From NCBI RefSeq assembly GCF_964213995.1, contig NW_027590119.1, forward strand, positions 682,001 through 746,000: 64,000 nt of DNA. The letters run 5' to 3'. Position 1 is the first letter of the stretch. Each line of letters starts with the position of its first letter. Under the pieces are notes generated by a model. It made no database searches. It worked only from the letters and a program-made list of their open reading frames with translations, and was not told where the DNA came from. Shown here piece after piece: positions 1 to 64,000 of the stretch. Made by a program: the position numbers and the translations under genes. Source of the stretch: Mustelus asterias. Taxonomy: Eukaryota.

Positions 1-809
1 GTTTATATTAAGCGAGACGTTGTCTCTGTTTACATTAATTTAGATCTGTCTCTGCTTGTATCAAACTAGATGCAATCTTATTTCTGCAATTGATCGTGTC
101 CACGTTTATATTGCATTGGACATAGTCTCAGTTTTTAATCAGTCAATGCCAGTAATGATGAAATTGGTTGGGGGAACACAATTCTCTGCATCCTTCTGCA
201 TGTGCAAACTTGATGAGGTTTTGGGCACTGGAAAAGAAGAAGAGATATCTGAAGTCTACTTCTGCTAACTGCATTGAAAATGGATACCAAGCCCTGTGTA
301 GCATGCACTGTCAACAAAGAACAAAAAAGAAAGAAAATTACAGCACAGGAAAAGGCCCGTCGGCCCTCCAAGACTGCACCAACCAAATACTGTCGATCCA
401 ATACTGCCCGTTTCTGGATCCTGCCTGATAGCAATGTTTTTATCCCAATATATTATCTCTTCTTCTCGCAGAACCGTGTAGTAATACAGACATAACTCAA
501 ACAGAGACATAGTTAAGTGAAGGAATAACACTGACACAGTCTAGTGAAATATATACAGGGTCAGTATCAAATATTAAATATCCAGAGAGAGTGTCCAGTG
601 CAATATAAACTGAGTTCTGGTCTAGCAGATAACAGAACCAGACTGTATTTTAATATAAACAGGGGCCTGATCCAATAAAATAGAAATGAGTTAGTGCCGA
701 CTGCCAAGTGGGGATGGTCAAATATCAAATACTGGTATTTCCAATGACACCCACCATCCCATGACAGAAACATTAAAAAAATATTTATGACATTGTCAAG
801 GAAAAGCAA

Positions 810-1090
810 ACGGAGACAGTGTTTTAGTGCAGTTTCACTGGATATAGGAGCTTGAGCGATATGAACTGAGACAGAGCCGAGTAATTAATGATACTGGAGC
901 GAGACTTGTATGAACTGAGATGGAGCCAAGTGCATTAGTAATAACTACTGATAGAGGACTGAGACCGGTTTAAATTGAGACAGAGTCCAGTGTGTTAGTG
1001 ATAATTACTGATACAGTACCTAGAATGATATAAACTGAGACAGAGCCCATTTTATTCGTGGTAATTGTTGATGCAGGACCTCGACTGATA
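810..1090. repeat. Degenerate tandem repeat, about 50-60 bp unit
   Basis: Recurring AA(C/T)TGAGA(C/T)(A/G)GAG core at about 864, 913, 973 and 1033 with similar ...TACTGATA... tails. Confidence 0.6.
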
Positions 1091-1812
1091 CACACTGTGG
1101 TTCGGACAAAGCAGCTATTAGGACGTATTGCGACGTACAATGAAACGGAGACATGACAGTCTTAAATAATCAAATACATGGACTGGTGAAGCATTAACTT
1201 AAGCAAGACCTAAACTATTAAAATCTAATGAACTATTAGTATAATAAATGTGACAGTACCATGTGTAATGCATGAAGACAGTATTTCCAGTTTAGTATAC
1301 AGTGTTAAATGTCCTGAGGCAGTAAGAATTAAGACACGGCCTCTTGTCAGATTAGAAGAGAACTGGCTAAGTGCAGCCATAACTTAGAAATTATAATATT
1401 CACAGGGCCTGTGCCTCGTATATGAACACCTCAAATTGAGCAGAGTGCAGGAAAAAACTTAGATAGGACCTCATGGAATGTGATCCAGGCAGAGCCGAGT
1501 GTAATACAGACAGGGTCAGAGGCGAGTTGAATATAAGCAGGGATGTGAAATGTTTAAAATTGTTTCATGAGATTTTGGTGTCACTTATGTGAAGTCAACT
1601 TTTGTTTCCAAATCCTAATTTCCTTTGAGAATGTGGTGGCAAGCTTTGGGAAGCTGGTGGGTGGGGTGTTCTTCGAGACAGCTACTTTTTCCATAATGGC
1701 ATTGAGCTTTTTGAGTGGCACAAGTTAGGCAAGTAGAGAATATTCAATCATCTGTGTTGGAACAGACTTGGAGGGCAGAAGGGCCTGTTCATGTGCTGTA
1801 CTGTTTTTTGTT

Positions 1813-2450
1813 CTTTGTTCATACTCCTGACTTTTGCCTTGTAGATGATGGATAGGGTTTGGGAATTCAGGTGGTGAGATGTTCGCCGCAGAACTCCTGG
1901 CATCAGACCTGCTGTTGCAGCCACATGATTTAAATGCCTGTTCCAGTTCAGATTTTCACGAAGTATAATGTCCAGGATGTTGATAGTGAGGGATTCTGCG
2001 CTCGTAATGCTGCTTAGTGTCAAGGGGAGATGGCTGGAATCTCCCTTGTTGGAGAGGGTCATTGCCTGCCACTTGTGTGGCATTAGTGTTACTTGCCACT
2101 CATTAGCCCAAGACTGAATGTTTTCTAAGTCCTGCTTCATATGGACACAGACTGTGTCAGTACCTCAGGAGTCGGAATTGGTGCTGAAATTTGTTCAATC
2201 ATCAGTGAACGTCCCACATATGAACTTTGATGATGGCTGAATCTTGGGGCTAGGTCACTAACCTGAAGAATTCCTGCAGAGCCCTGTGACTGAGATGATT
2301 AACCATTAACAACAACAAGCATCTTCCTTTGTGCTCCAGCCAGTGGACTGTTTTCCCCCCTGATTTCCATTAACTGCAGTTTCGCTCGGGTTCCTTGATG
2401 CTACAAAAGGTCAAATGCTGTGTCGATGTCAAGGGCACGCACTCTCTATT
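1813..2450 (-). mobile_element. Decayed LINE (CR1/L2 clade) reverse-transcriptase fragment
   Basis: ORF 1748-2140 reads DLENIQSWANEWQVTLMPHKWQAM...LNWNRHL, typical of the LINE RT C-terminal part; a separate LINE-tail fragment lies at about 1748-1812. Confidence 0.7.
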
Positions 2451-3145
2451 CACCTTTTAATTTAAATTTTTTATCTATATTTGGACTCATTTTCAATCAT
2501 TTCGGGAATCGAGTGATCCTGGCGGAACAAAAATTGAGCATCTTGGTGTGCGTGTGTTTTGTGAAATACATCATGTTTATAGAAATTAATTTCAAAATGA
2601 TCACTTGCATTCTTCCATTTACAGTACATGTTGGACGCACAATAAACACATCCAATTCAGATTGGCTTCCTTTACATATGTTACCTTTTCTGATGATTGA
2701 GGAGGACAATTTTTGAAAGGTTAGTTCTGCCACAAGTGCTGCCCATGAAGCTACCATTTGTCATTGTGTGTTATCGTTTTTGTATTATGAATGGATATTA
2801 GGAACTTTGGTGTGGAGCCAGTTATCACCAAAATCCTGTAGTCTTTGCCGTGCTGACGGTGTTGAATGTCTTCGCGTGATTGACCAAAGTACGTTAAAGA
2901 TATGGACACATATGGAACATGGAGAGGTTGTTGTCTGGAGTAAATGTTCCAACACAGTCACTACACTGCACATCAGGAACACCCGGTCTGCAAGCAGATG
3001 ATGTTTTCCAAGTGTGACCCCAGCAAATATCTTTCCCGTGATGCTATGACTGAGATATGTCTGTGGCTGGAGCATTCTCTTCCATTGACTTACTTTGCAA
3101 AATGTGTGTTGAATTTGAATCATACATCTCTTGTGGAATGGTGGG

Positions 3146-3445
3146 TGGCAGGGTGGCACAGTGGTTAGCTCTATTGCCTCACAGCGCCAGGGCCACAGGT
3201 TTGCTTCCCAACTTGGGTCAGTGTCTGTGCGGAGTCTGCACATTTTTCGTGTATGCGCGGATTTCCTCTGGGTGCTCCAGTTTCCTCCCACAGTCCAAAA
3301 AGGCATGCAGGTAAGGTTCACGGCCAGGCTAAATTCCCCCTCAGTGTACCCGAACAGACGCCGCAATGTGGCGACACGGGAATTTTCACAGTAACTTCAT
3401 TGCAGTGTTAATGTAAGCCTACTTGTGACATTAATAAATAAACTT
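3146..3445 (+). mobile_element. tRNA-derived V-SINE
   Basis: tRNA-like head GGTGGCACAGTGGTTAGC, V-domain-like TGTGCGGAGTCTGCAC...TTTCCTCCCACAGTCC, tail ...GTAAGCCTACTTGTGAC..AATAAATAAAC. Confidence 0.8.
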
Positions 3446-4100
3446 AGAACATAGAACATAGAACATAGAACATTACAGCGCAGAACAGGCCCTTCGGCCC
3501 ACGATGTTGCACCGACCAGTTAAAAAAAAAAACTGTGACCCTCCAACCTAAACCAATTTCTTTTCGTCCATGAACCTATCTACGGATCTCTTAAACGCCC
3601 CCAAACTAGGCGCATTTACTACTGATGCTGGCAGGGCATTCCAATCCCTCACCACCCTCTGGGTAAAGAACCTACCCCTGACATCGGTTCTATAACTACC
3701 CCCCCTCAATTTAAAGCCATGCCCCCTCGTGCTGGATTTCTCCATCAGAGGAAAAAGGCTATCACTATCCACCCTATCTAAACCTCTAATCATCTTATAT
3801 GTTTCAATAAGATCCCCTCTTAGCCGCCGCCTTTCCAGCGAAAACAATCCCAAATCCCTCAGCCTCTCCTCATAGGATCTCCCCTCCATACCAGGCAACA
3901 TCCTGGTAAACCTCCTCTGCACCCTCTCCAAAGCCTCCACATCCTTCCTGTAATGTGGGGACCAGAACTGCACACAGTACTCCAAGTGCGGCCGCACCAG
4001 AGTTGTGTACAGTTGCAACATAACGCTACGACTCCTAAATTCAATCCCCCTACCAATAAACGCCAAGACACCATATGCCTTTTTAACAACCTTATCTACT
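3446..4100 (-). mobile_element. 5'-truncated CR1 LINE
   Basis: ORF 3548-4066 LVRPHLEYCVQFWSP...LERVQRRFTRM...RRRLRGDLIETYK; 3' tail of (TTCTATG)n repeats. Confidence 0.92.
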
Positions 4101-4962
4101 TGATCACTTCATTGCCTGATTCAATGGAAGATAAAACATTTATTCTTGTGATATTTGCAATGTGCCGCATAGCCCTGATATCCTGTGTTCGCAATACCAG
4201 CGAATGTTCGACAGCCGGTGGCCTACAGATTGAGCTGCAATTATTTAGATGCTGAAGGAGAACTTTCATGATCTCCGTGTCCGTTCCGATTCATTAAATT
4301 CTCTGTCAAAAGTCGATTTATTTTTATGTTTCACAATCAACTCAGTGTTTAATTCTCAGGAGGGCTGGATTCTTATTATTTTCAAAGGGTTGTCTTCGAG
4401 ATTGGACAGTTTGACAAATATAAGGAGAAACATTGTATTGTGTGAGAGTTTCTTCTCATCTCCGAACCCAAATTGTACAGTGATAGCCATCCACACTGTA
4501 AATAGAATCACTTTGTTCATCCCCCACATTTAGTTACAGAAATCGATAACAATTCTTCTGATAAATGATGCTTTATTATTGTAATGTGACAGACCCGGAA
4601 TTGTTGCAAAATAGACTGACGGTCTCCTTATTTTCCAAAAATGTTATTTCATCATTGTTAGAGTTGTGTTCTTGTCAGGGGCGTGGTAATAAAAGCACCA
4701 TATTTACAATGGAATTAGTTTCTTTTTTAAATAAAGAGCTGATGAACTGCAATATCACCATCAGAAATAATGGAGACAATACATTGAACATATTCAGCCA
4801 AACAAATATCCCGACACAGATAAAATGCCCATTTTAATATTAACCTATTGTAAATCTCGGAGTCCATTCTGTTGGCGTGTGGAAGGTGGGACGTGGACCC
4901 AGTCGCCGCCTCCAGCAGGGAATCAACAGGCGGCGCCTGGAAAGCCGCCCCCTTCTGCCGGG

Positions 4963-4979
4963 TATTTAAATGACGCTCA
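4963..4979 (+). promoter_or_regulatory. VH promoter TATA-like box with adjacent CRE-like half site
   Basis: TATTTAAA (4963-4970) followed by TGACG, about 95 bp upstream of the leader ATG, in a GC-rich patch; no ATGCAAAT octamer seen in 4800-5060. Confidence 0.55.
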
Positions 4980-5061
4980 CTGGGACCGGAATCCAACAGT
5001 CCGGGAGCTGGTTTGTTCACTGAGTTCCTGACACAACCATTTCCCCCAATTTACCAGAAGG

Positions 5062-5107
5062 ATGAGGTCGGCGATTTCTCTCAGTTTGTTGCTGACTTTC
5101 TTCTCCG
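5062..5107 (+). CDS. IGHV: IgH V leader exon (MRSAISLSLLLTFFS-G)
   Basis: ATG at 5062, hydrophobic signal peptide, phase-1 donor G|GTGAGT at 5108. Confidence 0.93.
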
Positions 5108-5239
5108 GTGAGTAGTTTTTTTTAATTGTCCAAGTCCCTCATTGTTACTGTCTCAATGTTAGTCTATCTCTGGAATGGTCCAGAGTCAGCAACCATGTCA
5201 CCAAGATTAATCCTCGGGTTTCCTGATCTATTTTTACAG

Positions 5240-5544
5240 GTGTCCAGTCGGAGGTTGTGTTGACTCAGCCAGAGGCAGAGACCGGGCGTCCCGGAGGCTC
5301 CCTGAAACTGACCTGTAAAACCAGCGGATTCGATCTTGGAGGCTACTACACGGGTTGGATCCGACAGGTTCCCGGGCAGGGCCTGGAGTGGCTGGTTAGC
5401 TACTATACTTCATCAAGCAACTATTACGCCTCCGGGATTCAGGGCCGATTTACTGCGTCCAAAGACCTTTCAAACAGCATCTTCGCTTTGGACATGACGA
5501 GCCTGAAGACCGAAGACACCGCCATCTATTACTGTGCAAGAGAC
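5240..5544 (+). CDS. IGHV: IgH variable segment (VH), intact germline
   Basis: Acceptor TTTTTACAG|G; (G)[30 protein letters not shown]...[13 protein letters not shown]...RFTASKD...[11 protein letters not shown]; both canonical Cys and Trp present. Confidence 0.97.
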
Positions 5545-5583
5545 CACAGCGAGAGGAACCAGGGATGGACCCGAACAAGAACA
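5545..5583 (+). promoter_or_regulatory. V 23-RSS
   Basis: CACAGCG, 23-nt spacer, ACAAGAACA. Confidence 0.93.
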
Positions 5584-5918
5584 GCTCGAGAGGGAATTCA
5601 GCAACTTCCATCATAACCTGAAGGTCAGTATCTGTTTTAAATGTAATATCATCGACAGTGGTCAGAACCAAACCATAATCGTGTTTAAAAAGTAACAAAG
5701 AAAGCATTTAACAGTAAAATTTAACAAAGTCACCGATATAACGGGGTGAGCTTTTCACTGACTTTATATTTATTGTCGTTTCAGCAAGTACAGCACTATC
5801 GTTTTAATATTTCTGATAGATTGTGTTATATAAACAGTTGCCTACATTTTAAGTTAGAGCAGAACAAATGGTCCATTTGAAGTGAATATTGAGCGGCAGT
5901 ACTGAACAGAGCAAGTGC

Positions 5919-5998
5919 AGTTTTTGTACGGGTGTCTGTCACTGTGATACAGCAGTGGGTCACTGTGCTGAACACAGCGACATCCTCATACAAAAACC
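5919..5998 (+). other. D1 diversity segment (coding 5947-5960, ATACAGCAGTGGGT) with 5' 12-RSS and 3' 22-RSS
   Basis: AGTTTTTGT-12-CACTGTG | D | CACTGTG-22-ACAAAAACC; all three frames open (IQQW, YSSG, TAVG). Confidence 0.94.
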
Positions 5999-6308
5999 TC
6001 AGAGAAAGACTTTGCTTAAATATGTGATCAGTGCCACTGCCGAATGCTAAACAAAGTGAGGATTCCAACAAAATAATATGTAGAAGCAGCATTGTTTTTT
6101 ATAAGGTATAAAATACTTCAAATTTATTGTTATTGGTTTACATGCTGAATGTGCACAGAGAGTCTCAAAGTTTCTAATCCCCTTTATCAATCTCATGACC
6201 AGTAAAAATTGAAATATCTCACTGACTCACTCTTAAACGGGATGGAAACAGGCTTTTGAAATAGCAGTGGAATTAACCATCTGCATGATACAGTTAACAG
6301 TCTGCCGC

Positions 6309-6376
6309 AGTATTTGTCATGCTGTGTCTCACTGTGATAACTGGGTGGCACAGTAGTTACTGTCAATACAAAAACC
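6309..6376 (+). other. D2 diversity segment (coding 6337-6348, ATAACTGGGTGG) with 12/12 RSS
   Basis: AGTATTTGT-12-CACTGTG | D | CACAGTA-12-ACAAAAACC. Confidence 0.94.
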
Positions 6377-6700
6377 CCTCAGTACCAATTGATTGAGGCT
6401 GGATCAGAGTCACTTGTAACTTCCAACTTTAATCACAGTACAGTATTATTTATGTCGAGCACTGACCACATGATAAGAATGAACATGGAAGATATGTGAT
6501 AATTACTCAATTATCAGTTGGTGTTTTCAATAACATGTTCATGTGTTCCTCTGTGAAATATATAACATCAATGTCATTTATGAATGGAGAATGGTATCCA
6601 GAAATGCAATGATAATTTAATGAACATTAATTGACTGTTTTTCCTCTGGTTTGTGAATATTTAAAATAATGGTGGTTTTGTGTTTATTTTGTGCAGGGAC

Positions 6701-6739
6701 GGTTATTGTATGACACAGCCCAGAGAATGTGACACTGTG
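6701..6739 (-). promoter_or_regulatory. J 23-RSS
   Basis: GGTTATTGT, 23-nt spacer, CACTGTG immediately 5' of J. Confidence 0.93.
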
Positions 6740-6787
6740 ACGAGTTCGACTACTGGGGACAAGGAACCATGGTGACGGTGACTGCAG
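6740..6787 (+). CDS. IGHJ: IgH joining segment (EFDYWGQGTMVTVTA)
   Basis: WGxG motif; phase-1 donor G|GTAAGA at 6788. Confidence 0.97.
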
Positions 6788-7049
6788 GTAAGAACCATGC
6801 ACTTATTGAGTAATTGGCTTTCATGTGTCTTTATTTTACATTTTTGTCGATACTCATAATCCATTTGTTTACTTAAATGGGGGTTTGGTGGATTCTGGAT
6901 TGTGATTTTTTTACAATGTTTCCTGTGATTCTGCTGCAAAGGGCTTCTAGAATTATGCTGTTTCTTGACAATAGAGGCTGCTGAGCGATTCAATCCCTCG
7001 TTCTTGCGATGTTGTGTTTATCTGTTGAGGTTACTGTGTGGCTGGGTTA

Positions 7050-8980
7050 CTTTAAAAGCCTGACGTCTGTTAAACAATTCAGCGTTTCTGCAATGTTTAA
7101 TCTCGGTGACATCTAGTGGCTGCGGGTTGTACCATCAACTGCACAAGTGTTTGAAATCTAACCGAATATTTTTTTAAAGTTCTAAAATTTCTAGATTAAT
7201 CCAGTGAACATGTTCCACTCACTAGCAGTGCTGGTGCTGCTATGCAATATTTCTGCTTATTATAAACATTAATTACTTTGGTGATGGGTGGATTGGCTGG
7301 AATTTATATTAAAAATTTCTGTCAATGTTACATTTGATTCTGTTGAAAGTGTTTGTAGAATTGAGCTGCTTCTGCAGGAAGCGGGGTTCAGACTCTCAGT
7401 GGTGCGTTTTTTCTGGTGAGATTATGTATCTGGGTGACTTTAAGTAAGTAAAATTTGTGACATAGTTTGGTGTTTCTGCATTGTTTAAACTCGGTGACAC
7501 AGCTGTTACACGCTGCGGGTTTACAATTGCTTGACGCATGACTGCAGGCAGAAATCAGACAGGCTTTAGTGTGTTTGTATTTTTAAAATTTTAAGTGATA
7601 ATTGCAGGTTAAAATAAACCACGGTTTACGCCGCTCGTTCAGAACATAGTTTGTCACGGCATTCACAATCTGAGGTACCTGCAATGTTTAATCTCGGTGG
7701 CATTTGATGGCTGGAGCTTTTACCATCCAAATGTTTAAATATGTTTGAAATATATTCCAATCTGAATAAAATGTGATAACGTTTCAATACTAATTTGTTG
7801 GGCATATTCCATCTCCTCGCAATGCTATTGTTATTATTCCAGATTTATGTTACCTTTAACAATTGGTTAAGAGCTGGTTTGCTAGATTCGATATTGAGAT
7901 TTTCTTGCAATGTGACATTTGATTCTGTTCAATGGATAATTGAGCTGTTTCTCCATGAAACGGATTCATTCCCTCATTGATGTGTTTTGGTGTGTTTCCG
8001 TTGAGGAGATTCTGTGGTTTGGTCACTATGAATGTTTAAAATTTGTGAAATAGTTTGGCTTTGCTGCATTATTTCTGCATTGTTCAAACTCGGTGCCACT
8101 GAGCGGTTAGACGTTTTCTGGTTGAATGCAAACAATCTTTGAGTTTGAAAATCCTTGTAGGGAGAAAACGAGCAGGTTTTGGAAAAAAAACTAAAATAAA
8201 GATATTACAGCATTTTTATAAATTTTAACTAACGCTTACAAATTAAAATACATCATGACGTACAACGCTCATTCGGACACTACGTCGTTGCTGCAATCAA
8301 AAACTTCTCATTAACAAGTTTAATAGTAAAATTAATATAAATCAAACAATTATTAATCGGTAATATAACTCCATATTCACCAAAGATTACTTTGTATTGA
8401 TATAATTTAGCAGTCATCCCCTTTAATAGTTCTGTTGTGCTTTTCACACAATTAACATGACCAGAAAAATTTCCAGACTGCAAATATTTTGTGACAATTC
8501 CAGAAATTATTTCAATGATAACATGCTGTTTCCACAGCAGCTCTCAGCTGAACACGATACTTGGCATTAGTCGTTATATCCCAGATTAAGTTCGCATTCA
8601 CTGGAATACGAGTTTTGCAGAATAAGACGTTGCTTTTTGGCTATTTTTGTATCCGAATACTACATTTTTTTCCTGTGCAGTCGCAACCAGATTATTCCTT
8701 CCAAGTAATTTGTAATTGGATACCGAGATAATTAATTACTAATCTCATCTCAAAATTTGTGAAATGGTTTGGTGTTTCTCAATTGTTTCTGTATTGGTTC
8801 AACTCAGTGATACTGAACGGTTACACGTTTTCTGGCTAAATGAAAATAAAACTGCGTTTGAAAATTCTTGGAGGGGTAAAGTAAACAGGTTTCGGAAAAA
8901 TAAAATAAATATATGTTAGGACTTTTATTCATGTTAACTGATGCTTACAGATTAAAATAAATCATGAATTACAATTCTTA
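7050..8980. repeat. Degenerate ~600-bp tandem duplication in the 5' J-C intron
   Basis: CTG(C/T)A(A/T)TG..T(C/T)AA..(C)TC(G/A)GTG motif at about 7088, 7476, 7679, 8075 and 8790; shared downstream blocks (ACATTTGATTCTGTT; AAATTTGTGA.AT.GTTTGG). Confidence 0.75.
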
Positions 8981-10545
8981 CTGTGTCACCGTATCTCTGT
9001 TAGGGACATTACACTACCCTGAATCTTTTATATTTGATGTGCTCATTTTCAGAAAAAATACATTTTTGCCCAGTTTTCGGGATTTGAGACAGACAGGGAG
9101 AGATAGTTAAAAGGCGAAGGGAGTTTTGAAATGAACATCAGGTTAATTTAAAATATGTATTGATTTTTTTGTTGTTGTAATTTGACCTTTGATCAATTAG
9201 AATCAAAGAGTTTGTATAAATTTGACAGAGTGAACAGAGTTTTCTGACAGGTGGAATTCGCTGACACTCAAGCAATTGTTCATATGATTGTGTTTGAATT
9301 GTAGTAAAGTGTCAACACAAACTGGCTAGAGATGGACAAGTTAATGCTTGAAATTCAAAAAGATTAATTTATGTAAAAATATTCTGATACTATAAAAATA
9401 ATATTAGCTCTGCACTTAATAATAACATCATGTCTCCCATTACTGCTGAACTCAGGATAGAATTATGGGAAGAATAAATGACAGAATAGAAGAATTGATT
9501 ATATCTGAACCTTATGTTTAATACTTGTTAAATATTATAATGAAGAAAAAGTCTGGACTTATATTCTGCATCGTGCTTTAGAGGATTTGAATCAATTGTC
9601 CTCTTTGTGTTTGCACTGTTTAATTCAGATTTTCTTTAATTAAACAATGTGTTCAGTAATTAAGTTATATGGATGGGCTAACTTTTTACATCTAGAATGC
9701 ATTATTATTGATTTCAAACTGCCAGGCCGTTACAGCCTATACAAATTCAGAAGTATGCATTTTTAACACGTTTCTAGGTTATAATACGATATTTGTAGTA
9801 AAAGTGGAAAAGTAAAATATTACAATGTGATTGGATTTAAGTAAATGAATGACAGATTCTGAATGTTTCCATTCAGTAATTTGAAATTATTGTTTAACAT
9901 TGTATAAGGTTTAATTGTAACCTAATTATTTAACAATGCTGGAGGTAGAAGCACGTTTTGAATGATTGAAAACTCATTTTATTACAGAGTTCAAATCAGC
10001 TGATAAGAGAACTAACTGGCAATTAACAATAACTTAAAATATAATATTGCTGCTGATTAATTTAAAACAAAAGAACTTGAATATTGTACAGGTGTGCAAA
10101 ATACAATTAGTTTTAGAGAATATTTAATTGTATCGAAAATGAATTCAGAAACAAAACATTTCTTTACTCAGCTATGCTCAGCTCGATAAAGTATTTTGCC
10201 TTGATTATTTTGTTCATTAATTTAATTAAGAAATTAACTCGAATCAGATAATGATTTTCAATGTAAATGTTTCCTGATTTGTTTAATTCTGACTGTGTCA
10301 CTGCATCTCTGTTAGGGACATTGAACTGTCCTGAACCTGTTATTTTTCATTGCTCATTTTCAGCAAAATTACATTTTTACATAGTTTTCGAGAAGTGAGA
10401 CAGAGAAATAATTAAAAGTCGAAAGGAGTTCTGAAATGAATATCAGTTTAATTTAAAGTAGGTTATTGATTTTCTGTTGTTGTAAGTTGACCATTGATCA
10501 ATTAGAATCCAACAATTTGAATGAAATTGACAGATTGAACAGATC
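8979..10545. repeat. Direct repeat of about 260 bp (8979-9240 and 10291-10545)
   Basis: Both copies start CTGTGTCAC...ATCTCTGTTAGGGACATT and end ...GATCAATTAGAATC...TTGACAGA.TGAACAGA. Confidence 0.8.
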
Positions 10546-11029
10546 TATCTGCTGGGCACTCGATTGTTGCACCGTTTGTGTCTGTTCTGTTTCTGTGCGC
10601 GTGGTCACTGTGTTGGCACCAAGAATCTGCCTGACTGGTTATAAACCTTTTGGTTCCTTCCCCTGTATTTCCGGGAGTGAAAATTGATTTATTTCTTCAA
10701 TAAACTTGTATCTGTGAGAAACGTGACAGGTTGATCTGATGTTTGACTCGGAGTCTCAGAAATAAGATCCCTAAAGCACACTGTGACCGTTAGAGAGAGC
10801 AGAAACGTCAGGCTGCAGAGAGAGATTTGGTTGATTCTTAACCAGTGATATACCGGCTTTGGGAACTTTGGATGAGCAAATGCAAAGGGAGATTTACTAT
10901 ATTGTACTGTATACTATAGCGGTCCCTGACCTGTTTAGTCGAACAGTTACAGGGTCAAATTCGTTTGCATCTTATTCTTAATTTCTAAAGGCAATTTAGA
11001 GTCGCTTGCAAAGCAAGAATTTTAAATAT

Positions 11030-11480
11030 GTCCCTACATAATTGTTCCTTGGGAAAGAATTGATATTAAGTATCCTTGAATAACTGCAGTGCATATGCTG
11101 CAGGCGTCCGCCGTGCTGATGGGCAGGAAGTTCCAGGATTTTGACCCAGCGACTGTGAAGGAACTGAGATATTGTTTCAAGTCAAGATGGTGTGTGTCTT
11201 GTCGGGGAGCTTGCAGGTGATAGTGTTCATATGTGGCTTCTGCCCTTGTCCCGTTAGGCTGTAAAGGCAGTGGGTTTGGACAGTGCTTTCTATGGAGTCT
11301 TGGTGAGTTGCTGCAGTGCATCTTGTATATTATACACTGCTGTAACTGCTTGTTAGTGATAGAGAGAGTGAATAGGGTGACTGAGGGGGTTGGGTAATCT
11401 TGTGGGTGGCTTTGTCCTGGATTGTGTCAAATTCCTTGAGTTTTTACAAGTTTCGCTCATTGAGGAAAGAGGAAATTATT
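11030..11480 (-). mobile_element. Old L2/CR1-like LINE 3' fragment
   Basis: ORF 11034-11321 SFTVAGSKSWNFLP, characteristic of LINE ORF2 C-termini. Confidence 0.6.
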
Positions 11481-11634
11481 CAATTGTGAACTGACTTGTG
11501 AAAGATTTAAATGTTTTTCCAACCCTTGGCCCGCGCTCCGTATTGTGCTCACTTGTCACTCCCATTTACTGTGTGAGTGGGTGAGTGTGTATGTGAAGTG
11601 AGGGTGTTTTTCCAGACTGAATCAGCCAGAGAGA

Positions 11635-13510
11635 GACTTACACACATCACACACTCTCACACACATAAATACACACATACACATTCTCATAGTCTCTCAC
11701 ACATGCACACATATATATTCACACTTACTTTGTCTCTCATCCGATCTCTCTCACACACCCATACACATTCTCTCTCACGTTCTACATACATTCTCTCAAA
11801 TACAAATACACACATACTCTCGCTCTCTCATACCACCATACACAAAAGCACTCACACGCACACCCCCGACACACATTCTCTCTTACACACAGACACACAC
11901 TCTCACATAAGCACAGTCTCACACTCTCACATGCACTCTCTCTCCCACACTCTGTCACACACGCTCAAGCTGTCTCACATTTATTCACACACGCTCTCTC
12001 ACAATTCCTCTTGCGCACGCATCTCTCTCTCTCACTCACACATACACACACGCATATATTTCTAAAGCTCTTGCACACACTATCTCACACCTGTACATTC
12101 TTGCTCTCACACACTGGCTCTCTCATAAACACACTCTCTCACAAACATAGACCCACGCACACACTCGGACACACACTCTTACACACAGACACAGTCTCTC
12201 ACATAAGCACAGTCTCGCGCACACATTCTCCCTCACACACACACACACATACACACACACACACACACACACATGCACTATCCCTCTCACATTCCCTCTT
12301 CCGTGCTCTCACTCCGTCTCACACACATTCCCATGCTCTCTCTCTCTCATACGGACACTTGCACACGCATTCTCTCACACAGGTACGTTTTTATCTCTCT
12401 TTCACCCGCTCACTCCCTTACACATTATCTCACACACGCACAATCTTGCTCTCAAACACTGTATCTCACAAACACCCTCTCTCTCTCACACGCACACAGT
12501 CTCTCCGTCTCTCACACACGAACACACATGTATACACAATGTATCTCTCTTAAACACTCCACCTATCACAGACACATGTCCTCTCAACCGTTATTTCACT
12601 CACACACACTCACGCATCCATTCTGCATCATTTTCACAGTTTTTCTCACTCACACACACTCTCCCCGCCCCTCCACACACACACACGCACACACATATAC
12701 TTTGAAGAACAGAAAAATACTCTCACACACATAAAAAATAACTCTTCAAACACACACACACTCTCTCGCACACACGCATTCTCTATCTCACATATCCTTT
12801 CTCTCACGCACACTCTCTCTTCTTGTACACACAGACCACTTTCTCAAACACGTGCAAAACACTCATGTGTCTGACACACTCTCACACACATAAACCAACA
12901 CAACGTCTCTCTCTCTCACAAAAATTCTCTCTCTCTGTCTCACACACGCACACACACACACACACACTCAAACACATCGCTTCTATCACCCACACACATT
13001 GCACATATCGTTCTCACTCACACGCCATCCCATGCACACTTTCACACACTCATGAACATATTATTTTGCTTTCCAATAGGCACTCCCTCTCACACATACT
13101 GTCTTTCACATGAACACAACACTCTCTCCCACACACACACACCCTCCCTCAAGCACACACACTCACTTTCATAGACACCCTGTATCTCATATAGACACAC
13201 TTCTTTTCACATAAACACACACTCAATCACACACCGAAGTACTCTCTCACACAGACTGCCCACACACACACTTTCAAGAAGAGACACACTCTCACACACA
13301 AAGAATAACTTTTCAAACACACATTCTCTCTCTCACACACACACGTTATCTCACACACCCTTTCTCTCACACACACTCTCCCCTCTTGCACACACAGCCC
13401 ACTGTCTCACACACGTGCAAACGCAGTCTATCACACACAGGCACCCTCACACATACATTCACCCTCTATCTCTCTCACACAGCCAAACACCCTCTCCACT
13501 TTCCATCTCA
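11635..13510. repeat. CA/CT-rich low-complexity tract
   Basis: Degenerate (CA)n/(CT)n, G-poor on the + strand. Confidence 0.9.
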
Positions 13511-13544
13511 CATACGTCAGAGTAATTGTCCTTGACATCATAAA

Positions 13545-13852
13545 TTGAAGCATAGGATCCTCCAGTGCAGAAGGGGCCAATCAGCCCATTGAGTCTGCAC
13601 CAACAGCAGTCCCACCAAAGCCCTATCCCCATAACCACATGTATTTACCCTAACTAGTCCCTCTGACACTACGGGGCAATTTAGCACGGCCAATCCAACG
13701 AACCCGCACATGTTTGGACTGTGGGGGGGAAACAGGAGCACCCGTAGGAAACCCAAGCAGACACGGGGTGAACTTGCAAACTCCACACAGACAGTGAGCC
13801 AAGTCGGGAATCGAACTGTGAGGCAGCAGTGCTAATCACCGTGCCACCGCCC
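13545..13852 (-). mobile_element. HE1-like V-SINE with CR1-type tail
   Basis: Reverse strand: GGTGGCACGGTGATTAGCACTGCTGCCTCACAG...GTGTGGAGTTTGCA...; tail ATGGGCTGATTGGCCCCTTCTGCACTG. Confidence 0.8.
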
Positions 13853-13989
13853 ACCCCCCCCAACCCCCGCTAGCATTTGAATGAGGGTGGGATCGAGGAG
13901 CCCGAGTAAAACTCAAGTCAATAAGAATCGGCGGGAAATTCTTCTCTGTTCGGAGTCATACTTAGCACAAAGCAAGATGGTGTTGGTTA

Positions 13990-14948
13990 TAGAACATAGA
14001 AAGCCACAGCACAAACAGGCCCTTCGGCCCACAAGTTGCGCCGATCACATCCCCACCTCTAGGCCTATCTATAGCCCTCAATCCCATTAAATCCCATGTA
14101 CTCATCCAGAAGTCTCTTAAAAGACCCCAACGAGTTTGCCTCCACCACCACCGACGTCAGCCGATTCCACTCACCCACCACCCTCTGAGTGAAAAACTTA
14201 CCCCTGACATCCCCCCTGTACCTACCCCCCAGCACCTTAAACCTGTGTCCTCTCGTAGCAACCATTTCAGCCCTTGGAAATAGCCTCTGAGAGTCCACCC
14301 TATCCAGACCCCTCAACATCTTGTAAACCTCTATCAGGTCACCTCTCATCCTTCGTCTCTCCAGGGAGAAGAGACCAAGCTCCCTCAACCTATCCTCATA
14401 AGGCATGCCCCCCAATCCAGGCAACATCCTTGTAAATCTCCTCTGCACCCTTTCAATGGCTTCAACATCTTTCCTGTAATGAGGTGACCAGAACTGCGCG
14501 CAGTACTCCAAGTGGGGTCTAACCAGGGTCCTATAAAGCTGCAGCATTATCTCCCGACTCCTAAACTCAATCCCTCGATTAATGAAGGCTAGTACGCCAT
14601 ACGCCTTCTTGACCGCATCCTCCACCTGCGAGGCCGATTTAAGAGTCCTATGGACCCGGACCCCAAGGTCCCTCTGATCCTCTACACTGCTAAGAATGGT
14701 ACCCTTCATTTTATACTGCTGCTCCATCCCATTGGATCTGCCAAAATGGATCACCACACACTTATCCGGGTTGAAGTCCATCTGCCACTTCTCCGCCCAG
14801 TCCTGCATTCTATCTATGTCTCGCTGCAACTTCTGACATCCCTCCAAACTATCCACAACACCACCTACCTTGGTGTCGTCAGCAAACTTACCAACCCATC
14901 CCTCCACTTCCTCATCCAGGTCATTTATGAAAATGACAAACAGCAAGG
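13990..14948 (-). mobile_element. Young 5'-truncated CR1 LINE nested in an older + strand LINE fragment (about 13877-15075)
   Basis: 300-aa uninterrupted ORF2 end with FADDTK; host RT sequence resumes at 14950 (QGIVLGPTIFYCF). Confidence 0.92.
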
Positions 14949-15404
14949 GTTGTTGGAGGTCAAACATCTAAGTTCAGATTTCACTGCAAAAGTTCGGCAG
15001 GGGATTGTTCTGGGACCAACAATCTTCTACTGCTTCACCAAAGACATTCCATCCAACATGAGGTCAGAAGTAGAGATTTCCATGTGTTACACCGGACACA
15101 AAGACGCAATAAGTAAGAAGGGACTTGGCTGAGACCAAGGCCGCCTGGCTCCCCAATACTGGTGTAAACCTGCTGTTTGATTCCTGTGCGACCCATTCTG
15201 GTTGCGCTGTCAGCTTCCCTTCCAGCTCCCTCAGTCTGTCTATTTATTAACTGATACGCGTTTCTTAAAGAAAGGCACCGACATTAAAGCAGCTGCCCGG
15301 TGATCTACACTGCTGTCTGACTTTACACAGCCCTGTTACAGAAAGCTGATCAATGTAGACAATCGGGAAAAGATCGATGGAGAGGAAGAGGAGGAGGTGG
15401 CCCA

Positions 15405-17052
15405 CTGACTCTCTCACCCCCGCCCACACTTCCTCACTCACCCTCAATCTCTCATCCTCACTCAAAGAACTTCACTCACTCACCTTCACTTACCCAACTT
15501 CCCTCGCTGACACACTCTCACTCACTCATCCCCACTCACTCATCCCCACTCACTCATCCCCACTCACTCATCCCCGCTCACTCATCCCCGCTCACTCATC
15601 CCCGCTCACTCATCCCCGCTCACTCTCCCTTGCTCACTCATCCAACCTCACACACTCACCCTCACACACTCACCCTCACGCACTCACCCTCACACACTCA
15701 CCCTCACACACTCACCCTCACACACTCACCTTCACACACTCAACCTCACACACTGAGCATCACACACTCAACCTCACACACTCAACCTCACACACTCTAC
15801 CTCACATAGTCACCCTCACACACACCCTCAGAAACTCACTGATCCTCATTCACCCTGAGTCACTCACCCTCACACCCTCACTCACTCACAATCACTCACA
15901 AACATTCGCTCACTCACTCTCACCCATCCTCACTCACTCACCCACACTCACTCACACACCCTCACTCAACCTCACTCATTCAACCTCAATCACACATCCT
16001 GAATCACTCATCCTCACACCCTCACTTACTCACTCACATTCAGTCACCCTCATTCACTCACTCTCACACCCTCACTCACGCACCCGCATTCATTCACTCA
16101 CACTCACTCACCCTCAGATACCCTCATTTACTCACCCTCATTCACGCACTGTCACTCAGCCACCCACACTCACACACCATCACACACTCAACCTCACTCA
16201 CTAACCCTCAGTCACTCACCAACACTCATACTCACCCTCATTCGCTCACCCTACTTACCCACCCTCACTCACCCAGTCTCACTCACTCTCACTCACTCAC
16301 CGCACTTACCCACCCTCACTCATCCAGTCTCACTCACTCCACTCACCCTCACTCACTCTCCCCACTTACCCACCCTCACTCACCTAGACTCACCCCCACA
16401 CACTCAAGCTCAATCACCCTCTCTCTTTCACTTACGCCACCTGACCCATTCAAACTCACTCAGACTCACGCACCTACATTCACTCACACACCCTCACGTA
16501 CTCACCATCACTCAACTTCACCCACCCTAACTCACAGATCCTCAATCACTCAACCTCACTCAAACACCTTCACTCACTCATCCTCACTCACCCACCCCAT
16601 CCGCATTCAATCTCCCTCACAGTCTCACACACCACCCCCAATAACACACCCTGACTTACTCACTCTCTCACCCTCATTTACTAAGTCATATTCATTCCCT
16701 CACCCTCATTCACTCGCTCTCACTCACCCACCTTCGCTAACCTTCATGCATCCTCACTCACTCACCCTCATTCATTCATTCTCGCTCACCAACATTCACT
16801 CACACACTTTCACTCACCCATTCAGCCACCGTCACTCACACACCCCCTCTCGCACACACCCTCATTTACTAACGCCCTCTCACCCTCACCCACACTTACT
16901 CACTCACCCTCAATCACTCATCCTCACTCAAAGAACTTCATTCACTCACCCTCACTTATCCACTCTCTGTCACTCACACACCATCACTCATCCACTCTCA
17001 CTCCTTCACTCACTCATCCTCACGCACTCACATTCTCTCACTCACCCTCACT
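15405..17052. repeat. (CACT/CACCCT)-type C-rich low-complexity tandem repeat
   Basis: CTCACTCACC, CACACTCACCCT and CTCACTCATCCCCG units; almost no G on the + strand. Confidence 0.9.
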
Positions 17053-17159
17053 AAACCTGTGTGTGGAGGTCTGCAACGAGAGAGAAGAACGATCTCAAGC
17101 GGCAGTTTGGTGTTCAAATGTGGGAGCTGCCCTGCGAATGTGGAGAGCTGAGGGAAATC

Positions 17160-17762
17160 CCTGGGGGCTCAGGGCCAAGGACAATGGCAAAGAGCGGGGG
17201 AGAACAGGAGGCGTGGTAAAGGGCAGAGAGCAGGGGGGGGGAGGGGGGAGGGCAGAGAGCAGAGGCGGGGGGGGGAAGGAGGGGTGGGGAGGAGGGCAGA
17301 GAGCCCGGAGAAAGGGCAGGGAGCCAGGTGAAAGGCAAAGAACCAGGGGAAAGGGCAGAGGGACCAGGGAAAGGGGAGAGAGCCAGGAATAAGGGCAGGG
17401 AAGCCGGGGAAACGACAGGGAGCCGAGGAATAGTGAAAGAGAGCCCAGGGGAAAGGGCAGAGATTCAGGGAGAAAGGCAGAGAGTCAGGGGGAAAGGGCA
17501 GAGAGCCGGGGTAACGGTCAGAGAGCCAAGGGAAAGGGGAAAGTGGATAGGGAGCAGGGAAACCGGGCAGAGAGCCGGGGGAAAGTGTAGGGAGCCGAGG
17601 GAAAGGGCAGATAGCCGGGGGAGAGGGCACAGAGCTGGAGGGAAGTGTAGAGAGCCAGGTGGAAGTGCGGAGAGCCGGGTGAAAGGGGTAAAGAGCCACA
17701 GGGAATAGCAGAGAGCCAGGGGAAAGGGCAGAGAATCGGGGGAAATGGGCAGAGAGTGGGTG
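17160..17762 (+). repeat. G/A-rich tandem repeat, ~19-20 bp unit (consensus GGGGAAAGGGCAGAGAGCC)
   Basis: Roughly 25 degenerate units, very T-poor top strand, poly-G runs at 17233-17290. Confidence 0.9.
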
Positions 17763-18733
17763 ATCGACGGGCGGAGTGAGGATGTGCAAAATAGAGCGAG
17801 CACCACAACCAGATCATCTGTAATCTCAGTGAATAATGGAGGAGACTTCAGGGCCCGAATGGCCAACTCTTGCTATTAATGTATGACCCTTCAATTAGTC
17901 AATGTTGCAATTATTTGAATTTGTAATCACATTTAGAGTTTCCTGGTCATTCAGTAAGTATTCATTCCGAAGGTAGTTTTGAAGCAAAGTCACTAATCTT
18001 CGTTTTGTGGAGTGAGAGGCAGTGAGTTGGAGAGAGGAAGGGACATCAGTTAGTTTGTACATGGGCAATATCCAAAACTACAATGTGGATATGCCGACGC
18101 CAGGTTGGGGTGGGCACAGTAAGGAGTCTCACAACACCAGGTTAAAGTACAACAGGCTTATTTGGAATCGTGAGCTTTTGGAGCTCTTTCATCAGGTGAG
18201 TGGCTGATATGAATGAAGAGACAACTTCTTCATCACAAAGTGCTGTTGTTTGAGAAATAGCGAGTGCCTGAAGTAATGGAGAAACTCTTTACACTTCTCT
18301 GTTAATCTAATGAATGGTATGTCATTACAATGACATCAAAATGTTTTTGTCTTTCCAATCTGATAGAGGTCGAGACAGTGATGTGAGTTTCTACAAAGAT
18401 GGCGATTCTCAAATGATAGGAGTAACAGAAGCTGAAAGTGTATGTAGGTCTTAATCGGGAAATATTAAGTTAAGTTCATAATTCTAGACAAATCGTGATG
18501 TAGAAACATAGAAAATAGAAGCAGCAGTAGGCCATTCGGCCCTTTGACCCTGCTCTACCATTCACTTTGATCACAGCTCATCAATATCCTGACCCCGTCT
18601 ACTACCCATATCCATTGATCCCTTTAGCCCCAAGAGCTATACCTAATATAGAAACTTACTTGTATAAATATGTTTGACTAATTAATAAACGCAGGTAAGA
18701 GTCTAACTTGTTGAATCGACTATTCCTTCCCAG

Positions 18734-19033
18734 TGACACCGTCTCTGCCCAATCTGTACAGCCTGATCTCCTCCTGTCAGCAACACAACACCGGCGGCTC
18801 CGTCACCTATGGCTGTTTGGCGATGGACTACTCCCCAGAAATCACCAGTCTCACCTGGAAGAAAAATGGACAGCTGATCACCACTGGATTTAAGACTTAC
18901 CCATCAGTGAGAAACACGAAGGGAACCTACACCCTGAGCAGCCAGTTAACCATCACCCAGTCAAAGGGAGAGTGCAGCAAAATCGACTGTGAGGTTCGAC
19001 ACAGCGGCTCAGTCAAGAGCATTGAAATGCAAT
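18734..19033 (+). CDS. IGHM: IgM constant exon CH1
   Basis: CCCAG|TG acceptor; (V)[16 protein letters not shown]...[19 protein letters not shown]...YTLSSQL...CEVRHSG; donor T|GTAAGT. Confidence 0.96.
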
Positions 19034-19189
19034 GTAAGTGTTGTGGAACCTGGGCAAGACAGGGGCGCTCTGATTGAACTCTATAAGGCTTCAGTTATAA
19101 CTGATCTGTAGCATTCTGAAAAATTGAATTATGCAAAATCCAGGTAAGTGTCTACTGACTGAAAAGTTGCTCAGAATCAAAGAACAACA

Positions 19190-19930
19190 GAAATGATACT
19201 GTGCAGAATGAGGCCATTTAGCCCATCATGTCTGTGCTGGTCAAAAGGGAGAACAAATAAACTAGCCAGACAAGTTAAGTCTATTTTCCAGCCCTTGCTC
19301 CGTAGCATTGCAGCTTAAAGCAATTGAGATGCAGACCCAGATACCTTTTAAATGACCATGCTCCCTGGTAATTGAGCCCTCCACTTGGGGAATGAATTAT
19401 TTCTGCCTACGTCCCTTATTTTTTTGTGAACCACAATTATGTCACGCCTCAGCCTCCTCTTTTCCTAAAGAGAACAACCCCTGCCTATCCAATCTCGCCT
19501 CATGGCTGCAATTTTCAGGCCCTGGCAACATTCTTGTAAACCTCATCTCTCGCCAGAGTCATTACTTTATTCCTGCAATGTGGTGACCAGAACTGTACAG
19601 CAAACTCGAAACGTGGCCTAACTAGGTTTTATGCATCTCCATCATTGCATCACTGTTTTTGCATTCAATATCTCACATAATAGAGAAACTAATCCGATAT
19701 GCTTTCTTGATCAACTTTTCCAGCTGCCCTACCATCTACAAGGACCTGTGGACGTGCACTCTAAGGTCTTGCATTTCCTCAATCCCACTTAACATTCCAG
19801 TTTATTGCCTTGCTTTGTTTTCCCTCCCCAAATGCATTGTATGGCACTTTTGACCGTTGAATTCCATTCGCCATTTCCCTGCCAATTCAACCAAACCATG
19901 GATATAATTCTCAAATCGGCAGCTATTTTG
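19190..19930 (-). mobile_element. Decayed CR1 LINE in the CH1-CH2 intron
   Basis: KWRMEFNGQKCHTMHLGREN-like peptide and CR1 tail (AGGCCATTTAGCCCATC). Confidence 0.7.
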
Positions 19931-20005
19931 CTCAAATAAAAGAACTAATTTATAATTAATGTCAATTGAATCTTCAAGTAACGTCTGAACATTTGTTTGT
20001 TGAAG

Positions 20006-20317
20006 GCCCAATCGTTATCACCCCAACCGTTATCCTCACCGTGAGTTCCAGTGAAGAAATCACCACCAGAAAATTTGCAATCATCGTCTGTTCAATCATC
20101 GATTTCCAGCCAAAGTCAATGACGGTGAAGTGGCTGAAGAATGGACAACCCATGGATTCAGGAATTGTCACCTCTCCCGCCTATGAGGTGAACAGGAACT
20201 TCTCGGCCAGCAGTCGGCTGACAGTCTCCGCTCAGGAATGGATCAGCAAAGCGGTCTATACCTGCCAGGTCACTCATCAAGAATTCACTCAGAGTCAGAA
20301 CATCAGCGGATCTCTGG
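20006..20317 (+). CDS. IGHM: IgM constant exon CH2
   Basis: TTGAAG|GC acceptor; (C)[17 protein letters not shown]...[21 protein letters not shown]...VYTCQVTH...; donor G|GTAAGA. Confidence 0.96.
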
Positions 20318-20484
20318 GTAAGAGACTCAAACCGAGGATAAAATAAAATATACCATTCCGATGTTAATCGGAATTAGGGGTCTATTAAAGTTAGTACAAA
20401 GCACAGAACAACTTCTAATTTGCTGTCATGTGGTTTGCTGCATTAGGACAGTGCCCCATTCAGAATTTCATCACAACAGCAATT

Positions 20485-20805
20485 TTTGTTATTCCTTCAT
20501 GAGATGTGCATTTATTTCCCATCCCTGAGGGCACTTAAGTGTCAACCACGTTGCTGTGGACCTGGAGTCACATGCATGCCAGGCCAGATAAAGACAGCAG
20601 ATTTACTTTTTTAAAGGGCATTCGTGAACCAGGTGGGCTTTTACAACAACGGCTTCATGATGATCATTTGACTTTTAATTATAGATTTTTATTGAATTCA
20701 AATTTCACCATTTGCAGTGGTGAGATTCGAATCCGTGTCTCTTCAATTAGAGTCTTGTACTCGGTCTCTTGGATTACAAGTCCATTGACAATACCACTGC
20801 CTCCC
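20485..20805 (-). mobile_element. Old tRNA-headed SINE (Deu/L2-tail type)
   Basis: B-box-like GGATTCGAATCTC on the reverse strand and a body resembling shark SINE/L2 tails (CTGGAGTCACATG...CCAG; AACCACGTTGCTGTGG). Confidence 0.55.
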
Positions 20806-21236
20806 CTTGAAAGAGTGTTTCTATTTTGAAGTAACATAGTGAGCGAGGCGGCCTTGATGTCAGCTTTTTTCCTGAGACGGCTGGTAAGATTTGGAGAAAC
20901 AGTTGGTGTTGGACTGTTTCACAGGTCAAAGCGGAGGGGTTAAATGTTGGAAAGTGCATTCACCCTAATAATAAATCAATGACAAGTGCTGTGTTCCTGA
21001 GTAGGGGCATGGTTTGGAATGCTGCAATGCTGATTCATGAGAATGATACCGCTGCTAAAATATTTTAATAAAGAGAATAATTTCACAGAACAAGCTGGTT
21101 TTCCATCGTCTATAGAAGTTTAAAGGCGATACTTAGAGGTTGATATCTCGAAGGCGACTTTTTCTCCTTCAGGCTGAATATTACTGTCCTGCTTCTGAAG
21201 AGGGAACTTGGGTTGATTTTCATTTGTCATTCACAG

Positions 21237-21545
21237 GTCCTTGCCAGTGCCATGATTCCACAGTGACGATACAGCCACCACCAATAGAACAGGTCTTACT
21301 GGAGGCAACAGTGACCTTAACCTGCATCATTTCTAATGCTCCTTATGGAGTCAATGTGTCCTGGATCCGAGACAGGAAGTATTTGAAATCAGAGATTGCC
21401 GAAAAGCCAGGAGCGGATCCTGACAGCGTGGTCAACAAATTAAACATCTCGACAGAAGCCTGGCTGAGTGCGGCTGTGTTTCACTGCGTGGTGAGCCATC
21501 AGGATCTACCGACTCCTTTAAGAAAATCCATCCACAAGGAAACAG
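21237..21545 (+). CDS. IGHM: IgM constant exon CH3
   Basis: TTCACAG|GT; (G)[32 protein letters not shown]...VSW...[14 protein letters not shown]...; donor G|GTGAGC. Confidence 0.96.
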
Positions 21546-22037
21546 GTGAGCTGAGAGATTGAAGCAATAAATGTGTCACTGTGTCTATTTCCAGTGTAAG
21601 TGTACTGGTCAATATTCAGTATTCAGTGCATTAATGGTGTCCCGAGTGGAAACTCCACTAACTAAAGACTCTGGCTGCAGATAGTTTTACGGGGATATTT
21701 GATGTGTTGATGAATGAAAAGTGAACTGAAGGCGATGTTATTGGATTTAGATCGAATAAGGAGGGAGGAGCCTGATGTGGAGCATGAAAACCAATAAAAA
21801 AAGCAGATCAGTTGGGCCGAAGAGCCTGATTCAGTGCTGTAAACTTTCTGAAACTTTCCAGTCCATCCCGCTGAGTTATTTGAGAAAACAATTGCGTTCA
21901 CCTCTCCTCCAAGCTGGAAGTCAAAAATGGAAACATTTAAAATCGAAAGCGAAGCACATTTTTCTGATACCCAGCCAGCAGTTTCATTGTCTCCAGAATC
22001 CTCCAGTTTATTGACATCTATTGTACTTTTTCTGCAG

Positions 22038-22429
22038 ATCCAAATCCGCGGGAACCGTTCGTCTCTGTCCTCCTGCCCTCGGCAGAAGAAGTCTCCGCCC
22101 AGAGATTCGTCTCCCTCAGCTGCTTAGTGAGACGTTTCTCCCCGCGAGAGATCTTCGTCAAATGGACTGTCAACGACAAGCCGGTGAATCCTGGGAACTA
22201 CAGGAACACCGAGGTGGTCGCGGAGAACGGCAATAGCTCCTTCTTCATGTACAGCCTGTTATCCATTGCAGCAGAGGAATGGTCCAGCGGTGCTTCTTAC
22301 TCCTGTGTGGTGGGACATGAAGCCATCCCCTTGAAGATCATCAACAGAACAGTTGACAAATCCAGCGGTAAACCCAGTTTTGTGAACATTTCCCTTGCAC
22401 TGATGGACACCGTTAATTCATGTCAATGA
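22038..22429 (+). CDS. IGHM: IgM constant exon CH4 plus secretory tailpiece
   Basis: CTGCAG|AT; (D)[14 protein letters not shown]...[17 protein letters not shown]...[11 protein letters not shown]...[24 protein letters not shown]; tailpiece has NIS sequon and penultimate Cys; internal donor G|GTAAAC at 22368 for the membrane form. Confidence 0.97.
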
Positions 22430-22456
22430 GAATCACTCGGTTACATTAAAAACTTC

Positions 22457-22471
22457 AATAAAAAGAATAAA
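22457..22471 (+). terminator. Secretory-form poly(A) signals
   Basis: AATAAA at 22457 and 22466. Confidence 0.8.
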
Positions 22472-23599
22472 ATCTTTTTCCTCTAACGATAAATGAAATA
22501 TCCAAACGCCTAATTGATTGTTTTTCAGTTTTACTTCCATTAGATATCTTTGGTTTGAGTCAGATATTTTCAGGTCTCAGGCCCAAGTCTTGTTGAACCA
22601 GTGCGCCCAGCTCAGATACACCCTGTGTTCGAGACAGAGTAGAGCACATTCATTACAGGATTCTGCAAAATATCTTCACCGACGTTCCTCCCTGAGGAAA
22701 AATCCGACAATTTGAACATTTCTAACAAACGAACACAACATTTAGATCTCGGTGTTCCTGCTTCTCTCGTTGTCCATGCCTTTACGCATTGATGTCATAT
22801 TTAAGCTGCTGCACCACACCCACTGGGAACTGGAGTGAGGGTCACACAGAAACATGGAGCAATAATCCCCCCATCAGAGAGAGGGAGAATGAAATTGTGA
22901 ACATACCGGATTCCTACTCACCCAACAAAGAGAGGGGAGGAGCAGTAGCTAACCCATGTACCACCACTTCCTCAATGAAAAGAGGAGGAATGGCCTTATT
23001 TAATCCACTCACCTCCACCTCCTCAGTGGTTAGAACCATCAGGGACATTGCTTCACCAGGTTGAGAGAGGGAAACTATGAGCTCACTCACCTCACTCTCC
23101 CCAAGTAGCGTGTTTGGAAGGGAACGGCTCTCTACTATAAGGACTCAGTTGTCAACAGTGCAAATTAGCTTCCGTTTACTTGCTGCAGATTTTGAAGTAT
23201 CATTATCATTATCAAAGTGTCATTGAAGTATATAATACACATATACTTATATATATATATATAATATATGTATATATGTGTGTACTTATATACATATATA
23301 CTTATGCAACATAATTTAAAAATGTTGCAACACTCTTGTTCCTGTTAATCATGTGCTGGCATTGATTTCCCAGAATACAAATTTAAACAAATAATAGAAT
23401 CCTCCCCGGTTTTCACTGTTCTGTCACTGAGGTTTCTGAGATGCATCAATGAATTATTTCATTCGCTCTCCTGATATCACCGTGCCACTCACATAAAAGA
23501 AATTTATACAGCAAACACTGAAAATGTGCTCCATTATTCATATTGTTTGGATCATGTTCAGTTAATGATTACCGGTGAAACTTGAAGCAACAGTTAAAA

Positions 23600-24099
23600 A
23601 ATACACACACTGACAATACCGCACAAAACTGTCACAATTATAAATACACACATAGGCGCACACACACACAGACACACACACACACATCGACACAAATGCA
23701 CAAATACACGCACAAATACACATACTCACAAATATGCACACAAATGCAGAAAGACACATGTAAATACACTCACACAAATGCATGCACATATACAGAAATA
23801 CGGACAGGCGCATTCAAATACAGACATAGAAGCACTCACACACAGCACATACACATGCACAGAACACACAGATACATGCATACACACAGATACACTTTCA
23901 CACACCATAGGTACATGCAATACTTGCACAAACGAACACACATGCAGAGAAACAAGAATGCGCACACAAATTCACTCATGGACAACGCAGGCACAAACAA
24001 AAATACACACACAAATACACACAGACACAAATACACCCACACAAAAATACACCCATACATAAATACATCCGTACACAAATATACATAGGTACACACACA

Positions 24100-24161
<62 letters not shown>

Positions 24162-25010
24162 TACATAGACTCGCGCTTGTACAAACAGGCACTAAAACAA
24201 CAACATACGTAGATAATCAAATATGTACAAACGCACACATATACACATAAAACACACAAGTACATACACATTCACATACGTGAGTAGGTACACAGACCCA
24301 AACACAAACACATACATTCAGAGACACAATACAGACAGATACACACGCATGCAGACCCAGATAAATAGACAAGCACATACATCATCTCAAATAAATACAT
24401 ATATTAGCACACATTCACGCTGACAGGAGTATCGATATAAAGACGCACAATGTTATACACATTAACAAACATACATGGAAATATATATAAACAAATTAGC
24501 AGACTGCATATAGATGAACAGACTGCAAAACTTTTACACGCAAACATGTAGACGCAAACATTAACATGCTCATACAGAACAGAACACCATCGCACACATT
24601 ACTACACATCGAAACACAAACATACATCAACACACCGTTATAAAGAACTATCAACACGTACATACATGTACTGACCTGTTAACAGACATACACACAGACA
24701 CACGGAGAGACAGAAAGGGAAACAAACATTACTAGAGTGACAGAAATTAACACATAGCAAGAGGCATAAACACACGTGCGCCCATTAAGAATGGCGTTAA
24801 GAAATATTCATAGACTTCACACAATAATAGAATCATACATACACAATGACACAAGAATAAAATATACACACAGATGCAGACACACAACTTCACAAATCAA
24901 CAACCATAGGCAAATGAACACGTACATTAACACTCTTGCACACATATTAACTCAAAGCTAAAGAATAATGCAGACCAGGAGATGCTCATGCACACGCACA
25001 CAAACGCATG
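23600..25010. repeat. CA-rich low-complexity tract between CH4 and TM1
   Basis: Degenerate (CA)n/(CATA)n with perfect (TC)n(CA)n at about 24103-24157. Confidence 0.9.
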
Positions 25011-25576
25011 ATCTTAAATACAAACGGTAGGCAAATGATGAATGTAAAATTTAAGGGTGATTTTTTAATGCACATATCCACAGATTAACTCTCCAAATGT
25101 ACAATGAACAGACAAACACATTGAGAAGCTGAATTAAGCTCATGATCTATTTCCACCATAAAGAAGCACAGATCGGAAATTACATCCCAAGTCTTAAACA
25201 ACAACATTTACAGTTTATAGATCAGTAACCATCTGTGAAAACAATCATTGATCAGTGAACGTTCCTCGATATCAGTCATAACATTCTTCAATAAGGGATA
25301 GTGGCAAATAGTTCAAAAATGAACTGATACTCAATTAAACATCTTCAGTGTTTTCTGACATGGACTGTCCAAGGAATATCAATAAAGATCAGGTGTGAAA
25401 ATAGTTACGGAGATCGGTTACTGAGTGTCCTGAATTTAACAGTAGATACACATTGAAAATTAAATTCGAGATTAAATGAACAGCTTAAAAAGGAGAACGG
25501 GGCACATAAAAATAACAATAAGATCACCTGGATAAATAAAGTAATCTAATTTCAGTTCCTGGTCTCCGTCCCCTAG

Positions 25577-25704
25577 ACTCCACCGACCGCGTCTGGATTG
25601 ACGACAATGACGATGATAACAGCAACATCTGGACAACCGCTTCTACATTCATCGTGCTGTTCTTCCTGAGCATTTTCTACAGCACTGCCGTCACTCTGGT
25701 GAAG
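25577..25704 (+). CDS. IGHM: IgM transmembrane exon TM1
   Basis: CCCTAG|AC; (D)[42 protein letters not shown] with the conserved antigen-receptor TM motif; donor AAG|GTGAGA. Confidence 0.95.
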
Positions 25705-25845
25705 GTGAGATGATTCAATTCACTCACATTTCAAATTGGCAGAATGGATTTGAAAAAAATTCTCAATGTTTCGCTGATTAAAAACTCTAACATTAATGTC
25801 CCGCATCATCAACATCTGCTTCATTATTGTATCTTTCTTTTACAG

Positions 25846-25854
25846 ATCAAATGA
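25846..25854 (+). CDS. IGHM: IgM exon TM2 (IK*)
   Basis: Polypyrimidine TCTTTCTTTTACAG|ATC AAA TGA; AATAAA at 26308. Confidence 0.85.
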   Translation: MK

Positions 25855-27304
25855 TGGGTTGAATTTTGGAAGCTGCAGATTTCCTGCAGCTGATTATCAA
25901 GATCTCTGTATGGATCAAATACAATATCTGCTCTCGGTGACTCTATCAGTAAAATTCTCTCAGTTTATCATTCTGAATCTGTAACTGAGGCAATTATAGA
26001 CGTGAATTCAGTTTTCAGTGTGAAATGTACGAGGCATTTTTTGTTATAATGTAATTGTGATTAATAGTTTCCCCGTAGTTTAAAGATCATGTATAAATAA
26101 GAAACTTTTCTCATTCCTTATTCACATTTGATAATTCCTCTTTCTATTAAGATCCTGTTTTCTCTTTCTGGTGTATGTAACAGATGTACAGATACTGACG
26201 GATTCCCTGTGCATCTGTTCTGTTCTCAATGTGAAGCTCGATCGTTATGTTCACTTTTCTAACTTTAAAAAAATAATGTTGCTGTAAAATATTCTCTGAA
26301 TTTTTAAAATAAATATTGAATGAAATTTTAACCATCTCTGGCTTGGCTTAATTCCGTTCTCCAAAACACATCAACTCCGCCCCATTTTCCCCATTACACG
26401 GTTTCCCCTCTTTCCCAGACAGGGATTTTCCCCAGTCATATGTGGGACGTGGTTGAACTCAATGCCCTTTCGTGAAAGAGTCACTGCGCCACCCAGTGAC
26501 CCATCCGTGTAAATACACCTTCATCGCTGCCTTTTTATGATAAAATCCAGATACAGAATGAATGAATAATGAGGAGAACCGCGGTGATTTCAAGCATAAA
26601 CTGGTCTGTCACTGACGAGTTTCAGGTAATTCTAAACAGCAAAAGGCTCATTCATTAGAGGCCGATGCAGGACAGTGTGTGGCAGAAGATAGTTTCCTAT
26701 ACACTGTCCCTTAAAAACAGTATCAGTGTCGCTGCAGCGTGGGTTAACAGAGTGTATCTCTCTATATATCGTCCGATGAAATACTTCGCAGGCAGGCAAA
26801 CCACAAGCTAGATAGAGAACACATACAGAACAGATGTGCAAACCATGGGGTGAAACCAAGAGAATGAGGTGTATTTCACATAAGCACATCATCGATTGCA
26901 AATTTCCAAATTATGACTAATGTTGTGGGATAATTTGAGATGACCAATACTGTCGTTAACTACAGACAATATAAAACTCACGAGGCAGGTATCTCTGTGT
27001 GAGGAGGTCAAAATGAACATTCCCACCGGCTCATATCCAAAACTGGATAGACACGTGATCCTGAGTCCCAGTACGATCTGTTCTATGTCTAAACATTGAA
27101 TGTCCCCATTCATAAAGTTGCAAAATGTGTTCCCTCGCCAGAAACTTTCAGATATTAATTCTGCAACTACTAAGGTTCCCAGGCCATTGGCTCTCAACTC
27201 TTCGATTTGTCATCATACCGTACAGTGACTTGCTTTTGGTTGAAATGAACAATAATTCATTCAATACATGAATTACATTTAAAATATGAGCATATATGTT
27301 TTAT

Positions 27305-27705
27305 AATGGTCGGCTTATGATGAAAGTGAGGAGGTGTGGGATAGAGGGAAAGTTGGCCGATTGGATAGGTAACTGGCTGTCTGATCGAAGACAGAGGGTG
27401 GTGGTGGATGGAAATTTTTCGGATTGGAGGCAGGTTGCTAGCGGAGTGCCACAGGGATCAGTGCTTGGTCCTCTGCTCTTTGTGATTTTTATTAATGACT
27501 TAGAGGAGGGGGCTGAAGGGTGGATCAGTAAATTTGCTGATGACACCAAGATTGGTGGAGTAGTGGATGAGGTGGAGGGCTGCAAAGAGACATAGATAGG
27601 ATGCAAAGCTGGGCTGAAAACTGGCAAATGGAGTTTAACCCTGATAAATGTGAGGTGATTCATTTTGGTAGGTCTAATTTAAATGTGGATTATAGGGTTA
27701 AAGGC
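27305..27705 (+). mobile_element. CR1 LINE RT fragment
   Basis: [20 protein letters not shown]...FADDTK. Confidence 0.9.
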
Positions 27706-28432
27706 CTTTCCATCCACCTCCATCTCACCATGTTCTTCCACAGGTTGTGGATGATATGAGCATCTCCTGGGGATTCTGGTCTGGTCCTTTGTATTTTCCG
27801 ACATGCCTGAATCTGAGATCTTTTCATTCTAATGTCCTGGAGTTCAGCCCTGAGATTTGAGTTGCTGACCTGTCATATCAACTTCAGAGAGAGAAGGATG
27901 AACGGCCAGCATGCGAGTTCAGAAGACCTTCTCTGAATGGATCCAGTTGAAAATTAAAGTTTATTTCTGCTCGAATCTCTATTACTCACCATGTCTGCCG
28001 CCCCACGCAGCCAAGGGCTGACCCTCCCTCTCTCTTTTACTTTTACCTTCAGTGGTCTGACTCCCCATCTCAATGTACTTTCCCCAAGATCGGAAGGTCT
28101 CACGTTGGTCAGGGCGACCGTTTCTTTTCTAACGCATGCTCTACTGACTTTGGGATTGAGTGATTGGATAATGTAGAGGGAGATTTGTATTGCATCACAC
28201 CTATACCATACCTGTCCTATAATGTGACACCAGATTGTAGAGAGAGGTTTTAATTCTATCTGTGCTTAACCTTTGGACTTAATAACACGCTTTGCTGATA
28301 ACCAGTAAGCACACACACACACTACACACACATACATTTTAGTTGTTATGAGTCTTTGCTGGTTGGGTCGATGAAAAGATTCTATTCACAACAAATTATT
28401 AATACAACTTTATGAAAGATGGAAGTATTCAT

Positions 28433-29422
28433 ATAAGAACAAAGAACAAAGAACAATACAGCACAGGAACAGGCCCTTCGGCCCTCCAAGCCCGCGCCGC
28501 TCCCTGGTCCAAACTAGACCATTCTTTTGTATCCCTCCATTCCCCCTCCGTTCATGTGGCTATCCGGATAAGTCTTAAACGCTCCCAGTGTGTCCGCCTC
28601 CACCACCTTGCCCGGCAGCGCATTCCAGGCCCCCACCACCCTCTGTGTAAAATACGGCCTTCTGATATCCGTGTTAAACCTCCCCCCGCCCTCACCTTAA
28701 ACATATGACCCCTCGTGAACGTCACCACCGACCTGGGAAAAAGCTTCCCACCGTTCACCCTATCTATGCCTTTCATAATTTTATACACCTCTATTAGGTC
28801 ACCCCTCATCCTCCGTCTTTCCAGTGAGAACAACCCCAGTTTACCCAATCTCTCCTCATAACTAAGCCTTTCCATACCAGGCAACATCCTGGTAAACCTC
28901 CTCTGTACTCTCTCTCAAGCCTCCACGTCCTTCTGGTAGTGTGGCGACCAGAACTGGACACAGTATTCCAAATGCGGCCGAACCAACGTTCTATACATCT
29001 GCAACATCAGACCCCAACTTTTATACTCTATGCCCCGTCCTTTAAAGGCAAGCATGCCATATGCCTTATTCACTACCTTCTCCACCTGTGACGTCACCTT
29101 CAAGGATCTGTGGACTTGCACAACCAGGTCCCTCTGCGTATCTACACCCTTTATGGTTCTGCCATTTATCGTATAGCTCCCCCCTACTTTAGTTCTACCA
29201 AAATGCGTCACTTCGCATTCATCTGGATTGAACTCCATCTGCCATTTCTTTGCCCAAATTTCCAGCCTATCTATATCCTTCTGTAGCCTCTGACAATGTT
29301 TCTCACTATCTGCAAGTCCAGCCATTTTCGTGTCGTCCGCAAACTTACTGATCACCCCAGTTACACCTTCTTCTAGATCGTTTATATAAATCACAAACAG
29401 CAGAGGTCCCAATACAGAGCCC
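28433..29422 (-). mobile_element. 5'-truncated CR1 LINE
   Basis: ORFs 28915-29442 and 28552-28887 ([28 protein letters not shown]) plus tail. Confidence 0.92.
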
Positions 29423-30025
29423 GATATGAATAAAAGAAACACGCATTATGACACTGAATGCAACCTGAAACCATTAATCGCAGACGTTATGCAAATAAGC
29501 AACAGTTCCAAATGGGAGAAGAAAGGATAAGAAGAGAGCAGTAATAATAAACCAGCATTAATAATCATTCTATAAAATATCATGTCGCAATATTTGCATA
29601 GAAAGGAAGAGGCTTTCGACTGGATTCCACTGGATGGCGCTCCAGGACTTTAGATGTGGCCAAAAATATCCGATAGCATCAGTTTATTGGTACCACAGGT
29701 GACAGTTGGGATTGCAGGAAATATCGTTGCCTGGAGGCAACACTTCATACGACAGAGCATTTAAAGGAGGAGCTTGCATCCAAATTGCAGGCTTTATGAT
29801 AAAGGAGATTTAGACAGTGAACCTTCTTGTATTCATTCGTGTATTCAAAGTTCAAAGGATTTGATCAAACATGAGTTCATTCTTATTGTCAAGTCCGTGT
29901 GTGTGTGTGTGTGTGTGTGTGTGGAGAGAGGGTGGATGGTAAATCATCAGCTCGTTACACCAGCTGACACTCCAAGGAGTTCATCTTCAGATGCAGACGT
30001 TTGTTCAGCTATTAATTAAACTCAG

Positions 30026-30157
30026 ATGTGGAGATGCCGGCGTTGGACTGGGGTAAGCACCGTAAGAAGTCTCACAACACCAGGTTAAAGTCCAACAGGT
30101 TTATTTGCTACCAAATAAACCTGTTGGACTTCAACCTGGTTTTGTGAGACTTCTTAC
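30026..30157. mobile_element. Penelope-derived terminal-repeat fragment (internally inverted)
   Basis: GGAGATGCCGGCGTTGGACTGGG...CCAGGTTAAAGTCCAACAGGTTTATTTG then its inverse; same family as 38975-39380. Confidence 0.65.
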
Positions 30158-30339
30158 ATTGATTAAACTCAGGACAGAGCTAGCGACTGTATTAGTTATT
30201 TTTATTTTATACCTTGGTGCTTTGGCTTCAGTCATAATTGAATCAGAATACATAATTATTTTTTATGCAAGAACATACTTCAATGGTGGCTATCTTACCC
30301 AGCATTCACAGTGAATCAGAATATGATCTATACTTACAA

Positions 30340-30665
30340 CAGACTTTGCGCATGCGTACTGTAGATCTAAAGTGCATGCGCAGTGGATGTTGCTGCCGCA
30401 GCAGCAGCAAGGGAGTTATATCGGCTCCGGGTTTCCAGGGAAACGGCTTATTCTGGAGGGTAATGGAGGCGGCGGGGTGGGTGGAGAGGGTTCATAAGCA
30501 CCCAGTGGAGACAGGAGAACCCGAATAATAACTGCTCAGTGCCGCGTTCCTACCATTCGAGTCCGCGACCGCAGATGCCGAGTTGGAGGCCCCGAGTTGA
30601 CGGAGGGCATCTTTCTCGGGGCGATGGGCAATAGTGCGCATGCGCGGTGCTCCCTGCCAGCAGGA
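30340..30665. promoter_or_regulatory. CpG-rich promoter-like patch with NRF1-type motifs
   Basis: TGCGCATGCG at about 30347, TGCATGCGCA at about 30373, TGCGCATGCGC at about 30635; a decayed ZNF-type acceptor exon follows at about 30830. Confidence 0.55.
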
Positions 30666-31059
30666 GGAGAGAATGTTGTGAATTTCTCTCCTGGACTGAC
30701 AGGGATGGACTTTGGAAACTCCTTTTACAGGGAGTGAGAAGGGGAGGATTTACACACAGAAAACTCAACCCAAGAGAAATGTTTCTCACTTAATTTCTAT
30801 TCTTGACTGACAGTGATGATTTTTTTTACAGGAAATTTGATGACAAAATTTGAAGGGAAACTCAAACCAGACATCAGATCAAAACCTGCCAGAGTCACTC
30901 CATTCATCAGAACCTGATTGTAAGTGTGTCTGTAGAAAAAGATTCAAACATCTGTGTGACTGGAAATAGGGAACGATAATGTCATGGAAGGATTTGCAAA
31001 AAAAGATGCAATGTTTTAAATTGAGTTGTTTAACCAGGAGCCTGTGTGGGTCAGTGTTT

Positions 31060-31298
31060 TAAAGTTTATTTATTAGTGTCACAAGTAGGCTTAGCCTACA
31101 TTAACACAGCAAGTTGCTGTAAAATTCCCCGAGTTGCCACACTCCGGCACTTGTTCGGGTCAATGCACCTAACCAGCAAGCCTTTCTGACTGTGGGAGGA
31201 AACCCATGCAGACATGGGGAGAACGTGCAGACTCCACACACACAGTCACCCAAGCCATGAATTGAACCCACTGTGACGCAGCAATGCTAACCACTGCA
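31060..31298 (-). mobile_element. V-SINE
   Basis: Reverse strand GTGTGGAGTCTGCACGTTCTCCCCATGTCTGCATGGGTTTCCTCCCACAG. Confidence 0.75.
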
Positions 31299-31599
31299 GC
31301 CCCATGGTGAGGACATGGTGATGGGTGAGTGTGTGGGACTTGATGCAGAGGACAGGGGTTTATATACACCAAAGTTTTTCATGGGTTAAATGAGGGACAC
31401 TGACAGTCAAGTCTAAAGAAAATAAAGGAATGAATGAAAGTTCTAGAAACCTCAGCTGAGACAGGGATTTAGCGAAACTCAAGTTGGTAATGAATAGATG
31501 TCCGGTCAAGTCAAGAGGGAATGCATGAAATTTTCAGAAACAATACTAATATTCTGATGCAGCGAATGGTAATGACCTGAAACTCTACGTTCTAAAAAA

Positions 31600-32045
31600 C
31601 TCAATCAAATTTGTGAGACATGATTTTCCACTCACAAAGCTATGCTGTCCCTAATCAGTCCTTGCGTCTTTAAATGCCTGTAGATCCTGTCTCTCAAAAT
31701 ACCTTCGAGCAACTTACCCACTACAGATGTGAGGCTCACCCACCGGCTTGTAGTTCCCAGGCTTTTCCCTGCAGCCCTTCTTAAACAAAGGCACAACATT
31801 TGCCACCCTCCAATCTTCAGGCACCTCACCTGTGACTATCGATGATTCAAATATCTCTGCTAGGGGACCCACAATTTCCTCCCTAGCCTTCCAAAATGTC
31901 CTGGGATACACTTCATCAGGTCCCAGGGAATTATCTCCCATGATGCACTTTAAGACTTCCAGCACCACCTTCTCTGTTATATGTACACTCCTCAAGACAT
32001 CACTATTCATTTCCCCAAGTTCCCTAACATCCATGCTTTTCTCAC
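31600..32045 (-). mobile_element. CR1 LINE ORF2 internal fragment
   Basis: GPDEVYPR...VPEDWRVANVVPLFKKG...PGNYKPV; a + strand paralogous piece lies at about 32460-32715. Confidence 0.85.
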
Positions 32046-32049
32046 CAAT

Positions 32050-32457
32050 GGATTTCTCAAAGGATTGTGAATGAAGTCCAGTCCATTGCGCAAACCTGCC
32101 TCCCATCCATTGACTCTGTACACATCCGGCTGCCTCGGAAAAGCAGCCAGCATAATCAACCCTCACACCCCGGACGTTCACTCTTCCACCTATTTCCGTT
32201 GGGGAAATGAAACAAAAGTCTGAGCTCACGTGCCAACCAACTCAAGAACAGCTTCTTCCCTGTTGCCATCAGACTTTTGAATGGACCTACCCCGCACTAA
32301 GTTGATCTTTCTGTCCACCTGAGCTATGACTGTAACACTACATCCTTCACTCTCTCCTTTCCTTCTCTATAAACTGTATGCTTTGTCTTGATAGTGTGCA
32401 AGAAACATTTCTTTTCACTGTATACTAATACATGTGACAATAATAAATCAAATCAAG
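32050..32457 (+). mobile_element. Rex1/Babar-like LINE 3' end
   Basis: CTCAAGAACAGCTTCTTCCCTGTTGCCATCAGACTTTTGAAT (LKNSFFPVAIRLLN) and (AAATC)n tail; related copies at about 43990-44340 (-) and 56710-56950 (+). Confidence 0.7.
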
Positions 32458-33319
32458 TGCATCCTTGGATCTTGTGGGAGTTTGGGGAACTTGGGGAAGA
32501 AATTGCAGAGGGCCTTGCAGAAGTATTTGCTTCATCCTTTTCCACTGGCAAAGTTCTGGAAGACTAGAGTGTGACTAATGTTGTTCCATTGTTTAAGAAG
32601 GGCTGCAAAGAGAAGCCTGGTAATTACAGGCCGGTGAACCTGACACCAGTGGCGGGTAAGTTACTGGAGAGGATTCTGGCCAACCTTTGGATAATCAAGA
32701 TCCGGTTAGGGATAGTTGTCAGAGATCCTGGGTACCAGCAACTTTAGGCATTCTTAGTCGACTTGAGTACAAACAGCACTGGACACCACGCACAATCCAA
32801 TGTGGGGCCTTTAATGACTTGTGCACAAGGAGAAACCCTGTGCAGCTGTCCCGCAAGTGGTTCTGATGTTACAGAAAAATAACTTGGCAATAATAGTCAA
32901 TTACAGCAAATCAGAAACCAGGAATTTTTCTAATCCTTCATTGACGGACATATTCGCCAATTAAATCCTAGCTTTTCGCCCTTTCGCGTTCAAAATTGAC
33001 TTCTGCTAATCTTTTATTTGCATAGCATATCCCCATATCTCGCCTTTGGTATTTGTTATGGAGAAATCTGGTCTTGCTCACCCTCTGGTGAAGGCCGAAA
33101 AGCAGAATGTTATGGGGCCTACGTCGGTGAAGATTAGCCTGTTCATGCTGAAATAGCAGACACTGACTCCTTTGAAGGTCTGCAAGTCGATAAACATTTT
33201 CACTCGCTGTTAAAGAGAAGGCAGGAAACTTCAATCTAAGCATTTCCACACAGTCAGCCCTGCTTCGTGCATGTGTTAGAGTGGGCCAAGGCTGAGGCAG
33301 CTGTCCTATATATATTTAT

Positions 33320-33500
33320 AGAGAGAGAATAGACTAACATTTCGAGTCTGGATGACCCTTTGTCAGAACTCTGATGAAGGGTCATCCAGACTTTAAATGT
33401 TGGCTCTATTCTCTCTCCACAGATGCTGTCAGACCTGCTGACATTTTCCAGCATTTTCTGTTTTTGTTTCAGATTCCAGCATCCGCAATATTTTGCTTTT
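33320..33500. mobile_element. Palindromic Penelope-type repeat with two degenerate hammerhead cores
   Basis: TTCGAGTCTGGATGACCCTTTGTCAG / CTGATGAAGGGTCATCCAGACT inverted pair; related copies at about 47895, 48155, 49386 and 58640. Confidence 0.6.
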
Positions 33501-34554
33501 ATATATATTTATATATCCAAATGTGCTATGTTAACAAAATGGGCAGTTACTAACCGAAATATAAAGCATCATGTGATTTAGCTGACTTGACCATATTCCT
33601 ATAGTTATTCAGTCATTAAAGACACAGTCATGGAGCATTAAACTTGCCTCGCAGGGCCCCTCGTATCAGCACACAGGCAGCTGCTTTGTGAGACTGCGAG
33701 CAGCACAGACAAGTCAGAGATAAGAGTGTCTTGAGAAGAGAGATTCATTGTGAAGGCTCAGGGACGGTTGATAAGATGTATTAATTCTATGATTCTCATG
33801 AACATTTTTTCCTCTCTCATTCCCAAAAGCTGTGAATCTCCATCCCACACACTCTCCCTCCATTCTCACTCTGCTGTATCTAATATTCACCCTCCCAATT
33901 CTCCTGAAGGTGCTGATTGAGGCTGATTGACAGATCCACGCTCACTGCTTCATGTCCACGACTCAGAAATCATAACAGGAGCTGCAGTTGGCCATTCAGC
34001 CCATCGAACTGCCTCAACCATTCATTGAGAATTGGCTGATCTACCGCAGCATCATTTCCCACGCTATCCCCCAGATAGAGAGAGAATACAGCCAATGTTT
34101 CGAGTCTGGAGAGAGGAAAGAATGTTCCGTAGAAACTAGAATTGTCTGTTCTGAATTTCTATCCTGTACTGACACTGATGATCTCTGTAAACTTGTTTTA
34201 CAGGATACTGAAAGAGGAATCACAGGCCGAAATCTCAAACGTCACATCTAGATCTGACAGAGTCATGTTCCTTGGGACCTGAATATCATCGGCCTTTGTA
34301 TCTTGAAGGAGAAATTGTTGTCTGGTCTGTCAGTTTGAAAAGATTTCCAACATCAGTGTGACTGGAAAAGCACCAACACACTGTCACACTCGAGTGAGAG
34401 TCTTCCAGTTCACAGACTCAAGAGCTTTAACCAGTTACACAGACTGAATAAATATCACACCATTCACAGTGGGGAGAGACTGGACACGTGTTGTGTGTGT
34501 GGACGAGGCTTCAACTGATTGTCCACCCAAGAGAGAGGCAGGGACACCTGCACC

Positions 34555-35145
34555 ATGGAGAAACCATGGAAATGTGCGGACTGTGGGAAGGGACACGGAG
34601 CCCCTTCAGAGCTGGAAGTTCATCGGCGCAGCCACACTGGGGAGAAGCCATTCACCTGCTCTCAGTGTGAGAAGGGATTCAGTCAGTTATCCAACCTGCA
34701 GAGACACCAGCGAGTTCACACTGGGGAGAGACTGTTCACCTGCTCTCAGTGTGAGAAGGGATTCAGTCAGTTATCTGGCCTGCAGGCACACCAGCGAGTT
34801 CACACTGGGGAGAGGCCTTTCACCTGCTCTCAGTGTGGGAAGGGATTCACTCATTTATCCACCCTGCGTAGACACCAGCGAGTTCACACTGGGGAGAGGC
34901 CGTTCACCTGCTCTCAGTGTGGGAAGGGGTTCAGTCAATTATCTGACCTGCAGATACACCAGCGAGTTCACACTGGGGAGAGGCCGTTCACCTGCTCTCA
35001 GTGTGGGAAGGGATTCAAAGTTTCATCCCGGCTGCTGAGACACCAGCGAGTTCACACTGGGGAGAGACCGTTCTCCTGCTCTGCGTGTGAGAAGATATTC
35101 AGTCTTTCATCCCATCTGTTGAGACACCAAAAAGTTCACGAGTGA
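34555..35145 (+). CDS. C2H2 zinc-finger protein, 7 fingers, no KRAB
   Basis: Kozak CACCATGG; MEKPWKC then 7 CxxC-HxxxH fingers with TGE(K/R)PF linkers; exon acceptor TTTTACAG|GATA at 34204. Confidence 0.88.
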
Positions 35146-36429
35146 TTCCAGGGGTTGGATTCTGCTGTTATTGTTTCTGCTCTCAATTACATCCAGGACT
35201 GCATTTTGTTCATTCTCACAGTTGGTCAATGGGGAGGGTCAGAGGGTTTCTTTCTGCTGGACTGGCCGGTCTCACGACTTTGTCTCCAGTGGCTGATGCT
35301 CTTTGAGTCTTGTTGCGAATACCTGGTTTCAGATTTCACACGGATCACAGAGTGACAGGGTGTGAGGAAGTTCAGAGTCACTATTTCTGTTTGAAACCTC
35401 CCAATGCCCATCCAATTTCCTTTGTAATTGTTTATTGTCTCCACTTCCTCCACCCTCGTAGGCAGCGAGTTCCAGGTCATTACCATTCGCTGCATCAAAA
35501 TATTCTTCCTCACATCCCTTCTGCATCTCTGACCCAAAACCATAAATCTGTGTCCCCCTCGTCCTTGTCCCATCAGCTAATGGGAACAGCTTTTCTTCGT
35601 CCACCTTATCTAAACCTGTCAGAATCTTGTCCACCTCTATCAAATCTCCCCTTAACCTCCGTTGCTCCAAGGGGAACAACCCCAGCCTGACATTGACAAT
35701 AAAGAACAAACCAGCAGAATATGTTAATACCTGAAATCAAATGGGAATGTTTAATTTCTGTTTTAAAGAAATCATGAATATATTGTCACGTAGAATAAAG
35801 GGATTTGAATAACTCAGCTTGAGTGCAGTTGAAAGAAATGTACCAATCTCGTATCCACCCACAGTCGAGAGGAAGTGTGGAATGTGTCGCTGGAAATCCC
35901 TCCCTAACAGCACTGTGGGTGTACTTACACCTGAGGCATGATAGCAGTTCAGGAAGGCAGTGTTGGGGTTGACCATGTCCGAGGCAGCTACATACAGCCA
36001 CATATTCTGTTAGAATTGACGGACAGCAGATTGAATGTGAGGCATTGTGGGACATGACTATCTTGACCACATTCCTGTGACTGCTCAGTTTCTGCAATCA
36101 TGAACCATTAAAGCTGCTTAGCAGGGCCCCAACAGAGGACCTGGTGAGAATATTTACTCAGAATGAGTTAGAATTAAACTTATTCCAGGACCGGCTGGTG
36201 TTCAGTGGCTGAGATTCCTGAATCTGTAAAAAGGGGGTCTGACCAATCAACAAACAGTGGTCAGTAGTTAGTTAAGAAGCGTTCTCATCCATTGTTTAAA
36301 TTATTTTATCATAAATTTGTGATCAGAACTGTGAGGGACTTGTAACCCAATAGTTGTTGAATTGACGGTAAACTCCAAGTAGCACTGGACTGAAAAGGGG
36401 GTCTGACCAAGAAGTGAAGTAACCTCAGG

Positions 36430-36725
36430 CATTGTTTAAATTACATCATCATTGGCCAACTTCCCCTTTGTGATGTCACAATGGAGTCCTGCCTGAATCA
36501 GCCAATAGGAATCACTGTGCTCCGCAGTGCGCAGGCCCGGGCGCGCGGACCCGGGAGCCCCGCCCCCACCCATTGTTCCCCTCCCCCTGCACCACATCGA
36601 GCCAAGGTTTCCAGGCAACCGGCTGGCGGCTCCGGACAGAGCGAGAAGCTGCTCGGTGATCTCCCCCTCCCCCCGGCCCGGGACTGCGCATGTCCAAGGG
36701 AGGGGGAAGCTGCGCATTGCAGGGC
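36430..36725. promoter_or_regulatory. CpG-rich promoter-like patch
   Basis: CCAAT boxes, TGATGTCA, TGCGCA repeats and GC box in a GC-rich island; target gene not evident. Confidence 0.4.
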
Positions 36726-36886
36726 AGATCCCACCCCCTGACCTTCTGAGGTGTTGATTAATAGGAAGAGTTGGAGGACCGGAAGGACTCTGGTCCTCCA
36801 GCTGATCAGAGCGCGGGCTTTGTGTGAATGAAGATTGAGCTTCAGACAGATTGACACTTCCTCCTGTCTCCAACATCAGAGAGGTT

Positions 36887-36959
36887 GTTTCTGTAGTGAA
36901 GTGGTTGTCACATTTGCCTGACACGCGAAAGGTCCCCGGGTCAGAACCGGGCAGAAATG
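36887..36959 (+). pseudogene. tRNA-Val-derived gene, anticodon GAC, likely pseudogene
   Basis: GTTTCTGTAGTGAAGTGGTTGTCACATTTGCCTGACACGCGAAAGGTCCCCGGGTCAGAACCGGGCAGAAAT; damaged T-loop/B-box. Confidence 0.8.
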
Positions 36960-37014
36960 TTAATTTGGTCATTCCAGCATCTGAAAGTGGGAAGGGGGAG
37001 GAAGGTGAGCTGTT

Positions 37015-37210
37015 GCCTGCCTGCCTGCTGTCGTCTGGCCTGCCTGCCTGTCGTCTGGCCTGCCTGCCTGTAGTCTGGCCTGCCTGCCTGTCGTCTGGCC
37101 TGCCTGCCTGCCTGTTTTCTGGCCGGCCTGCCTGCCGTCTGGCCTGCCTGCCTGCCTGTTGTCTGGCCTGCCTGCCTGCCGTCTGGCCTACCTGTCTGCC
37201 GTCCGTCCAT
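37015..37210. repeat. (CCTG)n-based compound tandem repeat
   Basis: CCTGCCTGCCTG(T/C)CGTCTGG units of about 20 bp. Confidence 0.9.
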
Positions 37211-37239
37211 CCACTGGAGGGTGCTCTCTCCCTGGAGGG

Positions 37240-38090
37240 AGAGAGGACACGGAGTAACTTTCTTTCTTTTTTCTTTCCATCTATGGGAGGGAGGACTGCA
37301 CGTTTCAACATCTAGGGACTGAGTGGTTGGGCTGGTGCCCTCATCATCAGAAGGTCGGTGCCTGAAAGGGATGGGGGGGGGGGGGGTGAAGTAAATTCAG
37401 ACTGTTTTTTCCATCTGCAGTGGGGGGGCGGGGGGGGGGGGTGATGAAGACACCCCGGACTTGAACTGTTTGCACCCGAAAGGGCTGGAGGAGTAAAGTC
37501 CCCCACCCACTGCTGCTGCCCCCAACAACGGCACCCCCTCCCCTCTTTCCCCCTGACTGGGGCACCGGCCCCCCTCCGTGCCTTGTCCCTCGTGCTCCCT
37601 CCTGCTCCTCCAACCTCTTCTCTCCTCTCTCGCTCCGGGGAGAGAGCACCTAGACCCCCATCCACCTACCCTACCCTCCCTTATTTTTCCCTCTTATACG
37701 CCCTGCCGTGCATCTGGGCAGTCTCGGGGTGGGCATAGCACTCCCTTGATTACTATGGAGGCGTCGCCGGTGGCAGAGCCTTCTCGGCCCACCTTTGTGG
37801 GCGTGGCAGCTGCCAGAGCCCCCGCCGCTCCCAAGACCCTGCCACCTTTTTCGTTGCTCACACGGCAGCTCGGTGTAAAGTGCTATGCCCACCCCGACAT
37901 GTCCATCGAGGCCTGTGTTAAGACAATGGCTGGGGTTGTCGGCCCCTGAGCCATTGTCGCGGCCTCTAAGATGTACGGCCGGGCCGTATTCTTCTTGAAG
38001 GCTGAGCAGGCGGTCCACCTCGCCCTGGAGAGGGGGCTCACGGTGGGCGGGACGTTCCTGGCGGTGGACCCTTTGGAGGTGGTCCATGGT
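37240..38090 (+). mobile_element. Tx1-clade LINE 5' fragment (5'UTR plus ORF1 N-terminus, in-frame stop at 37947)
   Basis: From ATG 37755: LPPFSLLTRQLGVKC...SIEACVKTMAGVVGP*AIVAASKMYGRAVFFLK...ERGLTVGGTFLAVDPLE, matching Tx1 ORF1. Confidence 0.8.
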
Positions 38091-38132
38091 GGTCCATGTA
38101 TAAATTAGTGTTTTAAATAATTCGCATTAACT

Positions 38133-38204
38133 CCCCTGATGGTCTAGTGGTTAGGATTCGGCGCTCTCACCGCTGCGGCCCGGGTTTGATTCCCGGTCAG
38201 GGAA
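38133..38204 (+). tRNA. tRNA-Glu(CTC), variant, possibly non-functional
   Basis: CCCCTGATGGTCTAGTGGTTAGGATTCGGCGCTCTCACCGCTGCGGCCCGGGTTTGATTCCCGGTCAGGGAA; C56>T in the T-loop. Confidence 0.85.
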
Positions 38205-38974
38205 TGTCGATTTATTGCTCTACCCTGAACAACAATCCCGTGTTACTTCCGGGTCAGCACCAGTTCTATCGCAATTAGTATCAGTCTGAATTGGAAATGT
38301 CACATGTCAAGAATTTTTAAAAACCGATGGGCTGGAAAGCGCTGACGATAGAGATGGTGATGCGGGGTAGAATTTGGCTGATAATGGGGTGGATTTCATT
38401 GTTTCCACTGATACAAATATCGTGCAGATCTGGGTCCAAATCTCGGGCTCAGTGACAAGAAAACCTTTAACTGAATTAAACAGCAAACTTTCTGACCTCC
38501 AGTGAAATGGAGGCAGTTTTCACTCAGAAACCAGTAACGGTGAGATTAACAGCGCGGGATGGAGAAGGCCTCAGTTTCAATGGTGAGACTGCGGGTGGAA
38601 TGGCGAGCTGAAGTTCAACCAGAAATGCAGCAAAGTTTAAAAACAATCGCGCTCAACGTGGGGTTGGAACCCACGGTCCATTAACGGTGATAAATTCATG
38701 TTGTTCAGCAAAATTACCACAACATAATTGAATCACAGGTTGATACTAACACTGCCCTTTGAACGCAGCGAGCTGCAGTAAAATTGAATGCAGTGGAAAG
38801 GACGACACGGTGGGACAGTTGTTAGAACTGATGCCTCACAGCGCCAGTGATGAAGGTTCAATTTCTTGGGTTACTGTACATGCGGAGTTTTCGCGTTCTC
38901 CCCCTGTCTGTGTGGGCTTCCTCCTGGTGATCCGCTTTCCTTTTCAAAGATGTGTGGGTTAGGTTGATTGTCAT

Positions 38975-39380
38975 GATGTGGAGATGCCGGCGTTGGACTG
39001 GAGTAAACACAGTAAGGAGTTTAAACAGCACCAGGTTAAAGTCCAACAGGTTTATTTGGTAGCAAAAGCCACAAGATTTCGGAGCCTTAAGCTCCTTCTT
39101 CAGGTGAGTGGGAGTTCTGTTCACAAACAGGGCATATAAAGACACAAACTCAATTTACAGAATAATGGTTGGAATGCGAATACTTACAGCTAATCAAGTC
39201 TTAAAGGTACAAACAATGTGAGTGGAGAGAGCATTAAGACAGGTTAAAGAGATGTCCAGATAGGACAGCCAGTGAAATTCTGCAAGTCCAGGCAAGCTGT
39301 CGGGATTACAGATAGTGTGACATGAACCCAATATCCCGGTTGAGGCCGTCCTCATGCGTGCGGAACTTGGCTATCAGTAA
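38975..39380 (-). mobile_element. Penelope-like element 3' fragment (GIY-YIG C-terminus plus terminal repeat with hammerhead motif)
   Basis: LIAKFRTHEDGLNRDIGFMSHY; downstream CTGAAGAAGGAGCTTAAGGCTCCGAAA. Confidence 0.75.
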
Positions 39381-40140
39381 AGAGATTAAAAGGGAAGGTC
39401 TGTGATAGAGAGTATAACAGGATGGATTAACTGAAACAAGGAATGATGGACAAGGGCAACATTGGGTGGTTCTCATTATTTTTAAACTTTGCTGCTTTCC
39501 TGGGTGAACTCCAGCTCTCCATTCCTCCGGCAGCGTCACCAATCAAACTGAGTCTTTCTCTATCCCACTTTGTTAATCTCACAGTTACTGCTTTCTGAAT
39601 GAAGACTGCTTGGAATCAGTCTAAGTCAAATAGATTACTGCTAAATTCAGTGAGAAGTTTCTTGTCATTCAGCACGATATTTTTATCCAGAAATGAGTGA
39701 TATTTCTGTCAGTGCAAATGGTTAACTCTGACCCATTACCACCCAGATTTTACCTTGTATCAACATCTCCATCGTCAGCGCTTTGCAGGCTATCACTGTC
39801 TTTCACTATCAGTATTTGTTCTCGACCTGACCTGTTGCCCACATGACATTTCCAACTTGGAAGCAAAAATACAAATCTCACTCCACTGTTTCTGGCTGAG
39901 CTGCTTTCGAGCAGAAAGTATTGCAGGTTTGTTTATCAAAACATTTAAACCTTTATATATCGAAGCCAGTCTGCACCAGGATCTCATCTTCTTGATTCTC
40001 CCAAATACTTACGACAGGAATGTGCACAGTGCCAATTATCGACATTCATACACTCCTCCCTGTCTCTTAAGACATTAAATTGTTCATATTTTCACACTGG
40101 CTTCCAGTGTGACGAAAGCAGAGCTGCGATATGCTGATGT

Positions 40141-40648
40141 TAGAACATAGAACAGTACAGCACAGAACAGGTCCTTCGGCCCACGATGTTGTGCCGAGCT
40201 TTGTCTGAAACCCAGATCCAGCTATTTCCTCCCTATCATCCCAAAGTACTCCATGTGCCCATCCAATAGCTTCTTAAATGTTCCTAAAGTTTCTGACTCC
40301 ACTATCCCTGCAGGCAGTCTATTCCACACCCCAACCACTCTCTGAGTAAAAAACCTACCTCGGACATCCTTCCTATATCTCCCACCATGAACCCTATAGT
40401 TATGCCCCCTCGTTACCACTCCATTCACCCGAGGAAATAGTCTTTGAACGTTCACTCTATCTCTCCCCCTCATCATCTTATAAACCTCTATCAAGTCTCC
40501 TCTCAACCTCCTCCGCTCCAAAGAGAAAAGCCCAAGTTCCCTCAACCTTTCTTCATAAGACCTACCCTCCAAACCAGGCAGCATCCTGGTAAATCTCCTC
40601 TGCACTCTTTCCAGTGTCTCCACATCCTTCTTATAGTGAGGTGACCAT
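40141..40648 (-). mobile_element. 5'-truncated CR1 LINE
   Basis: ORF 40222-40623 LERVQRRFTRM...RRRLRGDLIEVYK plus tail. Confidence 0.9.
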
Positions 40649-40905
40649 GTTGTTCAGCATTTTGAACACAACAGGTTTATAAAAGTTCGATGCTAACATT
40701 GCTCTTTAAACGTGGTGAACTACAGTGAAATATCCTGCAGTTGAAGGTAGCCTACTCATTTTTGCAGGAGGAATCAGCAAGGGCAATGTAAATATGAATT
40801 GCTGTGGGTAATTGACGGAATTGTGCAATGGGACTGATATTTCGCCCTGCTGTTCAAATTGGCACAGGTACTGAGCGACCATTTTCAGATTGCTCCCGTG
40901 TGCTG

Positions 40906-40977
40906 GGTTCCGTGGTGTAATGGTGAGCACTCTGGGCTCTGAATCCAGCGGTCCGAGTTCAAATCTCGGCGGAACCT
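40906..40977 (+). tRNA. tRNA-Gln(CTG)
   Basis: GGTTCCGTGGTGTAATGGTGAGCACTCTGGGCTCTGAATCCAGCGGTCCGAGTTCAAATCTCGGCGGAACCT; intact A and B boxes and cloverleaf. Confidence 0.88.
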
Positions 40978-41307
40978 TGCTTCAATTTGCAGAATATGGA
41001 TATACTAAAGGGCGTTTAATTTTCTCACCAAGTCCAAATCGAGAGGACAATTTGTCAGCCACTTCAGCTGCTGTTACAATGCACATTGCTGAACCTCTGG
41101 CGCCAGATGCCTGCAACATCAGTGAATTTCATCTTTTCGCTACTCTTTAACTCCTCTGTTGGAAGATAGAAGCAGTTGGTGTCACACAATAGCAATTCGA
41201 TTGGAGCCTGGCAATTATTGAGCAAAATGTGTGTGTGTGCGTGTGAGTGCGTGAGAGAGAGAAAGAGAGTCGGTGCGTGTGTGTGTTCTGGAGAAAAGAC
41301 TGCTGTC

Positions 41308-42290
41308 GATTCCATGGTGTAATGGTTCGCACTCTGGCCTCTCGCCTCCGAATTCTGGTTTAAATTGGGATGAATGAGTGAATGAGTGACACATGTAGGT
41401 GGACCCCCTGCCCACTGTGGTGACTCTGCTTCTCAGCCCTTTGTGTTCTTGAGCAATCGTTCTCTGGAGCTGATGCAATGACGCCGGGAGAGTCATTCGC
41501 TGCATCGTCTGCAATGTGATTGCGGTGGAATTTGCTGAAATTTCCTCAGTGTTTAGTTTTCCACTTTCTGAGAATTAAAAATGAAATGCGCTTCAGCAAA
41601 CTCATCATCGTCTTTAGCAAATAAAAACAATCTTTCACCGAGTTCTGAACTCCGCTTACTACATTCGGAGTCCAGAGTGCCCACCGTCACACCACAGAAA
41701 CAGGAACAGAGCCACCTGATGCAAATGGTTACTCAAAGCATGTGACCTTTTTCATTCAATGTGGCAGCAACAGCAAGTGGGTCAAATGCTTTGAGTGACC
41801 ATTTGCAGCCGGCTGCTATGTTGTAGGTCCTCTGGTCTAATGGTGACTACTCTGAATCCAGCGAACCGAGTTTAAATTTAGGCGGACCCTTGCTCTTCTT
41901 TGCCATTGTTGAGGATTGATTTGTCGATGGATCTTTTATTTCAGTTCCTCATAAAGCAGGAATCGGGAGGACAATTTGTCAGCCAGTTCAACTTCCATTA
42001 CATTGCACAATGCTGAGCCTCTGGCGATAGGTGCCGACATCAGCAATGTTTTTTTCATCTTTCGCTACTCTTTAAATCATCTGCTGAAAGAAAGAAGCGG
42101 TTGGTGTCACACAACAGCAACCATTCGACTGGAGACTGGCAATTATTGAGCAAGTGTGTGTGTCTGTGTGTGTGTGTGTGTGTGTTTTGGGAGCAAGGTC
42201 TGGTGTCATAGGTCAGAGTGCTGTCGTTTCCTTGGTGTAACGCTGAGCAATCTGGCCTCTCGCCGTCCGACTTCTTGTTTCAATTGGGAC
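41308..42290. pseudogene. Four decayed tRNA-Gln-like sequences (about 41308 +, 41635-41701 -, 41826-41890 +, 42226 +)
   Basis: Partial matches to GGTTCCATGGTGTAATGG..GCACTCTGG and GAATCCAGCG..CCGAGTT, with deletions. Confidence 0.65.
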
Positions 42291-42917
42291 AGATGAGTGA
42301 GTGGATGACACCCGGAGGTGGACCCCCTGCAAAAGATATTTTGAATTAGTAACATCTTTTGGAATGATTGATCCTCATTTTGTTTCATTTTATGTCAAAT
42401 AGGGTGACACATTCTTGTATCTTATTTTTTAATACCTCAGCCCTTTAACTATTTAAACAGGGAACATTCAGTCCAAGAAAACTAATCCACATTGAACTAG
42501 AAAAAGAAACACTGAAGTTACTGAAAATCCCATTTCAAAACAGAAAATATTGGAAACACTCAGCAGGTCAAACGTCGTCTTTGGAGAGGGAAACAGAGTG
42601 AATGTTTCGGGTCGCTGACGTTATATCCAAAATGGAAGAAGTTAGAGATTCAATGGTTTACAAGCAACTACAGAGTGAAGGAAAAAAAGAGGACAAGAAC
42701 TATTTTTATGACCTGGTGACAGGATGTAAGGTTGGAGTGACTGAATGGCAATGGGGATGATTATTGTTTCCACTGACACAATCTCCCAGATCTTGGTTCC
42801 AATCTCGCGCAAAATGAGAAGAAAACTTCTAGCTGAATTAAGCACTAAACTCTTCGACTGCCAGGGAAGCAGAGATCGCTTTAGCTCATGAAAGTAGCAA
42901 CTGTGAAATTCATAGAG

Positions 42918-43166
42918 CGGCACGGTGGGACAGTGCTCAGCACTGCTGTCTTTCAGCGCCAGGGACCGGGGTTCGATTCTCGGCTTGGGTCACTATCTGT
43001 GTGTGGTTTGCACGTTCTCCCCGTGTCAGCGAGTGTTTCATCCCACAGTAGGAAAGATGTGCTGGTTAGGTGCATTGACCCGAAGAGGCGCTGGAGTCTG
43101 GCGACTAGGAGAATTTCACAGTAACTTCATTCATGCAAGCCTTCTTTGTGACCACTAAATAAACTT
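42918..43166 (+). mobile_element. V-SINE
   Basis: CGGCACGGTGGGACAGTG...GGGTTCGATTC...GCACGTTCTCCCCGTGTC...TTCACAGTAACTTCATT tail. Confidence 0.8.
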
Positions 43167-44452
43167 CAAAAGAAAACGGGATGGGAAAAGGTTCAGTTTG
43201 AGCGGCGACACTGCTGGAACTTAACCCAGTAAAAACAGAGCCCAACGTGGGACTCAAATGCACGACCCTGAGCTAGACGGACACATCTCAGAACTGGCAC
43301 TCCATATACTCAAATGCATGGAGACAAATATGGCTTTTCCATCTACTATCTCAGCTTATTCCAATTAGAAAGCTGGCGATTAATCAACCGACAGAATCTT
43401 TGAGGTTAGAATGCATTCCTCTCAATGATCGACAACTTCATTCGCATCTCGCACTTTTGAGGTGCATCTCCTTCCAAACATTGCAAACTCCTCTTACATC
43501 TTTCGCCTTAATATTTTTGATCTAAATACTCCAACCCGGTGGGGAAACAGCGTCTCAGTATGCCCGGAGGCAAACTATCGCCCCATTTTCAGACTTTTCC
43601 ATCTGACCACCTCTCAGCCCAAAATCATCCCACTGAGTCTCTCCTCCCCGCACAACCGCCTCATCACAGGATTAAATCCAGTGAACGTTGGTTAAACATA
43701 GACAGCGAGAGAATAGAGGGAGCAAAGAGCAAAACAGGGAACAGTGATCGATGCACAGACAGAGAGACTGAAAAGTGAGAGAGTCTGAGACAGGTCTCCA
43801 GCGACAAAAAGGGACAGACAGGGACAGAGAGTGAAGCATTCACCCACAACTCAATATACAGAAAACAACTGTCGGAACCCACAAGCATGGGGTCCTCTGA
43901 ATGGGTGAATAAGTATTAAATGAATGTGTGCAAGCATTGTCATCTATTGAAAATGTCTGGATCCTCTGTGAGTGTGTTGTACGAACAGAATTTGATTCGA
44001 TTTATTGTCACATGTATTAACATACAGTGAAAAGTATTGTTTCTTGCACGCTATACAGACAAAACATACAATTCATGCAGCAGGAAACGTGAGAGTGCAG
44101 AACGTAGTGTTAGTCATAGCCAGGGTGTAGATAAAGATCAACTTAATGCAAGGTAAGTCCATTCAAAAGTCTGACAGCAGCAGGGAAGAAGCTGTTTTTG
44201 AGTCGGTTGGTACGTGACCTCAGAATTTTTGTGTCTTTTCCGGATGGAAGAAGATGGAAGAGAGAATGTTGGGGTGCGTGGGGTCCTTAATTACGCTGGC
44301 TGCTTTGCCGAGACAGCGGGAAGTGTAGACAGAGACAATGGGAAGCCTTTCAGTGTGTTCTCAGGTTCTAAAATCATGTCCCATGTGAACCAATTCCACC
44401 ATGTCACGGGAAATAAACTAACAAAATCCACGACTTATCCATTACAAAGGAA

Positions 44453-44541
44453 GGGCTTGTCCGGGATTTAAACCAGGGACCTCTCGCAAGCCTGCGGATT
44501 TTAACACCTAAAGCGAGAATCATACCCATCGACCAACAGCC
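44453..44541 (-). pseudogene. Intron-containing tRNA-Pro-type gene, anticodon TAG (probably from TGG), likely pseudogene
   Basis: Reverse strand GGCTGTTGGTCGATGGGTATGATTCTCGCTT-TAG-G[TGTTAAAATCCGCAGGCT]TGCGAGAGGTCCCTGGTTTAAATCCCGGACAAGCCC. Confidence 0.8.
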
Positions 44542-46786
44542 CGCGACAAAAAAGCATGTCAACTAAATATATGTTCATTGCCATCTAACAGCGGATCAGA
44601 AATTTGCAATGAAATGTGATAATGTTGGAAAAACTCAGGAAGTCAGACAGCGTCTGTGCATAGGGAAACAAAAGATAAACTTTCACCTCCATGACCTTAT
44701 GGTCTTATAGAAATTGATAAATTCTTGATTTCTCGAGGAATTAAGGGCTATGGGGAGAGAGCGGGTAAATGGAGTTGAAATCAACCATGATTGAATGGTG
44801 GAGTGGACTCGATGGGCCGAATGGCCTTACTTCCGCTCCTATGTCTTATGGTCTTATGGTCTTATGGTCTTTCGTTAACATTGGGAATGTTTAGAAATGT
44901 AGGAATTTTAAAAGAAGTGAAATCCAGCAGGGAGGAAACATAACAACATCTGATATGGTGGAAGCCAGGGGGAAATAAATGAGGGAAACAGAGAATGACA
45001 GAATGATTACAGCACAGAATGAGACGATTACAAATTTACTTGCAAGACTCACATGCGTTGTGGGTGAAGGAGAACCAGAGGGCGTACTGTACATATATTT
45101 CAACAAAACCGTCGTGATGAGGTTGGTGGGCTTGAAAATTGAACGCTATACATAGGAACATAGGAATTGGGAGCAGGTGTCGGCAAATTCAGCCCTGTGG
45201 TCCTGCTCTGCCATTCAATCAGATCATGGTTGACCTCTCCTTGATCTGAAACCCACCTCCCCACCTATTCTCCATATCCCTTTAATGTGTTTTTCTTCAT
45301 CAGAAATATTTCTATCCCTTCTTGAAATCATTCAACGATTCAGATTCCAACGCGCTATGGAGCAGCGAGTTCCACCAATTCACCACCCTTTAAGAGAAGT
45401 AGTTTCTCCTCATCTCAGTTTTAAATCAACGGGCTCTCAAACTATACACGTGAGCTCTTGTCCTTGATTGCCCCATAAGAAGAAACTTTTGGTCTACCTT
45501 TTCTTTATCAATCCATTTAGAATGTTATATACCTCTATCAGATTCTCTCCTCATCCTTCTAAACTTTAGTATTTTGTGGGACCATTTCACCTCACTATCA
45601 ATTCCATGACCCAGCGAATTCAATCCGTGTTGTCATTGGCTGAAGGAGGCAATTATGTTCCATCCAAACAGGACATTTTGAAGAGGAAACGTGTCACAAG
45701 TGAAAAAGATCTGAGAGGAAAATAATGAGCAAAGGGACATGTATGAAATCAGTTTGAAAAACACAGTTCACCGGTTTCCATGGTAGTCCAGTGGCTCATG
45801 TTCAACACTCTCCTTGTGATGTCTGGTTTCAATTCCCGCTTTGGAAAAGAGGACTATTTGCTCTCAGTAAACCATTAATAATGATCTGATTTACTCTCTG
45901 ATCGAAAGCAGATCTATTAGAATCAGCCGAGTGAGGTTTGCAAGTTTATATCAGAGCTGGAAGTTTCACATGTGCAACAGTTCAAGAACAAACACAGAAA
46001 GAGAAGGACAGTGATAGGGTGCATAGTACGAACGATTGAGAAGTTGTTGCAAGGTCAAATCTGTCTGGTAATTGGTCAGATTTTACCGTTTACATTGACA
46101 CTGAATAATGAAACTTTTTTCCTCACTCTGCATTGAAAAGCATTTGGAAATATTTCTGTCCGGTTTCGAACCGTCGGAAGCGAAAGTGATAATTGCACTG
46201 GAGTGTTTGTTATATGTTGTCATTGGCTGAACACATCACTGGCGTTGAAACAGAGGGCGCCATTTTGCAGGAGAAAGCTGTTTGTGGTGAAAGTGGCGTG
46301 AAAATTAAAGTAACAAAAGCAGCGTGGATAAATTAAATTCTAAAACACGCTGTAAGCTGCTGGGCTGGTTGTTAGAGTTTGTCTCTGTCGCTGCTGTTTA
46401 GATCACTGGTCTGGAATTGAAGATTTATTGCTCTCATTCAAACTGTGAAAACTGTGAGTTATTGCCTCGATGAAGATATAAAACATAATCTCGCCTCGTG
46501 CCCTGAAGTGCAGACCCTGAGCAAATTCAACAGGAGGTTCCCTTGTCATTTCTGGCAGGAAATTGGGAAGAGACGAGCTGAAGGTCAGTTTAAATGATGC
46601 CGGCCCTTCACTGCAGCTCATTGTGTTTCTGACGTGGATGATTTCTGTTTGTTGCGCAGTTCAGGCTGACCTGATTCAGGGAAGGAGTGGGCTCATGTCG
46701 CTTGATGGCCTTTCCCACCTCCATTGCTTTTAATGAATTTGAGTAACATTATCATTAAATAACATGATTGCGACGCGTTCCAACGT

Positions 46787-46869
46787 GGTAGTGTGGCCGA
46801 GCGGTCTAAGGCGCTGGATTAAGGCTCCAGTCTCTAGGGGGGGCGTGGGTTCGAATCCCACCGCTGCCA
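46787..46869 (+). tRNA. tRNA-Leu(AAG)
   Basis: GGTAGTGTGGCCGAGCGGTCTAAGGCGCTGGATTAAGGCTCCAG...GTGGGTTCGAATCCCACCGCTGCCA; altered variable loop; TTTT just downstream. Confidence 0.93.
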
Positions 46870-48401
46870 TGAGTTTGAGTTTTGGTCCTTGCAGCTGCAG
46901 TCCAACAGCTCAGAATTAATCCCATGAGTGTGTGTGGTGCCGTTTTCGTCATGAACAACGAGCAGAGACATTAGCAACTTTAAAAAGTTGTTGGGGTAAA
47001 GCAGCGTGTGTGCAAGATGCACCTTTCGAGAGTACACACAGGCTGAATTTCTGACTGCCGAGTTAAACAACCTAATGAAGGAGCAGCGCTCCGATAGCTC
47101 GTAATTCCAAATAAGCCTGTTTGACTTCAGCTGGTGTTGTGAGAATTCTTGCTGTACCCACCCAGTCCAAAGCCGGCATCTCCACATCATGATATAAACA
47201 ACATGATTACAAATAGTGAGACTGTATTCCCGGCCCAGGAATTCAGGTGATGGATTTGAATTTTATAACTGAAGTTCAAATCCTGTCATGTATGCTTCAC
47301 ATCATTCTGACCAGATATTTACAGAATTAACCTGGCTCCTGTGATAATCACCGCACTATATAAACACGGAGATGGCCTCAGGGCAAACAGATCGGGTTTA
47401 CTGGAGAACAACAAGACTGGCTCCAGAAGCTCATCTTTTGCCCACAGCAATTGATATTACATTGCCTCTGCGTGTTCCTCCTGTCAAAATGAATAATGGT
47501 ACTTCCCACTGTATTAAAGTTTCGTAATAACATGTTCGAGAAAAAGTATTCACGACGTTTAAAGAAAATCAACTGAACACCAGAAATTTGTGGCATTTGA
47601 CCACTTTCCCCCCACAAATGCTATTGCCTCGAATTCAATGCCTCAGAACACTCACCAACGCTTTTAGCGGAAGTGATCGCTGTCAGATATGGTGCTGCAG
47701 GGGTTGGAATTAATGGAGTCGGATAGGCTCACATGTCCCATGGAGTCTGCTCCACAATTTAAGGAGATTATGACGAATCCCAGGACTCAACACCAATTTC
47801 CAACCCTATCATGATGGCCCTTCATTCCCTTAGGTTCCAAAAATATCTCCATCTGAAACTTCAATATCCTCATTAACTGAGGATCCACAGACCTCTGGCG
47901 AAGCGTCATCCAGACTCGAAACTTTGGCTCTTTTCTCTCTCCATAGATGCTGCCAGACCTACTGAGATGTTCCAGCATTTTCTGTTTTTGTTTCAGTTTC
48001 CAGCAGCCGCAGTATTTTGCTTTTCCCGCCACGATTTACATTCCGTTTGTTTCTTTTTCTATCACAACTTTGTCAACTCTTACCCACGGCTCCCACCCTC
48101 ACACCCCGCATCTCCCTTAAAGTATAAATCTCGCCCTCTTTTCCTGTCTTCAGCTTTGATGACTGGCCATACAGATTTGAAATGTTGGCTCTATTCTCTC
48201 TCCAGAGATGCCGTCATGCCTGTTGAGATTTTCAAGCATTTTAAGATTTTCTTTTAAGTTCCAGCATCTGCAGTAATTGGCTGTTGGCTGAAGGAGTCAT
48301 TCGTGTTCCATCAAAACATGAGTTTTTTTTCCCCAAACCTTTCTCGAGTATTGAAAAAACGCTGCAATGTACCAGTCAGATTAAAACGTTTGCTCGCATC
48401 T

Positions 48402-48473
48402 TCCCTGGTGGTCCAGTGGTTAGGATTTGGCGCTTTCACCACCGCGGCCCGGGTTCGATTCCCGGTCAGGGAA
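48402..48473 (+). tRNA. tRNA-Glu(TTC), anticodon-stem mismatch
   Basis: TCCCTGGTGGTCCAGTGGTTAGGATTTGGCGCTTTCACCACCGCGGCCCGGGTTCGATTCCCGGTCAGGGAA followed by an oligo-T terminator. Confidence 0.88.
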
Positions 48474-49480
48474 TGTAGATTTTATAGCTGCCGACCAGCA
48501 CATGATTGAGGAGGGGCTGAAATTACTTCCTGATCGATAACAGGAATGATCATTGTGCCAGTTTGAGCTCCCTGGAGAAACAAAATAATCCCATTTGCAC
48601 AATCCCGTCAATTGTCCCCGGCAATTTTTCATTACATTCCCCTTGCTGCTTCCTCCTGTCAAAATGAACAATAATGCATTCTGCTCCACTACATTTCACT
48701 GTAGCTCACCAGATTCAAAGATCATTCGTAACCTCTGCGTCTTCTGTAGCTTCTTGTGGTAAATCTGCTGAACAACATCAGAGATTTGTATCTCATTGAT
48801 CATCATTACTGTCTCCATTGCTTCATTCCAGGTCACTGTCGCTACAGACATCGTCACACAGTCATTCTACCTTCTGCAGCAAATGATATTCTCTTCCTTT
48901 GCTTTCAGATACTTTCCCCTCCAGAAACTGATTAGACGCTCAGTAAAATGTTCTGTTTAGTTGACAGTTTATCATCAATCCCGGGCCTTGGCAGTGAAAG
49001 GATTGACTCTGAACGACTTGACCACCCGGCCTCCGCCATCACCAGCTAAATGTTGCCTTATCCATCACTCCTTGTTTCATTGAATCATCCTCCCTTGCTT
49101 TATATCACAGAACACCCGTTTTGTTCTTTTCACAGGTTGATTCATGGCGTTACCATCAGAAAATGTTGGAAATACTCGGCAGGTCAGTTAATGTTTCGTG
49201 GCAAATGCGTGATTATTTCTGAAAGCTGAATTACTCTGAAATTGAAAACATTTGGAAATGTTTCTGTAAAGGTGAAATACTGCTGATGCTGGAACCTGAA
49301 ACACACAAAAAGATAGTTGAAAATCTCAGCAGGTCTGGCAGCATCTGTGAAGAGAGAACAGAGCCAATGTGTCGAATCAGGAAATCTGATGAAGGGCCAT
49401 CCAGATTTGAAACGTTTGTTTCCTCACAGAGGCTGTCAATCCTGCTGAGATTATCCAACATTTTCTATTCCCGTTTAATA

Positions 49481-49553
49481 AGCTTCTCCTCAGGATTGAA
49501 CCAGGAAATTTGCATGTGTACGGCGACCGTGATAAGTACCACACTACAGAAAC
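49481..49553 (-). pseudogene. Decayed tRNA-Val-like sequence
   Basis: Reverse strand GTTTCTGTAGTGTGGTACTTATCACGGTCGCC...CCTGGTTCAATCC. Confidence 0.6.
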
Positions 49554-50642
49554 GCTGCGATGCAATGATGTAAGGAAACTGGCTCCACAAACACGTCAAT
49601 TACCTACAGCAATTTATATTTGCATTGTGTCTGCTGGTACCTCTGTTAAAATGTTTAATGATACATCCTACTACGTAGAATTCGTGTGAAAACATGCACC
49701 ACCGACCTTGCATTAAATTGTCCAGTCCTCAGCCCGAGTATCAGTGCCGTTGAAAATAAGGAGCCGTTTTCTCTGTTGGAATGGCACGCAGCAGCTCGGC
49801 TGTCTGCCCCTGAAATACGCACGGTTACTGCGCGCATCACAGCAGAGTGGAACAGAGACTTTTCCTTTTCCAGATTTCTGAATTTGACGCACTTTGTGCC
49901 AAGTGAAATCTATTAAGCGCAATGCCTGGTTACTGCGTGTTCTCTCCGGTGCAGTCACCACCCCGGGGTCTTATCTTTGAGAATAGACTCGCTCGAGGGG
50001 ACATCGAATAATGGGGTGTCTGTGAATTGCCAAAGTGGCTTGGCGATCAACGCTGAAACTGGAAGTTACAATGAACATTTTGCTCTCTCTCTCTCTCCCA
50101 CTCTCTCATTTACAGCATTAGATTGAGTCAAAAGCGTCTAGACTTTCGATGTTGACAGTGGAGAAATTGTCAGAATGGAATGAATAAACGAGAAGGAGTT
50201 ATGAGAGCCGAGAGACAGGTTGAATGTTTGGTGGATGTGCTGGGAAGTGTGTGCGCGATATGAGTAGTGTGGAGGAGGTGAATAGGTTCGCGCTCTCTTG
50301 TGGCCGTGCAAGTTGAAGATTTTAAAAGTTCAGTTCCTGCCGTGAGCAGCAGGGAGCAGTAAAAGTGAGGTGGATATTGAGGAGGCAAAGAATGGGGAGA
50401 GTGAGGAAAGTGGGAATTGCAGAATGGTGCGTGTGAGCGTGCAGGGCTGGTGGAGAGTTGGTTGGTCAAAAGTGTGTGTACATGTTTTGGTTTACTTGCG
50501 TAGTTTGCTGTGGTGATAGCATTGGTTGTGAGAGTGATTGAAAGGGGCAGCAGAGGGAGTGAGTGTGGAGGCAGGCAGAGAGGCATCGGGTTTGTCTGTA
50601 TTGAGGGGAATGGCAAAATATTTTGTTGGCTGCGTTTGAAGA

Positions 50643-50939
50643 AAAGGATGCGTCTCGCTGTATTGGTCAGGCTGCACTACTGTTTCTATTCACAGGTGCT
50701 ATCCCACTACTGAAGAGCATAGGAGATTTGACCTGCTCCGTTCCCGACCTGGGCCGGTTCACCCCTCCTTAGCACACCTCGCGTTCCCAGAGTCCTCTTG
50801 GGACACCATGCGGATACTGATCTTAGTGTGGACACCCGATCGGCACAGAGAACAACAGCCCAGAACTCGCGACCTCAAGCAATCCAGCAGCCTCAGCCTC
50901 CCAGCAGCGGGATTACAGGTGCGCGCCACAACACCCGGC
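50643..50939 (-). ncRNA. RN7SL: 7SL (SRP) RNA gene, full length
   Basis: Reverse strand GCCGGGTGTTGTGGCGCGCACCTGTAATCCC...TAAGGAGGGGTGAACCGGCCCAGGTCGGGAACGGAGCAGGTCAAA...GCGAGACGCATCC followed by TTTT; about 297 nt. Confidence 0.95.
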
Positions 50940-51369
50940 AAACGCAATCCTTGATTCAGCCGCCTTCAGTTCAAACAGCAGCAAGAGCTCGAATGCAGAC
51001 ATCACTGCAAATATAATAGGCTGCTTCACTGACTCAACTGGTAATAATTTGAGGAAGCTTCAACTTTGAATGCTCAAGTTAGTCGAATTGACAACGTAAA
51101 TTCATTTGTGCAAATTATTCTTTGTATCATGGAACCTGTGTGAATATGTTGACTCAGTCCAGTCCTCAGCCCAGGTATCAGTGCCGTTGAAAATAAGGAG
51201 CCGTTTTCTCTGTTGGAATGGCACGCAGCAGCTCGGCTGTCTGCCCCTGAAATACGCGCGTTTACTGCGCGCATCACAGCAGTGGAACAGAGACCTTTCC
51301 TTTTCCAGATCTCTGAATGTGACGCAGTTTTTTGCCAAGTGGAAGCTCTGATACCAGAAGACCATGAGA

Positions 51370-52207
51370 CATAGAACATAGAAAAACTACAGCACAAACA
51401 GGCCCTTCGGCCCACAAGTTGCGCCGGTCATGTCCCTACCTACCTCGGCCTATATATAGGCTTACCTATAACCCTCAATCCTATTAAGTCCCATGTACTC
51501 ATCCAGGAGTCTCTTAAAAGACCCTATCGAGTTTGCCTCCACCAACATTGACGGCAGCCGATTCCACTCAACCACCACCCTCCGAGTGAAAAACTTACCC
51601 CTAACATCTCCCCTGTCCCTACACTCCAGCACCTTAAACCTGTGTCCTCTCATAGCAGCCATTTCAGCCCTGGGAAAAAGCCTGAGAATCCACCCGATCC
51701 ATACCTCTCAACATCTTGTACACCTCTATCACGTCACCTCTCATCTTCGTCTCTCCAAGGAGAAAAGACCAAGCTCCCTCACCCTATCCTCATAAGGCAT
51801 GCCACCCAATCCAGGCAACATCCTTCTAAATCTTCTCTGCACCTTTTCAATAATTTCTACATCCTTCCTGTAATGAGGCGACCAGAACTAAGTGGGGTCT
51901 GACAAGGGTCTTATAAAGCTGCATCATTATCTCCCGACTCCTGAACTCAATCCCTCGATTGATGAAGGCCAGCACACCGTACGCCTTCTTAACCACCTCC
52001 TCTACCTGCGAGGCCGATTTCAGAGTCCTATGGACCCAGACCCCAAGGTCCTTCTGATCCTCTACACTTCTAAGAGTCTTACCCTTGATATTATACTCCT
52101 TCATCCCATTTGACCTGCCAAAAGGTACCACTACACATTTATCCGGGTTCCAAAATGTACCATGACACATTTATCCGGGTTGTACCACTACACATTTATC
52201 CGGGTTG
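51370..52207 (-). mobile_element. 5'-truncated CR1 LINE (frameshifted)
   Basis: ORFs 51847-52170 and 51462-51662; same subfamily as 13990-14948. Confidence 0.9.
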
Positions 52208-52582
52208 TCTGTGTTGTTTGAGATTTTCTGTAAACTTCTATCGTGCCTGTATAATATTTCACTACTTTGTTTAGGTTCCTTCACAATTGAATTTCATAAT
52301 GGACACATCACTGTGAAGAGGTCAGTCAGAATTATCAGCAAGGATTAATCAGCACTTTCTCATTGGAGATGTTAATCAGTGGAATCTCTCACACACAGAT
52401 TTTCAGAAAAGATTAATTAATTTAGGACTGAAGTAAAGTTCGTAATTTTACTATTAACTTCATGAACCGGTTCTTGTTGAGGATTCTTGAATTAAGGAGA
52501 AAGATCACAGAAGGTGCTTTTAAAAAGGAACATTGCAGCTCCGAAAATCAGTGACATCTCCAGAATATTAAACTCCAGCCAG

Positions 52583-52850
52583 GGGCGGCACGGTGGCACA
52601 CAATACCAGCGGTGGCCTCACAGCACCAGCGACCTGGGTTCTATTCCCGGCTTGGGTCATTGTGCGGAGTTTGCATGTTCTCCCCGTGCTTTGTGGATTT
52701 CCTCCAGGTGCTTCTGTTTCCTCCCACAGTCTGAAAGATGTGCTGGTTAGGTGCACTGACCCGAACAGGCACCGGTGTTTGGTGACTAGGGACATTTCAC
52801 AGTAACTTCATTACAGTGTTAATGTAAGCCTTACTTGTGACTAACAATTT
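52583..52850 (+). mobile_element. V-SINE
   Basis: GGGCGGCACGGTGGCACA...TGCGGAGTTTGCATGTTCTCCCCGTG...TTCACAGTAACTTCATT. Confidence 0.8.
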
Positions 52851-52918
52851 TTTTAAAACTTTAAAGTTGTAGGGATGTTAACATCAGCAGAAACAAACCA
52901 GATATTGTCAGACTATCA

Positions 52919-53320
<402 letters not shown>

Positions 53321-53348
53321 CAGGGTGGATTAATGACACTCGCAGTGT

Positions 53349-53852
53349 CATTCCCCACCCGCCGGCTCCATCCCCCCCCCCATTCCCCACCCGCCGGCTC
53401 CATCCCCCCCTCATTCCCCACCCGCCGGCTCCATCCCTCCCTCATTCCCCACCCGCCGGCTCCATTCCCCCCTCATTCCCCACCCGCCGGCTCCATTCCC
53501 CCCTCATTCCCCACCCGCTGGCTCCATCCCCCCCTCATTCCCCACCCGCTGGCTCCATCCCCCCCTCATTCCCCACCCGCCGGCTCCATCCCTCCCTCAT
53601 TCCCCACCCGCCGGCTCCATCCCTCATTCCCCACCCGCTGGCTCCATTCCCCCCTCATTCCCCACCCGCCGGCTCCATCCCTCCCTCATTCCCCACCCGC
53701 CGGCTCCATCCCCCCCTCATTCCCCACCCGCCGGCTCCATCCCTCCCTCATTCCCCACCCGCCGGCTCCATCCCTCCCTCATTCCCCACCCGCCGGCTCC
53801 ATCCCTCCCTCATTCCCCACCCGCCGGCTCCATCCCCCCTCATTCCCCACCC
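53349..53852. repeat. 31-bp minisatellite, about 16 copies
   Basis: CATTCCCCACCCGCCGGCTCCATCCC(C/T)CCCT. Confidence 0.95.
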
Positions 53853-53899
53853 GGCGGTGTCGGATCAGCTGAAAATTCCCACCGCCGCAATCCTGAGCT

Positions 53900-54050
53900 T
53901 CCAGCGGCACTGCGCATGCTCCACATCACAATGACCGGGCAGTGATTGACAGCGGTTCCGGACCAAGGAAAAGGGGGCGGGGCTGGAGGACCGAGCGGGA
54001 GCGGCTGGTCCGCCAACCAATCAGAGTGAATGGGGGCGGGGCTGAGCCCG
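53900..54050. promoter_or_regulatory. Promoter-like motif cluster between the two minisatellites
   Basis: ACTGCGCATGCT, two GGGGGCGGGGC GC boxes, CCAAT. Confidence 0.55.
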
Positions 54051-54140
54051 GATCTCCCTCATTGTCTGAAACTGCATCATTGTGAAAGCTGCTTTGTGTC
54101 AAACTCCAGGAGAAAACTGGACCTTTCTGTTTGTGGCTTC

Positions 54141-54494
54141 AAACAGATGGAGCCCTGTGGGTGCGGAGCAAATAGATGGAGCCCTGTGGGTGCGGAGCAA
54201 ACAGATGGAGCCCTGTGGGTGCGGAGCAAACAGATGGAGCCCTGTGGGTGCGGAGCAAACAGATGGAGCCCTGTGGGTGCGGAGCAAACAGATGGAGCCC
54301 TGTGGGCGCGGAGCAAACAGATGGAGCCCTGTGGGTGCGGAGCAAACAGCTGGAGCCCTGTGGGTGCGGAGCAAACAGATGGAGCCCTGTGGGTGCAGAG
54401 CAAACAGATGGAGCCCTGTGGGTGTGGAGCAAACAGATGGAACCCTGTGGGTGCGGAGCAAACAGATGGAGCCCTGTGGGTGCGGAGCAAACAC
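54141..54494. repeat. 29-bp minisatellite, about 12 copies
   Basis: AAACAGATGGAGCCCTGTGGGTGCGGAGC, near-identical and contiguous. Confidence 0.95.
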
Positions 54495-54628
54495 ATCAAC
54501 ATTTATCACTGAGATAAAGACAGTAAATGTTGGAAAATCTCAGCAGGACTGACCATCTGTGGAGAGAGAATAGAGTAAGAAATCTCACACCACCAGATTA
54601 AAGTCCAACAGGTTTATTTGGTAGCAAA

Positions 54629-54669
54629 AGCCACTAGCTTTCGGAGCGCTGCTCCTTCATCAGGTGACT
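54629..54669 (-). ncRNA. Minimal type I hammerhead ribozyme motif in a Penelope-derived repeat
   Basis: AGTCAC-CTGATGA-A-GGAGC(AGC)GCTCC-GAAA-GC-TA-GTGGCT: core, stem II, palindromic stem III and 6-bp stem I. Confidence 0.72.
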
Positions 54670-54699
54670 ATAAAGGAATATCAGTTAAATATCAGTGAC

Positions 54700-55690
54700 T
54701 ACAAAGGAACAACTTGGTGGGAAGTTAAAAAGCAGGACCCCGAGGGGAGTAATCTCAGGATTGCTACCTGTGCCACGTGCCAGTGAGGGTAAGAGTAGGA
54801 TGCTCAGGCGGATGAACACGTGGCTGAGGAACTGGTGTAGGGGGCAGGGTTTCAGATTTCTATATCATTGGAACCTCTTCTGGGGCAGGTGGGACCTGTA
54901 CAAGAGAGATGGGTTACACCTGAACTACAAGGGGACCAATATACTTGCAGGAAGGTTTGCTAGTGTTATTGGGAAGGGTTTAAACTAGATTTGCAGGGGG
55001 ATGGGAACCAGAGTGCCAGAGCAGATAGTGGAGCGTTGGTGAAAATAAATGATGTTAATAGTTCATGCAAAATCACAAATAGAAAGGCTGTGTGTGGAGT
55101 TGGAATGTTATGGTGAAGTTGTATAAGACATTGGTGAGGCCGAATTTAGAGTATTTTGTGCAGTTTTGGTCACCTAATTACAGGAGGGATATTAATAAGG
55201 TTGAAAGAGTGCAGAGAAGGTTTACAAGGATGTTGCCGGGTCTTGAGAAACTGAGTTACAGAGAAAGGTTAGGACTTTATTCCCTGGAGCGTAGAAGAAT
55301 GAGGGGAGATTTGATAGAGGTGTATAAAATTATGATGGGTACAGATAGAATGAATGCAAGCAGGCTTTTTCCACTGAGGCTAGGGGAGAAAATAACTAGA
55401 GGACATGGGTTAAGGGTGAGGGGGGAAAAGTTTGAAGGGAATATTAGGGGGGGGGCTTCTTCACACAGAGAGTGGTGCGAGTGTGGAATGAGCTGCCAGA
55501 TGAAGTGGTGAATGTGGGCTCACTTTTAACATTTAAGAAAAACTTGGACAGGTACATGGGTGAGAGGGGTGTGGAGGGATGTGGTCCAGGTGCAGGTCAG
55601 TGGGACTAGGCAGAAAAATGGTTCGGCACAGCCAAGAAGGGACAAATGGCCTGTTTCTGTGCTGTAATGTCCTACGGTTCTGTGGTTCTA
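54700..55690 (+). mobile_element. Internally deleted CR1 LINE (ORF1 esterase end joined to ORF2 C-terminus and tail)
   Basis: ISGLLPVP...DLYKRDGLHLNYKGT (SGNH-type ORF1), then LVRPNLEY...RRRMRGDLIEVYK. Confidence 0.85.
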
Positions 55691-58600
55691 ACTGATCTTA
55701 AAGCCAATCTTTTTCATTCTGTGGGGAGGGGGTGCGCTGAATCAGTTTTAATGGGGTTTTATATTTGTTTATACAATGTGGGCATTGCTGACTCAACCAG
55801 CATCAATCGCCCACCCCAAATTATTCTTGAGAAGGTGGTTGGGGCTGCCTTCTTGAACTGCAGATTTGAAGTTACTGTCAGATCAGCCGTGATCTAATTA
55901 AATGGGTCAAGGGACTGAATGATCTTCTCTCCTATATTTATAAGTTTGCCGCAGTCGAAGATGCTGTTAGGAAGGGATTTCCAGGATTTTTGATCAGCGA
56001 CAGTGAAAAGACAGCAACATGATTCCAAGTCAGGATTGTTTATGTCTTGGGTGCCATTGTTTTTCGGTGAAGGGTCTGTTCCTCTGCTGTACTGTTCTTC
56101 ATTCTTTGATAACGTCAGTTGTCCATGTTGCCAATTATCTGCTGCCCTTGTCTCGAGGTGGTAGAGTTTGTAGGATTGGAAGGTAAAGGTCGCAGTGTTG
56201 GAAGGTACTGTTGAAAGTTAAATTATATTAATTTCCTCATATTAAAAAGTGGAACACATGATGATATGGTGGGGAGATCTAGATCAGAGAGGCAGTATTT
56301 CAGAGTTTATCACTGTGATAGCAGCAATCCCATTGCTATCTGTTGGCAAGACTGATGGAAATATTTAAAATGGAGACCATTGGAGGATGAGGTACAATGG
56401 AATTTGTGAACTATCTGAGGATAATGGTGAGGGGAAAGGAAGGGATCAGGAAAGCAGCCGACACTTCATATTGTTGCAGGAGAAGTGGGGTCAGGTTGTG
56501 TAGATGTCAGGTTTTACGCAGCACACAGTCAGCCTGGATGGAGAATCTCTGGATCACTCAAATCACTCAGTTGGAAAATCAGAGACCTATCATTGTCTGC
56601 TTGGACGAAGGTTGTGTTGCAGCTGATGAGAAGCAGCTTCACTCAGATACCAACATCCTCATGCACAAAAACTAACACACGCAGCCATCCTCCCACCCAC
56701 CCACCCACGTGATGTACCAACTGACTCAAGAGCAGCTTCTTCCCTGCTATCCGACTTTTGAATGGACCAACGTATATTAAATTGATCTTATTCTACACCC
56801 TCGCTATGACTGTAACACTATATTCTACACCCCCTTTTTTCCTTTTCCCCGATGTACTTTAGAATGTATGTTTTGTCAGTATAGCGCACAAGAAACAATA
56901 CCTTTCACTGTATCCCAATACATGTGACAATAGTAAATCAAATCAAATCAAAAACTCTCACGTGAAACAGAGCCTGTCCCATTGGGTGGACAACACCAGC
57001 TAACATGACTAAAACTGAGGATAAAGTATTGGTGTCTGTAAGGGCTGAAACAATACCCTTGACTCTTGTTGATCTGTGGCACCAAGTTCAAGACTCCTTC
57101 ATGAATCATCCTCTTGGCCTCTAGCCTGTCAACCCCCCATGAGAATCTTATATGTTTCAGAAAGTTCACTGCTCATTCTTCTAAACCTAATGATTAGAGG
57201 TGCAACCTTTCCTCAAAAGACAATGAGTTGGATTCTCCGGCCGCGCTCACCCCAAAACTGGACAATCCTGCCCGAGGTCAATGGGCCTTTGTGGTCCCGC
57301 CCCTCTGCCCGCGACGATACCTGTGGTGGGCGGGATGGGAGAATTCTCACCTACACCTTACAATCTTTCCTCAAAAGACAACACCTTCATCTGAGGAATG
57401 GACCTTCTCTGAACTCATTCCAATGAAAACATGTCATTCCATCAGTAGGGAGACCAGAACCGTACACAGTATTCCAGCTGCTATCTCAGCAATGTCCTGT
57501 GTAGGTGCAGCAAGTTCCCTTTTTCAAACTCCACCCCCTTGCAGTAAAGTCCAACACTCCATTTGCCTTCTTCTTTACTTGCTGTACCTTCATCCTACTT
57601 GTTCACGATTCATGTACAAGGACACCCAGATTCCTCTCTACGGCAGTATTCTTCAGTTTCTGTATATTTAAACAATTTTCTGCTTCTCTATTCTTCCTGC
57701 CAAAGTGGAAAAGCTCCCACTTTCCCGCACTATACTCCATCTGCCATTTTTCTGTCCATTCAGGTAACTTATCTGTGTCCCTTACAGATTTTTTGTAACA
57801 CCCTCACAACTTGCTTTTCTACCTATCTTTGTATCATCAATTCTGGCTTCATCCAAGTCATTGATCAAGGTGGCTGTTTTTCTCTCTCTCAGTTATGGGT
57901 GATATTTGTCTCTATTCTCCTGGAAACTGAATGAATCTTGTTCCAAACTGGGTTCAATATCAGACATTTCAGGGAGTCAGGAATCATTCGCCCCTGAACC
58001 TACACTGGTAAAACCCCAGGCAGTTCCTCAGTAAGGAGTTTTCTGGTTCCTCACCATATATTAGTCAGGATACTGAAACCCAGCTTTTCTTACAGTCCAC
58101 TCCTGGAGGTCCCACTCCCTGAGCCGACAAAATTCAGCAGTGTCAGTGCTGAAGTTTCACAGTGGGAGTGATTCCCAGAGTAACTGTCAATCAGATCACC
58201 ATTGATGTCCAGGTTTGTGTAGTTTTAGTTATCCTGATGTCTAACACACGCACATCAATAAAACAGGGAATTCCTGCAAACAAACTGCAGCTTCTTCTCT
58301 ATCTGGAGATCCAATGTTTGTTGAATAATTGTCCCAGCGGTTAACAGGCTCCTGTGAACTCATCCAACTCGTATTTTAATACTGACTTGAACAAATATAT
58401 TTTAAATAGGTTTATTTTAAATGAGTTAAAACCAGCCTTAAAATGGTAGATATAGTATAATAACCAAAGTACTTTTCAGACTGGAAACTTTAACCTGCTG
58501 TTTCACTTTGATTTAGGAGCAGATCCCAGTTTTACACCAATCTCTGATTCATGTATCCAGCATTCACCGTCATTCTAAAAACAGAAGTTGCTGCAAAATC

Positions 58601-58892
58601 TCAGTAAGTCTGACAGAATCTGTAAAGACAGGAACAGTTAATGTTTCCAGTTGAATGTGACTCTTCTTCAGTGTCAAAACATTAGCTCTGTTTCTCTCTC
58701 CAGAGATGCTGTCAGACCTGCTGAGTTTTTACAGCACTTCTTGTTTTTATTTACGAGTTCAGGACTCAGACAAGACAATCCACAATACAAATCTTACAAC
58801 TGGGCCAGGGTTTATTAACATCAGCAGAAACAGACACCAATGAAAATGGTTGGGACCTCGATGTGATTAACAGCAAAATTCAGTCCTTGCAG

Positions 58893-59297
58893 TCACTCGT
58901 GAACATGATGGTGTTTCAGCAGGTGAGGTGACTGAGTGAATCCCTTCCCACACACGGAGCAGGTGAATGGCCTGTCCCCAGTGTGAATTTGCTGGTGCTT
59001 TACCAGGTTGGATGATTGACTGAATCCCTTGCCATAATCAGAGCAGGTGAATGGTCTCTCCCTGGTGTGAACTCGCTGGTGTCTCAGCAAGGTGGATGAA
59101 TCAATGAATCCCTTCCCACAACTGGAGCAAGTGAATGGCCTCTCTCCAGTGTGAACTCGCTGGTGTTTTAGCAGGTTGAATGACTGAGTAAATCCCATCC
59201 CACGCTCGGAGCAGATAAATGGCCTCTCCCCGTTATGAATTCTCTGCTGTTTCAGCAGGTTGGATGAATCAGTGAATCCCTTCCCACAATCAGAGCA
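58893..59297 (-). pseudogene. Headless C2H2 zinc-finger fragment (5 fingers, 3 with lost Zn ligands)
   Basis: LKQQRIH (H>Q), CSERG (C>R), CSDYG (C>Y); no start codon of its own. Confidence 0.8.
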
Positions 59298-59390
59298 TCC
59301 TCCCCATTGACCAACTGTGAGAATGAACAAAATGCAGTCCTGGATGGAATTGAGAGCAGAAACAATAACAGCAGAATCCAACCCCTGGAA

Positions 59391-60149
59391 TCACTTGTGA
59401 ACTTGTTGGTGTCTCAGTAGGTCGGATGAAACTCTGAATCCCTTCCCACACTGAGAGCAGGTGAACGGCCTCTCCCCAGTGTGAACTCGGTGGTGCGTCC
59501 GCAGGTTGCATGACCGAGTGAATCCCTTCCCACACTGAGAGCAGGTGAACGGTTTCTCCCCAGTGTGAACTTGCTGATGTGCCCGCAGGTTGGATACCCG
59601 AGTGAATCCCTTCCCACACTGAGAACAGGTGAATGGTCTCTCCCCAGTGTGAACTCGCTGGTGCCTCCGCAGGTGGGATGAACAAGTGAATCCCTCCCCA
59701 CACTGAGAGCAGGTGAATGGTCTCTCCCCAGTGTGAACTCGCTGGTGCATCCGCAGGCTGGATGAACAAGTGAATCCCTTCCCACACTGAGAGCAGGTGA
59801 ATGGCCTCTCCCCAGTGTGAACTCGCTGGTGTGACTGCAGGTAGGATGATCGAGTGAATCCCTTCCCACACTGAGAGCAGGTGAACGGCCTCTCCCCAGT
59901 GTGAACTCGCTGATGTCTCTGCAGGTCAGATGACTGAGTGAATCCCTCCCCACACTGAGAGCAGGTGAACGGTCTCTCCCCAGTGTGAACTCGCTGGTGT
60001 CTCTGCAGTTCGGATGACCGAGTGAATCCCTCCCCACACTGAGAGCAGGTGAACGGCCTCTCCCCAGTGTGGCTGCGCCGATGAGCTTCCAGCTGAGATG
60101 GGACTCTGTACCTCTTCCCACAGTCCACACATTTCCATGGTTTCTCCAT
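59391..60149 (-). CDS. C2H2 zinc-finger protein, 9 fingers, no KRAB
   Basis: CACCATGG Kozak; [10 protein letters not shown] then intact fingers with TGERPF linkers; exon acceptor TTTTCCAG|GATA at 60500; paralogue of 34555-35145. Confidence 0.9.
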
Positions 60150-61819
60150 GGTGCAGGTGTCCTTGCCTCTCCCTTGGGTGACCAATCAGTTGAAGCCTCG
60201 TCCACACACAGAACACGGGTACAGTCTCTCCCCGCTGTGAATGGTGTGATATTTATTCAGGCTGTGTAACTGCTTAAAGCTCTTTAGTCAGTGCACTGGA
60301 ACACTCTCACTCTAGTGTGGCAGTGTGTCGATGCTTTTCCAGTCACACTGATGTTTGAAATCTTTTCAAATCAACAGACCGGGCAATCATTTCTCCTTCT
60401 GGATTCAAAGGCCGATGATATTCAGCTCCCAAGGAATATGACTCTGTCAGATCTAGACGTGAAGTTTGAGATTTCAGTCTGTGATTCCTCTTTCAGTATC
60501 CTGGAAAATGAGTTTACAAAAGTCATCAGTGTCAGTGCAGGATAGAAATTCAGAACAGACAATTCGAGTTTCTATGGAACATTCTTTCCTATTTCAGTCC
60601 CAAAAAGCTGTGAATCTCCATCCCACACACTCTCCCTCCATTCTCACTCTGCTGTATCTAATATTCACCCTCCCAATTCTCCTGAAGGTGCTGATTGAGG
60701 CTGATTGACAGATCCATGCTCACTGCTTCCTGTCCTGGACACAGAGACCATAACAAATTGGAGCTGCAGTCGGCCATTTGGTCCATCGAGCCTTTTAAAC
60801 TATTCAATGAGATAATTCGTTCATCTACCTCAGCATCATTCTCCCCACACTAAACCCATATCCCTTGATAGCTTCAATATCTAGAAACCAATCAATCTCT
60901 CTCTTGAAAATAGTTGATGACTGAGGCTTCACTGTCCTCAGGGGTTGAGAATTCCAAAGCTTTAGCACATCCTTGAGTGAAGAAATCCCCTCACATATTA
61001 GCTTTTGCTCCATCTTCTTGTCTGTTCCCCATAACTCTTGACACCTTTGTCAGTCAAAGATCTGTCTAACTGGAATATATTCAATGATCCTCAGCCTCCA
61101 CTGGTCCCTGTGGAAGAGAAATCCAAAAGACTAACAACCCTCTGAGGGAAGAGATGTCTGGAAATATATAACGTAGCTACAGTTCCATATTACAAGATAT
61201 TCAGATCCCAAGGAATATGACTCTGTCTAGACGTGACGGTTGAGATTTTTGCCTTTGATTCCTCATTCAATATCCTATGAAATGAGTTTGCAAAAGTCAT
61301 CACAGTCAGTATAGGATAGAAATTCAGAGCAGACATTTCTAGTTTCTATGGAACATTCTTTCCTATTTCATTCCCAAAAAGTTGTAACTCTCCATCCATA
61401 TCTATGGTTTCTATTTAAAAATGAAAGTGGTTGGGCATTTGAAGGAAATAAACTTTCAGGAGAATGGGGATATAGAGGGGGATTGGGACTGGAATGTTAT
61501 ACAGAGAGTCAGCATGGACTCGAGTTACCGAATGGATTCCTTCTGTGCTGTAATGACTTTATGACTGGAAATGTATAACATCGCTACAGCATTATATTAC
61601 AATGCAAGAACTAATAATAAAAGTATTTTATTACAGAAACATAAATAATATATCTAATCTGGGTACCATATAATAACACCAGACATATCTCTGTCCTATA
61701 TTAACGTTCTGTCCCCTTAAATGTCAGCCATCTCCTGAGGAAAGCTGTCCTTTAATGTGAACATGAGGAAAAAGACCATCCTTTTAGACAGACAAATAAA
61801 TGTGTCAAGCTGAGGGAGC

Positions 61820-62305
61820 AAAGGATGTTCACCAGGCTGATTCAGGGAATCGCGGGACTGATGTCGGAGGAGAGATTGACCAGGTTAGGATTGTTTTCGT
61901 TGGAGTTCAGATGAATGAGGGGGGAATCTCATAGAGACTTATAAAATTCTAACAGGTCGAGACAGGATAGATGCAGGGAGGATGTTCCCGATGGAGTCCA
62001 GAACCGGGGGTCACAGTCTGAGGATTCAGGGCAGACCATTTAGGACGGAGGTGAGGAGACATTTCTTCACCCAAAGAGTGGTGAGTCTGTGGAATTTATT
62101 ACCACAGGAAGTAGTTGGTGCCAAAACATTGAAGGTATTCAAGAGGCGGCTGGATAAAGCACTTGGAGCGAATGGGATCACAGGTTATGGGGAAAAAGCA
62201 GGATGAGACTACTGAGTTGGATGATCAGCCATGATCGTAATGAATGGCGGAGCAGGCTCGAAGGGCCAAATGGCCTCCTCCTGCTCCTATCTTCTATGTT
62301 TCTAT
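61820..62305 (+). mobile_element. CR1 LINE 3' fragment
   Basis: RRHFFTQRVVSLWNLLP and tail GAAGGGCCAAATGGCCTCCTCCTGCTCCT. Confidence 0.85.
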
Positions 62306-62457
62306 ATCAATGTCTTTAAGAGAGAGAGAGAGAGACCTGGGCCAATCTTCACAGAGTCTGCACCCTCCCTGGATTCACTTCTTTTCCCTTCAGTTGCTGC
62401 AAGTCCCCAATTTCCCCCAGAATGAGAAAAGAAAGTGTTTTACTCACAGATGTTGGC

Positions 62458-64000
62458 CTCTTTTAGGTCAAAACAAATAAACAAACTCAAGTTAAATCAG
62501 GACAAAGTAAAAGGGGCAGCTCCCCAAAAGGAGGGGGAACAGCCCGAACAAAATCAAAGTACAAAGGAAACTTAAAAACATCAAATTAAAATGTGATTAT
62601 TAGGGTCAATAACGCACCCCAACCCCTGCGGTGCCCAATGGGCACGGAAGGCGTCGACCGCGCCCGTGGACACCGCATGCTCCCTCTCCAGGGACACCCG
62701 GCCGCGAACGTAGCCGAGGTAGAGGGGCAGACAGTCAGGATGGATGGCCCCCTCGATCGCCCGCTGCCTGGACCGGTAAATGGCGCGTTTCGCCAGGCCC
62801 AGGAGCAGGTTCACGAGGAGGTCGCCATCCCGACCCCAACAAAAAGAGAGTGCAACCTAAGACACCAAACATAGACATGGTCCACGGACTTCACAAGGCC
62901 ACAGAAGGGGCAAGCTTCATAGCCCGTGAACCAGTGAATCCTACGGTTGTGCGGAACTGCTGCATGCATCACCCTTCACCCCAGGTCCCCGATGTAATTG
63001 GGGCAATCTCTCCATAGAGGGACCTCTACGGAAACAAGGCCCGCCAAGGTGTATCCGGGCGACAGGCGATAGTGGAAGGTGTGCAGCAGCAGCCCGCACA
63101 GGAAACGCCTCCGCGCGGTAGAAAAAGGCACGGAGGACATTTCCGCGAGGCGGCTCAGGCTGTGGGGCACCTGACCCGAGGAGGAGGGTTGAAGTTTTGG
63201 GCCAATGTGGAATTCCGTCCGAACAGGGGAACGCTCGGGCGGGATCCCACCGCACGCCTGCGCCGCCTCAAGTTTGCATGCACTTTTGGGGCCGAGCACG
63301 ACCGTCCTAAGGTCTAGGATGGCTTTGGCCGCGTGCCGGACGGACGTCCCCGCGCGCTCAGCCAGCACGTGGGGGCTCATCCAGCCCGCCCCTCCGCCAT
63401 CGAGCACGTCCCCGATTCTGGTCACCCCGGCGTCCACAGCCCCCCTCTCCGCCAGCCACCTGAAGTTATACGGCTGGAGGAGCGGATTCCTGAGCAGCGG
63501 CTCTCGCACGAGAGCTGCTACTCCTGACGGGGGGGGAGCTGCGTCGTGAGGCGACCGTGTTCCAGACAGTGAGGAGGTCCTTGTAAAAGACGGGCAACTC
63601 CTGCAGGGCGGTCGAAGCACACCCCAGTTCGATATGCAGGAGCTGCACGTCATAATTGAGGCCGTGCCACTGGCGGAAGAAATACGTCGCCATGGCACAC
63701 CATTGTGGAGGGGGCTCAACGTAAAGGTACCTCTGCAGGGCCTGGAGGCGGGAGGTCGCTATCTGAGTGCGGAGGCACACCAGACCTTGTCCGCCCCCCT
63801 CAAGCGGGAGATGCAGAACCGCAGCAGGGACCCAGTGCAGTCGATTGCCCCAGAAGAACCGCAGGAGGGTTCTCTGGATATCGGCGACAAAGCCAGGGGG
63901 AGGGGTCAAAGGGACCAGCCGGTACCACAGCATGGAGGCGACCAGCTGGTTTATGACGAGAACCCGTGCCTGTGAATGGTCACAAACACTCACCTCTGAA
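62458..64000 (-). mobile_element. Tx1-clade LINE ORF2 3' part (frameshifted) plus 3'UTR
   Basis: RVLVINQLVASMLWYRL...FFWGNRLHWV...LPLEGGGQGL...LQALQRYL; NLLLGLAKRAIYRSR; T-rich 3'UTR. Confidence 0.85.

Follow-up and report, generated by a model that had tools for sequence, protein, structure and literature searches.

A candidate Emu3'-like enhancer beside a CTCF-like site, 3' of an IgM minilocus in the shark Mustelus asterias

In the channel catfish, the Emu3' enhancer lies directly 3' of IGHM; its core combines two variant octamers with a single muE5 site and is driven by Oct2. One of these octamers is spelled out as ATGtAAAT, and the catfish VH promoters are octamer-dependent (PMC1800861, in the part available). 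In the mouse, the Igh 3' regulatory region (hs3a/hs1.2/hs3b/hs4) extends over about 28 kb and comprises four enhancers, a palindrome, and Pax5 and NF-kB sites (PMC4000994, in part). The mouse locus also has ten tandem 3' CTCF-binding elements, which are convergent with the sites of the VH domain (PMC10293834 and PMC5859386, both in part).

How a single heavy chain comes to be expressed in sharks, which have 15-200 independent miniloci, has been described as a long-standing puzzle, for which infrequent formation of promoter-enhancer complexes has been proposed as the solution (PMC2435157, in part). The same partial source reports shark IgH genes without an upstream promoter octamer, and Malecek et al. 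argued there that the shark IgH factors are distinct from the octamer-using light-chain factors. An ortholog of OCA-B is present in sharks (PMC13043367, in part). In literature searches that covered few subscription papers and only some of the older shark work, no title or abstract opening described an IgH enhancer or boundary from a shark. Term look-up for a shark IgH enhancer yielded nothing in PMC5192425, PMC13670022, PMC3308330 or the available part of PMC2192082.

We analyzed a window of 64,000 nucleotides of M. asterias DNA, which contains one IgM minilocus followed by a neighbourhood of C2H2 zinc-finger genes, five tRNA genes, a 7SL gene and several decayed tRNAs. The features are collected in Table 1. 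Open frames were found for the leader, VH, Cmu1-4, the secretory tail and TM1, and TM2 was read from the sequence; the IgM gene is intact. The VH, D1, D2 and JH segments carry the expected signal sequences in an RSS scan. In a protein search, Cmu4 shared 98% identity with the IgM of Triakis scyllium, so that the gene probably comes from a houndshark. Within 500 bp before the leader ATG, no octamer was detected at one mismatch or fewer, as had been noted for this VH promoter from the letters alone.

Table 1. Positions of the IgM minilocus, the motif cluster and the neighbouring features in the window.
Feature	Position	Strand	Remarks
IgM minilocus	5062..25854	+	leader 5062, VH 5240-5544, D1 ~5947, D2 ~6337, JH 6740-6787
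IgM constant part	Cmu1-4 ~18734-22429; TM1 25577-25704; TM2 25846-25854	+	includes secretory tail
Second CTCF-like site	26484..26502	-	12.75 bits; ~170 bp past TM poly(A) signal, facing IgM
5'-truncated LINE, reverse-transcriptase fragment	28434..29423	-	Pfam RVT_1, E 2.4e-7; many copies in window
Island with motif cluster	29423..29882		460 bp, single-copy within window
Consensus octamer 1, ATGCAAAT	29489..29496	+	word match
Consensus octamer 2, ATTTGCAT	29592..29599	-	opposite orientation to octamer 1, at a distance of 103 bp
Ets-type GGAA word, AAAGGAAG	29602..29609	+	common: 127 Ets words in window
CTCF-like site	29624..29642	+	13.9 bits, rank 4 in window; core word CCACTGGATGGCGC at 29627-29640
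Overlapping Runx word and muE5-type E-box, ACCACAGGTG	29692..29701	+	Runx 29692-29697, E-box 29696-29701
CAGTTG, weak E-box	29703..29708	+	
Second Ets-type word, CAGGAAAT	29715..29722	+	
RFX-like inverted repeat	29726..29741		4-bp spacer; absent from the sequence-only reading
(GT)n tract and head-to-head SINE-like repeat pair	29897..30165		between island and next promoter
CpG-rich promoter-like segment	30340..30670	+	CpG o/e 0.81 against 0.49 window-wide

A sequence-only reading of this DNA had listed octamer, Runx/E-box, Ets and CTCF-like words in a cluster 3.6 kb past TM2. A word scan of the 64-kb window recovered every one of them where it had been placed, and the first octamer was measured to lie 3635 bp past TM2 with no other gene in between. 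The DNA had been called non-repetitive-looking, and this holds within the window, where self-BLAST and nhmmer --max detected no second copy of 29423-29882. The count of about six octamers, including a further pair at 49508 and 49618, proved to be exactly six (29489, 29592, 33016, 41719, 49508 and 49618). All six lie at 29.4-49.7 kb, on the zinc-finger/tRNA side, and none is inside the IgM gene. Three features had been left out of that reading: the zinc-finger CpG promoter downstream, the IgM-facing site at 26484, and, in the J-C intron, a higher-scoring CTCF-like site at 7104.

The cluster lies immediately 3' of the mu gene and contains two octamers and a muE5 word, as the catfish Emu3' does in its position and short core. 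The shark octamers are of the consensus type, whereas those of the catfish are variant, and a CTCF-like site stands between the octamers and muE5, unlike in the catfish enhancer. Furthermore, the catfish VH promoters use octamers and the VH promoter here has none, and the downstream neighbour is IgD in the catfish but the zinc-finger/tRNA region here. By position and words, read from the shark sequence, the island is a candidate member of the catfish-type enhancers. What the locus has in common with the mouse 3' regulatory region (PMC4000994, in part) is a location 3' of the constant genes, together with octamer sites and CTCF or CTCF-like sites nearby; in contrast to its multiple enhancers, there is one 250-bp cluster here, in which no NF-kB consensus word was found.

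The cores of the TCR delta and gamma enhancers contain adjacent Runx and Myb sites. The island likewise has a Runx word 5 bp from CAGTTG, which we take to be readable on the minus strand as a Myb-type word, together with E-box and Ets words, all of them 6-mers that are common in the window.

We tentatively interpret the island as an Emu3'-like enhancer beside a boundary site. If so, it would be a real cis-regulatory module that sits where the IgM minilocus meets the zinc-finger/tRNA neighbourhood and acts like the teleost Emu3'. Its two octamers would be bound in B cells by Oct2 or Oct1, alone or together with OCA-B, and an E-protein, a Runx factor and an Ets factor would bind the words on the right-hand side. 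The module may then contact the VH promoter, which lacks octamers and lies 24 kb upstream; the looping, its cell specificity and the target gene are predictions of the model. The CTCF-like site at 29624, in the middle of the module, would together with 26484 mark a switch in CTCF orientation and limit loops coming from the zinc-finger side. Some genuine regulatory role of the island is probable, because the enhancer reading and that of a constitutive border or zinc-finger module are not mutually exclusive.

CTCF-like sites were scanned with a CTCF matrix, at a threshold of 12 bits or more. By the usual strand-based facing rule, a site on the forward strand faces downstream. The sites found were 4943, 7104 and 26484 on the minus strand, 29624, 30654 and 37208 on the plus strand, 50288 on the minus strand and 50343 on the plus strand. 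Thus, the polarity flips across the 26484-29624 interval (8 sites, about 2 expected by chance), and 26484 and 29624 form a divergent pair, 3.1 kb apart, whose cores differ at 1 of 13 bases. On these few sites, the layout looks like that of a domain border. The site at 29624 is outscored by 7104 (18.3 bits, in one of the J-C intron units), 50288 and 4943, and carries G at a conserved A column, which costs about 4.4 bits. In non-repeat DNA, six sites of at least 12 bits were found against shuffle means of 1.8-2.4, about three times as many; this number was matched by 20/1182, 12/932 and 34/826 shuffles, and none of 500 column-shuffled matrices reached seven sites. Therefore, some of the sites are probably real, and individual ones are indistinguishable.

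The sequence-only reading had offered the cluster as a B-cell enhancer or a 3' insulator. The enhancer half is consistent with position and grammar, while the insulator half fits only in a changed form. Between TM2 and the next promoter there are two sites in total, one of them in the island, and no tandem array. The site at 29624 ranks fourth and faces the zinc-finger/tRNA side, away from IgM; because all ten of the mouse 3' sites converge with those of the VH domain, it fails as an anchor of the mouse type. The site at 26484 does face IgM. What is shared with the mouse 3' Igh CTCF super-anchor, as far as the partial sources describe it, is CTCF-like sequence between an IgH locus and unrelated downstream genes; instead of ten tandem VH-convergent sites, one site here faces away and one, 3.1 kb upstream, faces IgM. 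At the VH promoter itself (4904-4975), two minus-strand CTCF-like sites (4904 and 4943) and a TGACG half-site at 4971 were observed.

The island is flanked by repeats on both sides. On the left, the LINE match ends at 29422, so that the LINE does not continue into the island, and it possibly has a 4-bp target-site duplication. Removal of two LINE pieces places the island arithmetically about 2.3 kb from TM2, and if the target duplication is real, this would be its former distance. On the right, past the GT tract and the SINE-like repeats, the CpG-rich segment contains NRF1-like words at 30348 and 30635 and an RFX-like word at 30431. Next to it comes sequence with homology to the 5' portion of C2H2 zinc-finger genes, and the segment probably drives the zinc-finger ORF at 34519-35142. 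This is the promoter nearest to the island, at 0.6-0.9 kb, and it is probably of the housekeeping type.

Accordingly placed, the island could instead be an element of the downstream domain, bound in all tissues by CTCF, ubiquitous Oct1 and perhaps RFX, with no part in IgM activation. It would then either form the left-hand boundary of the zinc-finger/tRNA/7SL neighbourhood or serve the zinc-finger promoter as an upstream module. We consider this reading only slightly less likely than the enhancer. It gains from the proximity of the CpG promoter compared with the 24 kb to VH, from the polarity switch, from the enrichment of CTCF-like sites in non-repeat DNA, and from the use of octamers by ubiquitous genes as well (PMC1800861, in part). 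The RFX-like pattern, which was loosened after the site at 29726 had been noticed, has three matches in the window (29726, 30431 and 36607), and the two outside the island are both in zinc-finger promoters. RFX inverted repeats have a spacer of 0-3 bp, and that of the site at 29726 is one longer. However, the only CTCF-like site of the island is mismatched at a conserved column, the island shares no homology with the sequence around other zinc-finger promoters, and the Runx and muE5 words are left unexplained. Moreover, no exact octamers were found within 1 kb upstream of the other zinc-finger promoters, or within 300 bp upstream of all five intact tRNA genes or the 7SL gene.

The enhancer interpretation also has to be weighed against chance. 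Six octamers in the window are ordinary: at least six occurred in 392/1573 whole-window shuffles, and the Markov expectation is 2.8-4.1. Two octamers within one 250-bp window arose somewhere in 114/1573 shuffles. In shuffles of non-repeat DNA, such a pair was obtained within the 3' flank in 26/3779. The five motif classes of the sequence-only reading were chosen post hoc, with the sequence already seen; their score was matched in 31/1573 whole-window shuffles anywhere and in 0/1573 within the 10 kb after TM2, and their exact combination in 1/1573. For a panel of 14 classes of B-cell words, the corresponding counts were 355/1573 and 35/1573, and in the unmasked ranking by this panel the island was third (8.34), after the tRNA-pseudogene sites at 49377 (9.52) and 41506 (8.36).

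Because 29 of the 31 null matches to the five classes fell in the first 36 kb of the shuffled window, a bias whose source is probably the shuffled CA-rich arrays, the test was redone on masked DNA (31.6 kb of non-repeat DNA, 3779 shuffles). Given for anywhere, locus and flank, the matches were 2, 1 and 0 for the five classes, 395, 112 and 11 for the 14-class panel, 101, 71 and 9 for the catfish grammar (two octamers and muE5), and 1305, 552 and 72 for the panel minus CTCF. The island ranked first in three of these four scorings and second in the last, in which its score is unremarkable. The mask favours the candidate, since it retained 3/6 octamers and dropped the rival pair and the competition from tRNA pseudogenes. 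The catfish grammar, which fits the enhancer interpretation, had been published beforehand and is rare by chance in the flank (9/3779).

Real sequence served as a further control. A close pair in the flank was found for 18/3332 same-composition 8-mer classes and 7/735 octamer anagrams, the octamer being counted in both, and a close pair anywhere in unmasked DNA for 78/3332 classes. When the island alone was shuffled (dinucleotide and trinucleotide), two octamers appeared in 17/4000 and 13/4000, a CTCF-like site of at least 13.9 bits in 12/4000 and 10/4000, and muE5 alone in 465/4000 and 725/4000. Taking the 3'/in-locus position and the catfish grammar as predictions made in advance gives a chance probability of roughly 0.2-3%; otherwise it is roughly 10-20%. 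Thus, the cluster is moderately above chance, and the clustering is out of the ordinary, though not overwhelming.

A further reading, about as likely as the constitutive one, is that short motifs, picked after inspection, came together by chance, either in neutral spacer DNA or in an old repeat that has since decayed; similar clusters arise without function. The window has 81 octamers at one mismatch or fewer, the broad panel was matched anywhere in 10-23% of shuffles (395/3779 and 355/1573), and old repeats are common, because about 41% of the window matches another part of it by self-BLAST. A second octamer pair also exists; it is partly explained, since the octamer at 49508 lies within a decayed tRNA-Val (49484-49553, nhmmer E 0.0018). 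Against chance stand the occurrence of the octamer pair and the CTCF-like site, two independent rare features, within 150 bp, the rarity of the exact five-class combination, and the teleost precedent, which had predicted the position of the cluster. In addition, no Pfam match was found for the longest frame that overlaps the island (29765-30016).

A true IgM enhancer in the J-C intron, as in tetrapods, with the 3' island at most accessory, is very improbable: the intron units at 6827-8864 carry the best CTCF-like site of the window, and ATGTAAAT at 10261 near CAGGTG at 10089 makes the second-ranked window for the catfish grammar, but that window scores 2.37 against 4.18 for the island, with one variant octamer only, and the J-C intron contains no exact octamer.

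The J-C intron contains families of diverged repeated units with 65-82% identity (6827-8864, 8038-8974 and 8973-10551), which together with the 7104 site may constitute an intronic control region. The J-Cmu1 distance is about 12 kb here and 6.3-6.8 kb in the nurse shark (PMC2435157, in part), and the spacer at 11600-17800 is filled with tandem arrays rich in CA and in purines. The intron units were rejected as homologues of the island: the best local score of 248 lay within the null range of 213-269, 1 of 16 targeted comparisons reached 1/200, and a profile of the units missed the island. Against the other octamer sites and zinc-finger promoters, the best result (0/200, promoter at 53900) was a 52-bp patch outside the motif cluster, and homology was rejected here as well.

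Other identities were also tried and discarded. A four-tRNA model with filters off gave 31 matches at E<=10, none of them at 20.4-31.2 kb; it recovered the decayed tRNA-Val weakly (E 1.8), so that its sensitivity is limited. No Rfam match was found inside 29480-29725 at E<=10, and none at gathering score in 29300-31000, which argues against a small RNA gene or a distal element of the snRNA type, in which an octamer precedes such a gene by about 200 bp. The sub-threshold Rfam matches in 29300-31000 come from the GT tract and the SINE hairpin, a structure of head-to-head SINE-like pieces at 30054-30165 whose sub-threshold microRNA matches are probably an artefact. The island contains short frames only, two nearby ORFs had no Pfam match, and coding potential was dismissed. 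Exact octamers lie near 3/14 tRNA-like or 7SL genes, all three pseudogenes, which does not support octamers as a standard element upstream of Pol III genes in this window. A scan for further IgM loci, in a set containing no shark DNA, produced 127 pattern matches and one weak bacterial locus and was discarded.

The cluster is a testable lead, built from short motifs, rather than a finding. Should the Emu3'-like interpretation be right, a 250-bp candidate with named sites would make the promoter-enhancer-complex model directly testable, and it would date the 3' enhancer position. If the island is only a boundary or a chance cluster, it is ordinary. A wider joint reading is improbable: the island would be the first IgH enhancer from a cartilaginous fish, each minilocus would be self-contained, having a 3' enhancer to itself within a divergent CTCF border, and the element would have two parts. 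The TCR-enhancer-like half (Runx, Myb, E-box and Ets) would open the locus in all lymphoid precursors, and the octamer half would supply the B-cell input missing from the VH promoter. IgH rearrangements are seen in shark thymocytes, which would need such opening in lymphoid precursors. On the two-part reading, jawed vertebrates would have inherited the position 3' of mu from their common ancestor, and the intronic Emu would be a derived state.

Several minor features of the downstream region were recorded. tRNA genes for Val, Glu, Gln, Leu and Glu, the 7SL gene and decayed tRNA copies occupy 36887-50939, adjoining the IgM cluster; tRNA clusters can serve as insulators. A minus-strand tRNA-like gene at 44454-44540, whose anticodon arm carries an insert of about 18 nt, was called Leu by ARAGORN at a lowered threshold; we take it to be Pro-like. 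Two divergent decayed tRNA-Gln-like copies (41630-41889) enclose the octamer at 41719. A 190-bp duplicate with 93% identity and no Rfam match (49720-49911 and 51157-51347) precedes the decayed tRNA-Val and the 7SL gene, both on the minus strand, at an upstream distance of about 170-220 bp. Minus-strand reading-frame pieces at 62584-64000 presumably belong to a non-LTR retrotransposon of a family other than the common LINE. Zinc-finger arrays have been reported around shark MHC-like genes (PMC10751288, in part). In the present window, further minus-strand C2H2 zinc-finger arrays are found at 52965-53441 and 58896-60185, and the segments 34114-35139 and 59565-60590 are 88% identical.
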